The position numbers and the translations under genes are program-made. This document shows, piece after piece, positions 1-64,000 of a DNA stretch of 64,000 nucleotides (within the stretch, counting starts at the first letter, position 1; every line of letters begins with the position of its first letter). The DNA is from Nitrospirota bacterium (GTDB taxonomy: Bacteria; Nitrospirota; UBA9217), in assembly GCA_963790205.1 (NCBI GenBank), contig CAWBNQ010000008.1, forward strand, positions 1-64,000, written 5' to 3'. The notes beneath the pieces are model-generated. The model did not search any database and was not told where the DNA came from. It was given only the letters and a program-made list of their open reading frames with translations.

Positions 1-1094
1 GGCTCTCCCGGGTTTAGCATGGATACATGTCTAGCCCGCCGCAGTGAAAGTAAATTGCTGTCTTGAAGTGTTCCTTGTTCCGAAATCCGTAGGCCATCTT
101 TTTGATTGTCTGTATCTTGCTGTTGAGCCCTTCGCTGACCGCATTCGTTATGCGGTGCTGAAGATAAGTCAGAACGTTAGCAATATGTCTTTTGATCGTT
201 CCTGCTGCGTCAATGATTGGCTTCAGCCTGCTGTGTGTTGCCCAGAAATACCACCGCTTCCAGAATTTCCTCGCTGACTCGGCATAGTTGTAATGCCACA
301 ACTTCCGAAACGTCTCCTTGATGGCCCACGCGCGTCCTACCTTCAACTCAAGCTTTTGTAATGCGGCAAATTCCCTGCGGCGTTTCTCCGGAACGTTCTC
401 CTTGCTGTACAGCCACAAGTACTTACTCCCCTTGAGCGTTTCGTCACCTTCTTTCATCCGCTGCCGATGTTCCTGCTTTCGTACCGTGTCTACCGCTTTC
501 CCGAGGTAGCCCATAATGTGGAACCGGTCGAAAACGATCTTGCTCTCGGCACCAGGCACATGGGCACGCGTCGCCTCAAGGTAGGGCTCCCACATGTCCA
601 TTGCAACCGCCTCGAGGCCTTCTAATTGCTCCGGCGTCAGACTCTTGTAATAGCTCTCCAGACTGCTCTGTTTGCGGTCATCCTCGATGTGCTCTACCGT
701 GCCTCCGTCTATATCGCTTACCAGCGTCAGGTATGTATGACCCTTGGCAATGGCTTTCTCATCGACGCCGATCCGGGGAACGACGCGGTCTTGTTTCCGA
801 AGCTTTCCGCGCTCTACGGCGCGTTCCATGAGGTTCCATGCTTCGTCCCAGCTTATCCGCAAGATCTTCGTGGCCCCGGTTATATCGCACTCCCGAAGAA
901 CATCTATGGCCAACCGCTCAAATAAAACCGTGAATCGTGACTTCGGTTCCGCCCAAGGGACCCGAACCTGCAAAATCCCATGCTCTGCACACGTTATGCG
1001 GGGAATACGCGCATGCAAGTACGTCTTAAACTGGCAACTGTCAAGGTGACGCCATAACCGCTCTTCGGCATGATCATAGACCGTCGACTCCTTC
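1..1094 (-). mobile_element. ISL3-family insertion sequence, left end deleted
   Basis: Window begins GGCTCTCCCGGGTTTAGC, the GGCTCT-type ISL3 terminus, right after the transposase stop. No matching left end; transposase similarity stops at ~1094. Confidence 0.8.
14..1093 (-). pseudogene. ISL3-family transposase, N-terminally truncated
   Basis: Motifs YDHAEERLWRHLD, VPWAEPKSRFT, GVDE, AMDMWEPY, FDRFH, TNAVSEGLNSKIQ..K..AYGFRN. The N-terminal CxxC region is missing; the ORF extension to 1276 is antisense HNH sequence. Confidence 0.88.
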
Positions 1095-1394
1095 GTCACA
1101 GGATGTAAGACACTGATCCTGTTGAAGGCAGCACACATTAAGCCTTGGAGTGAATGCAATAATCGCGAACGTCTTGATCCATTTAACGGCATGGCGCTTA
1201 TCCCCAACCTCGATACAACGTTTGACCGAGGGCTGATTTCTTTTCGAGACAATGGTAGAATTTTGATTTCACCCAATTTGGATGAAGAGACTCAGCTCGC
1301 ATTGGGCATTAGTTCAAAAATGTGCATAAAGCGTTTAGAGGCTCGACACTTTCAGTACCTGAGGCACCATCGTACTGAAGTGTTTCAAGAATAG
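1095..1394 (+). pseudogene. HNH endonuclease (HNH_2 / putative restriction nuclease), C-terminal fragment
   Basis: Reads VTGCKTLILLKAAHIKPW...LDPFNGMALIPNLDTTFDRGLISF...YLRHHR. No N-terminus or true start before the junction. Confidence 0.75.
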
Positions 1395-1652
1395 CCCTCG
1401 ACTAGCAGGAACAATTAAAAGCAGAGGGGCCACCTAGGCCGGCGCAAGAAAAAAGTCGGGAGAACCAGGCACTCAAGACGGCCCGCTTTCATGACTGGCC
1501 GCATAGCGCCGCATAAATGTTTCAACCTGTTTATATTTTTGGTTGATGTGCATGGCCTCAAGTACTTCCTGCAATATGCACAAGCAAGCCTGAGAGCAGC
1601 ATTGCATGTTTGATTTCATAATTATCATTGATTCATCAAAACGTCGAAAGTA

Positions 1653-1686
1653 TTGACTTGACATTCTCGTGTTCGTAGGCTAACTT
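1653..1686 (+). promoter_or_regulatory. sigma70-type promoter candidate for PilZ-REC gene
   Basis: TTGACA(1658-63)-17-TAACTT, overlapping TTGACT(1653-58)-17-TAGGCT. Confidence 0.45.
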
Positions 1687-1719
1687 TGAGTTGACCGTTG
1701 CGGAGGAGCAGGCATATCG

Positions 1720-2406
1720 ATGGGGATGGAGAAGAGAAAGTATACGCGTGTAGTTTTGAAAAAAGAGGTGCTGATCAACGGCTCCATCAAAGCGCAAGGG
1801 CTGGACTTGAGCCTCGGTGGCCTTTACATACATACGGGTCGAAACTTCCCGGTGGGCACCGTCATGAGCCTCACGCTCCCTCTGAATTCCCAAATTATCA
1901 ATGTCCGAGCCCTCGTCCGGAACGCCCAGGAATCGGCGGGGATGGGAGCGCAGTTCATCGAGGTGACGCCGGATCAGGAAGCGGCCATTCAGGACTTCGT
2001 CAATTCCTCTGTTCAAGCTTCCTCCGGCGATACAAAAAAAACAGTGCTGATCGTCGAGGACAACGCATCCCAGCGGCGCATAAACAGGAGTCGGCTGGTG
2101 CTAGATGGTTATTCTGTCCTGGAAGCGGAAGACGGCATTCAGGCGCTTGATATACTTGAAAAAGAAAAGGTGGACCTCGTCGTTCTCGATCTGTATATGG
2201 AAAGACTCGACGGCTATAAGGTTCTCTCGATCGTGCGCCAGAAGCACGAGTGGAAGGACGTCCCGGTGCTTGTACTCTCCGCAAGAAGTTCCGCCGACGA
2301 AGTCGACAAGGCTATAGCTGCCGGGGCAACGGAATTTCTGGTGAAAATGATGACATCGCCGGTAAAGCTGAGCCAGCGTGTCAACATGTATCTTTCGAAG
2401 AAATAA
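1720..2406 (+). CDS. PilZ-domain / receiver-domain response regulator
   Basis: N-terminal RxxxR (KRKYTR) and DxSxxG (DLSLGG) PilZ motifs; C-terminal REC with VEDN, LDLYM, LSAR, FLVK. Confidence 0.88.
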   Translation: MGMEKRKYTRVVLKKEVLINGSIKAQGLDLSLGGLYIHTGRNFPVGTVMSLTLPLNSQIINVRALVRNAQESAGMGAQFIEVTPDQEAAIQDFVNSSVQASSGDTKKTVLIVEDNASQRRINRSRLVLDGYSVLEAEDGIQALDILEKEKVDLVVLDLYMERLDGYKVLSIVRQKHEWKDVPVLVLSARSSADEVDKAIAAGATEFLVKMMTSPVKLSQRVNMYLSKK

Positions 2407-2470
2407 ATAAAGTTATCGTCATTTTTCTTCTTGTCACGTCCGCCCATTTTTCCGAAAACATCGACCGAGT

Positions 2471-2839
2471 TTATTCCTTGCCATTGTAAATACTCTTTCC
2501 ATCCTTGGCAACAATAATCACTTCACGTGGCATTCTTGTGCCAATAAGCCACCTGCCCCGGTTGATGACACGATTTTTTTCTTTATCGTCGGATAGATTC
2601 TCATTATAATTTGATCGGAAAACATGCGCCCTATTCATTTTGACAAACGGAAATCCGGGATCTCCCTCATCGAAGATATGCCTTGGGGCATCCACTTTTA
2701 CCTGTTCTACTCGACGAAGCAGGATATGCTCGACATAGTTGCCCCTTACTTCAAATGAAAAATAACGAGTTCGACAAACTTTGGGGACGTTGTGGCGCGA
2801 GTGAACTTGCGAAATTATCACTATAGATCGTAATTTCAC
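2471..2839 (-). CDS. hypothetical protein, AT-rich, possibly degraded
   Basis: 122-aa ORF filling the gap between two convergent genes; no recognisable motif; an upstream in-frame ATG (2926) is cut off by a TAA. Confidence 0.3.
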   Translation of the reverse strand: MKLRSIVIISQVHSRHNVPKVCRTRYFSFEVRGNYVEHILLRRVEQVKVDAPRHIFDEGDPGFPFVKMNRAHVFRSNYNENLSDDKEKNRVINRGRWLIGTRMPREVIIVAKDGKSIYNGKE

Positions 2840-2963
2840 GTTGGCGTGTTCAACCAGTAATCCTCGGAATTATAAATTGATCGTCCTAATACCTAGTAGG
2901 CGTAGTCGATAGTTTGCAGGGATCATTTCTGCTTTATTATTTTCCCTTTCTTTGTCCCGCCTC

Positions 2964-3971
2964 CTATTTCTCCCTGAAAAGTTCCACGGTCCTTCGCGGA
3001 ACGGACCGGTCGGAACGGATGCGGATCGTCTTTAATACGAACTGTTTTTTGAGACATTCCGTATTCGAGCGTTTCTGACCGACAGCAGCGGAGACATCGC
3101 GGGGATGAACGAGAAAAGTCACCTCAAGGCGTGATGATTTTCTGTTCGTCAGCAGTGCCTTCATTCTGTCCAATAAGATCGAGGATTCAACGAGTTGCCT
3201 GAACGCGGGATGATACGGCCCGGCGAGGATGGTGCCCGGCTTTCCCAGCTCTTCTGTCGGTTGCAATCCTATCCGGATTACCTCAATGCCTGCCTGCTCG
3301 AACCTGATCAAAGCCTCCCGGCAGAGAGAAACCGCTTCGTCGAGCGGCAGCGGAATGTATCGTCCCGTCTTATAAAGCCCTTCGAGCGGAGTGTCTTTGA
3401 TCACCAGGAGAGGATAGAGGCGCACGAAATCGGGTTTGAGGGCGATGGTCTTATCAACGGTATCGATGAATTTTTCGGCTGAATCTCCCGGCAAACCGGG
3501 CATCAGTTGTAATCCCACGAGGAAATCATCTTCTCTCAGAAGCTTTACCGCATTCACGGTGTCGGCGGTGGAATGTCCCCGGCCCGAGAGGGCGAGCACA
3601 TGATCGTCCATGGACTGAACGCCGAGCTCGATCGTTCGAACGTAATATCTTTTGAGAAGCGCAAGTATATCGCGATTGATGCTGTCGGGCCTGGTGGAGA
3701 GGCGGATGCTTTTGACCTGACCGGACTCGATGAACGGACGGGACGCTTCAAGATAGGCCTTTTGGGTCTCGACCGGAAGGGCGGTAAAGCTCCCCCCGTA
3801 GAAGGCTATCTGGGCAACCTCATCAGTCGTGTCGGACTTGAGATAATCGTTGATCTTTTGCGGGACCGAGGATGCTTCGGCGGATTCGTTCTGGCCGGTG
3901 ATATTCTTCTGGTTGCAGAACACGCATTGGTGGGGGCAGCCTTTGTGGGGGATGAAGAAGGGGATGATCAT
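2964..3971 (-). CDS. radical SAM protein (Elp3/HemN-related, rnc-linked)
   Basis: IIPFFIPHKGCPHQCVFCNQ (CxxxCxxC), FYGGSFT, STRPD, ELGVQS, GPYHPAF. Start placed at MIIPFF. Confidence 0.9.
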   Translation of the reverse strand: MIIPFFIPHKGCPHQCVFCNQKNITGQNESAEASSVPQKINDYLKSDTTDEVAQIAFYGGSFTALPVETQKAYLEASRPFIESGQVKSIRLSTRPDSINRDILALLKRYYVRTIELGVQSMDDHVLALSGRGHSTADTVNAVKLLREDDFLVGLQLMPGLPGDSAEKFIDTVDKTIALKPDFVRLYPLLVIKDTPLEGLYKTGRYIPLPLDEAVSLCREALIRFEQAGIEVIRIGLQPTEELGKPGTILAGPYHPAFRQLVESSILLDRMKALLTNRKSSRLEVTFLVHPRDVSAAVGQKRSNTECLKKQFVLKTIRIRSDRSVPRRTVELFREK

Positions 3972-4012
3972 AAGTCCGGTTGACAGTAGACAGCATGCAG
4001 TAGACAGTACTC

Positions 4013-4702
4013 CTACTGGGTGGCCGTCAGTTTTTCCACCGCCTCTTTTGCCGCTTTCTGCTCCGCTTCCTTCTTGCTCTTGCCAATGCCGCGTCCGGAC
4101 AACTGTCCCTTGATCCACACTTCCACTTCGAACTGTTTCTGGTGGTCGGGGCCGGTCTCGGAAGCGACCCGGTATTCGGGGAGCTGTTTGAGCCGCTCCT
4201 GGCAGAGTTCCTGGAGCTCGGTTTTATGATCGAGTGAAACGCGCGCGGCGCACGCTTTTTTTATGAGGTCCTCAAAGAACCGGATGATGAATGCTTCGGT
4301 GGCGTCCATGCCCCGATCGAGGTAGATGGATGCAATAAGCGCTTCGAGGCAATCGGCGAGCAGGGAATCCTTGTCCCTGCCGCCGGTCTGCTCTTCACCT
4401 TTGCCGAGCAGGAGGTGGTTGCCGAGCCCGATTTCCCGCGCGACCCCTGCAAGCGCGGGCTCGCTCACGACGGAGGCCCGGAGTCTCGAGAGGGTCCCCT
4501 CGGCCGAGTCAGGGCAGGTCTTCATGAGGTATTCGCTGACGATGAGATTGAGGACGGAGTCCCCGAGGAACTCCATCCGTTCGTTATGGTAGGGGACCTT
4601 GTTTTCGTTCGCGTAGGACTTGTGCGTAAGCGCGCGCTCGAGCAGTTCGGGGTCGCTGAACATATACGCGATTCGCCGCTGGATGTCCGAGAGGGGGGGC
4701 AT
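4013..4702 (-). CDS. rnc: ribonuclease III
   Basis: ALTHKSY, NERMEFLGDSVL signature, C-terminal dsRBD (KTELQE...GKSKKEAEQKAA). Confidence 0.97.
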   Translation of the reverse strand: MPPLSDIQRRIAYMFSDPELLERALTHKSYANENKVPYHNERMEFLGDSVLNLIVSEYLMKTCPDSAEGTLSRLRASVVSEPALAGVAREIGLGNHLLLGKGEEQTGGRDKDSLLADCLEALIASIYLDRGMDATEAFIIRFFEDLIKKACAARVSLDHKTELQELCQERLKQLPEYRVASETGPDHQKQFEVEVWIKGQLSGRGIGKSKKEAEQKAAKEAVEKLTATQ

Positions 4703-4703
4703 C

Positions 4704-5945
4704 TTACTTCCGGAACCGTCGGAACACGAGACAGGCGTTCGTACCGCCGAAGCCGAAGGAGTTCGACATGGCCACGTCCACCTGTACTTTTCTCGCCGTA
4801 TGCGGGATATAGTCCAGGTCGCACTCGGGGTCCGGGTTCTCGATGTTGATGGTCGGCGGAAGTATCCCGCGGTCCAGGGCGAGGACGGATATGACCGCCT
4901 CTACACCGCCGGCGGCGCCGAGCAGATGGCCGGTCATGGATTTGGTCGAACTCGCCGGTATCTTGTATGCATGGCCGCCGAACACGCTCTTGATGCCCAT
5001 GGTCTCGTACTCGTCGTTGTACTTGGTCGACGTTCCGTGGGCATTGATATACCCCATCTCCGCGGGCGCAATGCCGGCGTCATTGATCGCCATCTTCATG
5101 CACCGGGCCGCTCCCTCGCCGTTCGGCGCCGGCGTTGTCATGTGGTAGGCATCGCCCGAAAGGCCGTATCCCACGACCTCCGCGTAGATTCTGGCGCCGC
5201 GCTTCATGGCCGACTCCATCTCTTCGAGAATCACGACTCCGGACCCTTCCCCCATGACGAACCCGTCCCGCTCGGCGTCAAAGGGGCGGCTGGCGCGCTG
5301 CGGTTCGCTGTTCCGCGTGGAGAGCGCCTTCATGGCGTTGAAGCCACCCACACCGAGCGGACAGATGGTCGATTCCGTTCCGCCGGCGATCATGGCGTCG
5401 GCATCGCCGCGCTGGATGGTCTTGAACGATTCGCCGATCGAGTGGGTCCCGGTCGCGCATGCGGACACCACGCTGAGATTCGGGCCCTTCGCGCCGAACC
5501 GGATCGAGATGATCCCGGCTACTTCGTTGATGATGGTCATCGGGATAAAGAACGGCGTGATCCTGCGGTACCCTTTTTCGCGGTAGGCGTCGTGGACCCG
5601 CTCGATCGCAGGGAGTCCCCCCATGCCTGCGCTCACCATGACGCCGATGCGCTCGGCATTCTCCGGCGTGATCTTGAGTCCCGAATCGTCCATGGCCATC
5701 TGGCTTGCCGCGATCCCCAGGTGGATGAAGCGGTCCATCTTTTTTATCTCTTTCGGCTCGATGTACTTTTCCGGATCAAAGCCGTGGATCTCGCCGGCGA
5801 TCTGGGTCGGGACGGCCTTGTCATCGAACTGCGTGATGGGGCCGATGCCGGACTTGCCGTTGATCAGGCTTTCCCAACTGGTTTCCGTATCGAGGCCGAC
5901 GGGGGTGATCATCCCGATGCCCGTGACGACGACTCTTTTCTTCAA
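4704..5945 (-). CDS. fabF: 3-oxoacyl-ACP synthase II
   Basis: [41 protein letters not shown]. Confidence 0.97.
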
Positions 5946-6072
5946 ACGAGGTTACCTCCTGCGTAAAAAATCCGAAAAGCCAAAAAACCGTTCCCGCGCA
6001 CGCGTGAGAGGTCTTCTGGCTTTCGAAAATTCCTTCCTAAAGTTCTGCTGAGGACCCGGCGTAACGGCTGAT

Positions 6073-6309
6073 TTACTTCGCCTTCGCCTTGATGTAATCG
6101 ACAGCGTTCTGCACCGTTGCTATCTTTTCGGCATCTTCATCGGGGATTTCCACGCCGAATTCCTCTTCGAGCGCCATAACGAGCTCAACAGTATCGAGCG
6201 AATCCGCGCCGAGATCGTTGACGAACGATGCCTCGGGTTTCACATCCCCTTCAGGCACGCCGAGCTGCTCGGAAATGATCTTTTTCACCTTTGCCTCTAC
6301 ATCTGCCAT
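6073..6309 (-). CDS. acpP: acyl carrier protein
   Basis: [20 protein letters not shown] phosphopantetheine motif. Confidence 0.98.
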
Positions 6310-6386
6310 TGTTTTCCTCCTGTGGTTATGTCCTTGTTTTCTGTATCCTGAGATTTTTAACTTTGAACGTTGAATCCTGAATTGGG

Positions 6387-7127
6387 CTACATGTACATGC
6401 CGCCGTTCACATGGATCACCTGGCCGGAAATGTAAGACGCCCAGGGAGAGGCGAGAAAGCGGACCGCGTTCGCTACGTCCTCGGGCGTTCCGAGCTTACC
6501 CAGGGGGATCTGCTTCGCGAGCTCGGTCCTGACGTTCTCGGACAGCGCCTGGGTCATGGCCGTGTCGATAAAACCGGGGGCCACGGCGTTGGCCGTGATG
6601 CCGCGGTTCGCGTATTCACGGGCGATGGTCTTGGTGAGACCGATAAGTCCCGCCTTGGACGCCACGTAGTTCGCCTGGCCGGCGTTGCCCATGGCGCCGA
6701 CGATCGAGGCGATGTTGATGATCGTGCCTCCCCGCTGCTTGCTCATATACCTGAGGGCGGCCTTTGTGCACAGGAACGCGCCTTTTAAATTAATGCTGAG
6801 CACGAGGTCCCAGTCCTCATCCTTCATGCGAAGAATGAGGCCGTCCCGGGTGATACCGGCATTGTTCACGAGGATGTCGATCCTTCCGAACTTTTCGACA
6901 ACCTGATCGATCATGGCCGTGACATCGGCTGATGCCGCGACGTTGGCCTTGAGGGCCAGCGACTTTCTGCCTTTGGTTTCGATGTCTCCCGCCGTCTTTT
7001 GCGCCGCTTCGAGGTTCACGTCGCAGATGGCCACATCGGCCCCGTCAATCGCAAGCGCAAGCGCGATGTCCCTGCCGATTCCCTGAGCTGCGCCGGTGAC
7101 CAGTGCGATCTTACCGTTTAAACTCAT
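6387..7127 (-). CDS. fabG: 3-oxoacyl-ACP reductase
   Basis: [30 protein letters not shown]; position in fab operon. Confidence 0.97.
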
Positions 7128-7149
7128 TTCGTACTCCCGGAATGCGTTT

Positions 7150-8083
7150 TTATAATCCTAAAGCGTGAAGCGTGTCGTTCATGCTCTTCTGGTCTTCGAC
7201 GTTCAATATCTTTGCGTCCTTGGCAATCCGTTTGACAAGACCCGAGAGCACCTTGCCGGGACCGATCTCGACAAAAGTGTCATAGCCGTCTGCGGCCATG
7301 TTTCTGATCGAGTCTTCCCAGTAAAGCGGGGAGCTGATCTGTTTGACGAGCGACGGCCTGAGCTCCGACGCCGTATGCAAAAACTTCGCATCCGCGTTGT
7401 TCACGATCGGAATGCGAAGGTCGTTGATTTTCACTTTTTCCAGTTCCCGCGCCAGCCGCTCGCCGGCCTTTTTCATCATGCCGCAATGGGACGGAACGCT
7501 TACGGTGAGGGGAACCACTTTTTTGGCGCCCGCGGCCTTCGCGAGCTCCATGGCTTTTTCCACTGCTTTTTTCTCACCGGCGATCACGATCTGGCCGGGG
7601 GAGTTGTAATTTGCAGGGCCAACTATACCATTTTTGGCCGCTTCATGGCAAGTTTTTTCTACGGCCTGCCGCTCCATGCCCAGAATGGCGGCCATAAGCC
7701 CTGTTCCCTCGGGAACGGACTCCTGCATGTAACGGCCGCGTTTCTGAACCAGCGCGACAGCGTCCGTGAACTCGAGGCCTCCCGCGGCCGTTATCGCCGT
7801 ATACTCGCCGAGGCTGTGGCCTGCGGCGGCGCCCGGCCGTAAGTCCGCGCCGTTCAAGGGGACGAAGGATGGCCATGCTCGCCGCGAGAATGGCCGGCTG
7901 TGTGTTTTCGGTGAGGTTCAGCTTTTCGACCGGGCCGTGCATGCAGAGTTGCGCAAGATCGTAGCCGAGCGCCGCGCTCGCGGTGTCGAAGACTTCCTTT
8001 GATTCCGCAAAATTTTCGATGAACTCCCTGGCCATGCCCGCGTACTGAGAGCCCTGGCCGGGAAAGATAAACGCAATCTTCAT
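7150..8083 (-). CDS. fabD: malonyl-CoA:ACP transacylase (one +1 frameshift near 7840, probable sequencing error)
   Basis: FPGQGSQY and TQPAIL in one frame; GHSLGEY, VSVPSH, EIGPGKVL in the next. Span is 3n+1. Confidence 0.93.
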
Positions 8084-8205
8084 TCGCTGACCTCGATGCA
8101 TGGATGTTGTATCTTTTGTTGCGGTGAAATTGAGCGTGTCTCGTGAGGCGTTCGGCGGGAGACGAGTTTACCCCTTACGCTCTCACTTCTTCCGCCTGAC
8201 GGCCG

Positions 8206-9399
8206 TCAGCCCCTCAGTTCCTTGAACTTCCTGATCATGACCGGCAGCACTTCCATAACGTCGCCCACGATGCCGTAGGTGGCAACGCTGAAGATGGGGG
8301 CATTCGGGTCCTTGTTGATCGCAATGATAACATCGGACGACTGCATGCCGGCGAGGTGCTGGATGGCGCCGGAGATGCCGGCCGCAATGTAGAGCTTGGG
8401 GCAGACGGTCTTGCCGGTCTGGCCGACCTGGTGGGAATAGGGGACCCACCCTTCGTCCACTGCGCCCCTGGTGGCGCCGACGGCTCCGCCGATGGTCTTT
8501 GCGAGTTCTTCGAGGAGCTGGAAGTTTTTTACGCTGCCCATGCCGCGGCCGCCTGCAACGATGATGTCGGCTTCGCAGATGTTGACGGTCTCGGTCAGTT
8601 CCTCCACGGTCTTGATGACCCTGGTGCGCATGTCTCCCGCGGTCGTGAACTTAACGTCGATGACGTCGCCTTTGCGCGAAACATCGGGCACCGCCTTTTT
8701 CATCACTTTGTGCCGGACCGTGGCCATTTGAGGCCGGTGGTTCGGAGTGACGATGGTCGCCATGATGTTTCCGCCGAAAGCGGGGCGGGTCTGATGAAGA
8801 TTGCCTGTCTCTGCGTCGATATCGAGCATCGTGCAGTCGGCGGTGAGGCCGGTGTAGAGTTTTGCGGCCACTTTGGGAATGAACGAGCGGCCGATCGCCG
8901 TGGCCCCCGCGAGAATGATCTCGGGTTTGTGGAGTGTGGCGAGCGTGGTCAGAACGGCGCTGTAAGAGTCGTCGTTAAAGTCCTTGAGCGCGGGGTCGTC
9001 GGCAACGTAGACAATGTCGGCCCCATGGGCGATGAGTTCCTGTGCCTTGTTCCTGATGCCGTGACCGATGAAGACGGCCGAGAGCTTCGTCTTGCGCTTG
9101 TCCGCGAGCTTTCTTCCTTCTCCCAGCAGTTCGAGCGCAACGCTCGAGATGCCGCCCTTGTGCTGCTCGGCAAAGACCCAGACTCCTTTATACGCCGAGA
9201 GGTCCGTTGCCGCGGCCACGGCTTCTTCGCCGGTCCGCTCGATGGCCTTGAATTCGCAGGCTTCGACGCAGGCCCCGCACAGGGTGCAGCTCTCGGTTAT
9301 GAAGGCCTTGCCTTCGCGCATCTCGATAGCGCCGAAAGGGCAGCTGGTCACGCACGTCTCGCAGCTCGTACATTTGTCAGGGTTGACTTTAATGCTCAC
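8206..9399 (-). CDS. etfA: electron transfer flavoprotein alpha subunit with N-terminal 2x[4Fe-4S] ferredoxin domain
   Basis: [12 protein letters not shown] and [11 protein letters not shown], then [30 protein letters not shown]. Confidence 0.95.
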
Positions 9400-9471
9400 G
9401 GATCACTCCTTGAAAAAATGATCCACGATCCATGATGAAGGCCCTTGTCCTGCATCCGGGATCGTGCATCG

Positions 9472-10257
9472 TTATACCACCGCTTGTTCTTTCAGCTTCC
9501 TTGCCACCAGATCGACCTGTTGCTCGATCGTACCGGTGAGGATCTCCCGCTGACCGCGCGGTACAGGCGGGAAGATCCTCACAACCTTGGTGGGAGAGCC
9601 TTTGAGCCCGAGCCTGTTCTCGTCAGCGTTTATGTCTTTTGCGCTCAACGTCGCGACCTTGAGGCTCTTGGCCTTCATTTTTCCCTTGAGCGACGGCAGA
9701 CGGGGCTCGTTGATCTCCTTCACCACGGTGATGAGCGCGGGGAGGGAGGTTTCCACCACGTCATAACCCTCGTCCATCATGCGTTCCGCCGTCATTTTCC
9801 CGGTTTCTACTTTTTCTATCTTCCTGATATAGGCGACAAAGGGGATGCCGAGCATGTCCGCGGTCTCGGGCCCCACCTGCGCCGTATCGCCGTCAATAGC
9901 CTGTTTGCCCGCGATCACGAGGTCGAAATTCCCGATCTTCTTGATTCCCATCGCGAGAGTATAGGACGTGGCCCAGGTATCCGCTCCGGCAAAGGCCCGG
10001 TCGGAAACGAGCACGACGTCATCTACCCCCATGGCCACGGCCTCTTTGAGGGCCTCGGCGGCCTGCGGCGGCCCCATGGTCACGGCGGTCACCTTGCCGC
10101 CGTGCTGTTCGCGCAGCCGGAGCGCCTCTTCGATGGCGTACCGGTCAAAGGGATTAATGATACTGGGGACACCGTCGCGGATGAGCGTGTTCGTCTCGCG
10201 ATTGATCTTGACCTCCGACGTGTCCGGGACCTGCTTGATCATGACAATGATATTCAT
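9472..10257 (-). CDS. etfB: electron transfer flavoprotein beta subunit
   Basis: KQVPDT, NPFD, DRAFAGADT, GKQAIDGDTAQVGP, GSPT. Confidence 0.95.
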   Translation of the reverse strand: MNIIVMIKQVPDTSEVKINRETNTLIRDGVPSIINPFDRYAIEEALRLREQHGGKVTAVTMGPPQAAEALKEAVAMGVDDVVLVSDRAFAGADTWATSYTLAMGIKKIGNFDLVIAGKQAIDGDTAQVGPETADMLGIPFVAYIRKIEKVETGKMTAERMMDEGYDVVETSLPALITVVKEINEPRLPSLKGKMKAKSLKVATLSAKDINADENRLGLKGSPTKVVRIFPPVPRGQREILTGTIEQQVDLVARKLKEQAVV

Positions 10258-10265
10258 TGCTGTCT

Positions 10266-10384
10266 CCAAAATTCCAAATAACAAATTTCAAATAAACTCC
10301 AAATCCCAATTACCCAATTTCGAAACGTTTGGTATTTCGATATTGGAATTTATTTGCGATTTGGTGCTTGTAATTTGGAGCTTG
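10266..10384. repeat. AT-rich intergenic palindrome with ~7-nt periodicity
   Basis: CCAAAT/CAAAT-rich left arm mirrored by ATTTG/ATTTGG-rich right arm around AAACGTTT. Confidence 0.7.
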
Positions 10385-10387
10385 TTT

Positions 10388-11545
10388 CTATTTTTGTCTC
10401 GTCGCTTCCTTGATCATGTCCAGGGCGATGACATTGCGCTGGATCTGGTTCGTGCCCTCGTAGATCTGGAGGATCTTGGCGTCGCGCATCATTTTCTCGA
10501 CCGGGTATTCCTTCATGTAGCCCGAACCGCCCATGACCTGTACTGCGTCGATGGTCACCTTCATGGCGGTGTCGGTCGCGAAAAGCTTGGCCATGGCAGA
10601 GGCCCGGGAGACGTCCTTTGCGCCGCTGTCGATAAAGCGGGCGACCGAGTACACGAGCGCGCGCGCCGCTTCGGTCTGGGTCTGCATGTCGGCGAGCATG
10701 TGCTGAACGGCCTGGAACGACGTGACGGGCTGCCCGAACTGGACCCGCTGCTTCGCGAACTTGAGGGCTTCGTCGATGGCGCCCTGCGCCACGCCCACGC
10801 CCTGGGCGCCCACGCCGGTCCGGGAGCTGTCGAGGGTCTTCATGGCCACAATGAATCCCATGCCTTCTTTAGCGATAAGGTTTTCCCTGGGGATTCGGCA
10901 GTTGTTGAAGATGAGCTCGGTCGTGGAGGATGCGCGGATGCCCATCTTGTTCTCTTTTTTCCCGAAGGTGAAGCCGGGCGTGCCTTTCTCAACGATGAAG
11001 GCCGACGCGCCGCGGGGGCCCTTGGACCTGTCGGTGATGGCGATGATCGTATAGACGTCGGCTTCGCCGCCGTTCGTGATCCACTGCTTGGTGCCGTTGA
11101 TCACGTATTCATTGCCTTCGAGCCTGGCCGTGGTCTGTACGCCGCTGGCGTCGCTGCCCGCGTTGGCCTCGGTGAGCCCGAATGCCACGAGTTTTTTGCC
11201 TGCTGCGATATCGGGCAGGTACTTCTTTTTCTGCGCATCGGAGCCGTTGAGCAGGATGGGGTAAGTGCCGAGCGCATTGGCCGCAAAGCTCGTTGAAACG
11301 CCGAGGCATGCCTTCGATAGTTCCTCGACGGCGATACAGAGCTCGAGGCTTTTCTTCCCGAGACCGCCGTACTCTTCCGGGATATAGATGCCGAAGAGGT
11401 CCGCCTGGGCCATGGCTTTCATGATGTCCCTGGGAAATTTGTTTTGCTCGTCGAGTTCAGCGCGTACCGGCACGATTTTTTCTTCGGCGATCTGCCGCGC
11501 GAGGTCCCGGATCATTATCTGTTCTTCTGTCAGCAGGTAATCCAT
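10388..11545 (-). CDS. acyl-CoA dehydrogenase (butyryl-CoA dehydrogenase-like)
   Basis: AFGLTEANAGSD, NGTKQWITNG, KMGIRAS, RVQFG, MRDAKILQIYEGTNQIQR; GGAGG RBS 6 nt before ATG 11545. Confidence 0.93.
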   Translation of the reverse strand: MDYLLTEEQIMIRDLARQIAEEKIVPVRAELDEQNKFPRDIMKAMAQADLFGIYIPEEYGGLGKKSLELCIAVEELSKACLGVSTSFAANALGTYPILLNGSDAQKKKYLPDIAAGKKLVAFGLTEANAGSDASGVQTTARLEGNEYVINGTKQWITNGGEADVYTIIAITDRSKGPRGASAFIVEKGTPGFTFGKKENKMGIRASSTTELIFNNCRIPRENLIAKEGMGFIVAMKTLDSSRTGVGAQGVGVAQGAIDEALKFAKQRVQFGQPVTSFQAVQHMLADMQTQTEAARALVYSVARFIDSGAKDVSRASAMAKLFATDTAMKVTIDAVQVMGGSGYMKEYPVEKMMRDAKILQIYEGTNQIQRNVIALDMIKEATRQK

Positions 11546-11703
11546 TAACATCCTCCAATGATATGATAAATATCAAATCTCAAACAACAAATAAATCAAA
11601 TTTCTACATCTCAAATAATCTTACACTTTCGTCGTTGAATTCCGAACAACTGTGTTTAGGGTTTGATTGTCACTCGGCGCTTGTTCATTGGCGCTTTCTG
11701 TAT

Positions 11704-12685
11704 TCACCACCGCATCAGGGCCGATGCCCAGGTAAGACCTCCTCCAAAAGCTTCGAACAGAAGGAGGTGGTTCTCTTTTATTCTCCCGTCCCGGACCGCT
11801 TCGTCCAGGGCCATGGGGATCGAGGCCGCCGAGGTATTGCCGTATTTGTGGACCGTGAGCACGACCTTTTCCATCGACATGTTGAGCCGCTGCGCCATGG
11901 CCTGGATGATGCGCAGGTTCGCCTGGTGCGGCACGAGGAAGTCGATCTCTTCGGGTTTGACCTTGTTGTATTCCAGCGCTTCCTGTACCGCGCTTTCGAG
12001 CGCACGCACCGCCGTTTTGAAGGTCTCGTTCCCCTTCATTTTGATGAAGTGCATCCGCTTGCGCACCGTGTCGTGCGTGGCCGGATGCAGGGCGCCCCCG
12101 GCCGGGAATATTCAGAAGGTTTCCGAGCGATCCATCCGAATGCAGGTGCGTGGACAGCACCCCGCGCTTGCCGGCATGCCGCTGAAGTACGACTGCGCCG
12201 GCGCCGTCTCCGAAGAGAACGCAGGTGGTGCGGTCCTCCCAATCCACGAACCGGGAAAGGGACTCCGCTCCTATCAGGAGAATGTTCTGATAGGTCTCCG
12301 ATTTTATGAAGGCATTGGCAACCGACAGTCCGTAGATGAATCCCGAGCAGGCGGCATAGATGTCGAAGGCAGCCGCATTCTTTGCTCCGAGCTTTTCCTG
12401 TACCATGCAGCCCAGGTTCGGCATGATCATGTCCGGTGTGGTCGTCGCCACGAGGATCAGGTCCAGTTCCTGCGCCGGGAGCTTTGCAGCCTTGAGCGCC
12501 TTGTGGGCCGCTTCATAGGCGAGGTCGGAGGTGGACTGCCCTTTTTCAGCTATCCTGCGTTCTTTAATGCCGGTACGCTCGGTGATCCATTCATCGCTCG
12601 TGTCGACGAGCTTCTCCAGATCGTGATTGGTGATGACTTTTTTCGGGGCATAGGACCCGGTCCCCGTTATCCGTGCATGGATCAT
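11704..12685 (-). CDS. fabH: 3-oxoacyl-ACP synthase III (one +1 frameshift near 12105, probable sequencing error)
   Basis: [19 protein letters not shown] in one frame; PHQAN, GNTSAAS, FGGGLTW in the next. Deleting one C restores IPAGGALHP. Confidence 0.93.
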
Positions 12686-13696
12686 CTTGTCTTAGTGAGC
12701 TCCATATTCTTTTCAATGTCCTCGTGAATATGCTTGTTGACCTCGCTCTTCGCGAGTTCGGAGGCGACGCGGATGGCATTTTTAATTGCCCGGTCCGTCG
12801 AACGTCCGTGGCTGATGATGCTGATGCCGTTTATGCCGATAAGGGGCGCACCGCCGTACTCGGCGTAATCGACGCGTCGCTTGAGGGCCCGGAAGGCCGG
12901 CCGCATCATGAAATACCCAAGCTTCCGGATCAAGTTGTCGCCCACGTTCTCCCGAAGAATGAGATCGATGGATTCTGCCACGGCCTCGGAGACTTTCAAC
13001 ACGACGTTGCCGATAAAACCGTCGCAGACGACCACGTCCGCCCTGCCGGACATCACATCACGGCCTTCGACGTTGCCGATGAAATTGAGCGAGGTCTCGG
13101 TCAGGAGCTTAAACGCCTCTTTGGTAAGTTCGTTCCCCTTGGTCGCCTCTTCACCGATGGAAAGAAGGCCGACGCAGGGGTTCGGGATTCTTGAGCAGGT
13201 ACTTTGCGTAGACCTCACCCATGATGGCGAACTGGAGGAGATGGCTCGGCTTGCAGTCCACGTTGGCCCCCACGTCCAGGATGATGGAGGTCCCTTTGAT
13301 CGTGGGCATGAACGTGGCGATGGCGGGCCGTTCGACCCCTTCTAGGGAGCCCAGCACGAACAGCGAAGTGGCCATGGCCGCGCCCGTGTGTCCTGCGCTG
13401 AATACGGCAACCGCTTCGCCGCTCTTGACGAGTTCATTGGCCACGCGGATCGACGAGTCTTTTTTCCTGCGAAAGACCGTGGCCGGAGAATCGAGCATGT
13501 CCACGACCTCGGTGGCATTCCGTATTTCTATGGGAAGCGTTTTGGCATGGGGGTATTTTTTCAGTTCTGCCTGGATGGTCTGCTCAATGCCGACCAGGAT
13601 GATGCCGACCCCGAATTCCCTCGCCGCGTGCACTGCCCCTGCAACGACGGCATGGGGCGCGTTGTCCCCTCCCATGGCATCAACGGCAATTTTCAT
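12682..13696 (-). CDS. plsX: phosphate acyltransferase PlsX (one +1 frameshift near 13188, probable sequencing error)
   Basis: IAVDAMGGD, SAGHTGA, LDVGAN, then GLLSIGEE, NFIGNVEG, CDGFIGN, YGGAPL, SHGRS. Confidence 0.93.
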
Positions 13697-13780
13697 AACA
13701 TAACTCCCAAACAATATAAAAGGCAAAGGGTCATACCGAACACTACAGTATCATTCCTTTGCCTTTTGCGAAAGCGTACG

Positions 13781-13964
13781 TTATATCTGCTGAACAGTTA
13801 CGACCTCGCGGCCGTTGTAGGTGCCGCAGGACAGGCAGGCGTGGTGGGGCTTCTTGACCTCCTGGCACTGCGGGCAGACAGAGAGATTTATGGGCCGTGA
13901 GGAACTTGTGAGTGCGCCTCTTGTCCCTGCGGGATTTGGATGTTTTGTGTTTTGGATTCGCCAT
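13781..13964 (-). CDS. rpmF: 50S ribosomal protein L32 (one +1 frameshift near 13893, probable sequencing error)
   Basis: [19 protein letters not shown]; deleting one C gives [25 protein letters not shown] and a stop at 13781. Confidence 0.93.
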
Positions 13965-14045
13965 GTTTGTGTAGTGCTCCTTACGTTATTTTTATTGAAA
14001 GACCGTTCGCTTCGCTCAGGGTGACGGCTTCACGGTGCGAAACTG

Positions 14046-14561
14046 TCATTTTTTAAACAAATCTTTTAAAACGGAGAACGCTCCGAACTCATCCCGCTTG
14101 TCTTTTTTGCAGCCGCAATCGGCCTTATTGAGGTCCGTTCCGCAGACCGGGCAGAGGCCCTTGCAGTCCGGACTGTGGACCGGCACCATCGGGATGGAGA
14201 TAAGCAGCTGTTCTTTTACATAGTCCAGGGGTTCTATCTCCTCGCCCTGATAGAACTCCATTTCGAGTTCGCCCCCGGCGAGTTCATGCTCGGGTGCCGT
14301 GCCCATGGCGCTCACGGGGGCGAGGTCAATATTCAGTTCCGTGTCTATGCCATAGACAAAGCTTTTCAGGCAACGGCTGCACTCGAGTTGCGGCCCCGCC
14401 TGGACCCGGCCGCGGATATGAAGGTTCCCGCCTCCTGTCGGCCTGATGCTGAGAACTGCTGTAAATGCTGTGGACGCTGTTCCCGTGTCGAAGAGGTCGA
14501 GCTTTCGGGCTAATTCCAGTGTAAGCCCCTCGGGTGGTATGTCATTGATTTTGATGGCCAT
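14046..14561 (-). CDS. yceD: YceD/DUF177 metal-binding protein
   Basis: ECSRCL, CKGLCPVCG..LN..CGC; canonical position upstream of rpmF. Confidence 0.92.
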   Translation of the reverse strand: MAIKINDIPPEGLTLELARKLDLFDTGTASTAFTAVLSIRPTGGGNLHIRGRVQAGPQLECSRCLKSFVYGIDTELNIDLAPVSAMGTAPEHELAGGELEMEFYQGEEIEPLDYVKEQLLISIPMVPVHSPDCKGLCPVCGTDLNKADCGCKKDKRDEFGAFSVLKDLFKK

Positions 14562-14591
14562 TTACAGTGCTCCCGGGGCTGTAAGTCTGGA

Positions 14592-14620
14592 ATTATATAG
14601 AGTAGCTCCCGTTTTGTCAA
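14592..14620 (-). promoter_or_regulatory. consensus sigma70 promoter of the yceD-rpmF-fab operon
   Basis: Minus strand TTGACA-17 nt-TATAAT. Confidence 0.75.
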
Positions 14621-14692
14621 GCAAAATTACCGTGCATGTGCCGGGGGGAAAGGAGTAAGAGAGAAACTGCCAATTTTTTTGCGCCTCCGGCT

Positions 14693-15925
14693 TCATGTTT
14701 CAGGTTTTACATTCGGACCGCCGCCCTTTACTCTGCCGAGCAATACCAGACCGATGATGAAGAATGCGGCTATCGAGAGGATTGCCGGCCGTTGGCTGCC
14801 GAACGTAGATGACACCGCACCGAAGAGGAGTGGGCCGAGGATGGCGGAAGATTTTCCGACAAGGGAATAGACGCCAAAATATTCTGCTTCGCTGCCTTTG
14901 GGCACGAACTGCGTGAAAAAGGCGCGCGTGCCGGCCTGTACCGTACCGAGGCCCAATCCGGCAGTGCATGCAACGGCCCAGAATTGCTGTTTCGATTCTA
15001 TAAAAAAGGACAGGACCGCGACGAGGGCCCAGAGAACGAGCGAGAGCATGACGATCTTTTTCGGCCCCCAGGTGTCCGTGGGTTTTGCAAGGGCAAAAGC
15101 GCCGATGAGGGCCGTAAACTGAACCACGAGGTAGAGCCCGATGAGCTCCCCGGTCTCGAAGCCTAATGTTGTTGCCGCGAAGATGCTCGAGAAAACGATG
15201 ACCGTGTTAACGCCGTCTTCATAAAAGAGATAGGCAATAAGAAAATTTCTCGGTTCCCTGAGACGCCAGAGCTCCCTCAAGGTCTTCCACGCCTGTTTTG
15301 CGCCCCTGGTCCCGGCCTGTGCCGCGGACAAGGTCGACGGCTGGTCTCCGGGCAGAAAGAGAAATGCGGGAAGAGAGAAAAGAGCGAAGAACGCCGCTGT
15401 CACGATCCAGGTCATTCCGTAGAGGCCGTTTTTGACGAGCGGCAGTGCGATCAGGAGCGAACAGATCGAACCCGCGTAGCCGACGCTGAAACCCCAGCTG
15501 GATACGCGGCCCTGATAATCCTCCGAAGCTATCCGGGGGAGAAAAGAATTGTAGAATACCAGGCCGCCTTCCATGCCGATATTCGCCAGCACGATCAGAA
15601 AGAAGCCGATCATGACCGCACCGGGCGTGAGCAGGGAAAAGCAGCAGACGGCAATGATGCACATGCCTGTATAGAGCGCGAGCAGTTTTTTCCGCAGGCC
15701 TGCGTAGTCCGCGATCCCGCCCAGAAAGGGCGAGGAGAGGGCTATGAACAGCATGCTCGCCGATATGGCCCGGCCCCACCAGAGGTCGCCGGCGCCGGCA
15801 CTGTTGCCCACGATCACCCGGGCATAATAGACGGAGAAAAGGACTGCGGCGATCACGGCCGAGTAGCTTGAATTCGCAAAGTCGAAAAGGCACCAGCTGA
15901 TGATCTGTTTTCTGTTCATAGACAT
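14693..15925 (-). CDS. MFS transporter, UMF1/ATG22-like
   Basis: SWCLFDFANSSY, FYNSFLP, YFGVYSLVGKSSAILGP; about 12 hydrophobic segments. Confidence 0.88.
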   Translation of the reverse strand: MSMNRKQIISWCLFDFANSSYSAVIAAVLFSVYYARVIVGNSAGAGDLWWGRAISASMLFIALSSPFLGGIADYAGLRKKLLALYTGMCIIAVCCFSLLTPGAVMIGFFLIVLANIGMEGGLVFYNSFLPRIASEDYQGRVSSWGFSVGYAGSICSLLIALPLVKNGLYGMTWIVTAAFFALFSLPAFLFLPGDQPSTLSAAQAGTRGAKQAWKTLRELWRLREPRNFLIAYLFYEDGVNTVIVFSSIFAATTLGFETGELIGLYLVVQFTALIGAFALAKPTDTWGPKKIVMLSLVLWALVAVLSFFIESKQQFWAVACTAGLGLGTVQAGTRAFFTQFVPKGSEAEYFGVYSLVGKSSAILGPLLFGAVSSTFGSQRPAILSIAAFFIIGLVLLGRVKGGGPNVKPET

Positions 15926-16011
15926 GTCTCTGTATAGCCCAAGAGCGCCGATTGCGCGGGGGAAAATATGGAACAGCCGTCGAATTCAGAAAAAGTAACA
16001 GTGCTGGGTGT

Positions 16012-17397
16012 TCAGGCAGCTTCCGTAACCGTTTTAATCGCACGGTAAACAATCTCTATCGTGTGTTTCAACTCTTTCATCGAAATCATGAGCGGCGGCA
16101 TGAGCACGACCACGTTTCCCAGCGGCCGGATGATGAGGCCGTTCCTGCGGCATTCGAGCGCCACCCTGGCCCCGATCTTCTGCTCGAGGAAAAAGGGCTT
16201 CTTCGTTTTTTTGTTCTGCACCAGTTCGATGCCCGTCATAAACCCTTTCTGTCTGACCTCGCCGACGTGATCGAGCTTTTTAAAGTGTTCCAGCTCTTCC
16301 CTCAAGAACTTGATCTTGGGCTGAAGCTTCCGGAGGGTTTTCTCTTTCTTGAAGAGATCGATATTCGCGATCGCCGCGGCGCAAGCCAGCGGATTTCCCG
16401 TGTAGGTATGGCCGTGAAAAAAGGATTTCATATCCCGGTACTCGGCGAGGAATCCCCGGTATATCTCTTCAGTCGTGAGTGTTGCCGCGAGCGGAAGGTA
16501 CCCTCCGGTGATCCCCTTAGCCGCACACAGGATGTCCGGAGCGACGTCTTCATGCTCGCAGGCGAACATTTTCCCGGTCCTGCCGAAACCGGTGGCGACC
16601 TCATCGGCTATCATGAGTATCCCGTATTGCGTGCAAAGCTCCCTGATCTTCTTCAAATAACCCGGCGGGTGCATGAGCATGCCTGCCGCGCCCTGCACGA
16701 GGGGCTCCATGATAAGAGCAGCCGTCACGGAGGCGTATTTTTGGATCGTCCTCTCGGCATGCATGAGACACGTCTTCCGGCATTCCGGCCAGGTCGACCC
16801 ATACTTGCAGCGGTAGCAGTAGGGTGACTCGATCTTGCGTGCCTGAAACAGGAGCGGTTTATAGATACTATGGAAGAGGTCGATGCCGCCTACGCTCACC
16901 GATCCGATGGTGTCGCCATGATAGGCTTCGGTGAGTGAAATAAAGCCTGTTTTTCTCCGGAACTCGGGACCCTTCTGCTGCCAGTACTGGAAAGCGATCT
17001 TGAGCGCAATTTCCACGGCAGTCGATCCGCTGTCTGAATAAAAAACTTTGGAAAGTCCATTCGGAGCGATATCGATGAGTTTTTCCGCCAGCACCACGGC
17101 GGGGACGTTCGACAGCCCGAGCAGCGTAGAGTGCGCAATTTTTTTCAGTTGGGCGGATACGGCCCGGTCGAGCTCCTTTTTCCGGTGGCCGTGCACCGTG
17201 ACCCAGAGCGATGAAACCCCGTCAATATATTTTTTACCCCGAATATCGGTAAGGAGACACCCTTTCCCGCTCTCGATGACGAGCTGAGGCTCTTTTTCCC
17301 AGTCCCGCATCTGCGTAAAGGGGTGCCAGATATATTTTTTATCCAGCTTTTCCAGACGGCGCGCCGCAGCTTGTTTTTTTTGACGTTCAGAAGCCAA
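16012..17397 (-). CDS. bioA: adenosylmethionine-8-amino-7-oxononanoate transaminase
   Basis: WHPFTQM, YSDSGSTAVE, YHGDT, DEVATGFGRTG, AKGITGGYLPL, HGHTYTGNP. TTG start follows AGGAGG. Confidence 0.95.
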   Translation of the reverse strand: MASERQKKQAAARRLEKLDKKYIWHPFTQMRDWEKEPQLVIESGKGCLLTDIRGKKYIDGVSSLWVTVHGHRKKELDRAVSAQLKKIAHSTLLGLSNVPAVVLAEKLIDIAPNGLSKVFYSDSGSTAVEIALKIAFQYWQQKGPEFRRKTGFISLTEAYHGDTIGSVSVGGIDLFHSIYKPLLFQARKIESPYCYRCKYGSTWPECRKTCLMHAERTIQKYASVTAALIMEPLVQGAAGMLMHPPGYLKKIRELCTQYGILMIADEVATGFGRTGKMFACEHEDVAPDILCAAKGITGGYLPLAATLTTEEIYRGFLAEYRDMKSFFHGHTYTGNPLACAAAIANIDLFKKEKTLRKLQPKIKFLREELEHFKKLDHVGEVRQKGFMTGIELVQNKKTKKPFFLEQKIGARVALECRRNGLIIRPLGNVVVLMPPLMISMKELKHTIEIVYRAIKTVTEAA

Positions 17398-17445
17398 GAA
17401 TTTCCCTCCTTGCGCGTTTCCCGAGATACATGGCAGCGCCACGGT

Positions 17446-17473
17446 ATTATATGCCGTCAGCTCTTTTTGTCAA
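17446..17473 (-). promoter_or_regulatory. sigma70 promoter of bioA
   Basis: Minus strand TTGACA-16 nt-TATAAT. Confidence 0.65.
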
Positions 17474-17637
17474 TGCCATCTATAGCGAGGCCCTTCGGCG
17501 GGGTCAGGGGTGCTTCCGAAGTATTCTGGCGCTGAGCCTATTTCATTGAGTCGGCGCAGGCCACTTATTTTGGGTTTTTTGGGAATCCGCCCAAAAAGTC
17601 TAAGGTTTTTCGAAGCTGAATTTAGGGGTTTCCCCGA

Positions 17638-17666
17638 TTGACATGATGGTTCTAAAGTATTATAGT
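17638..17666 (+). promoter_or_regulatory. sigma70 promoter of the transglutaminase/giant-protein locus
   Basis: TTGACA-17 nt-TATAGT, ~180 nt before ATG 17843. Confidence 0.6.
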
Positions 17667-17842
17667 TTGTGGACAAAAACGCAGGTTGTTTCAAAAGTGC
17701 AATCTCAATCCGAAAACAGCGCCTTCCTTAATATTTACTGGTTCGACGATTCACGGTTAGAACAGTATCAGCATTTCCCGCTTTTGCTTTAATGCAGCGC
17801 AGAATTCGTTTTAAAACTGAATAGGCACAAGGAGAGCAAGCC

Positions 17843-18891
17843 ATGCGCGTGAAGACCTTCTACCGGGTTTTAAGACTCATCTCGGCAGTCGTGCTATTTT
17901 TCTTTATCTGGACGTTCGGCCCGGTATGGCAGGCCGTTGCTTTTGCAGCAACGCCACAGAGTCAAGGGCCAGGGGGCAAGGGCCACATAGAAGCGCGCGA
18001 TACGCCCATACAAACGGCATCAGAACGGTTTGAAAAGGCGCTGGAAGGGATTCGCGCGGGCGTCTCGAAGGCCGGAGAGAAAGCGGGGAGGGGCGAGGAT
18101 GTGACCGCTGAGGTCGCAGGAATAAAGGCAAAGAAAGCGGAGATTGAAAAGATCGATGCAGACCTCAGGGCCGAATTCGCTGCAACCGAAAAGAAGCTCA
18201 AAGACGCCAAGCTGCCGCAGGTCATCCTCGACCGGCAGGCAGCGTTCGTCAAGAACTACGACAAGAACCTCACTCAGCTCAAATCCGAGATCGACGACAT
18301 CGACAAAGCAAAAACTGCGACAGACCTCAAGGCCAGGATCGAAACAGCGCGGCTGCATCTTGAAAAGGTAAAGCCTGCCAAAAAGCACGTCCCGCTCGAT
18401 CCAAACAAGCTGCCGAACAGAATGGTCAAGGCCAGGGCAAGAATGCCAAGGCTCAGGAAAGAAGATTTCGAAAAGGATTTTCTCCGGCAGAAAAAGACAA
18501 CACATAGTTCATCGCTCATAGCTTTAAATCATGAACTAATATCTACGAGCCATGAGCTATTTCATTTCGCATTCCGAAATCCGAAATCGGGAATTGAGCA
18601 CAAGCCCATTCTCGTCGCTTCCAACGGACCATTGACCGGCCTGTTATCATCTGATTCTAAACCCGAAACACTCGCATTGCCTTCCTCTGTGAAATCTATG
18701 CCTTCTGTGGCAAATGAAGTCGCTTTGAATCTTGAATCCGGCACATTGAATTTGGCAGCGGTCACGACCGTGGACGCGCCAACTGCCGACGATCTCTCCG
18801 AGACTACGGAAATCCAGTTCACGGACGCCATCCGCGCCAAGGCCCAGGAACTCGGCTACAGTCCTGTCAAAATATACGAGTATGTTAGGAA
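17843..18891 (+). pseudogene. secreted transglutaminase-like (putative polymorphic toxin) protein, 5' part, interrupted by IS4
   Basis: Sec-type signal peptide (MRVKTFYRVL...AVAFA), coiled-coil region, then DLSETTEIQFTDAIRAKAQELGYSPVKIYEYVRN. Joins 20277 in frame once the IS is removed. Confidence 0.85.
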
Positions 18892-20267
18892 CACACCCGT
18901 CCAAGATAGGATTTGAGTAATTGCAGGGGAAGCCTCAATCGGATAAAGTAGGTTTGTCGAGGACCTAAATTTACCGATGGAGGACATCCCCGTGAACAAG
19001 TGTAGCAGTATCTTCGGTCAGATTCTACAGATATTTTCGCATCAGGATTTTGTCAGGGCTGTACGAGAAACACGGGCTGAAAAAGGGGTAAAGGGATTCA
19101 GTTGCTGGGGCCAGTTTGTGGCGATGGTGTTCTGTCAGTTGGGACAAGCCCACTCGCTGCGAGAGATATGCGGCGGATTAGCGACGTGCCTGGGCAAACT
19201 CAAACACCTTGGAATTGACGCAGCACCCAAACGCTCCACCTTGGCCTATGCCAACGAACATCGGCCTTGGCAATTGTACCAGAAGGTTTTTTATCAGCTG
19301 TTGGCAAAATGCCGGGTTCTCGCACGAGGGAAGAAGCCGTTTCGGTTCAAGAACAAGCTGTTCAGCCTCGATGCCACCCTGATTGAGCTTTGCGTCACCT
19401 TGTTTGACTGGGCAAAGTACCGCCAAACGAAAGGAGCAATCAAGCTTCACCTGTTATTGGACCACGACGGATATCTTCCGGTCTTCTGCAGTATGACCGA
19501 GGGGAACGTGCACGAAGTAAACATCGCGCATACGCTGAAGTTCCCCAAAGGCTCTATTCTGGCAATCGACCGGGGATATGTGGATTATGAACAGTTCGCA
19601 CGGTGGACGGAGGCCGGCATCTTCTTCGTAACGGGAGAAAAAGACAATGCCGCTTTCAGGGTGATCGAAACAAGACCGGTTCCTGAAAACCGGAATATCA
19701 TCAAAGACCAGCTCATTGAACTGACGGGCTACGAATCAATCAAGAAGTGCCCGCATACCTTGCGACGGGTAGAGGTATGGGACGAAGAAAATGAGCGAAC
19801 GATTGTTCTCTGGACGAACCACCTCGCCTTCGGCGCGACGACCATAGCCAGCATTTACAAGGACCGCTGGCAGATCGAGATATTTTTCAAGACGATCAAG
19901 CAGAATCTGAAGATCAAGACGTTCGTGGGAACGAGCCAGAATGCCTTGCTGACACAGATTTGGACAGCATTAATTGCCATCCTGGTATTGAAGTACCTGA
20001 AGTTCCGGTCAACGCTCGGGTGGTCGCTGTCGAACCTGGTTGCCATGCTTCGTTATAATCTCTTCACTTACAGAGATTTATGGATGTGGCTGGATAATCC
20101 GTTTGAAACGCCGCCGATCGTGCCGTCTGCGGAGCAATTGGTAATGAGATATCGGTAATTGGACAGCAGAATGAGGAACCTGAATCTATGAAAAGGGATT
20201 TACCTGTCTAAAAACCTTGATTGGCAAGGGTGGGCGTTAGGGAATCAGACTATCTTGGACAGCAGTG
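18892..20267 (+). mobile_element. IS4-family insertion sequence, 1376 bp, intact
   Basis: IRL CACACCCGTCCAAGATAG (18892-18909) and IRR CTATCTTGGACAGCAGTG (20250-20267), 15/18 match. 9-bp direct repeat TGTTAGGAA at 18883-18891 and 20268-20276. Confidence 0.93.
18977..20158 (+). CDS. IS4-family DDE transposase (DUF4372-type N-terminus)
   Basis: FSCWGQF, SLREI, RSTLAYAN, LDAT, KLH, DRGY, YKDRWQIEIFFK (YREK). True start may be GTG 18992 after GGAGG. Confidence 0.95.
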   Translation: MEDIPVNKCSSIFGQILQIFSHQDFVRAVRETRAEKGVKGFSCWGQFVAMVFCQLGQAHSLREICGGLATCLGKLKHLGIDAAPKRSTLAYANEHRPWQLYQKVFYQLLAKCRVLARGKKPFRFKNKLFSLDATLIELCVTLFDWAKYRQTKGAIKLHLLLDHDGYLPVFCSMTEGNVHEVNIAHTLKFPKGSILAIDRGYVDYEQFARWTEAGIFFVTGEKDNAAFRVIETRPVPENRNIIKDQLIELTGYESIKKCPHTLRRVEVWDEENERTIVLWTNHLAFGATTIASIYKDRWQIEIFFKTIKQNLKIKTFVGTSQNALLTQIWTALIAILVLKYLKFRSTLGWSLSNLVAMLRYNLFTYRDLWMWLDNPFETPPIVPSAEQLVMRYR

Positions 20268-20276
20268 TGTTAGGAA

Positions 20277-22629
20277 CAACATCGAATTCGTTCCCACCTA
20301 CGGCAGCATCCAGGGCGCGGACATGTGCCTCCAGACAAAGCAGTGCAACGACTTCGATACTGCGTCACTTCTAATCGCACTTCTTCGGGCCTCGAATATT
20401 TATGCGCACTATTCCTATGGAACTATCGAAGTCCCAATTGATAAAGTCATGAACTGGGCAGGCGGTTTTACAGATCAGACATCAGCATTGAATTTCATCG
20501 CTAGTGGTGGGATTCCTGTTACAGGCCTCAGATCTGGAGGCATTATATATGCTGCACAGATGGAACACGTCTGGGTCAAAGCCTGGATAGACTATATTCC
20601 CTCACTTGGGGCAATTCAGAAACAAGGAAATACATGGATTCCGCTTGATGCCAGTTTTAAACAGTATTCCTACACAGATGGGGTAGACTTACAAGCAGCC
20701 GTACCCTTCGACGGCCAGAATCTTGCCGATCAAATAAAGGCGAGTGCCACTATCAACGACCAGGAAGGATATGTAACGAACGTCAACTCTTCACTCATTC
20801 AAACAGCATTATCGGATTACAACGCCCAGCTCGAGAACTATGTGGCGCAGAACTTCCCAAATACCACTGTTGGCGATATTCTTGGGAAAAAAGAAATCAT
20901 CCTGAAATCGCAACCTATCCTTCCAGCCAGTCTGCCTTATAAGGTAGTCGTGATCGGAACAGAAACAAGCGCGGTCCCGGATCAGCTCAGGCACAAGATC
21001 ACCATTCAACTTACGGATACTGATAATCCTGGGAGCCCTGCCTTTACCTATACGACCAGCTTGCCTCAATTGGCCGGGAAAAGATTCACGATCAGCTATA
21101 ATCCCGCCACTGATGCAGACCAAACGACTATTAATAGTTATGTTGAACAATACGCTACGAGCATACCCGCCTATCTTGTGCAATTTAAACCGGTTCTGAA
21201 AATAGAAGGCACCACAGTCGCTACCGGTGCGACCGTCGGAATGGGGAAAGCCCAGAACCTTACGATTTCTGTTGTCTCTCCGAATAGCACTGAAATGGTC
21301 ACTCACAACCTGTTGGCTGGAGACTATTCAGCGATCGGCATAAATCCTTCGAAGATCAACCTTGATGTTCTCCAAAACAGAATCAATAAAAGTGACTTCT
21401 CCGAACCCGTCGGCGAAATGCTTCACCAGACAGCCCTTTCATACTGGGCTGAGGCGGATGCGTTCAACGATATTACCGCGAAGACATTGCGCGTAGACAG
21501 CTTCCGGCACCCGTCAGAACTTGCGGCCTCAGCCAAAGTATCTGTCACGTATATTTGGGGTGTTCCGAGTTCAGCTGCGTATAATCACATAAACATTGAT
21601 GTGAAATTTGACAATCAGACGGTTTTCAGCAAGTCGGCAGACAAGACGAAAGAGTTTAATTATATGCAGCAATCTGGTGTCAACTCTTCTTTCCTCGAAG
21701 GCGCAATTATGGACCAACTTTATGGAAGGACTATTGGTGACAGCATTTCTGCTGTAACAGCGCTGAAGGCGGCAAATGATCAAGGCATCCCAATCTTTAA
21801 AATTGATTTGTCAAATATTACGGTGATACTGCCGAATCTCCAGATGACAGATGCTATCAAGACTGAAATATCGAATGCAATTAATGGGGGGCTTACGGTT
21901 CAGATACCGCAGACGAACATCACGCAATCCGGCTGGACTGGCGTGGGTTATATCGTTTCTAACCCAACAGATGGGAGCGGTGCGTACAGAATTAGTGGTG
22001 GCTTGAATGGAGGAGATAGCAGTACAAATACAAGTACCGTGTATCCTATAGCACCAGTGCCGGCAACGGGTGTTGGAGCAATGATTCTTGGATCTATAGC
22101 GGATAGTAGCCAAATTATGCTCAAGGTCGTTGGGGGTGTTATTGTAGGAATTGAGTTACCTGCTTGGTTAGTGATAGGAACGATAACAGCGTTTGTACTC
22201 GCCTTGATCGTTGTAATATCGGATGCCATTTCGAAAAGCAGGTCTCCTGAGGATTGGATAACACTACGTCACTATACAAAATATTTTGTAGTGCCTATAA
22301 TTTCTGTCATGGGATTAGAATCGGATACTGGCCAAATATTCCTGACCGATCTGCAGTTGTCTCCAGGTGGTTCAAGGCCGGATGGCACTCCAAACAATGT
22401 TTACATTGCAAATGCTCTCGAACTCATGGATAAAAATGGTAATAGAGATACCTCAAAGGGAACCGGCTACCTTGAATTACAGATAAATAGGGCAGCATTT
22501 AATGGACAGCCTCATATATTGAAACCGTGTGCAATACAGGACGTTCAACCGTGCAATGAATGGATTTTTCCGTTTCCTTATCTCGAAATTAACACATATC
22601 GAGTAAAATTAATAACAACGTATCCATGA
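20277..22629 (+). pseudogene. secreted transglutaminase-like protein, 3' part, with hydrophobic linker and C-terminal ADP-ribosyltransferase-like (HYT) domain
   Basis: PTYGSIQGA, DTASLLIALLRA, EHVWV, WIPLDASFKQY, GAYRISGGLNGG, a hydrophobic stretch, then LRHYT...IFLTD...YLEL...NEW. Confidence 0.8.
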
Positions 22630-22644
22630 TGAAGGAGTCTAATT

Positions 22645-23661
22645 ATGAGAAAATTTGCGGAAGCGAACGGCCCAACAGCGCTATATACAGCACAAAATTA
22701 TCTTTTTGCAGTAGGTCGGGAAAAAACAGTAGAAATTTATGACGTCACTGTTAAGGAATTACCTGCTCATGTTGGATCTGTGCCTGTTCCGAATGTTGAG
22801 TATGCGATTAGGCTTCTTTTAGAGTATAAGAAAAATCAGTTTATCTTTGCTTCCAGTTATATTGGATCCTATCTCGTAGATATCAGCAATTTATCCCAAG
22901 TAGCAATATCAAAAGTCTTGTCAATTGCCCCAATGAAGATGCAAGCATGCAAAGAAGATTATTTTATAGTGGCTTCAACGACGCGTGGCGGGATATTTCA
23001 ATTTGTACAAGACACTGAAATGAAAGAGACAAGCTTCATAGATAAAAGCCTATGGGATTTTTTGCTTTTCAATGACACTCTTTTCTGCGCTTGTTCAGAA
23101 GCCGGATTCAAAGTTTTTGATATTTCCCGCTTGAAAAAACCTGTGCTCCTGTCACAGCCACTTGGCAGTTTTTTTTGTACAAGCCTTGCACCTTTAGACA
23201 AAAATACAGCTGTCGTTAAGGACGAGCGAGGATCAATTTATTTTGTGGATATAACAACTCCGGCAAAACCGAGACAACTATCGCAAATAGAGGGCGCGTT
23301 ATATCCATATAAGAGTTTTTTTGTTAGTTATCCTTATTTAATTGTTCGTATGAAAGATGACGATAGGCACATGATTAAAGTTTTCGATTGCTCAAAGCCA
23401 ACTAATCCCAAATTAGTCTTTACTTATGCCGCGCCACATATCGTTTACGTTACCTTCAAAAGCCCTTATTTCGCAGGGTGGGGACTTCAGCAGGATGTAG
23501 TGCAGTCAAAATCTAGCTTTGAAATCATGAAAATTGATAAAGAAGGAGAACTCCAAAAAGTAAAGTCGATAGCTGAACCAGTACAGGTGTATTCTGCAAT
23601 TCTTATGGAAGAGCATGCTTATGTTGCGAGAGATGATGGAATATTCGTCATGCCTCTTTAA
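22645..23661 (+). CDS. LVIVD-repeat beta-propeller protein, candidate immunity protein
   Basis: Repeated V(F/Y)D(I/V)S/T..P units (DISRLKKPVLLS, DITTPAKPRQLS, DCSKPTNPKLV); no signal peptide; very AT-rich; AAGGAG RBS; 15 nt after the toxin-like stop. Confidence 0.7.
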   Translation: MRKFAEANGPTALYTAQNYLFAVGREKTVEIYDVTVKELPAHVGSVPVPNVEYAIRLLLEYKKNQFIFASSYIGSYLVDISNLSQVAISKVLSIAPMKMQACKEDYFIVASTTRGGIFQFVQDTEMKETSFIDKSLWDFLLFNDTLFCACSEAGFKVFDISRLKKPVLLSQPLGSFFCTSLAPLDKNTAVVKDERGSIYFVDITTPAKPRQLSQIEGALYPYKSFFVSYPYLIVRMKDDDRHMIKVFDCSKPTNPKLVFTYAAPHIVYVTFKSPYFAGWGLQQDVVQSKSSFEIMKIDKEGELQKVKSIAEPVQVYSAILMEEHAYVARDDGIFVMPL

Positions 23662-23701
23662 AGAAATTGGGAGACTACGGGATATGCGTTCAGGAGGTCG
23701 T

Positions 23702-26700
23702 ATGCTAAAGCGGATTCTATTTGGAATCATCCTTATATTTTTGTCGGCAAGGGCAGGTTTTGCCCAGCCAGCCACAGTGGCATCCGGCATAAACTGGCTC
23801 ATCGCAAATCAGAACGCCGATAAGAGCTGGGGCGGAACTTCATCATTGGTGACGCCGTTTAATACGACAGCCGCAGCCGTCTCAGCTTTGAAAATGTGCG
23901 GCAATACCGGATCAGCCGCTGTTGATGGTTTGAATTGGCTGAACGGACAAACTCCTGATTCTGTCAATTACACTGCTGATAGACTTCTAGCAAATGCCCT
24001 CGCCGGCCTTGACACTACAAGTGGTCTAGGCCAACTCGTCACTTGGAAAAATAATATAGATGGCTCGTGGGGATTAGATGGTGAGTATTCAAATGATATT
24101 GTGGAAATCGCACTTACCCTACAAGCTCTTCATGCCGCAAATTATTCCGACTATTCTAGCCTATTCCAAACAATCAACTTTCTTACAGCAAATCAAAATT
24201 TAGATGGTGGGTGGGGTGCCTCGACCGGAGATGCCAGCAACATTTACGTCACGTCAATGGTCCTCCGGGTACTGTCCGCAAACAGCACCGTCTTCTTCAT
24301 CAATCAAAACATCATCTCTCAAGCCTCTGCCTTCCTGCTCGCCCATCAAAACACCGACGGGGGGTTCGGGGATTCTCCTTCAACTGTTTACGCTACGGCT
24401 CTATCTCTCATGTCCCTGATCGAAAGCGGCCAAGGGAGCACGCAGACCATTTTGAACGGCATCACGTACCTCGCCTCATCCCAACTCGCTGACGGCTCCT
24501 GGAACGACGATCCCTATTCAACCGCACTTGCTCTCCAGGCCCTTGCAGAAGCACGACCGAACCTTACGGTCTCAACCTCCGGGATCACCTTCTCGAATAC
24601 CATGCCCCTATCCGGGGCCACGACGACCATCAGCGCCGTGATAAGCAATACGGGATACGACAACGCATCGAACGTGGTCGTCCGTTTCTATTTCGGCGAT
24701 CCAGCGGTCGGCGGAACTCAGATCGGCACGGACCAGATACTTCCGTTCATAGCTCTTGGCTCATCGGCCCAGGCGTCAATCACAACGAGTTTCAGCGACA
24801 CCGGTGCTAAGACCATCTTCGTCGTCGCTGACCCTGATAACCTCATATCCGAAACAAACAAGCTCGACAACAAAGCCTCAGCCCGGCTCTGGGTGGCAAC
24901 CGGCCCGGACCTCGCGGTTTACTCCGCGGACCTTATACCCTCAACCTACGTTCCAACCGCGGGAACCGCGTTCACGCTCAACTACACCATAAGAAATCTA
25001 GGCGAGAGCCCTGCAGGTGCATTTACCGCGGCCTTGTATGACGGCGACCCGGCAAACAACGGCGTTCTCCTCCAGACCGCCGATATCTCCGGCATAAACG
25101 GAAGCGACATGCGTGCCGGGACCTTAGGCGTCACGCTCACGACGAACGGCTCCCATACGCTCTACCTTGTCGCCGACTCCGGGAACGTAATCACCGAGAT
25201 ATCCAAGACCAACAACACCGCCTCGGTCACGGTGAACGTGGGCGGGACGCTCACCCAGGCCGATCTGACAATTTCACCCACGGACATTATTCTAAATCCC
25301 TCCCGGCCCCATGCAGGCGACACGGTCCAGATCGCCGCAAATGTCCATAACACCGGCGCTGATGCGGCAAATAACTTCACCGTCGAGATCTTCGACGGCG
25401 CGCCCGAATCGGGCGGCACGCTCATAAACAGCCAGACGATCTCCCTTGTCGCCGGCGGGTCGCAGCTTGTAATCGCCAGCTGGGCCATACCCACGGGCAT
25501 CCATGATGTTTACGTGATCCTCGACCGGGCCAACCAGATCGTCGAATCGAACGAGAACAACAACCGCGCGTCAGTCAGGATCATGACCGACATGGTGGAC
25601 ATAGAAATCTCCGCCACAGACCTCGTCTTTAGCCCTGCCCATCCTGTCTCCGGAGACGCCGTAGCCTTCACCATCACCGCGCACAACACCGGCATCAAGG
25701 ACACCGGCCCGTTCAACCTTGCGCTCTATAACGGCGACCCGAGCGCAGGGGGAGCACTTTTAAATACGTATGCAGTAGGGAGTATACAGGGGGATGGGAC
25801 AACTGCGTTCACGTACACCTTCATTGCGTCGCCCCAGGTTTACCGGTTCTATGCCGTGGCTGACCCCGAAAACGTGGTAGCCGAGATGTACGAAGACAAC
25901 AACACCGCCGTCCGCTCGCTCACTATCAAAGCACCGGGCGAGACCCTGGGCCCCGACCTCGTTCCGATCAAGGTCGACCTCACGGACACCACAACCGATC
26001 CCCAGACCCTTGCCATCTCCGGCACGGCCCACGTCACTTTCCAGAACATCGGCGACGACAAGATAACCGCGCCCTTTAACGTCATCATTTTCGAGGACAA
26101 AGACGGAGACGGCAAATATACCGCGGGCGTGGATAACCTCCTCGGCACAGCCACGAACACGATGACCCTCTGGCCCGAAGACGCCGGCATGATCGATCTG
26201 CCGCTTTCCGGCGCGGTCACGTTCCTGCACTCGCCGCTCTACGCCTTCGTGGACTCAGGCGACGCCATCCTGGAGCAGAACGAGGACAACAATATCCTCG
26301 TCTCCTGCAAAGACTGCCAAGTCGTGCCTACGAACCCGATACAACCAAAAGTCAAGTGGAAGTGGGGGCTGCCTAGTGCCACTTGGTTGTTGTTGCCACA
26401 ACCTACAATCATGCATTTGCGGGACACGAACGGTGACGGAAAGATAGATCAAAATGATGTTCCCGACATCGTACTCGTTACGCTGCAAACTTATTATTAT
26501 TTTGGGAAAATCTGGGCCTTCAAGGGTGATACGGGGGAGAACTACTTTTCACTCTACGATACGAACCATCCGGTGGATACGCTCTCCTATCTTTCGTCCG
26601 GCGACATCGACGGTGACGGGAAACCAGAGATCATTTTTGAAACTCCAAACCCCATCTATGGTTATGGATTGGTCGTCTACAACAACGACTGGACCTTGAA

Positions 26701-29700
26701 GTGGGACGATAGTGCTCAAGTCCAGGCATGGAAAACAGCCCATCCACCAAGCCCCGGCGGCAATTTTTACCCCACTATTTCTCAGAGGAACGTTACCGCC
26801 ATTGCCGACCTCGATGGAGATGGGAACAAGGAAATCGTCTCGGGACCGACAGTAATAAACGCGGACGGCTCGGTCCGGTGCGCCGGCTATAACTCGTATA
26901 ATGGCAGCGGGAAAGGCTACTTCAATGTATATGGAGGGGTATTATATGACTTTGCCGCGGTCGCCGATCTGAACTTGGACGGTCAGCAGGAGATCGTGGC
27001 CGGGAATGCAGCGTATGACAACAATTGCAAGCTCCTCTGGTGGAAATCTTCGCTCCCCGACGGGGCAGTCGCTATCGCCAATTTCGACGGCGATCCCTAC
27101 CCGGAAATTGTTTTGGAAGGATACGTTTCAGGTGATGCTGCGGTTTATCTTCTCGACCACGCGGGTAATATCAAATGGGGTCCGGTATCCGTAAGACAGC
27201 TCCTTGGAAATAACTCAATTGGTAGCTTTGCCGCAAGTCCGCCAATTGTGGCAGACTTCGACGGGGACGGCAAGCCGGAAATAGGGATCAGGAGCGAGAA
27301 TAAGATTTTAGTCTTAAATAAGGACGGTCAGCTCAAGAATACTCTCACGATCCCGAATTATAGTACCAGCTCCGCCCGGAGTGCGGCTCCTACAGTCTTC
27401 GACCTCGACGGAGATGGCATCCCGGAAGTGATGATAAACAGCGGTGGCTACTTCACGATCCTCTCTGGGAAAGACGGCACAGTTTTGTACCAGGACCTTT
27501 TTGGCGGCTATGATAACGTTTTTCCACAAAACGTGCTTGTCGCGGACGTGGACGGCGATGGGCAGGTCGAGTTGGTAGTGACCGGTCATGATGATAAGAA
27601 CAGTCTCGAAGCAATGCGCGTCTACCATTCGTCCGATCCCAATCATCCCTGGAGCAACGGCCGCACCGTCTGGAACCAGCTCAGCTACCACGTCACGAAC
27701 GTGAACGACGACGGCAGTATCCCGCAGCATGAGGCGCCGAGCTGGCTTTTAAACAACTCGTTTATGACCCAGGCGGGCATCGGGAGAAACCCGAACCCTT
27801 ATCTCACGCCGAACCTCACAGCCTCTAACATGCGCATCGAGCAGGCAGGCTTATCGGTCAACCTCGCGGTCAGGGTCGGCAACGGTGGTGCAGTCGCATC
27901 GGGACCAACTGTCACCGTCACGTTCTACGACGGCCCTTCGACAGGCTCAGGGCAGGCTCTCACGGATGCAATGATCATCGGAACAGCATCGACCACACAG
28001 GTCCTTAATCCCGGCCAGTTCCAGGACGTGGTCTACAGCTGGTCCGGAGGAAGCCTTGGCCTCCATCATATCTATGCAGTCGTGGACGCGGCAAACGCCA
28101 TCACCGAATGCCGCAAGGACGACAACCAGACCGCAGCAGACGTTACCATTGTCGTCGAGTACCCGGACCTCACGATCATCCCTCAAAACATCGCGTTGCC
28201 CGTGGGTCCCTATTACGAAGGGACCCCCATTCCGGTCACGGCGACAATAAGCAACATCGGCGGCCTTGCGGCATCGAACGTCGCTGTCCGGCTCTACAAC
28301 GGCAATCCTTCGGCAGGCTCAGGACAGGTCCCGGGCGGAGTGCAGGTCGGAGAGGACCAGGTAGTACCATTGATCAACGCCGGAGGGTCGGCCTCTGTCA
28401 CATTCAGTTTTAACACGCTTGGCGATGCCGGAACGAACGTGCTCTACATCGTCGTTGACCCGGCAAATGCCATCGCCGAGGTAACCAAGGCGAATAACAC
28501 CGCCTCCATGATGATTCTGGTCCAGCAGCCCGTGCTTCCCGATCTTGCCGTCTCAGCAACCGACATCCAGCTTACGCCAACGGCCCCCCGGGAAGGAGAT
28601 ACCGCCACAATAACGGCAGTGATCCATAACTTCGGCACAACCGTAGGCAACATCCCAATAAGCTTCTACCTCGGAAGTCCAACAGCCGGAGGGACGCTCA
28701 TAGCGAGCCAGACCATCTACCCGGTTGTGGCTTCAGGCACGACGGCAACCATCCAGGCGAGCCTGGATACCACCGGCTGGGCAGGTCAGCAGCAGGTCTA
28801 CGTGGTCGTAGATCCTGCGAATACCATAACCGAAAGCAACAAAGGCAACAACAGCGCCTCCCAGCCGTTCTTTGTCCAGTCGGCAGGGCTCAACGCAACG
28901 GTCGCCACCGACAACGCGACTTATCCGGCAGATTCCGTCCTGACCGCCGCGATCACGGCAAGCGACGCCACCGGGAGCACCCGGACCCTCACCCTCGGCC
29001 TCTATGTCCAAGACAGCGCGGGAAACCGCATCGCGACCATATCATCCGCTGATCCCGTAACCGTGGGCCCGAACAGCAGCGTTACGCTCACCCGGACCTG
29101 GAACACGGCAGCAACTCTTGCCGGCCAGTACACGATGCTCTGCGAACTGTCCGAATCAGGCAGGGTCATATCCCGGAAGAGCGCCGGGTTCACGATCACC
29201 CCGGACATCCGCATGAGCGCGGCCGTTACCACGGACAAGATATCCTATAACCCCAATGACACGGCGGGCCTCACCACAACCGTAACGAGCCAGAGCAGGA
29301 ACACCATTTTCGGGAGCCTGACGGCAGAAGTCAGTATGCAGGATGCAGTGGGCAGCGGGCAGGTGTTCACGGAAACGAGGACCATATCGACACTCATGCC
29401 CGGCGCAACGTTCACGTTCAAGAGCTACTGGAACACCGGGACCTATGCCTCCGGGACCTATCCCGTCACACTCATTGTACGAGATTCAACCGGGGCGGTT
29501 CTTGCCACGGGAACGCAGACGCTCACGATCACGAACGTCATAAACCCCACATCGGTCCTCCGGGGCCAGATCTCCGTGGGCGCCCAGGAGCTTCTGTCCG
29601 GACAGACCTCGACCGTGTCCTACAATGTCACGAACGTGGGCAACGCCGACCTTCAGAACGTTACGCTTACCGTGCTCACGGTAAATGTCTCCGACCAGAC

Positions 29701-31825
29701 CGTGTACGACACGTTCCCGTATCAAGCGACCCTTGCCATGGGAGGATCAACGGCAAACACGATCCTGATCGACACGACCAGGTACACGGCCAAGGACTAC
29801 CTCGTCATCCTCCAGGCAACCATCGGCAGTCTGACGGAAACCCTTAGCGGCGCCTACTTCCGGATCGAGGGCGCGCCGTCAAACCCGTCGCTCGTCGGGC
29901 CTGCCGACGGCTCCGACGTTCTTACCTTCACGCCGACCTTGACCGTGAATAACGCTTCGGACCCGAACGACGATAAGCTTACCTACCAGTTCGAGCTCTA
30001 CAGCGACAGCGGGCTGACACAGCCCGTTGCATCATCAGACCTGCTCACCCAGGGCACGGGGACAACGTCATGGACTGTGCCCCTTACCCTCACGGAAAAC
30101 CAGACCTACTATTGGCGCGCCCGGGCTTATGACAACTGGCTCTACGGCCCCTGGATGGCGCCCGCCTCCTTCCGGGTCAATACCGTGGACGATCCGCCCA
30201 CGGCGCCCCTGATCAGCAGCCCCACGGACGGCAGCCAGGTCGCGGCCTACACGCCGGTCCTTACCGTGACCAACGCCACGGACCCGGACAGCCCGAGCCT
30301 TACCTACAACTTCGATCTGGCCCTCGATCCCGGATTCATCCAGATCATTGCCGCGACCACAGGCGTCATGAGCAGCCAGACATCGACTATGTCCAGCCAG
30401 GGGACCACATCGTGGCAAGTTCCGGCAAATCTGGTAGAGAATACCTGGTACTACTGGAGGGCGCAGGCAGACGACTGGTTCATGACCGGCCCGTGGTCAA
30501 CGACAGCTTCGTTCTTCGTCAACACCGCGAACGATCCACCGACAATGCCGGTTATCACGGCCCCGGCGAACAATGCGACCATAGCTGCCCTCGATACGGA
30601 CATCACGGTCGCGAACAGCACGGACCCCGATTCCCCGGTCATCGCGTACTTCTTCGAGGTCGATACGGTCCCGACCTTCGATTCATCCAATATCATCCGC
30701 TCAGGCAGTATAGCCCAGGGCCAGGCTGCGACGACCTGGTATGTTACGGGCCTTACAGAAGACACCCAGTACTATGTCCGGGTGAAGGCCTCCGACGGGC
30801 AGGCGGACAGTCTGTGGTCGGCGACTGCCTCCTTCTTCGCAAACGCAGTGAACGAGCCGCCGACCGCGCCGACGCTTGCCAACCCGTCCAATGCCGGCGC
30901 GGTGACCGTGTTCACGCCGACGCTTTCAATCCTGGATTCGACCGATCCTGATAGGGATGTCCTCACCTATGATTTTGAGGTCTACTCCGACGCAGCCTTA
31001 TCAACTCTGGTAACCGGGACAACCGGTGTGGCTGAGACCAGCCAGATCACGTCCTGGACCGTGCCGGCCATGCTTACGGAAAACCAGACCTACTACTGGA
31101 GAACACGCGCCTTTGACGGCAAGCTCTACAGCCCCTGGATGCCGGCGGCCTCCTTCATGGTAAATACCGCCGATGACGCGCCGAGCGCCCCGAAACTCTC
31201 TTCACCGGCTGACGGGAGTAGCGTCGCAACACTGACACCTACGCTCGCAATCGTGAACGCGACCGACCCGGACAGCCCGAGCCTCACGTATGACTTCGAG
31301 ATATACAGCGGCGGAGCGCTCGTTACTTCCATAATAGGCGTGCCCGGCGGCAGCTCAGGCACCACATCGGCAACCCCGGCCACAGCGCTTACTGACAACA
31401 CCATTTATCAGTGGCGCTGCCGGGCTTATGACGGCCAGCTTTACGGCCCCTGGACCGCCATGGCAAGCTTCACGGTCCATCTGCCGCAAACAGGCATCAC
31501 CGCCACGATCGACTTCGACCCGGACACGCTCAATACAACGAGCAACGGGACCTGGGTCGTGGTCTATATCGAGCTGCCGGCGGGCTACAACGTCAAGGAC
31601 ATCGATGTCTCGTCGATCCGGCTCGAAGGGACCATCCCAGCAGAAACCCGGCCCTACGCGATCGGCGACCATGACAAGGACGGAATCCCGGACCTCATGG
31701 TCAAGTTCAAGCGGAGCGACGCGATCAACGTCCTGCCGCTCGGAGACAGCGTTCCCGTCCATGTGACGGGTAAGGTCGGACCGACGACCTTCGACGGCGT
31801 GGACGTGATCAGGGTAATGCCGTGA
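23702..31825 (+). CDS. giant secreted multidomain protein (2707 aa): prenyltransferase/squalene-oxidase-like repeats, 7 CARDB domains, FG-GAP/VCBS propeller, Ig-like domains, 5 FN3-like repeats
   Basis: AGGAGG RBS and signal peptide MLKRILFGIILIFLSARAGFA; QNxDGxWG repeats; DP.N.I.E....NN CARDB motifs; DxDGDGxxEI motifs; five PxxP...DPD...YxWRxRAxD repeats; C-terminal DHDKDGIPDLMVKF. Confidence 0.9.
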   Translation: MLKRILFGIILIFLSARAGFAQPATVASGINWLIANQNADKSWGGTSSLVTPFNTTAAAVSALKMCGNTGSAAVDGLNWLNGQTPDSVNYTADRLLANALAGLDTTSGLGQLVTWKNNIDGSWGLDGEYSNDIVEIALTLQALHAANYSDYSSLFQTINFLTANQNLDGGWGASTGDASNIYVTSMVLRVLSANSTVFFINQNIISQASAFLLAHQNTDGGFGDSPSTVYATALSLMSLIESGQGSTQTILNGITYLASSQLADGSWNDDPYSTALALQALAEARPNLTVSTSGITFSNTMPLSGATTTISAVISNTGYDNASNVVVRFYFGDPAVGGTQIGTDQILPFIALGSSAQASITTSFSDTGAKTIFVVADPDNLISETNKLDNKASARLWVATGPDLAVYSADLIPSTYVPTAGTAFTLNYTIRNLGESPAGAFTAALYDGDPANNGVLLQTADISGINGSDMRAGTLGVTLTTNGSHTLYLVADSGNVITEISKTNNTASVTVNVGGTLTQADLTISPTDIILNPSRPHAGDTVQIAANVHNTGADAANNFTVEIFDGAPESGGTLINSQTISLVAGGSQLVIASWAIPTGIHDVYVILDRANQIVESNENNNRASVRIMTDMVDIEISATDLVFSPAHPVSGDAVAFTITAHNTGIKDTGPFNLALYNGDPSAGGALLNTYAVGSIQGDGTTAFTYTFIASPQVYRFYAVADPENVVAEMYEDNNTAVRSLTIKAPGETLGPDLVPIKVDLTDTTTDPQTLAISGTAHVTFQNIGDDKITAPFNVIIFEDKDGDGKYTAGVDNLLGTATNTMTLWPEDAGMIDLPLSGAVTFLHSPLYAFVDSGDAILEQNEDNNILVSCKDCQVVPTNPIQPKVKWKWGLPSATWLLLPQPTIMHLRDTNGDGKIDQNDVPDIVLVTLQTYYYFGKIWAFKGDTGENYFSLYDTNHPVDTLSYLSSGDIDGDGKPEIIFETPNPIYGYGLVVYNNDWTLKWDDSAQVQAWKTAHPPSPGGNFYPTISQRNVTAIADLDGDGNKEIVSGPTVINADGSVRCAGYNSYNGSGKGYFNVYGGVLYDFAAVADLNLDGQQEIVAGNAAYDNNCKLLWWKSSLPDGAVAIANFDGDPYPEIVLEGYVSGDAAVYLLDHAGNIKWGPVSVRQLLGNNSIGSFAASPPIVADFDGDGKPEIGIRSENKILVLNKDGQLKNTLTIPNYSTSSARSAAPTVFDLDGDGIPEVMINSGGYFTILSGKDGTVLYQDLFGGYDNVFPQNVLVADVDGDGQVELVVTGHDDKNSLEAMRVYHSSDPNHPWSNGRTVWNQLSYHVTNVNDDGSIPQHEAPSWLLNNSFMTQAGIGRNPNPYLTPNLTASNMRIEQAGLSVNLAVRVGNGGAVASGPTVTVTFYDGPSTGSGQALTDAMIIGTASTTQVLNPGQFQDVVYSWSGGSLGLHHIYAVVDAANAITECRKDDNQTAADVTIVVEYPDLTIIPQNIALPVGPYYEGTPIPVTATISNIGGLAASNVAVRLYNGNPSAGSGQVPGGVQVGEDQVVPLINAGGSASVTFSFNTLGDAGTNVLYIVVDPANAIAEVTKANNTASMMILVQQPVLPDLAVSATDIQLTPTAPREGDTATITAVIHNFGTTVGNIPISFYLGSPTAGGTLIASQTIYPVVASGTTATIQASLDTTGWAGQQQVYVVVDPANTITESNKGNNSASQPFFVQSAGLNATVATDNATYPADSVLTAAITASDATGSTRTLTLGLYVQDSAGNRIATISSADPVTVGPNSSVTLTRTWNTAATLAGQYTMLCELSESGRVISRKSAGFTITPDIRMSAAVTTDKISYNPNDTAGLTTTVTSQSRNTIFGSLTAEVSMQDAVGSGQVFTETRTISTLMPGATFTFKSYWNTGTYASGTYPVTLIVRDSTGAVLATGTQTLTITNVINPTSVLRGQISVGAQELLSGQTSTVSYNVTNVGNADLQNVTLTVLTVNVSDQTVYDTFPYQATLAMGGSTANTILIDTTRYTAKDYLVILQATIGSLTETLSGAYFRIEGAPSNPSLVGPADGSDVLTFTPTLTVNNASDPNDDKLTYQFELYSDSGLTQPVASSDLLTQGTGTTSWTVPLTLTENQTYYWRARAYDNWLYGPWMAPASFRVNTVDDPPTAPLISSPTDGSQVAAYTPVLTVTNATDPDSPSLTYNFDLALDPGFIQIIAATTGVMSSQTSTMSSQGTTSWQVPANLVENTWYYWRAQADDWFMTGPWSTTASFFVNTANDPPTMPVITAPANNATIAALDTDITVANSTDPDSPVIAYFFEVDTVPTFDSSNIIRSGSIAQGQAATTWYVTGLTEDTQYYVRVKASDGQADSLWSATASFFANAVNEPPTAPTLANPSNAGAVTVFTPTLSILDSTDPDRDVLTYDFEVYSDAALSTLVTGTTGVAETSQITSWTVPAMLTENQTYYWRTRAFDGKLYSPWMPAASFMVNTADDAPSAPKLSSPADGSSVATLTPTLAIVNATDPDSPSLTYDFEIYSGGALVTSIIGVPGGSSGTTSATPATALTDNTIYQWRCRAYDGQLYGPWTAMASFTVHLPQTGITATIDFDPDTLNTTSNGTWVVVYIELPAGYNVKDIDVSSIRLEGTIPAETRPYAIGDHDKDGIPDLMVKFKRSDAINVLPLGDSVPVHVTGKVGPTTFDGVDVIRVMP
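27935..27956 (+). repeat. 22-nt REP-like element inserted in frame (copy 1)
   Basis: CCTTCGACAGGCTCAGGGCAGG, read as PSTGSGQ. Confidence 0.65.
28307..28328 (+). repeat. 22-nt REP-like element inserted in frame (copy 2)
   Basis: CCTTCGGCAGGCTCAGGACAGG, 20/22 identical to copy 1, read as PSAGSGQ. Confidence 0.65.
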
Positions 31826-31860
31826 CGGCATGATGATGACGAAAGAGGCGACTTTCTCCT

Positions 31861-31898
31861 CAGCCCTCCCCGGTTCCCTTGGGAGGGCTGAATTATTT
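31861..31898 (+). terminator. GC-rich hairpin after the giant gene
   Basis: Perfect 10-bp stem CAGCCCTCCC/GGGAGGGCTG followed by AATTATTT (weak U-tract). Confidence 0.5.
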
Positions 31899-32029
31899 CG
31901 AACATGTCTAAAAAGTAATGCCGGACCCCGTCAATATTAAAAAGGGCTTGAAAAGCCTTGCTTATTTCTGGTAGAATGCGCTTTACTTCAAAGAGAGCTG
32001 AAAGACGCATCAGGAGGTTTTTTTCTGCC

Positions 32030-33532
32030 ATGATCCGGAACAAGAAATTCTATCTCTCCGCTGCATTTATTCTCGTGGTGGGTATTTTTGTCGGCCTTGT
32101 TCTCTCATCGCGCGTCGGTGTGATCAATCCGCTTCCGGCCAAAAGCCTGATATCCTCCAAGTCGATCGAGCTCCTGACGCAGCTCTCCGAAGCCCAGTCC
32201 GAGGTCGCAGCGGTCGCGACGCCGTCGATCGTGAACATTTCCACGACACGGGTCATCAAAGGGGGTGAAGAAGCCCCCTTCGATTTCTTCGACGACCCGT
32301 TCTTCAGAAGGTTCTTCGGAGACCAGTTCCAGCGCCCAAATCCCAATGCGCCGAAGGAACACAAGGAGCAGAGCCTGGGGTCGGGCGTGATCGTGTCCGA
32401 GGACGGCTATATCGTCACCAACAACCACGTCATCGAGAAGGCGCAGGAAATCAAAGTGCTGCTCCTGAACAAGAAGGACTATAAGGCCAGGCTCATTGGA
32501 GCGGACCCCAAGACCGATATCGCCGTGATCAAGATCGAGGCCAAGGGGCTGCCGGCCGTGCCCTGGGGCGATTCCAACAAACTCAAGGTGGGCGAGATCG
32601 TCTTCGCGATCGGGAATCCCTTTGGCCTGAACCAGACCGTGACCATGGGAGTGATCAGCGCCGTGGGGCGGGCGAACGTGGGCATCGCTGACTATGAGGA
32701 TTTCATACAGACCGATGCGGCCATCAACCCCGGCAACTCCGGCGGCGCCCTCATTAATGCCCGCGGCGAGCTTATCGGCATCAATACCGCCATCCTGTCG
32801 AGGACCGGCGGGTATCAAGGCATCGGCTTTGCCGTGCCGAGCAGCATGGCCCGGCAGGTAATGGACAGCCTGGTGAAGTACAAGAAAGTAGTGCGCGGCT
32901 GGATCGGCGTCAGCATTCAGGAGGTCACCTCCGATCTCGCGGAAGAGTTCGGCGTCAAGGACCTGAAGGGCGCGCTCGTGAGCGGCGTCATCAAGGGCGG
33001 CCCCGCGGAGAAGGCGGGCATCAAACAGGGAGATGTCATATTACAATATAACGGCAAGGTCGTCGAGGACACGGGCCATTTGCGCAACATGGTGTCCCAG
33101 ACGCCGATCGGCACGACGGTAAAAGTCAGGCTGCTGCGCCAGAAGAAGGAGATCGATGCCGACGTGGTCATCGCCGAATTGCCGAGGAAGATGACCGAGT
33201 CGTCTCCGCGGAACCGGGAAGAACCCGGCACGGAAGAGGAGAGCATGGCGCTCACGGGGCTGGTGGTGCGCGAATTGACACCCGAGATCGCCCGGCGTCT
33301 CGGCATCGATGAAACCGAGAAGGGCGTCGTCGTGATCAAGGTCGATACGGAAAGCAGGGTGTACGAGGCCGGGATCAGGCCGGGGGACATCATCCTTCAG
33401 GTCAATCAGAAGAACGTTCGGACCCTGGACGATTACAAAAAATCGGCATCAAAGATAAAGGCGAAGGACAGGGCGCTGCTTCTCATTCGCAGGAACGGTG
33501 AAGACCTTTTCGTCACCATCAAGCCGGAATAG
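32030..33532 (+). CDS. degP: periplasmic serine endoprotease Do/DegP/DegQ with two PDZ domains
   Basis: GSGVI, TNNHV, TDIAV, IQTDAAINPGNSGG; two PDZ domains. Confidence 0.95.
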   Translation: MIRNKKFYLSAAFILVVGIFVGLVLSSRVGVINPLPAKSLISSKSIELLTQLSEAQSEVAAVATPSIVNISTTRVIKGGEEAPFDFFDDPFFRRFFGDQFQRPNPNAPKEHKEQSLGSGVIVSEDGYIVTNNHVIEKAQEIKVLLLNKKDYKARLIGADPKTDIAVIKIEAKGLPAVPWGDSNKLKVGEIVFAIGNPFGLNQTVTMGVISAVGRANVGIADYEDFIQTDAAINPGNSGGALINARGELIGINTAILSRTGGYQGIGFAVPSSMARQVMDSLVKYKKVVRGWIGVSIQEVTSDLAEEFGVKDLKGALVSGVIKGGPAEKAGIKQGDVILQYNGKVVEDTGHLRNMVSQTPIGTTVKVRLLRQKKEIDADVVIAELPRKMTESSPRNREEPGTEEESMALTGLVVRELTPEIARRLGIDETEKGVVVIKVDTESRVYEAGIRPGDIILQVNQKNVRTLDDYKKSASKIKAKDRALLLIRRNGEDLFVTIKPE

Positions 33533-33536
33533 CAGG

Positions 33537-33665
33537 CAAGCACAAACATCCAAGCACGAAACAACAAATAAATTCCAATAACCAAACACCAAATTTCAAA
33601 CGTTTGGAAATTGAAGCTTTGAATTTGGAGCATATTCCTGATTAGGGTTTGATATTTGGCGTTTG
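33537..33665. repeat. AT-rich intergenic palindrome with ~7-nt periodicity
   Basis: Shares CAAGCACGAAA.AACAAATAA and ACCAAATTTCAAACGT.TGGAA with the copy at 57437-57565. Confidence 0.75.
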
Positions 33666-33692
33666 CATTTTTTAGGAAAGGAGGTGAAACAG

Positions 33693-34712
33693 ATGGGACT
33701 TATCCTTATTCGGATCTTATTTATTTTTTTAAGTACCTTGCTCGGGTACTACGTCTCGACGCAGCTCTACGATCAGGTCAGTAAAATCGAAGGAATGGTC
33801 ATCGGCTTCGGAGTTTCAGTCCTTATTATCCTGACCGAATTCCTGTTCAGAAGGGTCTCATTAAAAGTCATCGTCGGCGGTATTCTCGGTTTTATCCTCG
33901 GATTGATGTCCGCGAACATTATCGCGGCCCCGTTGAAGCTTGTTCCGCTTGAGCGGAGCATCGTGAATTTTATTCTCCTGCTCATGAACGGTTTTTTCGG
34001 ATACATCGGCATTACCATCGGGATCAGGGAAGGGGAGCGGTTCAACCCCTCGAACATCAAAAAACTCTTTAAGGGCGGGACGGAAGAGAACATCAAGATC
34101 ATGGACACGAGCGTGATCATCGACGGCAGGATCGCCGACGTGTGCGAGACGGAATTTCTCGACGGCACGATCATCATTCCGCAGTTCATTCTCCACGAAC
34201 TCCAGCATATCGCCGACTCGTCGGATTCCCTGAAGCGGGCGCGGGGAAGACGCGGCCTCGATATCCTGCACCGGATCCAGAAGATGAGCCATATGGAGGT
34301 CCGGATCACCGAGGAAGACTTCCCGAAGATCCGCGACGTCGACAGCAAACTGATCGCTCTGGGGAAAAAACTCGGCGCCAAGGTCATAACCAATGATTTC
34401 AACCTGAACAAGGTCGCCGAGCTTCAGGGCGTCAAGGTGCTCAATATCAACGACCTCTCGAATGCCGTGAAGCCGGTCGCCCTTCCGGGCGAGAGCATGC
34501 GGGTGTTCGTACTCAAAGAAGGCAAGGAACCGGGACAGGGCGTGGCGTACCTGGACGACGGCACAATGATCGTTGTGGAGAACGGCCGCAAGTATATCAA
34601 CAAGAACGTGGATGTGGCGGTCACGAGCGTGCTCCAGACCGCGGCGGGGAGAATGATCTTCACGAAGCTCAAAGAAGATATGGAGCATGATTTACAGACC
34701 GCGGAACGGTGA
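33693..34712 (+). CDS. membrane PIN/TRAM domain protein (YacL-like)
   Basis: N-terminal TM helices; DTSVIIDGRI, ELQHIADS, RGRRGL, TNDFNL, GVAYLDDGTMIVVE, QTAAGRMIF. Confidence 0.92.
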   Translation: MGLILIRILFIFLSTLLGYYVSTQLYDQVSKIEGMVIGFGVSVLIILTEFLFRRVSLKVIVGGILGFILGLMSANIIAAPLKLVPLERSIVNFILLLMNGFFGYIGITIGIREGERFNPSNIKKLFKGGTEENIKIMDTSVIIDGRIADVCETEFLDGTIIIPQFILHELQHIADSSDSLKRARGRRGLDILHRIQKMSHMEVRITEEDFPKIRDVDSKLIALGKKLGAKVITNDFNLNKVAELQGVKVLNINDLSNAVKPVALPGESMRVFVLKEGKEPGQGVAYLDDGTMIVVENGRKYINKNVDVAVTSVLQTAAGRMIFTKLKEDMEHDLQTAER

Positions 34713-34845
34713 GGTTCCGTTGGATGCCGAATTGTAAATTTCAAATTGCAAATTGGAAAATGAAAACTTGAGGAAGTAAAATCTACTAGTTTCAATTTCC
34801 AACCTTAATTTTTCAATTCTTTATTTGCCTTATTTAGGAGGACAG

Positions 34846-35590
34846 ATGTCAGGCCACTCAAAATGGGCAACAACGAAGCACAAGAAAGCCGCTACTGATG
34901 CGAAGCGCGGAAAGATATTCACCAAGATCGGCAAGGAGATCACGGTCGCGGCCAAGCTTGGAGGCGGAGATCCCGGCGGCAACCCCCGTCTCAGGACGGC
35001 GATCGCAAAGGCGAAGTCGGTCAGCCTTCCGGCCGAGAACATCAAGCGTGCGATCCAGAAAGGCACCGGCGAGCTGCCGGGGGTCTCGTACGAGGAAATA
35101 ATCTACGAGGGATACGGACCGGGCGGCGTTGCGGTCATTGTCGAGGTCCTGACCGACAACCGGAACAGGACCGTTTCCGAGATCCGTAATATTTTCAGCA
35201 AGGCCGGCGGCAACATGGGCGAGGCGGGCTGCGTTTCATGGATGTTCCATAAGAAAGGTTATCTTGTCGTCAATCGCGCAAAGGCCGATGAGGACAAACT
35301 CATGACCCTGGCGCTTGATGCGGGAGCAGAGGACATGCAGACCGAAGATGATAACTTTGTGATCACGACGACCTTGAACGATTTCGAAAAGGTTAAAAAG
35401 ACGCTCGAGGACGCCGGCGTGCAGCTCGGACGTCTCCGAGGTCACCATGATACCGCAGACCTATGTGAAGCTCGACGGCAAGGAGGCCCATCAGATGCTT
35501 CGTCTTGTGGAAGCCCTCGAAGACAACGATGACGTCCAGAATGTCTATGCCAACTTCGATATTCCCGAAGAAATATTGAGTTCAGTATAG
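34846..35590 (+). CDS. yebC: YebC/PmpR family protein (one +1 frameshift near 35429, probable sequencing error)
   Basis: [27 protein letters not shown]; deleting one G restores [13 protein letters not shown]. Confidence 0.93.
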
Positions 35591-35738
35591 GAACGGCAGG
35601 CGGGCGGCATGCCGCGCATGCCGAACTGGAAATTGGAAGTTTAAATTGATGCTTGAAAAATTGAGGAGGTGGCTTCCTTGCGATCTCCCATTTCCAATCT
35701 TCAAGGTACCATGATTTTCCGGTCCACGGGGGGGCTTT

Positions 35739-36296
35739 ATGCGGGTTCTTGGGATTGATCCCGGTACGCTTACGAGCGGTTACGGGATAGTTGCTGAAGA
35801 GGACCACAAACTCTTCCATGTTGCGTCGGGAGGGATCAGCCCGTCGGCCAAACAGCCTTTTCCCAAGCGGCTCAAGAAAATTTACGAGGAACTGGAGAAG
35901 GTCATCGACAAATACCGTCCGCAGGTCGTTGTGGTCGAGGACATCTTCGTGTCTAAAAACATCAAATCCGCGCTCAAGCTCGGACACGCGCGCGGTGTTG
36001 CGATCCTCGCGGCCATGAATGCGGGGCTTGCCGTGTTCGAATATGCCCCGCTGGAGGTCAAACAGGCGGTGGTGGGGAACGGGAAGGCCGATAAAAAGCA
36101 GGTGCAAATGATGGTCAAGGCCCTGCTGGACCTTCCGAAAATCCCCCATCCGGCGGACGCAGCGGACGCGCTCGCCGCCGCCATCTGCCATATCCATTCA
36201 TCGAGGCTCAAAGAGATACTCAAAAATTCGTCATCCCTGCGACAGCCGGCCAGAAGCGTGGGCGCCCTCAGGGGCGCCGGCGGACGCAGAGCTTAG
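35739..36296 (+). CDS. ruvC: Holliday junction resolvase
   Basis: LGIDPG, LGHARGV, VKQAVVGNGKADKKQV, DAADALAAAICH. Confidence 0.96.
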   Translation: MRVLGIDPGTLTSGYGIVAEEDHKLFHVASGGISPSAKQPFPKRLKKIYEELEKVIDKYRPQVVVVEDIFVSKNIKSALKLGHARGVAILAAMNAGLAVFEYAPLEVKQAVVGNGKADKKQVQMMVKALLDLPKIPHPADAADALAAAICHIHSSRLKEILKNSSSLRQPARSVGALRGAGGRRA

Positions 36297-36306
36297 GCAT
36301 GATGAA

Positions 36307-36909
36307 ATGATTGCTTCGCTTTCCGGCAAACTGAGGCGCAAAGGCACGGACTACCTGATCGTTGACGTCTCCGGCGTCGGGTACCAGGTCCATGTCCCGC
36401 TTTCCACCTACTGCGGCATCCCTGAAAAAGGCGATGACGTCAGTCTCCATATTCACACTCATCTGCGCGAGGATTCGCTCTCGCTCTTCGGTTTTCTGAC
36501 CGAGGCTGAAAGGGACATGTTTCTGCTCCTCATGGGAGTTTCCGGCATCGGTCCGAAGCTCGCGCTTGCCATACTCTCCAGCCTGTCCGTGGGAGATCTT
36601 TCCTGCGCACTCCGCACGTCGGATGATGCCAAGCTCTGCGCCATCCCCGGCATCGGGAAAAAGACCGCTGCGCGGATGGTCCTCGAATTAAAAGACAAGA
36701 TAAAACATCTTGTGCCTTCATTCAGCGAGGCTTCCCCGACGGCCGCTGCCGGACCCGGCGATGTCGAGGATGTTATATCAGCGCTCGTGGGTCTTGGATA
36801 TAAAAAGCCGCAGGCGGAAGAAACAGTTAGAAAGATCAAGGATGGCCGGCCCGGCCTTGCGATCGAAGAGCTGATCCGGGAAGCGCTTTCCGTGTTACTG
36901 AAAAGATAG
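36307..36909 (+). CDS. ruvA: Holliday junction branch migration protein
   Basis: GVGY, REDSLSLFGF, VSGIGPKLA, IPGIGKKTA, ALVGLGY. Confidence 0.96.
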   Translation: MIASLSGKLRRKGTDYLIVDVSGVGYQVHVPLSTYCGIPEKGDDVSLHIHTHLREDSLSLFGFLTEAERDMFLLLMGVSGIGPKLALAILSSLSVGDLSCALRTSDDAKLCAIPGIGKKTAARMVLELKDKIKHLVPSFSEASPTAAAGPGDVEDVISALVGLGYKKPQAEETVRKIKDGRPGLAIEELIREALSVLLKR

Positions 36910-36945
36910 GCCACGCCAGGCCTGCGGAAGAAGAGACAGCGACCG

Positions 36946-37965
36946 ATGTCGGAGAGAATCATAGAGTCTGAACAGAATGATGATGACGTCCAGCTCGACA
37001 GGAGCCTGAGGCCGCTTCGCTTCGATGATTTTGTGGGGCAGGACAGGATCAAGGAGAACCTGCGTGTTTTCATCGATGCGGCCAAGGGCAGGGGCGAGGC
37101 GCTCGACCACGTGCTGTTCTGCGGCCCGCCCGGGCTCGGCAAAACCACGCTTGCAAACATCATTGCGCACGAACTCGGCGTGGGCATCAGGGCGACATCG
37201 GGCCCCGTGCTCGAACGCGCCGGCGACCTGGCCGCTATTCTGACCAATCTGCAGGACCATGACGTTCTTTTTATCGATGAGATCCACCGTCTGAACCGGG
37301 TCGTGGAGGAGATCCTCTATCCGGCCATGGAGGATTTCCAGCTCGACATCATCATCGGCCAGGGACCGGGCGCCCGCTCCATCAAGCTCGATTTGCCGCA
37401 TTTTACGCTCGTCGGCGCGACCACGAGGACCGGGCTTCTCACCTCCCCGCTTCGTGACCGTTTCGGGGTGATCGATCGGTTGAACTTCTATTCTCCCGAA
37501 GAACTGCGGACCATTGTGCAGCGCTCCGCGGGTCTGCTGGGGGTTACCATCGAGGACGCAGCCGCTGCGGAGATAGCCCGCCGCTCCCGGGGCACGCCGA
37601 GGATCGTGAACCGCCTTCTCCGGCGGGTGAGGGACTTCGCCCAGGTCCAGGGCGACGGAACGATCACTAACGGGCTTGTCGTTTCCTCCATGAAGCGGCT
37701 CGAGGTGGATGAACGGGGATTTGACGAGATGGACCGGAGGCTCCTCCTCTCGATCATCGACAAGTTCGAAGGAGGGCCCGTCGGGCTCGAAACGCTTGCC
37801 GCGGCGCTCAACGAAGAAAAAGATACGCTCGAAGATGTGTACGAGCCATACCTGATCCAGGAAGGGTTTCTCGACCGCACGCCCCGCGGCAGACAGGCGA
37901 CGCGCATAGCCTACGAGTATTTCGGCAGAAAGAGACCTTCATCCGCGCAGGAGAAATTGTTATAG
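36946..37965 (+). CDS. ruvB: Holliday junction branch migration helicase
   Basis: [41 protein letters not shown]. Confidence 0.98.
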
Positions 37966-38178
37966 CAATTAACAGGCTAACCCCTTTTCACGGATGAGTT
38001 CACAGAACCCGGACAGAAGAAGCCATTGAAGCTTCCTGCAGCAAATGAAGGTTCGTACAGGTATCTGCGGGGAATGCGCGAAGTGAAGGTTCGTAGAGGA
38101 ATCTCCGGAATTCATGGTGTCTTTTAACGCGGCATCCTGCGGGAAATTTACTTTTACAGGAAGTCCTCATCGGTTGCC

Positions 38179-38724
38179 ATGAAAATTTTATTTCATATCT
38201 GCTGCGCGCCCTGCGCTCTTTACCCCCTGTCTCGGCTGAGGGAAGAAGGCATGGAACCGACGGGGTTCTTTTATAATCCGAATATCCATCCCTACCGTGA
38301 ATATAAAAAGCGGCTCGAAACGGTGAAGGAGTTTTCGCTTCGTGCGGGACTTGACGTTTTGTACCGGGACGGCTACGATCTTGACGCATTTCTTTCGCGG
38401 GTAGCCGGCGCGGGAGCCCACCGTTGCGAGCAGTGTTACCGGATGAGACTCGACGCTGCAGCGGCGGCGGCGCGAGAGCAGGGGTTCAAGGTACTGACCA
38501 CCTCTCTCCTGTACAGTAAATATCAGAAACACGACCTCATCAAGGGAATCGCGACAGAGATGGCCTTCGAGCATGGGATCGAGTTTTATTATGATGATTT
38601 TCGCCTGGGCTGGCACGAAGGCATCATGGAATCAAAGGCCATGGGCCTGTATCGGCAACAGTACTGCGGCTGTATTTACAGCGAGTGGGAACGGTATCGT
38701 GGAACAGATGGAGCGACAAGATAG
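38179..38724 (+). CDS. queH: epoxyqueuosine reductase QueH (DUF208)
   Basis: HICCAPC, YNPNIHP..EY, RCEQCY, YRQQYCGCIYS. Confidence 0.92.
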   Translation: MKILFHICCAPCALYPLSRLREEGMEPTGFFYNPNIHPYREYKKRLETVKEFSLRAGLDVLYRDGYDLDAFLSRVAGAGAHRCEQCYRMRLDAAAAAAREQGFKVLTTSLLYSKYQKHDLIKGIATEMAFEHGIEFYYDDFRLGWHEGIMESKAMGLYRQQYCGCIYSEWERYRGTDGATR

Positions 38725-38834
38725 ATTTATTTGAGCGGATGGCGCCGAGCTTCGGCGTGGCGCTACCGATGATAGTATAAAAAAGCGTGCTTTATGCAAA
38801 AACCCGCGGTCTGATTTTTACCGACGTAAGCCGT

Positions 38835-39917
38835 ATGATAAATAAAACTTTTTTCCTGTCGCTGGCTTTTCTCATGGCCCTCCCGTTTACTGCGAAAGCT
38901 GAGAACATCCGTGTTGTCGTTTTGAACAATACGAGGACGGTTACGCTGAAGTCGCAAGCCGGGCTGACGGTGGAAGGCTCTCCGTCGAACCTTAAAGAAA
39001 AGAAGATGATTTTCGGCCCATCTTTTATCGGGACGCGGCCCGTGCGCGTCAGATCGGCGGGAGAATTCATTACGGTGAACGGAAAGAGCTATCGGGGACG
39101 GATCGAGCTCAGAGAAAAAAAGAACGGTCTGCTTCTCGTCATCAATGAACTGGATATTGAGGATTATCTCCAGGGCGTGATCGCCGAGGAAATTCCCCAT
39201 GATTGGGAGCTTGAGGCGTTGAAAGCCCAGGCCGTGGCTTCCAGGACCTATGCCCTGTACCGGAAGAGAACAGCGGGTAAAAGGGCCTATCACCTCCTTG
39301 CTACGGTCAAAGGCCAGGTTTATTCAGGAAGAAGCGGGGAGCAGGCAAGGGCCGCCCGGGCTGTTCGAGAAACGGAAGGGATCGTAATTACCTATGGGGG
39401 TGAGGTCATCCCCGCCTTTTATCATGCCAGCTGCGGCGGACATACGGAAAATGCAATGGAGCTCTGGGGCATAGACGCGCCCTATCTCCGAGGCGTCGAC
39501 TGCGACTGCCAGGAGATATCCACGTACGGCCAGTGGGAAAAGCGGCTGAGCATTGCACAAGTTACGGCCGCGCTCCGCCGTCAAGGCTATCGCCTGAAAG
39601 GCATCAGCAAACTGGAGATAAACGGAATTACCGCCGCCGGCAGGGTGAAACAAGTATCGATCTATCATGCAGCGGGAATTGAATCGGTTCCCGCGGAAAC
39701 GCTGCGGACGGCGATCGGCTATGCCGTCATCCCGAGCGTTTTTTTCGAAATAGCGGTCGTAGGTAACGAGATCGTTATTTCCGGAAGGGGCATGGGGCAT
39801 GGCGTCGGTCTCTGTCAGTGGGGCGCGCAGGAAATGGCGCGGAAGGGGAAAGACTATAAGGCCATTCTTTCCCACTATTATCCGGGGACGAGTCTCATGA
39901 AAGTGGACGGTCTCTAG
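38835..39917 (+). CDS. SpoIID/LytB domain lytic transglycosylase
   Basis: Signal peptide; YRG, EDYLQGV..E, EALKAQAVASRTYA, CGGHTE, GHGVGLCQWGA, ILSHYYPG. Confidence 0.92.
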   Translation: MINKTFFLSLAFLMALPFTAKAENIRVVVLNNTRTVTLKSQAGLTVEGSPSNLKEKKMIFGPSFIGTRPVRVRSAGEFITVNGKSYRGRIELREKKNGLLLVINELDIEDYLQGVIAEEIPHDWELEALKAQAVASRTYALYRKRTAGKRAYHLLATVKGQVYSGRSGEQARAARAVRETEGIVITYGGEVIPAFYHASCGGHTENAMELWGIDAPYLRGVDCDCQEISTYGQWEKRLSIAQVTAALRRQGYRLKGISKLEINGITAAGRVKQVSIYHAAGIESVPAETLRTAIGYAVIPSVFFEIAVVGNEIVISGRGMGHGVGLCQWGAQEMARKGKDYKAILSHYYPGTSLMKVDGL

Positions 39918-39944
39918 GAGGACAAGCATCGTCGAATCATTTTC

Positions 39945-39973
39945 TTGACGTGGTGGCCATAAAAATATAAAAT
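39945..39973 (+). promoter_or_regulatory. sigma70 promoter candidate; would give a near-leaderless TPR transcript
   Basis: TTGACG-17 nt-TAAAAT ending 6 nt before ATG 39980; no SD in between. Confidence 0.45.
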
Positions 39974-39979
39974 AACGTC

Positions 39980-40720
39980 ATGCTGAAAAAATATATAACA
40001 TTCGTTCCCCTTCTGGTTGCCATGGGCGTCCTTCTCTGCATCACACTCGCCGCATACGAGCGGAACAGGGTCTACAAAACCCCTGTGACCTTATGGGCTG
40101 ATGCCTCCTCAAAATCAGTGAACAAACGCAGAACGCACGAAAATTACGGCCAGGCGCTCTCCACGGCGGGCATGTTAAGCGAAGCGTTACAGCAGTTCCA
40201 AACCGTCCTTGCCCTCAAGGACGACGGGAGCGTTCCTCCCCGCGACCTGTACCGGGAAATCGGCGTTGTCTATTTCCGGATGGGCCTCTTTGATGATTCA
40301 ATCACAGCTTGGCAGACGGGGCTGCGTTATGCTCCCGGCGACCCAAGTCTCCTCAATAACCTCTCAGTGGCTTTTATCAGAAAACAGCGCTATGCCGAAG
40401 CAGAGGCGGCGGTGCGGCAGGCGCTGACCGCCGATCCGAATATGCCCCAGCTTCTCAATACGCTCGGCGAGTTACTTATGATGAAGCGGAGCTATGAAGA
40501 AGCCCTCAAGTGTTTTCTTGCGGCGATCGAACGCGAACCCGACACCCCGTCGCGCTACTGGAATGCAGCCCTCGCTTTCGAAAGAACGGGCCGGTACGAT
40601 ATGGCTTATGATTATGCAAGCCGGTTCGCGGCCATGGAGCCGGATCCTGAGTCCCGACAGCGCACGGAGGTGTATTTGGAAAGATTGAAAAGTCTCTACT
40701 TGTCAAAACGCAAGCCCTAG
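39980..40720 (+). CDS. membrane-anchored TPR-repeat protein
   Basis: N-terminal TM, RN.V....TLW motif, multiple TPR helices. Confidence 0.82.
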   Translation: MLKKYITFVPLLVAMGVLLCITLAAYERNRVYKTPVTLWADASSKSVNKRRTHENYGQALSTAGMLSEALQQFQTVLALKDDGSVPPRDLYREIGVVYFRMGLFDDSITAWQTGLRYAPGDPSLLNNLSVAFIRKQRYAEAEAAVRQALTADPNMPQLLNTLGELLMMKRSYEEALKCFLAAIEREPDTPSRYWNAALAFERTGRYDMAYDYASRFAAMEPDPESRQRTEVYLERLKSLYLSKRKP

Positions 40721-40893
40721 GACTTCCCCGCATACTTCCTGTTTATTGTTCCGTTATTTTCTTCACTATTACCTTAAAACACCGTTGATGATTTGCCGCT
40801 CTGCATGAAACACGGTCATTTCCGCGCCGCTATTCAGTATCGGAAGACCGCCGTCCGGGATCGAAAAAACCGTACAGTACATCCGTACACCGG

Positions 40894-42024
40894 TCATGTT
40901 CCGTCCGCCATCGGGCTGAAGCTCACCCGGTTCCTGCCGGTCCGCTTTGAAAGGTAGAGAGCCTCATCCGCCTTTTTGATGAGTTCTTCGGGACTGATAT
41001 CTTTCGCATCCATGACACCGGCGACGCCGATGCTGACGGTAACCTTGCCTGCCGGATTTTCAGCATTGAAATTGAACGCCGCGTTCTCCACGGCGCTTCT
41101 CAGCCGTTCCGCCGCTTTCACGGCTTTATGCAACTCCAGTTCGGGCATGATGACGGCGAACTCTTCGCCGCCATAGCGGCAGCAAATGTCGATGGAGGCG
41201 CACCGGCACTGGGTCGTAATGATCCTGGCGAGCTGCCTCAGCACGATATCGCCTGCCTGGTGCCCGAAGCTGTCGTTGAATTGCTTAAAGTGGTCGATGT
41301 CCAGCAGGAGGAGCGACAGCGGCTTAAGCGTCCGGTCGCGTCTGTTGATCTCCTGAAGGAGCTTATCCTGGAACACCCGTCGGTTGTTCAGGCCGGTAAG
41401 ACCGTCCAACTGGGAAAGTTTCTGGGTTTTTTCGAAGAGTCTCGCTTTTTCTATGCCCGCCGCTATCTGGTGGGAGAGAATGGCCATGAAGTCCATGTCC
41501 TCGACGCTGAGGCCGTATTTTACCGGGCTGTCCATGCCGATCACGCCGATCGTGGCATTATGAACTTTGAGCGCGATCCCGATATAGGACCCTTCGCGCT
41601 TTTCTTCGTCGGCAAAATGGATAAAATCACTGAGTGTTCTGTAGAAGGCCGATAGATCGTGAATGTGGACGTGTTCGCCGTTTTCGACGATCCTCCCGGG
41701 CGTGCCTTCTCCGATGTTCAGCGTGAGCTTATGCTGGATGTTCAGCCCGCTGAAAAAGACCAACTCAAGCTTTTCCCTGTTTTCGTCGAGCAGATATATC
41801 GACATGCGTTCGACAGGGAGGGATTTTTTAATGGTCCCCATCACCTGCCGGAGCATCTCCTCAAGATCCAGGAGGGATCCGATGGTCCGCGAGATATGGT
41901 AATGGGTGTAGATCTCGTTCAGCTTTTTTTCAAGGAGATCGCCGAGGGTTTTTTCGCGGGCGCGTGCTTGTGCGATATCCTGTTCGAGCCGGGCAATGCG
42001 TTCTTTTAGCAGTTCATCGGACAT
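40894..42024 (-). CDS. GAF-GGDEF diguanylate cyclase
   Basis: GAF region, DGLTGL, DIDHFK..ND..GH..GD, RYGGEEF, ADEALY..K..GRN. Confidence 0.94.
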   Translation of the reverse strand: MSDELLKERIARLEQDIAQARAREKTLGDLLEKKLNEIYTHYHISRTIGSLLDLEEMLRQVMGTIKKSLPVERMSIYLLDENREKLELVFFSGLNIQHKLTLNIGEGTPGRIVENGEHVHIHDLSAFYRTLSDFIHFADEEKREGSYIGIALKVHNATIGVIGMDSPVKYGLSVEDMDFMAILSHQIAAGIEKARLFEKTQKLSQLDGLTGLNNRRVFQDKLLQEINRRDRTLKPLSLLLLDIDHFKQFNDSFGHQAGDIVLRQLARIITTQCRCASIDICCRYGGEEFAVIMPELELHKAVKAAERLRSAVENAAFNFNAENPAGKVTVSIGVAGVMDAKDISPEELIKKADEALYLSKRTGRNRVSFSPMADGT

Positions 42025-42131
42025 GGACGACCTTCAGAGCGAGGGATGTGATGCACAGCCGGGCCGGAAGGGACCCGGTCTGTTGCAGAAGAGCCCCTTC
42101 CGGCCGCCTGGTACAGGATTGATCACGCTCA

Positions 42132-42908
42132 TTAATTCGTTTTCGGTTGGGCCGGCTTGATGGGAATTGTTTTCGGCAGGGCCGGCCGGGGAGCACCCGC
42201 CGCCGGCTGCGCGCCGGGTTTCTGCTGCGCTGCGGGGGCTGCGGCCGGAGCCGCAGGAGCCGGACAGACGCCGATGATGATCATCGTTTTTCTGTTTTTG
42301 ATCTTAAAGCCGCGGTCGGGAAGTTTTGACGAATACGCCAGCGCGGCGAGCGACTCCTGGGTCACTCCATCCCTTACCAGATACTTGACCAGCTCAACCG
42401 ATCTTTCGGAAGCGAGCGTCAACGCGTCCTTGGCCGGGACTTTTTTCCTGCCCTTGCCGCGCGCGGCAACCGCTTCAGCAGCGTTCCCTACGTAAATATC
42501 CTTTCCCTTCAACTCGTCTCTCTTGAGGAGACCGCCCAACTTTAACCGAGTCTGGGTGTCCTTTGCAAACGTTTTTGATTCAGGGGTGTACAACGCGTCT
42601 TCCGCAATGTTTATCACGACAGCATTCCCGGCGGACACGACTTCCGCCTTGCCGTCTTTTATTTCATTGGCCAGATCTGCGTTCAGAGCCATCACCGCAG
42701 GGGCAAGCCATGCTGTTTCCCCGGCTTGCTGGGCTTCCTTCTCCTTGTATTTTTTCATCTCAGTCTTTGCCCTGTCCAGTTCAGGCATGCCTGCCTTCAA
42801 ACGCTCGTAGTCCACGGACATGGGCTGGAAGACAGTAAAATAAAACAAGGCCGCTGCGCCGAGAGCCGCTGCGAGCAGTGCTCCCAAAAGATACGTAACA
42901 ATTTTCAT
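42132..42908 (-). CDS. membrane-anchored OmpA/MotB-like protein (divergent)
   Basis: N-terminal TM, coiled coil, LASERS..LVKYL and KNRK resembling the OmpA/MotB C-domain, Pro/Ala tail. Confidence 0.6.
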   Translation of the reverse strand: MKIVTYLLGALLAAALGAAALFYFTVFQPMSVDYERLKAGMPELDRAKTEMKKYKEKEAQQAGETAWLAPAVMALNADLANEIKDGKAEVVSAGNAVVINIAEDALYTPESKTFAKDTQTRLKLGGLLKRDELKGKDIYVGNAAEAVAARGKGRKKVPAKDALTLASERSVELVKYLVRDGVTQESLAALAYSSKLPDRGFKIKNRKTMIIIGVCPAPAAPAAAPAAQQKPGAQPAAGAPRPALPKTIPIKPAQPKTN

Positions 42909-42960
42909 AAAACCCTCCTGAGTGAGAGATGCCGCTACATAATCATTGCATGGGGCCGGA

Positions 42961-44154
42961 TCATGCGAGTTTGCCGGCCGCCTGTTCGATACGGTCCAAT
43001 CCCTTGATTATATTTTCCATAGAGGTGGCATACGAAAGCCGGATGTATGCGTCCGCTCCGAAGGCATCGCCGGAAACGAGCGCCACTTTTGCCTCTTCAA
43101 GCAGATAGGCGGCGAGGTCGGAAGAGTTCGCGATGCGCCTCCCGTTGACGCTCTTGCCGAAGAGCTGCGAAACCTTTGGAAAGGCGTAAAACGCGCCCAC
43201 GGGCATGAGACAGGACATGCCCTTTATCCTGTTCAGCCGGTCAACCATATATTTTCTTCGCTTGTCGAACTCGACGTTCATGGTCCGGATAAAGTCCTGG
43301 GGCCCCCGGAGCGCTTCGACGGCCGCCTTCTGCGAGATGGAAGCGGGATTCGACGTGCTCTGGCTCTGGATGTTGGCCATGGCCGTGATGACGTCCTTGG
43401 GGCCCGCGGCATAGCCGATGCGCCAGCCGGTCATGGCGTGCGACTTTGAAACGCCGTTCACCACGATCGTCAGGTCCTTGATCTCCCGCCCGAGCGAGGC
43501 AATGCTGAAATGCTTGAACCCGTCGTAGATGAGCTTTTCGTATATTTCATCGGAGATAACGTATATCTTGTGCCTGACGGCAATTGCCGCGATCTCTTCG
43601 AGCGTTTTTTTGTCGTATGCCAGGCCGGTGGGGTTGGAAGGGCTGTTGAGCACCAGCGCTTTCGTCTTTTTCGTGATGGCCTTTTCGAGCTTCTGAGCGG
43701 AAAGCTTGAATCCTTCTTCTTCCGTGGTCTCCACGATGACCGGTACCGCGTCGTTCAGAAGCACCTGATCGGGATAGGAAACCCAGTAGGGCGAGGGGAT
43801 GATCACCTCGTCGCCGGGATCGAACAGCGCCTCGGCAATATTATAGAGACTGTGTTTCGCTCCGCAGGAGATGAGTACCTGTGACTTTTCGTACTGAAGG
43901 CCGTTGTCTTTTTTAAACTTCTCGACGACCGCCTCTTTGAGCTCGTCCGTGCCTCCCGCCGGCGTATATTTCGTGAAGCCCGACTGGATCGCCTTGATGC
44001 CTGCTTGTTTTACGTTTTCCGGCGTGTCGAAATCAGGCTCGCCCACGCCGAAATCCACGACATCGATTCCCTGTGACTTCATGGCCTTGGCCTTCGCCGC
44101 CGTTGCGAGCGTCGGTGAAGGCTTGATCGCCATAGCTCTTTTCGCAATGCCCAT
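42961..44154 (-). CDS. aspC: aspartate aminotransferase (class I/II PLP)
   Basis: GEPDFDTP, PYWVSY, NSPSNPTG, SDEIYE, SKSHAMTGWRIG. Confidence 0.92.
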   Translation of the reverse strand: MGIAKRAMAIKPSPTLATAAKAKAMKSQGIDVVDFGVGEPDFDTPENVKQAGIKAIQSGFTKYTPAGGTDELKEAVVEKFKKDNGLQYEKSQVLISCGAKHSLYNIAEALFDPGDEVIIPSPYWVSYPDQVLLNDAVPVIVETTEEEGFKLSAQKLEKAITKKTKALVLNSPSNPTGLAYDKKTLEEIAAIAVRHKIYVISDEIYEKLIYDGFKHFSIASLGREIKDLTIVVNGVSKSHAMTGWRIGYAAGPKDVITAMANIQSQSTSNPASISQKAAVEALRGPQDFIRTMNVEFDKRRKYMVDRLNRIKGMSCLMPVGAFYAFPKVSQLFGKSVNGRRIANSSDLAAYLLEEAKVALVSGDAFGADAYIRLSYATSMENIIKGLDRIEQAAGKLA

Positions 44155-44365
44155 GCTTTAAGAAAACCCTTTCCTTCTTCATAATGAGTGAAACGGATGC
44201 TAAAAAAATTTTTATCATATAAACTGAGCAAAGTCAAATAGTTTCTTCAATATTATCCGTATGCGACGGCAGGACGAGGCTCTGCCTGTCCCTTCTCGCG
44301 CAAGCGCCCTGACCATGTTGTTTATCGCTTGAAAAAACGGGCTAAATCAGGTAAAGTCTTTTTCC

Positions 44366-45589
44366 ATGACGAACGATACGAAAGCCGAAACCCCCGGCTG
44401 GCGCAGGGGCCTCACCCGGAACGTCGTTATCCTCGGATTTGTCAGTCTGCTGAACGACGGCGCATCGGAGATGATCTACCCGCTCCTGCCGGTGTTCCTC
44501 ACGGCCGTGCTCGGCGCCGGCCCCGCGGCGCTCGGGATCATCGAAGGCATTGCCGAGGCCACGGCTTCGCTGCTCAAGCTCTACTCGGGCTACCTCTCCG
44601 ACCGGGTGAAAAAACGCAAGGGCTGGATCGTCGCGGGCTATTCGATCTCGAACGTTATCAGGCCGCTCATCGCTTTCTCCACTTCATGGCTTCATGTGCT
44701 CGCGCTCCGGTTCTCGGACCGCGTGGGCAAGGGGCTTCGGACCTCGCCGCGCGACGCGATCATCGCGGACTCCACGCCCCCGGAGTTCCGGGGCAAGGCC
44801 TACGGATTTCACCGCGCCATGGACCACAGCGGGGCCATCGTGGGGCCGCTCGCCGCGACAGCGCTGCTTCTGGTCTATCACGACAACATCAAGACCATAT
44901 TTCTTCTCTCCTTCATTCCCGGCGTTTTCGCAGTGAGCATGCTTCTCTTCGGCCTTAAGGAAAAGCAGTCCGAGGGCCGGCGCGCTGCGCCGGGAACGTT
45001 CAATTTCAGGGCCGCCTGGGCGGAGATGTCCACAGGCTTTCGCAAATACCTCGGGATCATCCTCGTGTTCACGCTCGGGAACTCGACGGACGCATTCCTG
45101 CTCCTTCGGGCACAAAAGCTGGGCGTGGCCGTGACGCTCCTGCCCACGATCTGGGTCGTGCTTCATATCGTCAAGATGGGTTTCTCGGTACCGGGAGGCA
45201 TCATTTCCGACCGCATCGGCAGGAAAAAGGTGATCGTCGCCGGGTGGATCGTGTACGCGCTCGTGTACGCGGGTTTCGGCGCGGCCAGCCAGCGCTGGCA
45301 TGCATGGGCGCTGTTTGCGGTATATGGCGTTTATTTCGGATTGACCGAAGGTGTGGAAAAAGCGCTGGTTGCCGACTTCGCACCCGCGCATCTGCGCGGC
45401 TCGGCCTTCGGGCTCTATCACCTGGTCATCGGTGCCGGCGCGCTTCCCGCATCTCTGCTCTTCGGGTTAGTGTGGCAGAAACTCGGCCCCGCCGTCGCCT
45501 TCGACATGGGCGCGGTGCTGGCGCTTTTGGCAAGCGTGATGCTGTCGGCGCTTACGATCAAGAGACCGGATGCCGCAAACAACAACTGA
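44366..45589 (+). CDS. MFS transporter
   Basis: SLLNDGASEMI, DRVGKGLRTSPRDA, GFHRAMD, SDRIGRK; about 12 TM segments. Confidence 0.92.
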   Translation: MTNDTKAETPGWRRGLTRNVVILGFVSLLNDGASEMIYPLLPVFLTAVLGAGPAALGIIEGIAEATASLLKLYSGYLSDRVKKRKGWIVAGYSISNVIRPLIAFSTSWLHVLALRFSDRVGKGLRTSPRDAIIADSTPPEFRGKAYGFHRAMDHSGAIVGPLAATALLLVYHDNIKTIFLLSFIPGVFAVSMLLFGLKEKQSEGRRAAPGTFNFRAAWAEMSTGFRKYLGIILVFTLGNSTDAFLLLRAQKLGVAVTLLPTIWVVLHIVKMGFSVPGGIISDRIGRKKVIVAGWIVYALVYAGFGAASQRWHAWALFAVYGVYFGLTEGVEKALVADFAPAHLRGSAFGLYHLVIGAGALPASLLFGLVWQKLGPAVAFDMGAVLALLASVMLSALTIKRPDAANNN

Positions 45590-45875
45590 AAGAAGTTCTT
45601 CGTATGGCCGCAGAGGGCGTGGAGAGGCCCCCAAGGCGGTATCTTGAGAGGTCCGCTTTTTTTGGGTAGTTGCGTGAAATGACTTTTAGTCCCGCATTGT
45701 TTGTGCTACTATGTCCCGACGGGAAAAGACCGGCCACCCCCGCTCTGCCGAAGCTATCCACGCGTTTTTCGTCGCGTTCTGCCCCAACGCATGTTTTGGA
45801 AAGGCATCGACGGTGGTTTGATCTTGTTCGCCGCAAAGCCACGAAAGGTGTTTTTATCATGAAGGTTATAACACT

Positions 45876-46433
45876 ATGCTGACAGTATTCAGAATCGTTA
45901 TTTTCATTGTTGCATCGGCCGGCCCTATCCGCGTTTCACGCGTGCCACTGCGCAGTTATCGTGTGCACGGCTTCTACCGGTTCTTTGCATGGGAAGCCGT
46001 TTTAGCGCTTTTCCTGCTGAATCTCGACTATCGGGCTTATCAACCGTTCAGTGTGCATCACTCCCTCGCTATGGTGTGTCTGGGCATTTCCCTGTTCCTG
46101 GCGGTCCATGGGTTTCAGGTGTTGCGAAAGGTGGGCAGGCTCGATAAACAACGGAACGATCCCACCCTGCTCTGGGTCGAGAAAACGACCGTTCTCGTTA
46201 CGGTAGGGGCATATAAATTCATCCGGCATCCGCTTTACTGCTCATTTATTCTTTTGACGTGGAGCACGTTTCTGGTCGTGCCGTCCTGGCTGGGCGGTTC
46301 GCTGGCCCTGCTGGCCACGCTCTGTCTCATTGTGGCCGCCAAGGTTGAAGAACGGGAGAATATTCATTTCTTCGGTGATGCATACCGGGACTATATGAAG
46401 CGCACAAAGATGTTCATTCCCTTTGCGATCTGA
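45876..46433 (+). CDS. isoprenylcysteine carboxyl methyltransferase / PEMT family membrane protein
   Basis: LVTVGAYKFIRHPLY, EE...FGDAYRDY...T.MFIP. Confidence 0.85.
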   Translation: MLTVFRIVIFIVASAGPIRVSRVPLRSYRVHGFYRFFAWEAVLALFLLNLDYRAYQPFSVHHSLAMVCLGISLFLAVHGFQVLRKVGRLDKQRNDPTLLWVEKTTVLVTVGAYKFIRHPLYCSFILLTWSTFLVVPSWLGGSLALLATLCLIVAAKVEERENIHFFGDAYRDYMKRTKMFIPFAI

Positions 46434-46493
46434 TCAGCGTAACCGGTTTCGATTTCAGTAAGCCGCGGGTCCATCTTCTGATAGAATGTATGC

Positions 46494-46632
46494 GCCGCGC
46501 TTGCTTCGGTCCACACCGGTACATTCAGCTCAGGGCGCAATAACAAGGGTGGTTTTCGAACGTATTATCCTTTTTGCGCACTTCGCGCTTGAGCGGTTTT
46601 AACTTGCCGGGTTCCCAGGTGTTCGGGCGGGG
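46494..46632 (+). ncRNA. candidate structured RNA (6S-like or leader) upstream of ubiX
   Basis: Extended -10 TGaTAGAAT at 46479-46487, then a long imperfect hairpin at 46528-46594. Family not identified. Confidence 0.25.
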
Positions 46633-46678
46633 AAATAATCCTTCCTGATCTGCACAGATCAACGAAAGAGGCGCACCC

Positions 46679-47278
46679 ATGTCAACCTATACCGTAGCTA
46701 TCAGCGGGGCCTCCGGAGCGCCGTATGCCCTCCGGCTGCTCCAGGTGCTCGTCAAGGGCGGGCACTCCATTTATCTTTCAATCTCCGGCGACGGGCTTTC
46801 GATCCTCAAGGACGAGACGGGGCTCAAGCTCAAGGGACCGGAGTCTGAGATCCGGTCCGCACTGGAGAAGCACCTGAAAGCCAAGAAAGGGCAGATCAAT
46901 TATTTCGATGAGAACAACATGTATGCGCCGATCGCGAGCGGTTCGGTGAAAGTGGACGCCATGATCGTGATACCCTGCTCCATGAAGACGCTGGCTGCCA
47001 TTGCCCAGGGCTACGCCTCGACCCTCATCGAACGGGCCGCCGACGTGACGCTCAAGGAAAGGCGGAAACTCATCATCGTGCCGCGCGAAACGCCGCTCTC
47101 GGCCATCCATTTGAGGAATATGCTGACACTCACAGAACTCGGGTGCCACATCATTCCGGCGATGCCTGCATTCTATCAGCACCCGAAACACGTTTCGGAC
47201 ATGGTTGATTTTATCGTCGGAAGGGCGCTTGACAGCATGGGGGTCGAGAACGAGCTGTCGCCGCGGTGGGGAATCTAA
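46679..47278 (+). CDS. ubiX: flavin prenyltransferase
   Basis: SGASG, APIASGS, PCSMKTL, RAADVTLKERR, PRETP, PAMPAFY. Confidence 0.95.
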   Translation: MSTYTVAISGASGAPYALRLLQVLVKGGHSIYLSISGDGLSILKDETGLKLKGPESEIRSALEKHLKAKKGQINYFDENNMYAPIASGSVKVDAMIVIPCSMKTLAAIAQGYASTLIERAADVTLKERRKLIIVPRETPLSAIHLRNMLTLTELGCHIIPAMPAFYQHPKHVSDMVDFIVGRALDSMGVENELSPRWGI

Positions 47279-47424
47279 TACGGATTCCAAATTCCAGGCG
47301 CCAAATCCCAACTACTCTATCGAATATCCGAAATATCGATGGCCGAAACTGTTTGGGGTTTGGTGATTTGGAAATCGGCGGTTATTGAGGATTTGTTATT
47401 TGGAGCTTGAGATTTGCGGGGTTT

Positions 47425-47880
47425 CTAAGCGTTGTATTCGGTCCCGCCGCCCTCGCCGAGATTTTTCATCCAGGTGTCGATGGTCGAGGCGTCCTGCTTC
47501 GCCAGGACCTCTTCCGCCACGAACACGGGAGCCCCGATCCGGACCGCGACCGCGATGGCGTCGCTCGGGCGTGAATCGATGTGAAACTCCTTGCTGTTGT
47601 GGAGGAGGTAGAGCGAGGCGTAGAACGTATTTTCGATGAGGTCGCTGATTACCACCCGGGCGATCTCGATCTCGAGGCGGTCGAAGATATTGACGATTAG
47701 ATCATGGGTGAACGGGCGTTCCGGTTTGACGTTACCGATGGCCATGGCGATGGAATTCCCTTCCGCGGCGCCGATCCAGATAGGCAGGACCTTCTTTCCT
47801 GTTTCGTCCTTCAGCACGACGATGTAACTGCTGTTCCTGCTGTCGAACAGGATGGTATTCACATTCATCTGAACCCACAT
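47425..47880 (-). CDS. bifunctional nuclease family protein (DUF151)
   Basis: LPIWIG..E..SI, RPFTHDL, TFYA, IDSRPSDAIA.A. Start 47880 or 47892. Confidence 0.92.
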   Translation of the reverse strand: MWVQMNVNTILFDSRNSSYIVVLKDETGKKVLPIWIGAAEGNSIAMAIGNVKPERPFTHDLIVNIFDRLEIEIARVVISDLIENTFYASLYLLHNSKEFHIDSRPSDAIAVAVRIGAPVFVAEEVLAKQDASTIDTWMKNLGEGGGTEYNA

Positions 47881-47943
47881 ACCTGTATCCACCTTTAGTT
47901 AAAAGATACCACACCGCATGCGTCAAGTAAAGGGATTATTTTA

Positions 47944-47971
47944 TTGACTTTTTTCGAAGATACGATATACT
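47944..47971 (+). promoter_or_regulatory. sigma70 promoter of argS
   Basis: TTGACT-16 nt-TATACT. Confidence 0.55.
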
Positions 47972-48009
47972 TTCTCACTTGTAAACCGCGAGGAAATGCC
48001 GATCATCTC

Positions 48010-49686
48010 ATGAAACAAACAGTAACCGAAATCCTGCTTCGGGCCCTCGCGCGGGCCAAAGAAAAAGGCGAACTGAAACTCGAAGCGCAGCCGTCCATTA
48101 CGCTCGACACCCCGCGGGACAAGGGCCACGGAGACCTCGCGACCACGCTCGCCCTGACCCTGGCCAAGCCGGAGTCCAAACCCCCGCGGCAGATAGCCGA
48201 GATCCTCGTCGGCAATATCGAAGACCGCGACGGGATCCTCGAAAAGACCGAGATCGCGGGACCGGGTTTTATCAACTTCAGCTTCAGGCAGGACCGCTGG
48301 AAGCAAACGCTCTTTGATATAGAGGCCGAGGGGTCGCGGTACGGCCTTGCGGACATCGGCAAAGGAGAGAAGGTGCTCGTCGAGTTCGTGAGCGCCAATC
48401 CCACGGGGCCCCTTCACGTGGGCCACGGCAGGGGAGCTGCGGTCGGCGACGCGCTCGCGAACCTGCTTGCGGCCGTCGGGTTCGACGTGACGCGCGAGTT
48501 CTACATCAACGACGCCGGGCGGCAGATAAAACTTCTCGGCGATTCGGTATTTGCACGTTATCAGCAAACATTGGGCAATACTGTCCAGTTCCCCGAGGAT
48601 GGCTACCATGGTGATTACATAAATGAGATCGCCCAAGGGCTCATAGGTAAATACGGAAACAAATTTTTAAACAAATCGTTGGACCAGTTAGAGATTAACG
48701 ATCGAAATGAGATTGTCTCCTATTGCACAGAAGTCATGCTTGCTGACATAAGAACAGATCTTGAAGCTTTTGGAGTGAAGTTCGACAACTGGTTTAGCGA
48801 GAAGACCCTGCTTTTTGACAATTCCATTCATCAGTCTTTGGCAGATTTGAAGGAAAGTAGAAATCTTTACGAGCAGGATGGCGCTCTTTGGCTTCGTTCT
48901 ACAATATTTGGAGATGATAAAGACCGCGTCATAAAGAAAAAAGACGGCAGTTATACGTATTTAGCATCAGACATTGCTTATCATCGCAACAAGTTGGCGC
49001 GCGGGTTCAAGACGCTCGTCAACATCTGGGGCGCCGACCACCATGGGTACATACCGCGGGTGCAGGCCGTGATCCAGGCTTTCGGCTATCCCAAGGATTC
49101 GCTGCATGTACTGCTCGTGCAGCTCGTGGCAATCCTCCGTCACGGCCAGCCGGTGCCCATGTCAAAACGGGCCGGTAACTTTGTGACGCTTCGGGATGTG
49201 GTCCAGGACGTGGGCGCAGATGCCGCGCGCTTTATATTTTTGACGCGCCGCTCCGACAGCCACCTGGACTTCGACCTCGACATAGCCAAGGAGCAGTCCC
49301 GGGAAAATCCGGTGTATTACGTCCAGTATGCCCACGCGAGGCTTGCGAGTCTGATGCGCGAAGCTGAATCGAGGGGCATCGCCGTGCCGGGGAAAGATAC
49401 CGTGAACGTATCGGTGCTCGACCTTGAGGACGAGCAGAACATCATCAAGGCGCTTGCGAAATATCCCGAGGTCGTCGAAGATGCGGCCCTGGCCTATGAG
49501 CCCCACCGGCTGACGTACTATCTGCAGGACCTGGCCGGCCTGCTGCATAACTACTATTTCAAGCACCGGGTGATCACCGAGGACGCGGCCAGGACGGCCG
49601 CCAAGCTCTTTCTCATGAAACAGGTGAAGACCGTCATCCGGAGCGCGCTTACAATATTGGGCGTGAACGCGCCGGAACGGATGTAG
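48010..49686 (+). CDS. argS: arginine--tRNA ligase
   Basis: AGPGFIN, EFVSANPTGPLHVGH (HIGH), DIAYH, GADHHGY, MSKRAG, YVQYAHAR, APERM. Confidence 0.97.
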   Translation: MKQTVTEILLRALARAKEKGELKLEAQPSITLDTPRDKGHGDLATTLALTLAKPESKPPRQIAEILVGNIEDRDGILEKTEIAGPGFINFSFRQDRWKQTLFDIEAEGSRYGLADIGKGEKVLVEFVSANPTGPLHVGHGRGAAVGDALANLLAAVGFDVTREFYINDAGRQIKLLGDSVFARYQQTLGNTVQFPEDGYHGDYINEIAQGLIGKYGNKFLNKSLDQLEINDRNEIVSYCTEVMLADIRTDLEAFGVKFDNWFSEKTLLFDNSIHQSLADLKESRNLYEQDGALWLRSTIFGDDKDRVIKKKDGSYTYLASDIAYHRNKLARGFKTLVNIWGADHHGYIPRVQAVIQAFGYPKDSLHVLLVQLVAILRHGQPVPMSKRAGNFVTLRDVVQDVGADAARFIFLTRRSDSHLDFDLDIAKEQSRENPVYYVQYAHARLASLMREAESRGIAVPGKDTVNVSVLDLEDEQNIIKALAKYPEVVEDAALAYEPHRLTYYLQDLAGLLHNYYFKHRVITEDAARTAAKLFLMKQVKTVIRSALTILGVNAPERM

Positions 49687-49816
49687 AATTGAGAACTGTA
49701 TATAATTAAGCCGCAAAGATGCGCAAGATGCACAAGAAAATATTATCGGGAATTGTTTCATTTTGCGGCTTTTGAGCTTTTTTGCGGCAGACTTGTTTTA
49801 CTGTTTTTGTTTTTAA

Positions 49817-50969
<1,153 letters not shown>

Positions 50970-51054
50970 TCCAAGAAGCATGAGGATTTCTGAAAAATCC
51001 CGCATCGTGCATCCTGTATCGTGTGTCGTATATATATTTTAAGGAGGTCACACA

Positions 51055-51393
51055 ATGTTTATCGCAACAGCATATGCTATGGGAGCGCCGGGCGGCGCGG
51101 CGGCGCAGGGTGGAGGCGGCGGCGCATCGGGTCTCATCATGATGGTCGTGATCTTCGCGATCTTCTACTTCATCCTCATCCGGCCTCAGCAGAAAAAAAT
51201 GAAGGAACACAAAAAGCTGGTGGAAGAGCTCAAAAAGGGCGACGAGATCGTCACCGCCGGCGGCATGTACGGCACGGTCGAGGGCCTGACCCCCGATACG
51301 CTGACCGTCAAGATTGCCGAGGGTACGAAGGTGAAGATAACCCGCAGCTCGGTTGCGGGCGTTGTTACGGAAAAAGGCCAGGTGAAAGAATAG
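51055..51393 (+). CDS. yajC: preprotein translocase subunit YajC
   Basis: FYFILIRPQQK, LKKGDEIVTAGG; between tgt and secD. Confidence 0.96.
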   Translation: MFIATAYAMGAPGGAAAQGGGGGASGLIMMVVIFAIFYFILIRPQQKKMKEHKKLVEELKKGDEIVTAGGMYGTVEGLTPDTLTVKIAEGTKVKITRSSVAGVVTEKGQVKE

Positions 51394-51489
51394 CAATATT
51401 ATGTTCACCACGAAGGCACTCAGACGCTCAGTTTTGCTTCGTGCCTTTGCGGATAAATAATGAAGATTTCAGCAGGAGGCGAATCGATT

Positions 51490-53064
51490 ATGAAAAAGAG
51501 CATCCAATGGAGAGTGGGGCTCATAGCACTCTCGGTCGTGGTAGCGCTGTTTTTGTTCCTGCCGTCCACCCCGCTTACGGCAAAATTGCCGGAGTGGTGG
51601 CACCAGAGCGTGCCCAGGATTTCGCTTGGGCTCGACTTGAGGGGCGGCAGCCATATTGTGATGCAGGTGGAGACCGACAAGGCGGTTGAGTCCTCGGTGG
51701 ACAATATCGTGGCGGACCTCCAGACCACGGCATCGCAGCAACAGCTTGCAGTGACCTTCACCAGAACGGGCCAGGACGTCACGGCAAAATTCGCAGAGCC
51801 GCTCGAAGAAAAGGCGGACAAGCTTGTCAAGGACACCTATGCAATACTGGATTCCAAGTCCAGTGCCCCGGGAGAGCTTGTGTACAGCCTCAAGCCCGCC
51901 GAGGTCAGACGGATCAAGGAATGGGCCGTGCAGCAGGCGCTCGAACGGACCCGGCGGAGGGTGGACAAGTACGGCGTCGCCGAACCGGCCATCTACAAGC
52001 AGGCGCAGGACCAGATCGCGCTCCAGCTGCCCGGCGTAAAGAACCCGCAGGAGGCCATCGCGTTCATCGAGACCGCGGGACGGCTCGAGTTCAAGCTCGT
52101 TGACACCGATCCCGGCGACTTCCAGAAGGCCACTGCCGGCAAGGCGCCGGCGGGCACCGAGCTCCTCTACGAAGAGCGCGAAGACGAGATGGGCAAGATC
52201 GCAAAACAGCCGGTGTTGGTGTACAGCAAAACACTTCTGACCGGAGACCGCCTGAAGGACGCAAAAGTGGGGATAGACCAGTACAATAAACCCGATGTAA
52301 ACATCTCGTTCGACGGCGAGGGCGCCAAGATATTCGACCGGATCACCGCGGAGAACGTGGGCAAACAGCTCGCCATCATCCTCGACGGGACGGTCCATTC
52401 AGCCCCGAGGATCCAGGACCGGATCAGCGGCGGCAATGCCGAGATCACCGGCAACTTTACGCACGACGAGGCGGCGAAGCTTGCGATCGTGCTGCGTGAA
52501 TCGCTCCCGGCGCCCGTCAAGATCATTCAGAACATAACCGTAGGTCCGTCGCTCGGCCAGGACTCCATCAACGCGGGTGTCCATTCCGCGTTGATCGGCG
52601 GCCTGATCGTGATCATCTTCATGGTCATTTACTACCGGTTGTCCGGACTCATCGCGGACTACGCCATCGTTGTGAACCTCATTCTGCTGCTTGGGGCCAT
52701 GGCGCTTCTGAACGCCACGCTCACCCTGCCGGGCATCGCGGGCATCATTCTCACCATCGGTATGGGCGTCGACTCGAACGTGCTCATGTTCGAGCGCATC
52801 CGCGAAGAGATCCGCGCGGGCAAGCAGCCGCGGCCCGCGGTGGACGCGGGCTACGACAAGGCGTTCCTTACGATCCTCGATTCGCACGTGACGACGCTTA
52901 TTACGGCCGCCGTGCTCTTCATGTTCGGTACGGGACCGATCAAGGGTTTTGCCGTTTCGCTCAGCCTGGGCATCATCATCAACCTGTATTCCGCCCTGGT
53001 CGGTACCAAGGTGATATTCGATATCATCAACTCAAAATGGAAACTGGAGAAATTGAGTATCTAA
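51490..53064 (+). CDS. secD: protein translocase subunit SecD
   Basis: LGLDLRGG, GVAEP, QLPG, LAIILD, VGPSLG, TLTLPGIAG, DSNVL..ERIREE. Confidence 0.96.
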   Translation: MKKSIQWRVGLIALSVVVALFLFLPSTPLTAKLPEWWHQSVPRISLGLDLRGGSHIVMQVETDKAVESSVDNIVADLQTTASQQQLAVTFTRTGQDVTAKFAEPLEEKADKLVKDTYAILDSKSSAPGELVYSLKPAEVRRIKEWAVQQALERTRRRVDKYGVAEPAIYKQAQDQIALQLPGVKNPQEAIAFIETAGRLEFKLVDTDPGDFQKATAGKAPAGTELLYEEREDEMGKIAKQPVLVYSKTLLTGDRLKDAKVGIDQYNKPDVNISFDGEGAKIFDRITAENVGKQLAIILDGTVHSAPRIQDRISGGNAEITGNFTHDEAAKLAIVLRESLPAPVKIIQNITVGPSLGQDSINAGVHSALIGGLIVIIFMVIYYRLSGLIADYAIVVNLILLLGAMALLNATLTLPGIAGIILTIGMGVDSNVLMFERIREEIRAGKQPRPAVDAGYDKAFLTILDSHVTTLITAAVLFMFGTGPIKGFAVSLSLGIIINLYSALVGTKVIFDIINSKWKLEKLSI

Positions 53065-53169
53065 ATACTTTTCACCACAGAGGACACAGAAAAAAATCCG
53101 GCTTAGCATTCAAGCTTCAAGATTTAACTCTGCGACCTGTGGTTAATGCGTGTTCTTTCGGAGGGGAAA

Positions 53170-54078
53170 ATGCTGCAAATATTGCATAAGACCAACATCG
53201 ATTTTATGGGGTGGAAGAACGTGTCCTTTACCTTCTCCGCCCTGCTTGTCATCCTCGGCATCGTGGGCCTGGTGCAGATCGGGCGGGGCAAGGCGAACCT
53301 CGGCATCGATTTCATCGGCGGCACCACGGTGCAGCTCAGCTTCAAGGAGCACATATCCGTCGACCAGGCACGAGCGGCGCTCGAGAAAAACGGTTTTCAG
53401 GGCGCCACGATCCAGGAAGTAGGCGAGGGCGGGAACAAGATCCTGATCAAAGTCCGGGAGTCGGAAGGCACATCCGATAAGATCCAGTCTTTGTTCAAGC
53501 AGGAGTTCCCGACCAATCCCTTCGAAGTGATCAGCATCACGGAAATCGGACCCGTGATCGGCCAGGCGCTCAAGCAGCAGTCTCTCTGGGCCATTACGAT
53601 CTCGATTATAGGGATCATCATCTATGTCGCTTTTCGGTTCCAGTTCAAGTTCGGCGTGGCCGCGGCCATCGCCACGATGCACGATATTTTGGCTGTGCTC
53701 GGCGTCTTCTACATTCTGCACAAGGAAATCAATCTCCTCGTCGTCACGGCGCTCCTGACACTCGCGGGCTACTCGCTCACCGACACCGTTGTGGTCTTCG
53801 ACCGGATCCGGGAGAACCTCAAACGCAGCAAGCGCGATGCCCTGCCCACGCTGGTGAACGCCAGCATCAACGAGGTGCTCTCGCGGACCATCATCACCTC
53901 GCTTACCGTGGTGCTTGTGCTCGTCCCCCTCGTGATCTTCGGCGGTGAAGTGCTGCACGATTTCTCGCTGGCGCTCCTGATGGGAGTGGTCGTCGGTACC
54001 TATTCCTCGGTCTTTGTGGCAAGCCCCATTCTGGTGGTATGGCATGCAAAATCCGGCGGCAGGCTGATCGGGAAATAA
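53170..54078 (+). CDS. secF: protein translocase subunit SecF
   Basis: GIDFIGG, IGP..G, HD, GYSLTDTVVVFDRIRE, RTIITS, GTYSS. Confidence 0.96.
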   Translation: MLQILHKTNIDFMGWKNVSFTFSALLVILGIVGLVQIGRGKANLGIDFIGGTTVQLSFKEHISVDQARAALEKNGFQGATIQEVGEGGNKILIKVRESEGTSDKIQSLFKQEFPTNPFEVISITEIGPVIGQALKQQSLWAITISIIGIIIYVAFRFQFKFGVAAAIATMHDILAVLGVFYILHKEINLLVVTALLTLAGYSLTDTVVVFDRIRENLKRSKRDALPTLVNASINEVLSRTIITSLTVVLVLVPLVIFGGEVLHDFSLALLMGVVVGTYSSVFVASPILVVWHAKSGGRLIGK

Positions 54079-54095
54079 AAGGAGAAAATCCATTT

Positions 54096-54151
54096 TTTAC
54101 CGCAGAGGACGCAGAGTCAGGGATCCAGGATTTGGCGCTCTCTGCGGTAAA
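54096..54151. repeat. ACC(G/A)CAGAG-type intergenic palindrome
   Basis: Perfect 12-bp inverted repeat TTTACCGCAGAG/CTCTGCGGTAAA; related copy at 53074-53143. Confidence 0.7.
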
Positions 54152-54191
54152 TTCTATTCTTCAATGATTCTGTCCCGTTTTTTAACCGAGA

Positions 54192-54878
54192 ATGTCCAAC
54201 CAATCACGATCATCCCTTAAGGTCGGCGGCGTCGATGCCGCGGTGCTGTCGGAATCCGACCTGCTGCAGCTTGCCTGCGGCAGCGCGGGTTGCAGCGCCA
54301 ACTGCTGCACGAAAAGCGCCCCGATCATCCTCAATCCCTACGAGATCGCGCTCATCTGCCATGAGAGCGGCATGAGCTACGAAGACCTGCTCGATATCGT
54401 TGAAACGGGCCGGGCGAAGGCCTTCCCGCTTGTGATGCTCCCGCGCGATCCCGCCTGTTATTTCTGGAGCGCGCGTGGCTGCAGCATTTATCAAGCCAGG
54501 CCCCTCGCATGCAGGCTGTACCCGCTCGGCAGGGTGTTCGACCACGGGCAATCGCATATCGTTCAACCCGAACTGAATGTCTGCGCCGGCCTTGCTCCAG
54601 CACCGGCAGGGACCGTCGCTGATTACCTCGCAGGCCAGGACGTAGACCTGCAGATCCGCATGGCTGACCGCTGGATCGAATTCGTGTCCGACATCGAGCA
54701 ACTGCCGCTGCCTGACGCTCCGGTCACCTCGATAGCCTTCCATATGCTCGTGTACAGCCCCGACACTCCGCCCGCCCTGGGGCAGACCGGTTCGGGGTTA
54801 TCTTCCGAAGACAGCTTCATTTTGCGGCTAATAACTGCCGGGGAACAGCTGCCCCGGTTACTGGCGCAGACCAGATGA
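54192..54878 (+). CDS. YkgJ-family cysteine-cluster (CxxCxxCC) protein
   Basis: C....C..NCC, C.F.....C.IY..RP..CR.YP, C.GL. Confidence 0.85.
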   Translation: MSNQSRSSLKVGGVDAAVLSESDLLQLACGSAGCSANCCTKSAPIILNPYEIALICHESGMSYEDLLDIVETGRAKAFPLVMLPRDPACYFWSARGCSIYQARPLACRLYPLGRVFDHGQSHIVQPELNVCAGLAPAPAGTVADYLAGQDVDLQIRMADRWIEFVSDIEQLPLPDAPVTSIAFHMLVYSPDTPPALGQTGSGLSSEDSFILRLITAGEQLPRLLAQTR

Positions 54879-54974
54879 TATATTTGTTGTCTGCCCACAG
54901 GAAGGTATCGCCAGCCGGCCGGAGTATCGGAAAGTCGTAATGGACATCGGGCCCCTGTTCAGGAGGAACCTACG

Positions 54975-55610
54975 GAGACTGTTGACGTCTTAAACTGCCG
55001 GGGAAGAAAAACCGGTGAAACGATAGTGCGCGACGAGGCGCACCGCGCCGGCACGTGGCATGGAGCGTTCCATTGTCTTATCATTTACGAGCGCGACGGC
55101 AGGGGACACGCGCTGTTTCAGAAGCGGTCCGCTCTGAAGGAAATCGCTCCCGGCAAGTTCGACGTGAGCGTGGGCGGGCACTACGGCGCGGGAGAAAACG
55201 CAGCTGCGGCGGGACCCCGGGAGATCAAGGAAGAGCTCGGTCTGGACGTCACGTTCGACGATCTCCTTCCCGTCGGCCGCAGGGTCTTCGTGTACTGTTT
55301 CACTCCCGGCGTGATGGAGTACGAGTTCCAGGACGTGTTTCTCCTGCCCGGGGATATCCGGCTTCAAGAGACCACTCTCCAGGAAGAAGAGGTTGACGGG
55401 CTGTTCGAGATGGATATCGAGCTCGGCATCAAGCTCTTCAGCAGGGAAATTCCGCAGGCGGGAGGATGGTTTTACAAAAGCGGGGCCCAGGCCGGGCGGG
55501 TAGAGGTCTCCGTAGAAGAGTTTGTGCCCTGTCTCGACAATTACTATCTCAAGCTGCTCCTGCTTTCACAGCGCTACTTCGGCGGCGAGCGACGGCGCCT
55601 TGTCATCTGA
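54975..55610 (+). CDS. Nudix hydrolase (IPP isomerase-like); start uncertain
   Basis: In-frame ETVDVLN..G.KTG....R..H..G.WH, QKRS..K, GGH..AGE......REIKEELG. Similarity begins upstream of the first in-frame GTG (55026). Confidence 0.8.
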   Translation, partial: ETVDVLNCRGRKTGETIVRDEAHRAGTWHGAFHCLIIYERDGRGHALFQKRSALKEIAPGKFDVSVGGHYGAGENAAAAGPREIKEELGLDVTFDDLLPVGRRVFVYCFTPGVMEYEFQDVFLLPGDIRLQETTLQEEEVDGLFEMDIELGIKLFSREIPQAGGWFYKSGAQAGRVEVSVEEFVPCLDNYYLKLLLLSQRYFGGERRRLVI

Positions 55611-55787
55611 CCTGCCCTCTTATAATCTTTCTTGACTATTCATGTCGTTCCGATACAATATGATGACACGCCTGCATCCGTTTACGGCATCGAAGCCACG
55701 CTGGCCCCGGCTTCTTCCGGCGCATTTCATCGTACAAAAAGCTGTGAAAGCGGGCTTCAATACGTTCATCATAAGGAGGTATGTATC

Positions 55788-56186
55788 ATGACGAAAGTTC
55801 TGTTCGGGTTCGCGGCGGTTGTCATTGCAGGGCTGGTTCTTTTCGGATGTTCGAAGGGATATGAAAAGAAAACAGTCGCAGGCGACCTGACTATCACGCT
55901 CTCAATAGACCGCTATCCGCTTGTGAAAGGAGACAACATGCTGAGCGTACAGGCGGCCGATGCGTCCGGCAAGCCGGTGACCGATGCCGCGGTGAGCGTA
56001 CGCTACTTCATGCCGGTCATGCCGGGCATGGCGCCCATGGACTTCAATACCCAGGCAGTGCTCACGGGAGACCACTACGCGTTCTCCGCCAATGTGCCCA
56101 TGGAAGGCGGATGGAAGGCAGAGGTATCCGTAGCGCGTCCGGGCAAGCCCGCTGCAACGGCGACGTTCAATATCGACGCGCGGTAG
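55788..56186 (+). CDS. YtkA/FixH-family lipoprotein (Met-rich, putative metal chaperone)
   Basis: AAGGAGG RBS; lipobox LFGC; PVTDA.V, MPVMPGMAPM, PMEGGW. Confidence 0.8.
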   Translation: MTKVLFGFAAVVIAGLVLFGCSKGYEKKTVAGDLTITLSIDRYPLVKGDNMLSVQAADASGKPVTDAAVSVRYFMPVMPGMAPMDFNTQAVLTGDHYAFSANVPMEGGWKAEVSVARPGKPAATATFNIDAR

Positions 56187-56329
56187 TGAAAGACAAATTC
56201 GAAATTTTAATATCGAAATCTTCAATAAATTCAAATTTCAAGCCGAACAAAAAAGCAGTAACAATTTTAATATCGACATTGTTTCGGTTTTAGGGTTTAG
56301 AGATTCGAATTTACCGTATAAATTACAGC

Positions 56330-57433
56330 ATGGATAAATTCCCCTTCTGGAAGTTCAAGGGCATTAAAGCAGTAGTGCTGGCGGGCCTGCTTGCGCTCAT
56401 TTCGCTCCTCCATTATCTGGCCTGGGGCGTGCAAGCAGGCATACTCCACGGCGTTCTCGGCCATCTCTATATCATACCGATCATCCTCGGGGCCTATTGG
56501 TATGGCATCAAGGGCGGCGTGATCGTTTCCATTGCCTCGATGGTCCTCTTCTCGCCCCATTTATTTCATCACTGGCACGACCCTTTCCTGGATGTTTACA
56601 ACTATATTGAGCTGTTCCTCTTTCTTCTGATCGGCGGTGTGACCGGCGTGCTGAGCCAGATGGAGCGCCACCAGCGCGGGCGCTACGAAGAGGCGCTCAA
56701 ACGGCTCGATGAATCGCACCGGAAGCTCATGGAACAGACGAACATCCTGTTCCAGACCGAGGAACAGCTCCGGAGAGCGGACCGTTTGTCGGCCTTGGGC
56801 GAGCTGTCGGCAGGCATGGCGCACGAGATACGGAATCCGCTCGGCTCGATCAAGGGCGCCGTGGAGATCCTGAAGGACGATTACACTCCTGACGATGCGA
56901 AGTACGAATTCATCGGGATACTTCTCAAGGAAACGGACCGGCTGAACCGTATCGTACAGGAGTTCCTCGGTTTCTCCAGGCCCAAGCAGCCGGAGTTCCG
57001 CCAGGCGGACCTGAATGAGGCCATCGAGTCCGTGCTCACGCTCACCGCACAGGAGGCCCGCAAAGCAGGGGTGGAGGTCGACAAAAAACTCGACCCGTCC
57101 ATCGGCAAGCGCAGCCTCGATGCAAGCATGCTGAAGCAGGCGTTTTTGAATCTCATTCTGAACGCGATCCAAGCCATGCCAAACGGCGGCGTGCTCACCG
57201 TTGAGAGCAGCCTCCGGAGCGATGCCCTCGAGGTGCGGATCGCGGACACGGGCGTCGGGATATCGGAAGGAGATCGCAAGAAGCTTTTCAGCCCTTTTTT
57301 TACGACCAAGAAGAACGGCACCGGTCTCGGTCTCGCCATTACCTACCGGATCATTGAGAACCATCGCGGCAAAATTGATGTTACGAGCGAGCAGGGCAAG
57401 GGCGCGATGTTCACGGTGAAGATACCGTTGTAA
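56330..57433 (+). CDS. membrane sensor histidine kinase (His-rich TM sensor)
   Basis: AHEIRNPL, NLILNAIQAM, DTGVG, FFTTK, GTGLGL; four TM helices with several His. Confidence 0.94.
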   Translation: MDKFPFWKFKGIKAVVLAGLLALISLLHYLAWGVQAGILHGVLGHLYIIPIILGAYWYGIKGGVIVSIASMVLFSPHLFHHWHDPFLDVYNYIELFLFLLIGGVTGVLSQMERHQRGRYEEALKRLDESHRKLMEQTNILFQTEEQLRRADRLSALGELSAGMAHEIRNPLGSIKGAVEILKDDYTPDDAKYEFIGILLKETDRLNRIVQEFLGFSRPKQPEFRQADLNEAIESVLTLTAQEARKAGVEVDKKLDPSIGKRSLDASMLKQAFLNLILNAIQAMPNGGVLTVESSLRSDALEVRIADTGVGISEGDRKKLFSPFFTTKKNGTGLGLAITYRIIENHRGKIDVTSEQGKGAMFTVKIPL

Positions 57434-57436
57434 TTT

Positions 57437-57565
57437 AAAGCACCAAATGACAAGCACGAAATAACAAATAAGCGCCAATTATCAAAAACCAAATTTCAAA
57501 CGTCTGGAATTTGATGGTTGAATCTTGGAATTTATTTGGGATCTGTTGTTTGTGATTTGAATTTT
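57437..57565. repeat. AT-rich intergenic palindrome with ~7-nt periodicity
   Basis: Close homologue of 33537-33665. Confidence 0.75.
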
Positions 57566-57576
57566 TTCTCTTTTTT

Positions 57577-58929
57577 ATGAAGAAACCCTCTATCCTCCTC
57601 ATAGACGACGACGACAGCCTGCGCCGGGTCATGGAGTTCAGCCTGGTCGAGTCGGGGTACCGGGTCCAGGCGGCGGCAAGCGGCGAGGACGGGCTGCGCC
57701 TTCTCGAAAAGGAGGCCTTCGACGCGGTGATCACGGACATCACCATGCCCGGCATGAGCGGCATGGAGGTCCTTGCCAGGGTCTATGAGCGCGATGAACG
57801 GATACCCGTGGTCGTCATCACGGCCTATGGCACGATCGAGAGCGCCGTCCTTGCCATGAAGAAGGGCGCCTTCGACTACATTACCAAGCCTTTTAACCGA
57901 GACGAGCTCCGGCTTACGCTTGACAAGGCGCTCAGGATGCGGCGGCTGGAGAAAGAAAATGTCGAGCTGCGCGCCGAGGTCACGGACCGGTATTGTTTTG
58001 AGAGCATCATCGGCGTCAGCGAAAAGATCAAGGACCTCCTGGCTTTGGCGGGACGGGTCGCCGCGAGCAACGCGAGCGTTTTGATCACCGGGGAAAGCGG
58101 CACGGGCAAGGAACTTCTTGCAAAAGGCATCCATTACAACAGTCCCCGCGCGGAAGGTCCCTTTGTCGCCGTGAACTGCGCGGCGATCCCCGAGAACCTG
58201 ATCGAGAGCGAGCTCTTCGGACATGTAAAGGGCGCCTTCACCGGGGCGGTGAAGGACCGCGAGGGAAAGTTCGAGTCCGCTGCAGGCGGCACGCTCTTCC
58301 TCGATGAGATCGGCGATCTCCGGATGGACCTCCAGGCCAAGATCCTGCGCGCGCTCCAGGAGCGGCAGGTGGACCGCGTGGGCGGCAATCGTCCGATCGA
58401 CCTGGACGTGCGCGTGATCGCCGCCACGAATAAAGATGTCGAACGGGCGGTCAAAGACGGGGGCTTTCGCGAGGACCTCTATTACCGGCTGAGCGTGGTC
58501 ACCCTTCACATGCCCCCGCTCCGTGAGCGGCGCGACGATATTCCCCTGCTGGCAAGTCACTTTCTCAAAAAATACAATCCGGGCACGGAGCTGCGGTTCG
58601 ACGCCGGGGCGCTTTCGGCGATGAAGGCCTACGGCTGGCCGGGGAACGTGCGTGAACTCGAGAACGTCATTGAGCGTGCGTCGGTGCTTAAGCGGGGAGA
58701 CGTCGTAACCCCTGCCGATCTGCCTGATAAGCTGAAGAAGGAAAAAGCGGAGGTCGAAAACATCATCCTGAATCTTCCGGACGAGGGGATCAAGCTCGAA
58801 GACCTGGAAAAGAGCCTTATCATCAAGGCGCTCGAAAAACACAGGGGCAACCAGACCCGGGCTGCGGAATATCTCGGGATCACGCGTCCCACGCTCATCT
58901 ATCGTATGGAGAAGTACGGGATCAAGTAG
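57577..58929 (+). CDS. sigma54-dependent response regulator (NtrC family)
   Basis: REC, GESGTGKE, GAFTGA, FLDEIG, DLYYRL, WPGNVREL, Fis-type HTH. Confidence 0.96.
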   Translation: MKKPSILLIDDDDSLRRVMEFSLVESGYRVQAAASGEDGLRLLEKEAFDAVITDITMPGMSGMEVLARVYERDERIPVVVITAYGTIESAVLAMKKGAFDYITKPFNRDELRLTLDKALRMRRLEKENVELRAEVTDRYCFESIIGVSEKIKDLLALAGRVAASNASVLITGESGTGKELLAKGIHYNSPRAEGPFVAVNCAAIPENLIESELFGHVKGAFTGAVKDREGKFESAAGGTLFLDEIGDLRMDLQAKILRALQERQVDRVGGNRPIDLDVRVIAATNKDVERAVKDGGFREDLYYRLSVVTLHMPPLRERRDDIPLLASHFLKKYNPGTELRFDAGALSAMKAYGWPGNVRELENVIERASVLKRGDVVTPADLPDKLKKEKAEVENIILNLPDEGIKLEDLEKSLIIKALEKHRGNQTRAAEYLGITRPTLIYRMEKYGIK

Positions 58930-59035
58930 ATGATACAGGATACAGGAAAAAACTTTATTTGATCGCGGCAATGATGTATCATGAATCATGTCTCGTGCAT
59001 CATGAAGCATACCACTACACCCAAGGAGGAATATC

Positions 59036-59242
59036 ATGGTAAAGAAAACGCTCAAGATTCAGGGAATGACCTGCAACCACTGCGTGATGCGGGTGGCGAA
59101 GGCCCTGAAGGCGGTACCGGGGGTCCAGGACGCGCAGGTTGACCTGCAGAAGGCCGAGGCGGTCGTCACCTATGACGAAGGAAAGGTCGCACAGGATAAG
59201 CTGGGTTTCGCCGTGGTTGAGGCGGGCTATAAGGTGGTTTAA
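59036..59242 (+). CDS. copZ: heavy-metal (copper) chaperone
   Basis: 68-aa HMA domain GMTCNHC ... EAGY. Confidence 0.88.
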   Translation: MVKKTLKIQGMTCNHCVMRVAKALKAVPGVQDAQVDLQKAEAVVTYDEGKVAQDKLGFAVVEAGYKVV

Positions 59243-59259
59243 CGGTTTTTTCCTCTTGC

Positions 59260-59288
59260 TTGACAACGGATGGGCCTCTCAGTATAAT
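59260..59288 (+). promoter_or_regulatory. consensus sigma70 promoter of the aldolase gene
   Basis: TTGACA-17 nt-TATAAT. Confidence 0.75.
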
Positions 59289-59339
59289 TCAACGTGTTGG
59301 AGATACGCTTGACGTAAATAAAAAACACCGGAGGGTCCA

Positions 59340-60416
59340 ATGGCCAAGACACTGCAGGATCTCATGCCCGCAAATGCAAGAAAAAAACTGGGAAACGCAA
59401 CCAAACTCAACGTGGTTTCCTCTCATGACGTCTTCAGGGTGCTGAAGGAAGACAAAGTGATCATTATGGCGTGCAATACGAGGATCAAACATGTGATCCC
59501 GGGGATCATGCGCGCGGCCGAGGACCTCGATGCCGTCGTGTGCTTCGAGCTCGCTAAGAGCGAGGGAGACCTCAAGGGCGGTTATACCGGCATGGACCCC
59601 TCTAAATACGCGGAGACAGTCTTCGGATACGCGGACTCGATCAAATTCTCCAAGCCCTTCTTTATCCACGGCGATCACGTGACCACCAAGAGCCCTGATC
59701 CGGCAGTCGTCGGAAGCTCCCGGGACCTTATCACGGCCGAGCTTGCGGCGGGGTATACCTCGATCGCCATAGACGCATCGTTCAATGAAACGCCGGATAA
59801 CATCAAGATCAGCTCGGAACTCGGACGCCTGGTGCTCGACGCGGGCTGCGGCCTCGAGGCGGAGGTCGGGGAAATTAAATCGACCAAAGAAGGCGGAGAG
59901 ATCACGACCGTGGAAGAGGCGGTGGAGTTCATCGAGGGCATGGAAAAAGCGGGGGTGCATGCCGATCTTTTGGCCACCAACAACGGCTCCAAACACGGAA
60001 ATTACAAGCCCGGCGAAGAGGTCCATATCGAGCTCAAACGCACCGGCGACATCTACAACGCGATCAGGAAATGGGGCGTGTGCATTGCGCAGCACGGCAT
60101 CACCGGCACTCCGCTGGACCAGGTGGGCCAGTTCGCCGATTACGGGATCAGAAAAGGCAACGTGGGCACCAACTGGCAGAACATCGCTCACGACTGCCTG
60201 CCGGCAGACCTCATGAGCAAGATGCGCGAGTGGGCAAAGAAAGAGAACAAGGACATCAAATTCGCCACGAAACAGTTCCTGTCCGATATCGATTCGATCT
60301 CAAAGGACTATGTGAAAAAGACCGAGGAAATGGCGTACCGGTCCGCCGCGGAGTTCATTACCGCGTTCCGCGCCAGGGGCACGGCGTCGCTCGTGGCCAA
60401 GCGGCTTCTGCAATAA
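59340..60416 (+). CDS. fba: class II fructose-bisphosphate aldolase family protein
   Basis: HGDH, IDAS, EAEVGEI, GSKHG, QHGITG, KGNVGT. Confidence 0.87.
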   Translation: MAKTLQDLMPANARKKLGNATKLNVVSSHDVFRVLKEDKVIIMACNTRIKHVIPGIMRAAEDLDAVVCFELAKSEGDLKGGYTGMDPSKYAETVFGYADSIKFSKPFFIHGDHVTTKSPDPAVVGSSRDLITAELAAGYTSIAIDASFNETPDNIKISSELGRLVLDAGCGLEAEVGEIKSTKEGGEITTVEEAVEFIEGMEKAGVHADLLATNNGSKHGNYKPGEEVHIELKRTGDIYNAIRKWGVCIAQHGITGTPLDQVGQFADYGIRKGNVGTNWQNIAHDCLPADLMSKMREWAKKENKDIKFATKQFLSDIDSISKDYVKKTEEMAYRSAAEFITAFRARGTASLVAKRLLQ

Positions 60417-60657
60417 CGCTTCATGGCCGGAAGCGATATCCGCCGGGGAAGCAAGAAGACTTAGAAAGTAAAGCTCTAAAGCTGAAACTCGAAATTCTGG
60501 ACAATATTGAAGAACCAATACGCAACTTTTAAACATTGAGATTTTGATATTGTTCAGCGTTTAGGAACTAGTGCTTCGGATCTGCATAATCCTCTGTACC
60601 CTGTCTCCGTGTCTCTAACGATGTCTCAGAACCGTTTCTATATTTGAAAGGCGGCAG

Positions 60658-61413
60658 ATGGACCCCCAATCCAAGTGGACACTGATATTCGCCCGGTCCC
60701 GGAGGAAGCAGCTCCCCCTGGACATCGAGCACTGCTCGCCGATCGCCCTGCACAGTATCGTTCTCGACGTTCACACCTCCGATTCGGTCCTTGAACGTAT
60801 TGCCCAGGTTTATTTCGACAACGAGGACATCCTGAAAGACCTGGTCCGCTGCCCGAACCTGTCCGAGACGACCCTCGCGTTCATCGCGTTGACGGCATCG
60901 GATGAGGTCAAAACATTCATTGCCGGCACACGCGTGCTCGATGTGGTGATGGGAGACGAGGCGGCGGGGGAGGGCCCCGAAGGAAAGAGGAAAAAGCTCA
61001 ACATTCAGCAGCTTATCATCAAAATGAGCCCCGCGCAAAAGATCAAGCTCGCCTTGACGGGAGCCAAGGAGGCGCGCAGCCTGCTCATCCGCGAATCGAG
61101 CAAGATCATCGCGCTGTCGGTGCTGGCAAATCCCCGGCTCACCGCCGGCGAAGTGGAGTTCTTTGCCAGGTCGCAGAACCTGAGCGAGGATGTCATACGC
61201 AAGATCGGCGGCAACGCCGAGTGGACGAGAAAAAACAATGTCGTGAGCGCGCTCGTGTTCAACCCCAAGACGCCGGTAGGCATCTCTCTCCCGTTCGTCA
61301 GCAGGCTGAATGACCGGGACCTCGGCATTCTCGAAAAGAGCCGCAGCGTGCCGGAGGCCGTGCGCACCGCGGCGCGCAACCGGCTCATTAAGAAAAAGCT
61401 CGGCAAAGGGTAG
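60658..61413 (+). CDS. conserved hypothetical helical-repeat protein
   Basis: QKIKLAL.G.KEAR.LLIR, VLANPRLT, ALVFNPKTP repeats; function unknown. Confidence 0.72.
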   Translation: MDPQSKWTLIFARSRRKQLPLDIEHCSPIALHSIVLDVHTSDSVLERIAQVYFDNEDILKDLVRCPNLSETTLAFIALTASDEVKTFIAGTRVLDVVMGDEAAGEGPEGKRKKLNIQQLIIKMSPAQKIKLALTGAKEARSLLIRESSKIIALSVLANPRLTAGEVEFFARSQNLSEDVIRKIGGNAEWTRKNNVVSALVFNPKTPVGISLPFVSRLNDRDLGILEKSRSVPEAVRTAARNRLIKKKLGKG

Positions 61414-61475
61414 GCCCTCTTTTTTCTCCCGCGTTCGGCCGCTCCATTCTCCGACTCCATGGAAACAGAGGTAGT

Positions 61476-62474
61476 ATGAGACATTCAATAACCGTTCTTT
61501 TCACGTTCCTCATGCTCGTCTCCGGATGCACCGGTCCCGGGCCCAAAACCGTGCAAAAAACCGAAGCGATCATGGGCACGGACGTGACGATCACGGTCGT
61601 GGCCAGGAGCGAAGAACAGGGAGCCGCGGCGATCGACGCGGCCATGGACGAGGTCAGGCGTTTCGACAGGATGATGTCGCTGTATAAGGACGACAGCGAG
61701 ATAACGCGGGTAAACCTGGCTGCGGGGAAACATCCTGTCAAGGTATCGCCTGAGATGATCGAGGCGGTGGAGGCCGCGGCCCGGGTCTCCGGCCTCACTC
61801 ACGGGGCATTCGACGTGACGATCGGACCGCTCGTCGTGCTGTGGCAGATGCGGCTCAAAGAAGGAAAAACGCCGACCGATGCAGAGATCGCGCGCATCAA
61901 ACCCCTGGTCAACTATAAGAACATCGTTATCGACAAAAGAAAATCGACGCTGTTCCTCAGAAAACCGCACATGATCATGGATCTCGGGGGCATGAAGGGA
62001 TACATAGCGGACCGGGTGAAAGAGCTCATCAAGAAACGGGGCATCGACAATGCCATTATCGCCCTTGCCGGGGACATTTGGGTGCTCGGTCGCCGGGAAG
62101 ACGGCAAACCCTGGAGGGTCGGCGTCCAGCATCCCCGGCAGCCGGAACAGACCCTTGCCGTGCTGGACCTTTCCGATAAATATATATCGACCTCCGGTGA
62201 CTACGAACGGTACAAGATCGTTGAAAAGAAGCGGTATCACCATATCATCGATCCCCGGACCGGGAAGCCGTCAACGGGCGTCATTTCCGCCACCCTGATC
62301 GGGGACCAGGGGGCGCTTATTGATCCTCTTTGCAAAGCCCCGTTCATCCTCGGGCCCGAAGAGGGGCTGAAAATCGTGAAAAAGGCCGGGGCCGAGGCCA
62401 TAATCGTGGATGAGCAGGGAAGAATTTACATGACCGACGGGGTCAAAAACCTTGTCGATCAGCCGAAGCACTGA
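61476..62474 (+). CDS. apbE: FAD:protein FMN transferase lipoprotein
   Basis: Lipobox VSGC, MGT, GAFDVTIGP, DLGG..GY, STSGDYER, HHIIDPRTG. Confidence 0.93.
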   Translation: MRHSITVLFTFLMLVSGCTGPGPKTVQKTEAIMGTDVTITVVARSEEQGAAAIDAAMDEVRRFDRMMSLYKDDSEITRVNLAAGKHPVKVSPEMIEAVEAAARVSGLTHGAFDVTIGPLVVLWQMRLKEGKTPTDAEIARIKPLVNYKNIVIDKRKSTLFLRKPHMIMDLGGMKGYIADRVKELIKKRGIDNAIIALAGDIWVLGRREDGKPWRVGVQHPRQPEQTLAVLDLSDKYISTSGDYERYKIVEKKRYHHIIDPRTGKPSTGVISATLIGDQGALIDPLCKAPFILGPEEGLKIVKKAGAEAIIVDEQGRIYMTDGVKNLVDQPKH

Positions 62475-62479
62475 GGCGT

Positions 62480-62908
62480 ATGAAAATCAAGGTCATGTTC
62501 CTGTGTACCGGCAACTCATGCCGATCCCAGATGGCGGAAGGACTCGCGCGGGAAATAGGAAGGAGCGTTCTCGAACCCTCTAGCGCGGGGCTTATGGCTG
62601 CGGGCGTGCACCCGAAGGCGATCGCTGTCATGAAAGAGATCGGTATCGATATCTCGGGTCAGAACTCGAAGGCCATCGACGAAAGACTTCTCAAGAGCAT
62701 GGACCAGGTCGTCACCCTCTGCGATAATGCTGCGGAAGCCTGTCCCATGACGCCAGAGAAGATCAAGCGCCTCCACTGGCCGATAAACGATCCTGTCAAA
62801 GCGAGGGGTACAGAAGCGGAGATCATGCAGGACTTCCGCAGGGCCCGGGACGAGATCAAGGAAAAAATTCAGGATTTCGTGATATTATTAGAAAAAGGGA
62901 AGGGCTGA
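62480..62908 (+). CDS. arsC: arsenate reductase (LMW-PTP fold, thioredoxin type)
   Basis: CTGNSCRSQMAEG, VVTLC, CP, HW...DP. Confidence 0.88.
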   Translation: MKIKVMFLCTGNSCRSQMAEGLAREIGRSVLEPSSAGLMAAGVHPKAIAVMKEIGIDISGQNSKAIDERLLKSMDQVVTLCDNAAEACPMTPEKIKRLHWPINDPVKARGTEAEIMQDFRRARDEIKEKIQDFVILLEKGKG

Positions 62909-63009
62909 TCTTACAGCTCATAAAAAAAACAGTTGCGATTCGTTGAATATATTGGTATTATAATCAAGTAACATGCCTGTTATAAGAATTGCTCAGCAAG
63001 GAGGAAGGA

Positions 63010-63315
63010 ATGGTAAGTTTGACGGATGGTGCGGTAGGCAAGTTCAAGGAAATCGTGGAAAAGCAGGGAACTGCCGGAGACGGGGTGCGGATCTTCGTGG
63101 TTCCCGGCGGATGAAGCCCCTCTCTGGCTATGGACATAGCCAAAGCGGCCCTGAAGGGCGATACGACCCTCGAAATGAAAGGTCTTAAGATTTTTCTGGA
63201 GGAACGGGCCAGCGACATGCTGATGAACACGAACATAGATTTCCAGGAAGCGCAGGGGTTCGTGCTTACGGGAATGCAGCCGAGTTCCTGCGGTTCGTCG
63301 TGCAGCACGTGCTAA
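63010..63315 (+). CDS. HesB/IscA-like selenoprotein (101 aa, UGA = Sec at codon 35)
   Basis: AGGAGG RBS; MVSLTDGAVGKFKEIV...GVRIFVVPGG-UGA-SPSLAMD...NIDF...GF...CGSSCSTC in a single frame; hairpin just after the UGA. Confidence 0.85.
63112..63145 (+). promoter_or_regulatory. bacterial SECIS-like element
   Basis: UGA at 63112-14, then stem TGGCTAT / GGAC loop / ATAGCCA at 63125-63142. Confidence 0.7.
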
Positions 63316-63347
63316 ACGGTTGACAGAAGCATCATAATTAATATAAC

Positions 63348-63383
63348 AACCGTTGCTCTTTGTATGAGGGCAGCGGTTTTTTT
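63348..63383 (+). terminator. intrinsic terminator
   Basis: Stem AACCGTTGCTCTT / GAGGGCAGCGGTT followed by a T-run. Confidence 0.7.
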
Positions 63384-63424
63384 ATGTCCCTCCCATGGAT
63401 TTTTTTCTTCATACTCCCTGTTGC

Positions 63425-63598
63425 TTCAGTAACAGGTCACAGGAAAAGTTTTTTTGCCGTCATTGCGAGCCGAAGGCGAAGCAGTCTCGTATAAACTCCG
63501 CAAACTTGGTTGTAAAAAAATCAACAACTTCGAGATTGCCGCGTCGCAAAAAACGCTCCTTGCAATGACATTTCGAGAGTTTTTTAACACCTGCTGAA
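63425..63598. repeat. nested palindromic REP/MITE-like element (GTCATTGCGAG...GCAATGAC type)
   Basis: GTCATTGC 63459-66 pairs with GCAATGAC 63562-69; GCAGTCTCG pairs with CGAGATTGC; outer CAGGT/ACCTG and TTCAG/CTGAA. Confidence 0.7.
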
Positions 63599-63702
63599 TT
63601 TCCAATCCCTCTCTCCAAGTGGTGCTAAAATAAGGGCAGAGCCTCGATACAGATTGAGGCGATCCGAACCATGCATCCTTCATCGAGACAACGCATAAAC
63701 GT

Positions 63703-64000
63703 ATGCCGCTGCTTGAAATAAACAATGTCGTTTTTGGAACCGGGCCCGACGGGAAGACGCCGATCCTCGAGGGGCTTTCCCTCTTCATCGAACCGGGGGA
63801 GGTCCATGCGCTCCTCGGCACGAACGGCACGGGCAAGAGCACCCTCGCCTGCCTCCTCATGGGCTGCGAAGGGTATCGGCCGTCGCAGGGGGAAATCCGC
63901 TTTGACGGCACGAACATCAACACGCTCGCTATCCACGAGCGCGCCCGGCTTGGGATCGCCATGGCGTGGCAGGAGCCGGTCCGTTTCGAAGGGATCATGG
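63703..64000 (+). CDS. sufC: SufC-like Fe-S assembly ABC ATPase (runs off window)
   Basis: GEVHALLGTNGTGKST.A..LMG..GY, HERARLGI..AWQEPVRFEG. Confidence 0.78.
   Translation, partial: MPLLEINNVVFGTGPDGKTPILEGLSLFIEPGEVHALLGTNGTGKSTLACLLMGCEGYRPSQGEIRFDGTNINTLAIHERARLGIAMAWQEPVRFEGIM

Follow-up and report, generated by a model that had tools for sequence, protein, structure and literature searches.

The window, a 64,000-nucleotide stretch of DNA from a Nitrospirota anaerobe, carries a fatty-acid synthesis operon in which ten genes follow one another in the order plsX-fabH-acd-etfB-etfA(ferredoxin)-fabD-fabG-acpP-fabF-rnc, every gene on the minus strand (Table 1). This order, with its common orientation and short gaps, had been read in the same way in a preliminary description of the locus; the gaps that flank and separate the acd-etfB-etfA trio measure 72 to 158 bp. 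The candidate promoter listed in Table 1 comes from a search for promoter-like consensus sequences that returned 7 sites, with 5.0 expected by shuffling, and terminator-like sites showed no excess over chance. The window contains a single extra base in each of plsX (~13183), fabH (~12104), fabD (~7831) and rpmF (~13886). Since these bases are missing both from three related genomes and from the contigs of public sequencing data (three runs, two studies), we attribute them to assembly errors, and on the same grounds we rejected the reading of plsX, fabH and fabD as pseudogenes.

Table 1. Features of the fatty-acid synthesis operon, in order of transcription (window positions)
Feature	Position	Strand	Basis or remark
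Candidate operon promoter, sigma-70-type, TTGACA-17-TATAAT (12/12)	14592..14620	-	Upstream of yceD; consensus match only
yceD (DUF177)	14046..14561	-	Weak NCBIfam match; conserved operon gene 1 in relatives
rpmF (ribosomal protein L32)	13781..13964	-	Named from sequence and position, without family scan
plsX	12682..13696	-	Family scan
fabH	11704..12685	-	Family scan
acd, acyl-CoA-dehydrogenase-family flavoprotein, 385 aa, proposed enoyl-ACP reductase catalytic subunit	10388..11545	-	
etfB, bifurcating-ETF motifs	9472..10257	-	Motifs; nearest solved chain CarD (6FAH)
etfA, N-terminal 2x[4Fe-4S] ferredoxin domain	8206..9399	-	Motifs; nearest solved chain CarE (6FAH)
fabD	7150..8083	-	Family scan
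fabG	6387..7127	-	TIGR01830 above cut-off
acpP	6073..6309	-	Family scan
fabF	4704..5945	-	TIGR03150 above cut-off
rnc (RNase III)	4013..4702	-	Family scan

The products of the trio matched acyl-CoA dehydrogenase (ACAD), ETF and Fer4 families only, with no homology to SDR or FMN TIM-barrel proteins. Acd has the N-terminal, middle and C-terminal ACAD domains (PF02771, PF02770 and PF00441) above cut-off, and its predicted model (pLDDT 92) adopts the ACAD fold, with a TM score of 0.94 against 4L1F. The catalytic Glu365, in a Y-E-G motif at the SCAD/MCAD position, aligns with that of Bcd and is invariant in all 59 orthologues. Helix E is in the MCAD register, with Ser86 and Ala90 in place of MCAD Gln95 and Glu99 (position 90 is Ala in 58 of the 59 orthologues and Gly in one); small residues at these two positions presumably deepen the substrate pocket, as in VLCAD. 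A comparison of conserved residues across the 59 orthologues found no ACP-specific surface feature on Acd and established no basic patch for docking ACP: Arg180 is conserved in 59/59 and Lys/Arg238 in 57/59, and Arg180 is not ACP specific, because the arginine is also present in the CoA enzyme Tfu_1647. A complex prediction with two Acd chains and AcpP scored 0.00 and was counted neither for nor against. The trio is single copy and, across 13 family loci, as well conserved (91%) as FabG (92%) and ACP (94%).

The motifs of bifurcating ETFs (DGDTAQVGP, RxFxG and SPT in EtfB, together with an arginine in EtfA that contacts the bifurcating FAD) have been defined previously (PMC9232219), and every one examined is retained in the window EtfAB. 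As had been pointed out for this locus, EtfB carries GKQAIDGDTAQVGP; DGDTAQVGP lies at position 122, RxFxG at 87 and SPT at 221, and among 77 EtfB homologues these motifs are present in 77 (a count that tolerates one A-to-G variant), 70 and 74, respectively. In EtfA, Arg205 is present and is invariant in 72/72 homologues, and the CarE-like N-terminal 2x[4Fe-4S] domain of the earlier reading is borne out by two CxxCxxCxxxC motifs, both retained in 71 of the 72. Some nonbifurcating ETFs are close relatives of bifurcating ones (PMC9232219).

FabI, FabK, FabL and FabV were found neither in the window, where the absence of fabI, fabK and fabV had already been reported, nor in the source genome, the FabV search being without a true positive control. 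The FabV model (PF12241) gave 0/1 and 0/69 genomes, again without such a control, the sole hint of its sensitivity being that, in two of five other genomes, it weakly matched the FabL-like gene. Among 201 Nitrospirota genomes, an Acd orthologue is encoded by 110 (108 plus 2 split copies), strong FabI (280 bits or more) by 65, FabK by 4 and a FabL-like protein by 21. None of the 110 Acd genomes contains a strong FabI, FabK or FabL-like gene, and 89 of the 91 genomes without Acd contain one of the three. The operon position is likewise exchanged: families f1, f3 and f12 have fabH-acd-etfB-etfA-fabD, four genomes have fabH-FabK-fabD (all four FabK proteins above the TIGR03151 cut-off), and 3/3 family-f16 loci read have fabH-FabL-like-fabD; FabL-like genes also occur in f20, f28 and G226. 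Within Nitrospirota, the trio and the known reductases are thus mutually exclusive and exchange the same slot between fabH and fabD, a partition that may reflect few events, since the families are not independent.

The expected conservation of synteny among relatives was found: acd comes immediately after fabH at all 29 family loci examined, and of 80 orthologue loci, drawn from many phyla, 46 have a core fab gene within 5 kb of the module, which takes several different positions. Because of these two counts, we do not regard the arrangement as due to chance. The trio directly follows fabH in several other phyla as well; elsewhere, it follows fabF or rnc or precedes fabD alone, and two loci without fabH (L160 and L164) have plsX-acd-fabD. 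Of 17 further Nitrospirota loci, 7 have acd on its own, and so do G039 and G048. No beta-oxidation gene neighbors the module at any of the 80 loci. The anticorrelation with canonical reductases that the preliminary description had envisaged holds in Nitrospirota but is incomplete outside the phylum. Of 50 nonfamily genomes searched with FabI and FabK profiles, six Bacillota combine a strong FabI, and two genomes a FabK above cut-off, with a module that is not fab adjacent at the locus examined. All eight fall within one clostridial clade in the Acd tree, which otherwise shows a tight subfamily (a quick tree with four outgroups, giving no direction of transfer). The 26 genomes with a fab-adjacent module contain one FabI-like (240 bits), one FabK-like (383 bits) and six divergent FabI-like SDR genes; in Desulfobulbales, a divergent FabI-like gene accompanies the module.

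Bacteria that make fatty acids must reduce enoyl-ACP in each elongation cycle, and more than half of the sampled Nitrospirota genomes have no known enoyl-ACP reductase. Because the trio occupies the slot that holds a known reductase in relatives, it probably performs the last step of fatty-acid elongation. Synteny, mutual exclusion in Nitrospirota and the Acd-bearing chromosome G150 (described below), with its core FAS II genes but no FabI, FabK, FabL or FabX, favor the proposal made when the locus was first described: Acd-EtfB-EtfA(Fd) would be an ETF-linked enoyl-ACP reductase of FAS II, unrelated to FabI, FabK, FabL and FabV and probably electron bifurcating, a reading to which we assign a probability of about 0.78 from sequence data. 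We infer the reductive direction, ACP rather than CoA as the carrier, and the chain-length range of the trio. Given a reductase role, bifurcation is likely, judging by the motifs. By analogy with Bcd-EtfAB and CarCDE, NADH would deliver a hydride to the EtfB flavin, from which one electron would pass through the EtfA flavin to that of Acd and the other through the [4Fe-4S] domain of EtfA to ferredoxin. The potentials of crotonyl/butyryl-CoA and NADH are -10 mV and -320 mV, respectively (PMC5691135). If the trio bifurcates, each of the up to seven reductions that build a C16 chain would store normally lost energy in reduced ferredoxin, placing bifurcation, if the proposal is true, within core lipid anabolism. 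A reductase role by itself would close the gap in many anaerobic phyla and add a class of reductase that has no relation to FabI/K/L/V. With confidence somewhat better than even, we go further and propose a distinct class in which every elongation round is coupled to ferredoxin reduction by bifurcation and which would serve roughly half of the Nitrospirota, as well as lineages in many other anaerobic phyla, as their only enoyl-ACP reductase. Cultured hosts appear to exist (e.g., Thermodesulfovibrio and relatives of Desulfocapsa), so that direct testing should be possible.

Might another protein be the real enoyl-ACP reductase, with Acd-EtfAB an accessory in lipid metabolism? The candidate is a FabX-like FMN/[4Fe-4S] protein (C3:111256-112314 in the source genome) that belongs to the Pfam family of FabK, reaches 104 bits against the FabK model and occurs in 36 of 37 family genomes. 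However, its nearest structure is Helicobacter pylori FabX, a dehydrogenase/isomerase for unsaturated fatty acids; its gene lies away from the fab operon in the source genome, and it coexists with FabI in 6/6 f5 genomes. Moreover, although a PF03060 protein of this kind is present in 80 of the 110 Acd genomes, the remaining 30, including all 10 of f15, gave no match at E 1e-28 among the 10 candidates scored per genome (negatives were rechecked with all candidates in five genomes and the whole of G150). We consider this explanation very improbable. Weak PF03060 matches were seen in G073 and G255, and in Margulisbacteria, a FabX-like gene lies in the same fab operon as the trio.

ACADs mostly work as oxidizing enzymes, and the trio could accordingly run in that direction by confurcation, dehydrogenating either acyl-CoA in beta-oxidation or acyl-ACP in the synthesis of unsaturated chains. 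Consistent with such a role, the source genome has an orphan fadD-fadA-fadB cluster, distant from the trio and without an ACAD of its own, and the Margulisbacteria operon brings a FabX-like gene and the trio together. We nevertheless give an oxidative role only a slight chance, since it would leave 110 Nitrospirota genomes without a known enoyl reductase, and since beta-oxidation neighbors are lacking at all 80 loci. It is further opposed by G150, a single 1.82-Mb contig (99% complete) read end to end, which has accA/B/C, fabH, D, G, F and Z, acpP and plsX, one ACAD and one EtfAB (etfB-etfA-fabD), and in which neither FabI/K/L/X nor a thiolase, crotonase, 3-hydroxyacyl-CoA dehydrogenase or CoA-transferase was found; as a positive control, the queries negative there recover fadA and fadB in the source genome, where the trio may serve both directions. 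The same chromosome, with no thiolase/crotonase route to enoyl-CoA, also speaks against the alternative offered in the preliminary description, namely, that the trio reduces short enoyl-CoAs to acyl-CoA primers for FabH. While its placement directly after fabH and the short-chain CoA enzymes that are its nearest solved homologues would suit primer supply, the other positions of the module, including the loci without fabH, would not, and the exclusion of FabI, FabK and FabL would go unexplained; we therefore disfavor this function as quite unlikely.

The proposed enoyl-ACP reductase resembles several known systems. A literature search, leaving aside Garcia Costas 2017 (reportedly a classification of ETFs), found no published description of the trio in this role. 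Similar three-gene sets reduce crotonyl-CoA in fermenting bacteria. The best solved matches of Acd are the Bcd proteins of the Bcd-EtfAB complexes of Clostridioides difficile and Acidaminococcus fermentans (5OL2, 4L1F and 4KPU; 52 to 53% identity, TM 0.94), with which the trio shares the catalytic Glu and the bifurcating-ETF motifs. In contrast to Bcd-EtfAB, however, EtfA has a fused ferredoxin, helix E is MCAD-like without the one-residue insertion of Bcd, and thiolase, crotonase and hydroxyacyl-CoA dehydrogenase neighbors are absent (0/80 loci).

The caffeyl-CoA reductase-Etf complex CarCDE of Acetobacterium woodii (6FAH) has the same three-part layout, reduces an enoyl-thioester and provides the best solved matches for EtfB (CarD, E 2e-76) and EtfA (CarE, E 1e-129, sharing the N-terminal 2x[4Fe-4S] domain with no large insertion). 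CarC, however, ranks only 23rd among solved ACADs against Acd (324 bits, versus 424 for Bcd), which does not indicate orthology, and the trio sits in a fatty-acid synthesis operon, where its substrate would be ACP bound and anabolic. The acryloyl-CoA reductase AcrABC (NF042970-2) is the top NCBIfam match for Acd and EtfA and the second for EtfB, but all three scores fall under the equivalog cut-offs (476/640, 364/600 and 241/475 bits for Acd, EtfA and EtfB, respectively), and the genomic context of the trio is lipid synthesis. With FabI and FabL (SDR), FabK (FMN TIM barrel) and FabV, finally, the trio would share the reaction and, in the case of FabK and the FabL-like proteins of relatives, shares the operon slot; it differs from all of them in its unrelated fold and in its three subunits, which contain FAD and Fe-S clusters and may couple the reaction to ferredoxin reduction.

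On the minus strand of the window, the fatty acid synthesis operon runs yceD-rpmF-plsX-fabH-acd-etfB-etfA-fabD-fabG-acpP-fabF-rnc, together with a radical SAM gene, which agrees with the order given in the preliminary description. The window copies of plsX, fabH, fabD and rpmF each carry one surplus base; because these bases are absent from the contigs of three runs (two studies) and from three relatives, they are assembly errors. The 385-aa Acd belongs to the acyl-CoA dehydrogenase family; EtfB and EtfA are the beta and alpha subunits of an ETF, the alpha subunit bearing a two-cluster ferredoxin at its N terminus. The acd-etfB-etfA module is a real, conserved feature and, on genomic evidence, we consider it to be the enoyl reductase of FAS II with a probability of roughly 0.78; it is the leading candidate for the enoyl-ACP reductase that is otherwise missing from these anaerobes.

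The reported lack of fabI and fabK extended to the whole genome of the window (4.34 Mb, 98% complete): neither FabI nor FabL was among its nine SDR matches (one being the operon's fabG), and FabI, FabK and FabL-like proteins of relatives retrieved only distant matches. FabV was not found either, in a search that had no true positive control. This genome carries accA/B/C, fabZ and Rnf-like genes, one EtfB, two further ACAD-type genes unrelated to Acd, and a distant fadD-fadA-fadB cluster without an ACAD of its own, for which the FixC-like/ferredoxin fusion on contig C14 and the ACAD-like and ETF-like frames after it (see the table) are a candidate partner.

Synteny was conserved: acd lies directly downstream of fabH in all 29 loci of the window's family, followed by etfB-etfA in 28 (the remaining locus stops at the contig end), and the complete operon order recurs in 10 of 11 longer family loci and in all four loci of families f3 and f12. 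Among 17 further Nitrospirota loci, acd is near etfB-etfA-fabD in eight, follows plsX-fabH in two and is solitary in seven; G039 and G048, both with a solitary acd, keep an EtfA orthologue (60 to 61%) elsewhere. Acd shows the same degree of conservation as FabG and ACP. FabK, above the curated cut-off, is encoded between fabH and fabD in G042 and three f2 genomes; the three f16 loci that were read have an SDR gene there, with FabL as the product's best match in both NCBIfam and PDB (3OIC). This SDR, at 146 bits on the FabL model (cut-off, 328), probably represents an unannotated enoyl-ACP reductase subfamily; none of 18 f16 genomes has an ACAD match. One slot therefore holds any of three: FabK, a FabL-like SDR or acd-etfB-etfA.

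The same partition was seen across 201 Nitrospirota genomes (own included, each ≥90% complete). A single-copy Acd orthologue (72 to 100% identity) is present in 108, and split copies in G004 and G203 bring the total to 110. The FabI model matches 67 genomes (65 at ≥280 bits), FabK occurs in four (10 candidates scored per genome), one of which also has FabI, and a FabL-like gene occurs in 21. No strong FabI, FabK or FabL-like gene was found in any of the 110 Acd genomes; in G142, one of the 110, a divergent FabI-like gene belongs to a separate cluster that has an ACP, FabF and FabX-like gene of its own. At least one of the three reductases is present in 89 of the 91 other genomes, leaving G174 (window's family, 90% complete) and G214 with none of them. 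The Acd genomes come from 17 families and the rest from 11; since related genomes are not independent, the separate evolutionary events behind this partition may be few.

The anticorrelation suggested earlier thus held within Nitrospirota and only in part beyond it. Among the best 80 of at least 567 genomes with Acd matches, all at ≥66% identity, were Bacillota, Desulfobulbales, Syntrophorhabdus, Margulisbacteria, Omnitrophota, Verrucomicrobiota/Lentisphaerae and others. At 46 of these 80 loci (28 of 54 outside Nitrospirota) the module has a core fab gene no more than 5 kb away: it follows fabH, fabF, rnc or plsX, precedes fabD, or stands head-to-head with plsX. A beta-oxidation gene was found at none of the 80. 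FabI and FabK were searched for in 50 of the 54 non-Nitrospirota genomes. Of 26 with fab-adjacent modules, 18 lack both (seven of them also lacking any FabK/FabX-family match). In the remaining eight, the match is a divergent FabI-like SDR in six, a FabI-like gene scoring 240 bits in one and a FabK-like gene scoring 383 bits in the other. The 24 non-adjacent genomes comprise six with FabI, two with FabK, two with a divergent FabI-like gene and 14 with none; in the tree, the eight with FabI or FabK are part of one clostridial clade. Since some of the 50 genomes have FabI or FabK, exclusion outside Nitrospirota is strong yet not absolute. In G073, with a 1.14-Mb chromosome and the order fabG-acpP-fabF-acd-etfB-x-etfA, the sole SDR match is its FabG, alongside one weak, unclassified PF03060 match. 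The operon of the module in Margulisbacteria also includes a FabX-like gene.

Features with coordinates or locus identifiers
Feature	Position	Remark
ISL3-family transposase	window 14-1276	contig begins here
AT-rich imperfect palindromic repeats in spacers flanking acd	window 10269-10376, 11568-11619	49-nt arms, 73% complementary
Transglutaminase-like gene, apparently interrupted by DDE transposase (18977-20158)	window 17843-31825	followed by 2736-aa CARDB/FG-GAP protein with squalene-cyclase-like repeat
FabX-like flavoprotein gene, own genome	C3:111256-112314 (L001:6245-7432)	directly upstream of DsrE2-like gene
fadD-fadA-fadB cluster, own genome	C2:45381-50759	
Large FixC-like/ferredoxin fusion, then ACAD-like and ETF-like frames, own genome	C14:173052-181076	possibly frameshifted
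FabL-like SDR gene between fabH and fabD	L201:1162-1977 (G156); also L202, L204	f16
Cluster with divergent FabI-like SDR, ACP, FabF-like, FabX-like and large ligase-like genes	L205:3715-7119 (G142)	SDR ~30% to FabI
Divergent FabI-like SDR	L181-L186	Desulfobulbales
~280-aa ORF between etfB and etfA	L138:10043-10888; L142	closely related genomes, one Omnitrophota; no Pfam match
plsX-acd-fabD-fabG-acpP	L160, L164	Syntrophorhabdus-like; fabH and etf genes absent from locus

A much less likely candidate for the reductase is a FabX-like protein. The one substantial PF03060 protein of the window's genome, which scores 104 bits against the FabK model, whose cut-off is 453, is closest to Helicobacter pylori FabX and is conserved at 74 to 87% within the family. 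FabX is reported to need oxygen, and the protein here belongs to an anaerobe. FabX is described as a dehydrogenase/isomerase in the available part of PMC8626469. Against this alternative, PF03060 (E 1e-28) matches 80 of the 110 Acd genomes but none of the other 30, which include 10 of 10 in f15, six of seven in f17 and four of four in f22; when all candidates were rescored in five such genomes, only weak partial matches emerged.

The chromosome of G150 was read entire (1,818,996 bases in 91 pieces). It encodes accA/B/C, plsX, fabH, fabD, fabG, fabF, fabZ and acpP, a single ACAD, whose sequence groups in the tree with Acd of Thermodesulfovibrio sp., and a single EtfAB, in etfB-etfA-fabD. Its two SDRs are FabG and a classical YxxxK SDR, and the whole chromosome lacks FabI/K/L/X and YhdH as well as thiolase, crotonase, hydroxyacyl-CoA dehydrogenase and CoA-transferase; it does have three members of the zinc-ADH family and three phenylacetate-CoA-ligase-like genes. 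RNase III and Rnf subunits gave no tblastn match there (L241-L331) with the queries used.

The predicted structure of Acd (pLDDT 92) resembles Bcd and other ACADs, and its catalytic Glu is invariant. Helix E aligns without gaps to that of MCAD, placing Ser86 and Ala90 at MCAD Gln95 and Glu99, positions occupied by small residues throughout the family; from work on VLCAD, such residues would allow long chains. Bifurcation is tied to particular ETF motifs in the accessible part of PMC9232219, and EtfB and EtfA retain the motifs given there. For acd-etfB-etfA as the FAS II enoyl reductase, ACP as carrier, the chain range and bifurcation, taken together, seem slightly better than an even bet. The reaction would most likely be enoyl-ACP + 2 NADH + 2 oxidised ferredoxin -> acyl-ACP + 2 NAD+ + 2 reduced ferredoxin, modeled on the Bcd-EtfAB scheme in the portion of PMC5691135 available.

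No account of the module as an enoyl-ACP reductase was found in the literature covered, which took in few subscription journals; the PMC6085437 supplements or Garcia Costas 2017 could list this gene neighborhood. The module goes unmentioned in the accessible portions of PMC6085437, PMC4478896 and PMC13691511, and one general sentence in the available text of PMC8360864, citing a review, counts some ACAD-family members as enoyl-CoA or enoyl-ACP reductases. The closest relatives of EtfB and EtfA are CarD and CarE, respectively, of CarCDE; in its presumed working, the trio resembles CarCDE and Bcd-EtfAB, but its partner and context set it outside those families.

Follow-up and report, generated by a model that had tools for sequence, protein, structure and literature searches.

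The three-gene locus described here lies in a window of 64,000 nucleotides of Nitrospirota DNA (the whole stretch that was analysed) and very probably encodes an interbacterial polymorphic toxin-immunity system, one of a large family defined by a carrier protein with an inactive transglutaminase domain. This reading is based on sequence comparison, which revealed a conserved carrier body, a swappable tip, a cognate low-GC next gene, a linked giant protein bearing a toroid, and a mobile locus; toxicity, immunity, and binding between carrier and giant are predicted from these patterns. An initial annotation had already proposed a polymorphic toxin-immunity system, and the genomic evidence supports that proposal well, in that family-wide similarity ends at a defined boundary, the tips are diverse, the next gene co-varies with the tip, and toroid proteins are neighbours of the carriers.

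The three genes are co-oriented and, as originally noted, tightly spaced, with gaps of 15 nt (22629/22645) and 40 nt (23661/23702). The sigma70 promoter proposed ahead of them could be located as a TTGACA-17-TATAGT site at 17638-17666 (11/12). The locus, flanked by two copies of GTCAAT, is a 14.46-kb insert in the bioA/degP divergent promoter region. In 29/29 other family genomes (those with the bioA locus listed), degP is the direct divergent neighbour of bioA, and a single GTCAAT was found at each empty site inspected, confirming the suggested insertion between these two genes and consistent with a mobile locus. The coordinates of all features are collected in Table 1.

Table 1. Features of the toxin locus and its boundaries (window positions).
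Feature	Positions	Strand	Remarks
Left GTCAAT copy, 6-bp target duplication marking the left end of the insert	17469..17474	+	Single copy at the empty site of relatives
Promoter and leader of gene 1	17564..17842	+	-35 at 17638, -10 ending at 17666
Gene 1, 5' piece: Sec-type signal peptide, helical region, start of transglutaminase fold	17843..18893	+	
IS4-family insertion sequence inside gene 1	18894..20267	+	Transposase 18977-20158
Gene 1, transglutaminase core (inactive)	20279..20655	+	Asp at the catalytic-Cys position; His and Asp kept
Gene 1, conserved body	20656..21984	+	C-half groups by cargo class on the tree; no clear solved-structure match
YRISGGLNGG boundary motif	21985..22014	+	End of family-wide similarity
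Hydrophobic helix before the enzyme domain, candidate membrane-crossing segment	22135..22224	+	Peak 19-mer hydropathy 2.58; putative role
Gene 1 tip: probable divergent Tox-ART-HYD1-like (ADP-ribosyltransferase-fold) domain	22231..22629	+	RHYT / GQIFLT / NEW
Gene 2: low-GC, signal-less LVIVD beta-propeller, candidate cytoplasmic immunity protein	22645..23661	+	Immunity predicted from the family pattern
Gene 3, signal peptide and N-terminal helical toroid (squalene-cyclase/prenyltransferase-like)	23702..24556	+	No DxDD, no CxEQ
Gene 3, remainder: CARDB repeats, FG-GAP propeller, more CARDB/Ig, FN3-like repeats, C-terminal domain	24557..31825	+	
Right GTCAAT copy, followed by the native degP promoter	31930..31935	+	6-bp target duplication

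Gene 1, whose signal peptide is likely cleaved after AVAFA at about 17947 as judged from the sequence, is interrupted by an insertion sequence (IS) of 1,374 bp with terminal inverted repeats and an 11-bp target duplication (18883-93 and 20268-78). The same genome holds one 99.9% copy of this element and four 85% copies, and given the former the insertion is probably recent. Uninterrupted, gene 1 would encode 1,133 aa by arithmetic, the length first proposed for it after removal of the element, and the frame offset agrees with IS insertion. The copy in the window is a pseudogene, its toxin gene inactivated by the IS, a status that lowers the value of this locus and not that of the family; genes 2 and 3 are intact. 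The 3' piece (20221-22629) retains a long open frame, predicted as a protein of 768 aa (P0001) that lacks a signal peptide. Were this frame translated, the cell would produce the ART-like tip in its own cytoplasm, and gene 2 would still be useful.

Two intact carrier paralogues with other tips are present in the same genome (G000), on contigs C1 and C3. The window carrier and the C1 paralogue are 88-94% identical over aa 1-200, compared to 26-52% in the body C-half, and their tips and partners are unrelated. The corresponding giants are 82% identical overall, with 31-53% over the first 200 residues and 63-96% beyond. Because the start of the carrier and the giant beyond residue 200 are conserved while the body C-half, tip, partner, and start of the giant diverge, this pattern is that expected of a cassette swapped between conserved anchors.

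Carriers were found in 12 of the 41 genomes compared. Most non-self matches to a 782-aa query (25/32) end at residues 578-586, at the YxISGG motif, and none extends beyond 622, in line with the predicted collapse of conservation after YxISGGxNGG. A scan of representative genomes confirmed 187 carrier stretches, with 71 loci listed, and a protein search in which 8,000 candidates were scored returned at least 1,863 relatives of similar length (clusters, 601-1,915 aa). By their tree labels, the named loci span nine phyla (Nitrospirota, Nitrospinota, Thermodesulfobacteriota, Myxococcota, Pseudomonadota, Acidobacteriota, Methylomirabilota, Deferribacterota, and Bacillota), of which single labels may be wrong since most carrier genomes are bins. 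The signal peptide of 38 of 53 carriers passes a hydrophobicity cut-off, most others being signal-like by eye, and about 300 aa separate it from the transglutaminase core. From genus to genus, carrier signal peptides also share a motif ahead of the cleavage site, approximately F-x-W-x(3)-P-L-x-Q. A distant carrier subfamily of about 30% identity (L010, L011, L018, L029, L033, L034, and L035) carries long extensions rich in Ig domains that reach 440-500 aa or more, and one of them ends in what we take to be a lytic-transglycosylase-like motif.

The match of gene 1 to Pfam Transglut_core, source names such as 'transglutaminase-like putative cysteine protease', and retention of the His in 63/66 and of the Asp in 66/66 aligned carriers would all suit a secreted transglutaminase or cysteine protease that is active and serves to cross-link or process the giant. 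We consider such an enzyme highly unlikely, however, as the nucleophile column of the same carriers contains Asp (29), Ala (29), or Ser (8) and never Cys (0/66), and an enzymatic role would leave the variable tips with their cognate partners unexplained. The carrier transglutaminase domain is instead catalytically dead. For the body, a structure model (pLDDT 73, low in the transglutaminase part) gave no clear match in the PDB, which does not in itself establish a new fold. In a quick tree of the body C-half with SH-aLRT supports only, all 12 NlpC carriers and one with a cut-off tip form one group (support 84), and helix-plus-enzyme carriers mostly group with the window carrier (support 94); this grouping by tip class suggests that body and cargo class travel together.

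The tips themselves were surveyed in 82 carriers from the loci, reduced to 77 by dropping duplicates and 3'-open genes and to 76 by dropping one 33-aa remnant. Among the 76 were 13 NlpC/P60, 2 phospholipase A2, and 3 Rhs tips (one ending in HNH), 1 DUF6310, and 1 PKD; most others are hydrophobic bundles of 90-170 aa without a family. RHS repeats were absent from gene 1 and from 73 of these 76 tips in domain scans. The occurrence of NlpC/P60, phospholipase A2, and Rhs-HNH on the same body bears out the expectation of diverse toxin domains. The best 120 of the at least 1,863 relatives divide into 84 with a hydrophobic tip, 15 with a single helix, 13 with a helix and a soluble domain, 6 with NlpC, and 2 with no helix, and 117 of these tips fall into 54 clusters. 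As about 70% of the tips of these best-scoring relatives (84/120) are hydrophobic and without a known toxin family, pore formation is something that we can only infer. Five tandem carriers in one locus (L087) share 76-93% identity across the final 250 residues of the body, compared to 10-28% in their tips. Such tandem arrays and orphan tip cassettes (L022, L028, L045, L081, and L107) occur in the loci of relatives, with none in the window. No autoprotease or tip cleavage site was identified in the carriers.

The window's own tip consists of a hydrophobic helix followed by about 130 aa with RHYT, GQIFLT, YLELQIN, and NEW, and is probably a domain of the ADP-ribosyltransferase (ART) fold that falls below the Pfam cut-off. 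It resembles Tox-ART-HYD1 (PF15633) in its RHYT start, a G-x-[FY]-[LV]-T strand, and a late acidic or amide residue. In the Atlas, a Tox-ART-HYD1 cluster ranked third for this tip (feature score 0.94), with recognition just under threshold. The tip gave no Pfam match to PF15633 at the gathering score of 25 bits, and related tips match below the cut-off (1/5 in one set and 4/13 in another), four of them with E 0.001-0.018 and relatives scoring 16-20 bits. A profile of nine other RHYT tips, built without the window's tip, ranked that tip first among 33,647 six-frame genome segments (E 0.011); the motifs align, the Tox-ART-HYD1 signature being H, [RK], [FY], [DE]. The same profile gave E 1e-5 for P0122 and 1e-3 for P0002. 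A fold model of the tip was unusable (pLDDT 37). The tip also differs from Tox-ART-HYD1 in its partner, which is an LVIVD propeller and not Imm-My6CBD.

This partner, gene 2, is an LVIVD-repeat protein without a hydrophobic segment, and the AT-richness originally remarked upon is real (38.6% GC compared to about 55% for the genome, with 18/60 at 22801-22860). Across the family, 65 of 67 next genes have a GC content below that of their carrier. Out of 66 pairs, 13 pairs of homologous next genes were found, of which 11 also have homologous tips, where 0.3 would be expected and 10,000 shuffles yielded at most 4, as anticipated if the next gene co-varies with the tip; two of the 13 gave no tip match at threshold, and the pairs are not independent because kin and tandem copies are included. 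Examples are Methylobacter and Sideroxydans, and C1 and L070. Tip and partner also match in compartment when 64 pairs are classed by a simple hydropathy rule (3 pairs unclassed). The partner has a single N-terminal hydrophobic segment in 13/13 pairs with an NlpC tip, is a membrane protein in 38/42 with a hydrophobic tip, and lacks transmembrane segments in 5/6 with a helix-plus-enzyme tip. The original description of the adjacent gene as cytoplasmic holds for gene 2, which is signal-less, but not family-wide, since most partners are membrane or periplasmic. A signal-less LVIVD propeller would fit a toxin acting in the cytoplasm. Among the relatives searched, no second locus pairs a window-type tip with a gene-2 homologue, and the closest ART-type carriers have HEAT/ARM partners, not LVIVD. 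Partners of NlpC/P60 tips (L054, L067, L083, L081, L050, L084, and L099) include YARHG/DUF4424, DUF3160, TolB-like, and other propeller proteins, and are candidates for unrecognised periplasmic immunity families. At L097:3837-5363, a DUF6310 tip is followed by DUF5953, a likely toxin-immunity pair; neither family was mentioned in the literature searched.

The prevalence of hydrophobic tips without a toxin family raises an alternative, framed in the manner of hypotheses on the VARTIG module of Thermococcales, in which the locus is a variable surface or kin-recognition system and not a weapon. Hydrophobic tips would then anchor the carrier in its own envelope with a cognate membrane partner, NlpC/P60 tips would remodel the cell's own wall, and the Ig-rich giants would recall VARTIG, for which the part of the source consulted (PMC8416519) proposes self/non-self roles. 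We regard this as improbable, given that the same body bears Rhs-HNH, phospholipase A2, and ART-like tips, that helix-borne enzyme tips precede proteins without transmembrane segments, and that toxin loci typically feature orphan cassettes and partners of low GC.

Returning to the toxin-immunity reading, gene 3 is, as initially described, a secreted modular protein of 2,707 aa, and domain scans confirmed its signal peptide together with toroid, CARDB, FG-GAP, and FN3-like domains. The toroid lacks the CxEQ thioester and DxDD motifs that would mark an alpha-2-macroglobulin or a terpene cyclase. This N-terminal toroid of 270 aa is the part common to partner giants, the remainder varying in domain content between lineages. 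It occurs in 11/12 carrier genomes and 0/29 others (41 genomes, kin not being independent), and in 40 of 63 carrier loci, or 15 of 19 with wide flanks, either upstream or downstream, so the suggestion that prenyltransferase-repeat giants are conserved neighbours holds. Where carriers stand in tandem, each tends to be followed by a toroid protein, which is often shortened. No toroid was found near the C3 paralogue or in 4/19 wide-flank loci, and no giant within the wide flanks at L064, L069, and L073; at L043, the start of the giant lies at the locus edge, behind an IS. A mirror test of the toroid N-half against the body C-half gave a weak signal (rho 0.38).

We lean slightly towards a physical partnership between carrier and giant. 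The giant could also stand outside any toxin particle, as a co-transcribed adhesin or surface scaffold aiding contact, or as a mere traveller with the locus, an alternative that concerns the particle step only and leaves the toxin-immunity pairs real. The carrier loci without a giant (the C3 paralogue and the three wide-flank loci), the differing domain content beyond the toroid, and the weak mirror signal lend it some weight, and we hold it to be a sizeable, though lesser, possibility, since the toroid is restricted to carrier genomes, is kept beside carriers on either side, and recurs behind every carrier of a tandem array, often as a shortened version.

If carrier and giant do associate, they may form an undescribed class of two-chain, Sec-exported toxin particle, present in nine phyla, a tentative reading to which we give somewhat less than even weight. 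An Rhs-free, dead-transglutaminase carrier with a cargo-tuned body would dock on the giant's toroid and deliver periplasmic, membrane, or cytoplasmic toxins, employing a body of unmatched fold and no type VI secretion system (T6SS), two-partner secretion, or Rhs shell, as a counterpart of the umbrella toxins in mostly Gram-negative bacteria. On the main toxin-immunity reading, export of both proteins by Sec follows from their signal peptides, and exit across the outer membrane might proceed via a type II secretin or vesicles; the genome holds three secretin loci, as well as separate Rhs loci, two of which share the gene 1 promoter. Delivery as a T6SS effector was rejected, as no VipB was found in the 98%-complete genome (search control positive) and the carrier has a signal peptide. 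The dead transglutaminase domain would act as the docking site, probably for the toroid, with the Ig-like and propeller stalk of the giant reaching or binding the target surface and the body C-half shielding and presenting cargo of the matching class. The tip would be freed near YxISGG. NlpC/P60 tips would cut peptidoglycan, with periplasmic immunity; hydrophobic tips would damage the inner membrane, with immunity in the membrane; and helix-plus-enzyme tips, such as the ART-like tip of the window, would pass through the inner membrane to reach a cytoplasmic site of action, with cytoplasmic immunity (gene 2).

Section 19 and Table 1 of Zhang et al. 2012 (PMC3482391) describe polymorphic toxins with an inactive transglutaminase that always continue into RHS repeats. 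These share with the window carrier a signal peptide, an N-terminal transglutaminase without catalytic residues, a variable C-terminal toxin, and a Sec/T2SS route, and some relatives of the window carrier are themselves Rhs fusions (L031, L052, L073, and L102). In contrast to those toxins, only 3/76 tips here match RHS, a body of roughly 450 aa stands in its place, and the family comes with a linked giant bearing the toroid; CARDB, prenyltransferase, squalene, and LVIVD are not mentioned in the 300,000 characters of that paper's text covered, data supplement aside. The window system is a variant of these toxins in which Rhs is mostly absent and a giant partner is linked. The initial statement that no characterised system has this composition accordingly needs amending for the carrier in view of that part of Zhang et al., but stands for the arrangement with the giant, of which no description was found in the literature searched, although subscription papers and unseen supplements may hold one.

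The closest working analogy, and not kin, is provided by the Streptomyces umbrella particles (UmbA/B/C/D). The portions of PMC11062931 drawn on here describe a secreted multi-gene polymorphic toxin with an immunity gene directly downstream, a catalytically dead protease fold as binding module, and propellers proposed as target binders. Unlike these particles, window genes 1-3 lack ALF repeats, a trypsin-like UmbA, and the UmbB family in Pfam and NCBIfam scans; the hosts here are mostly diderm, the dead enzyme lies on the toxin chain, and the particle is a prediction. VARTIG likewise features a large secreted CARDB/Ig protein and a hypervariable locus likened to polymorphic toxins, but in the excerpts of PMC8416519 used here the Ig protein itself is hypervariable and transglutaminase goes unmentioned, whereas here an enzyme or membrane tip varies, with a cognate partner. 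Neither transglutaminase nor CARDB is mentioned in the part of Nachmias et al. (bioRxiv 10.1101/2021.10.19.465003) consulted, and the corresponding parts of a papain-like protease classification (PMC10318531) and of the TreTu paper (PMC9825190) provided background only.

The family, hidden in databases under the name 'transglutaminase', points to a way of bacterial competition that is common yet overlooked, in little-studied lineages from sediment, soil, and groundwater, and represents a pool of candidate antibacterial domains, most without a known family, along with their immunity genes. The particle, if real, would constitute a new delivery class. The family poses a testable question, namely by what means toxins of the wall, membrane, and cytoplasm enter a rival when their Sec-secreted carrier has neither an injection device nor an Rhs shell, and the system is testable now because cultured carriers exist (Methylobacter luteus IMV-B-3098 and Archangium lansingense MIWBW, as well as the Rhs-type Lysobacter sp. 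Root494 and Geomonas anaerohicana).

Several further observations concern the genome at large. Near-copies of the gene 1 promoter and leader (window 17564-17790) lie ahead of the C1 carrier, two Rhs genes, and another secreted giant (G000 C1:273633-273865, C3:718130-718310, C11:122603-122732, and C10:59486-59596), and these five loci, comprising two carriers, two Rhs genes, and a giant, possibly form a shared toxin regulon. A leader motif was also seen ahead of carriers in L025/L058 and L047. The intact C1 carrier has another IS (G000 C1:273865-275263), with a short duplication, immediately upstream of its -35 box; the promoter boxes are undamaged. The secreted giant on C3 (718193-729172), behind the shared promoter, is split by an IS, and its end domain resembles by eye the C-termini seen in the Ig-rich tips of L033 and L035, both distant carriers. 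An orphan, frameshifted 3' fragment of a giant at G000 C5:301694-302295, with no carrier nearby, is a trace of a lost copy. Lastly, a YebC/PmpR-like ORF in the window (34825-35532) displays an apparent frame shift near its 3' end (35300-35600).
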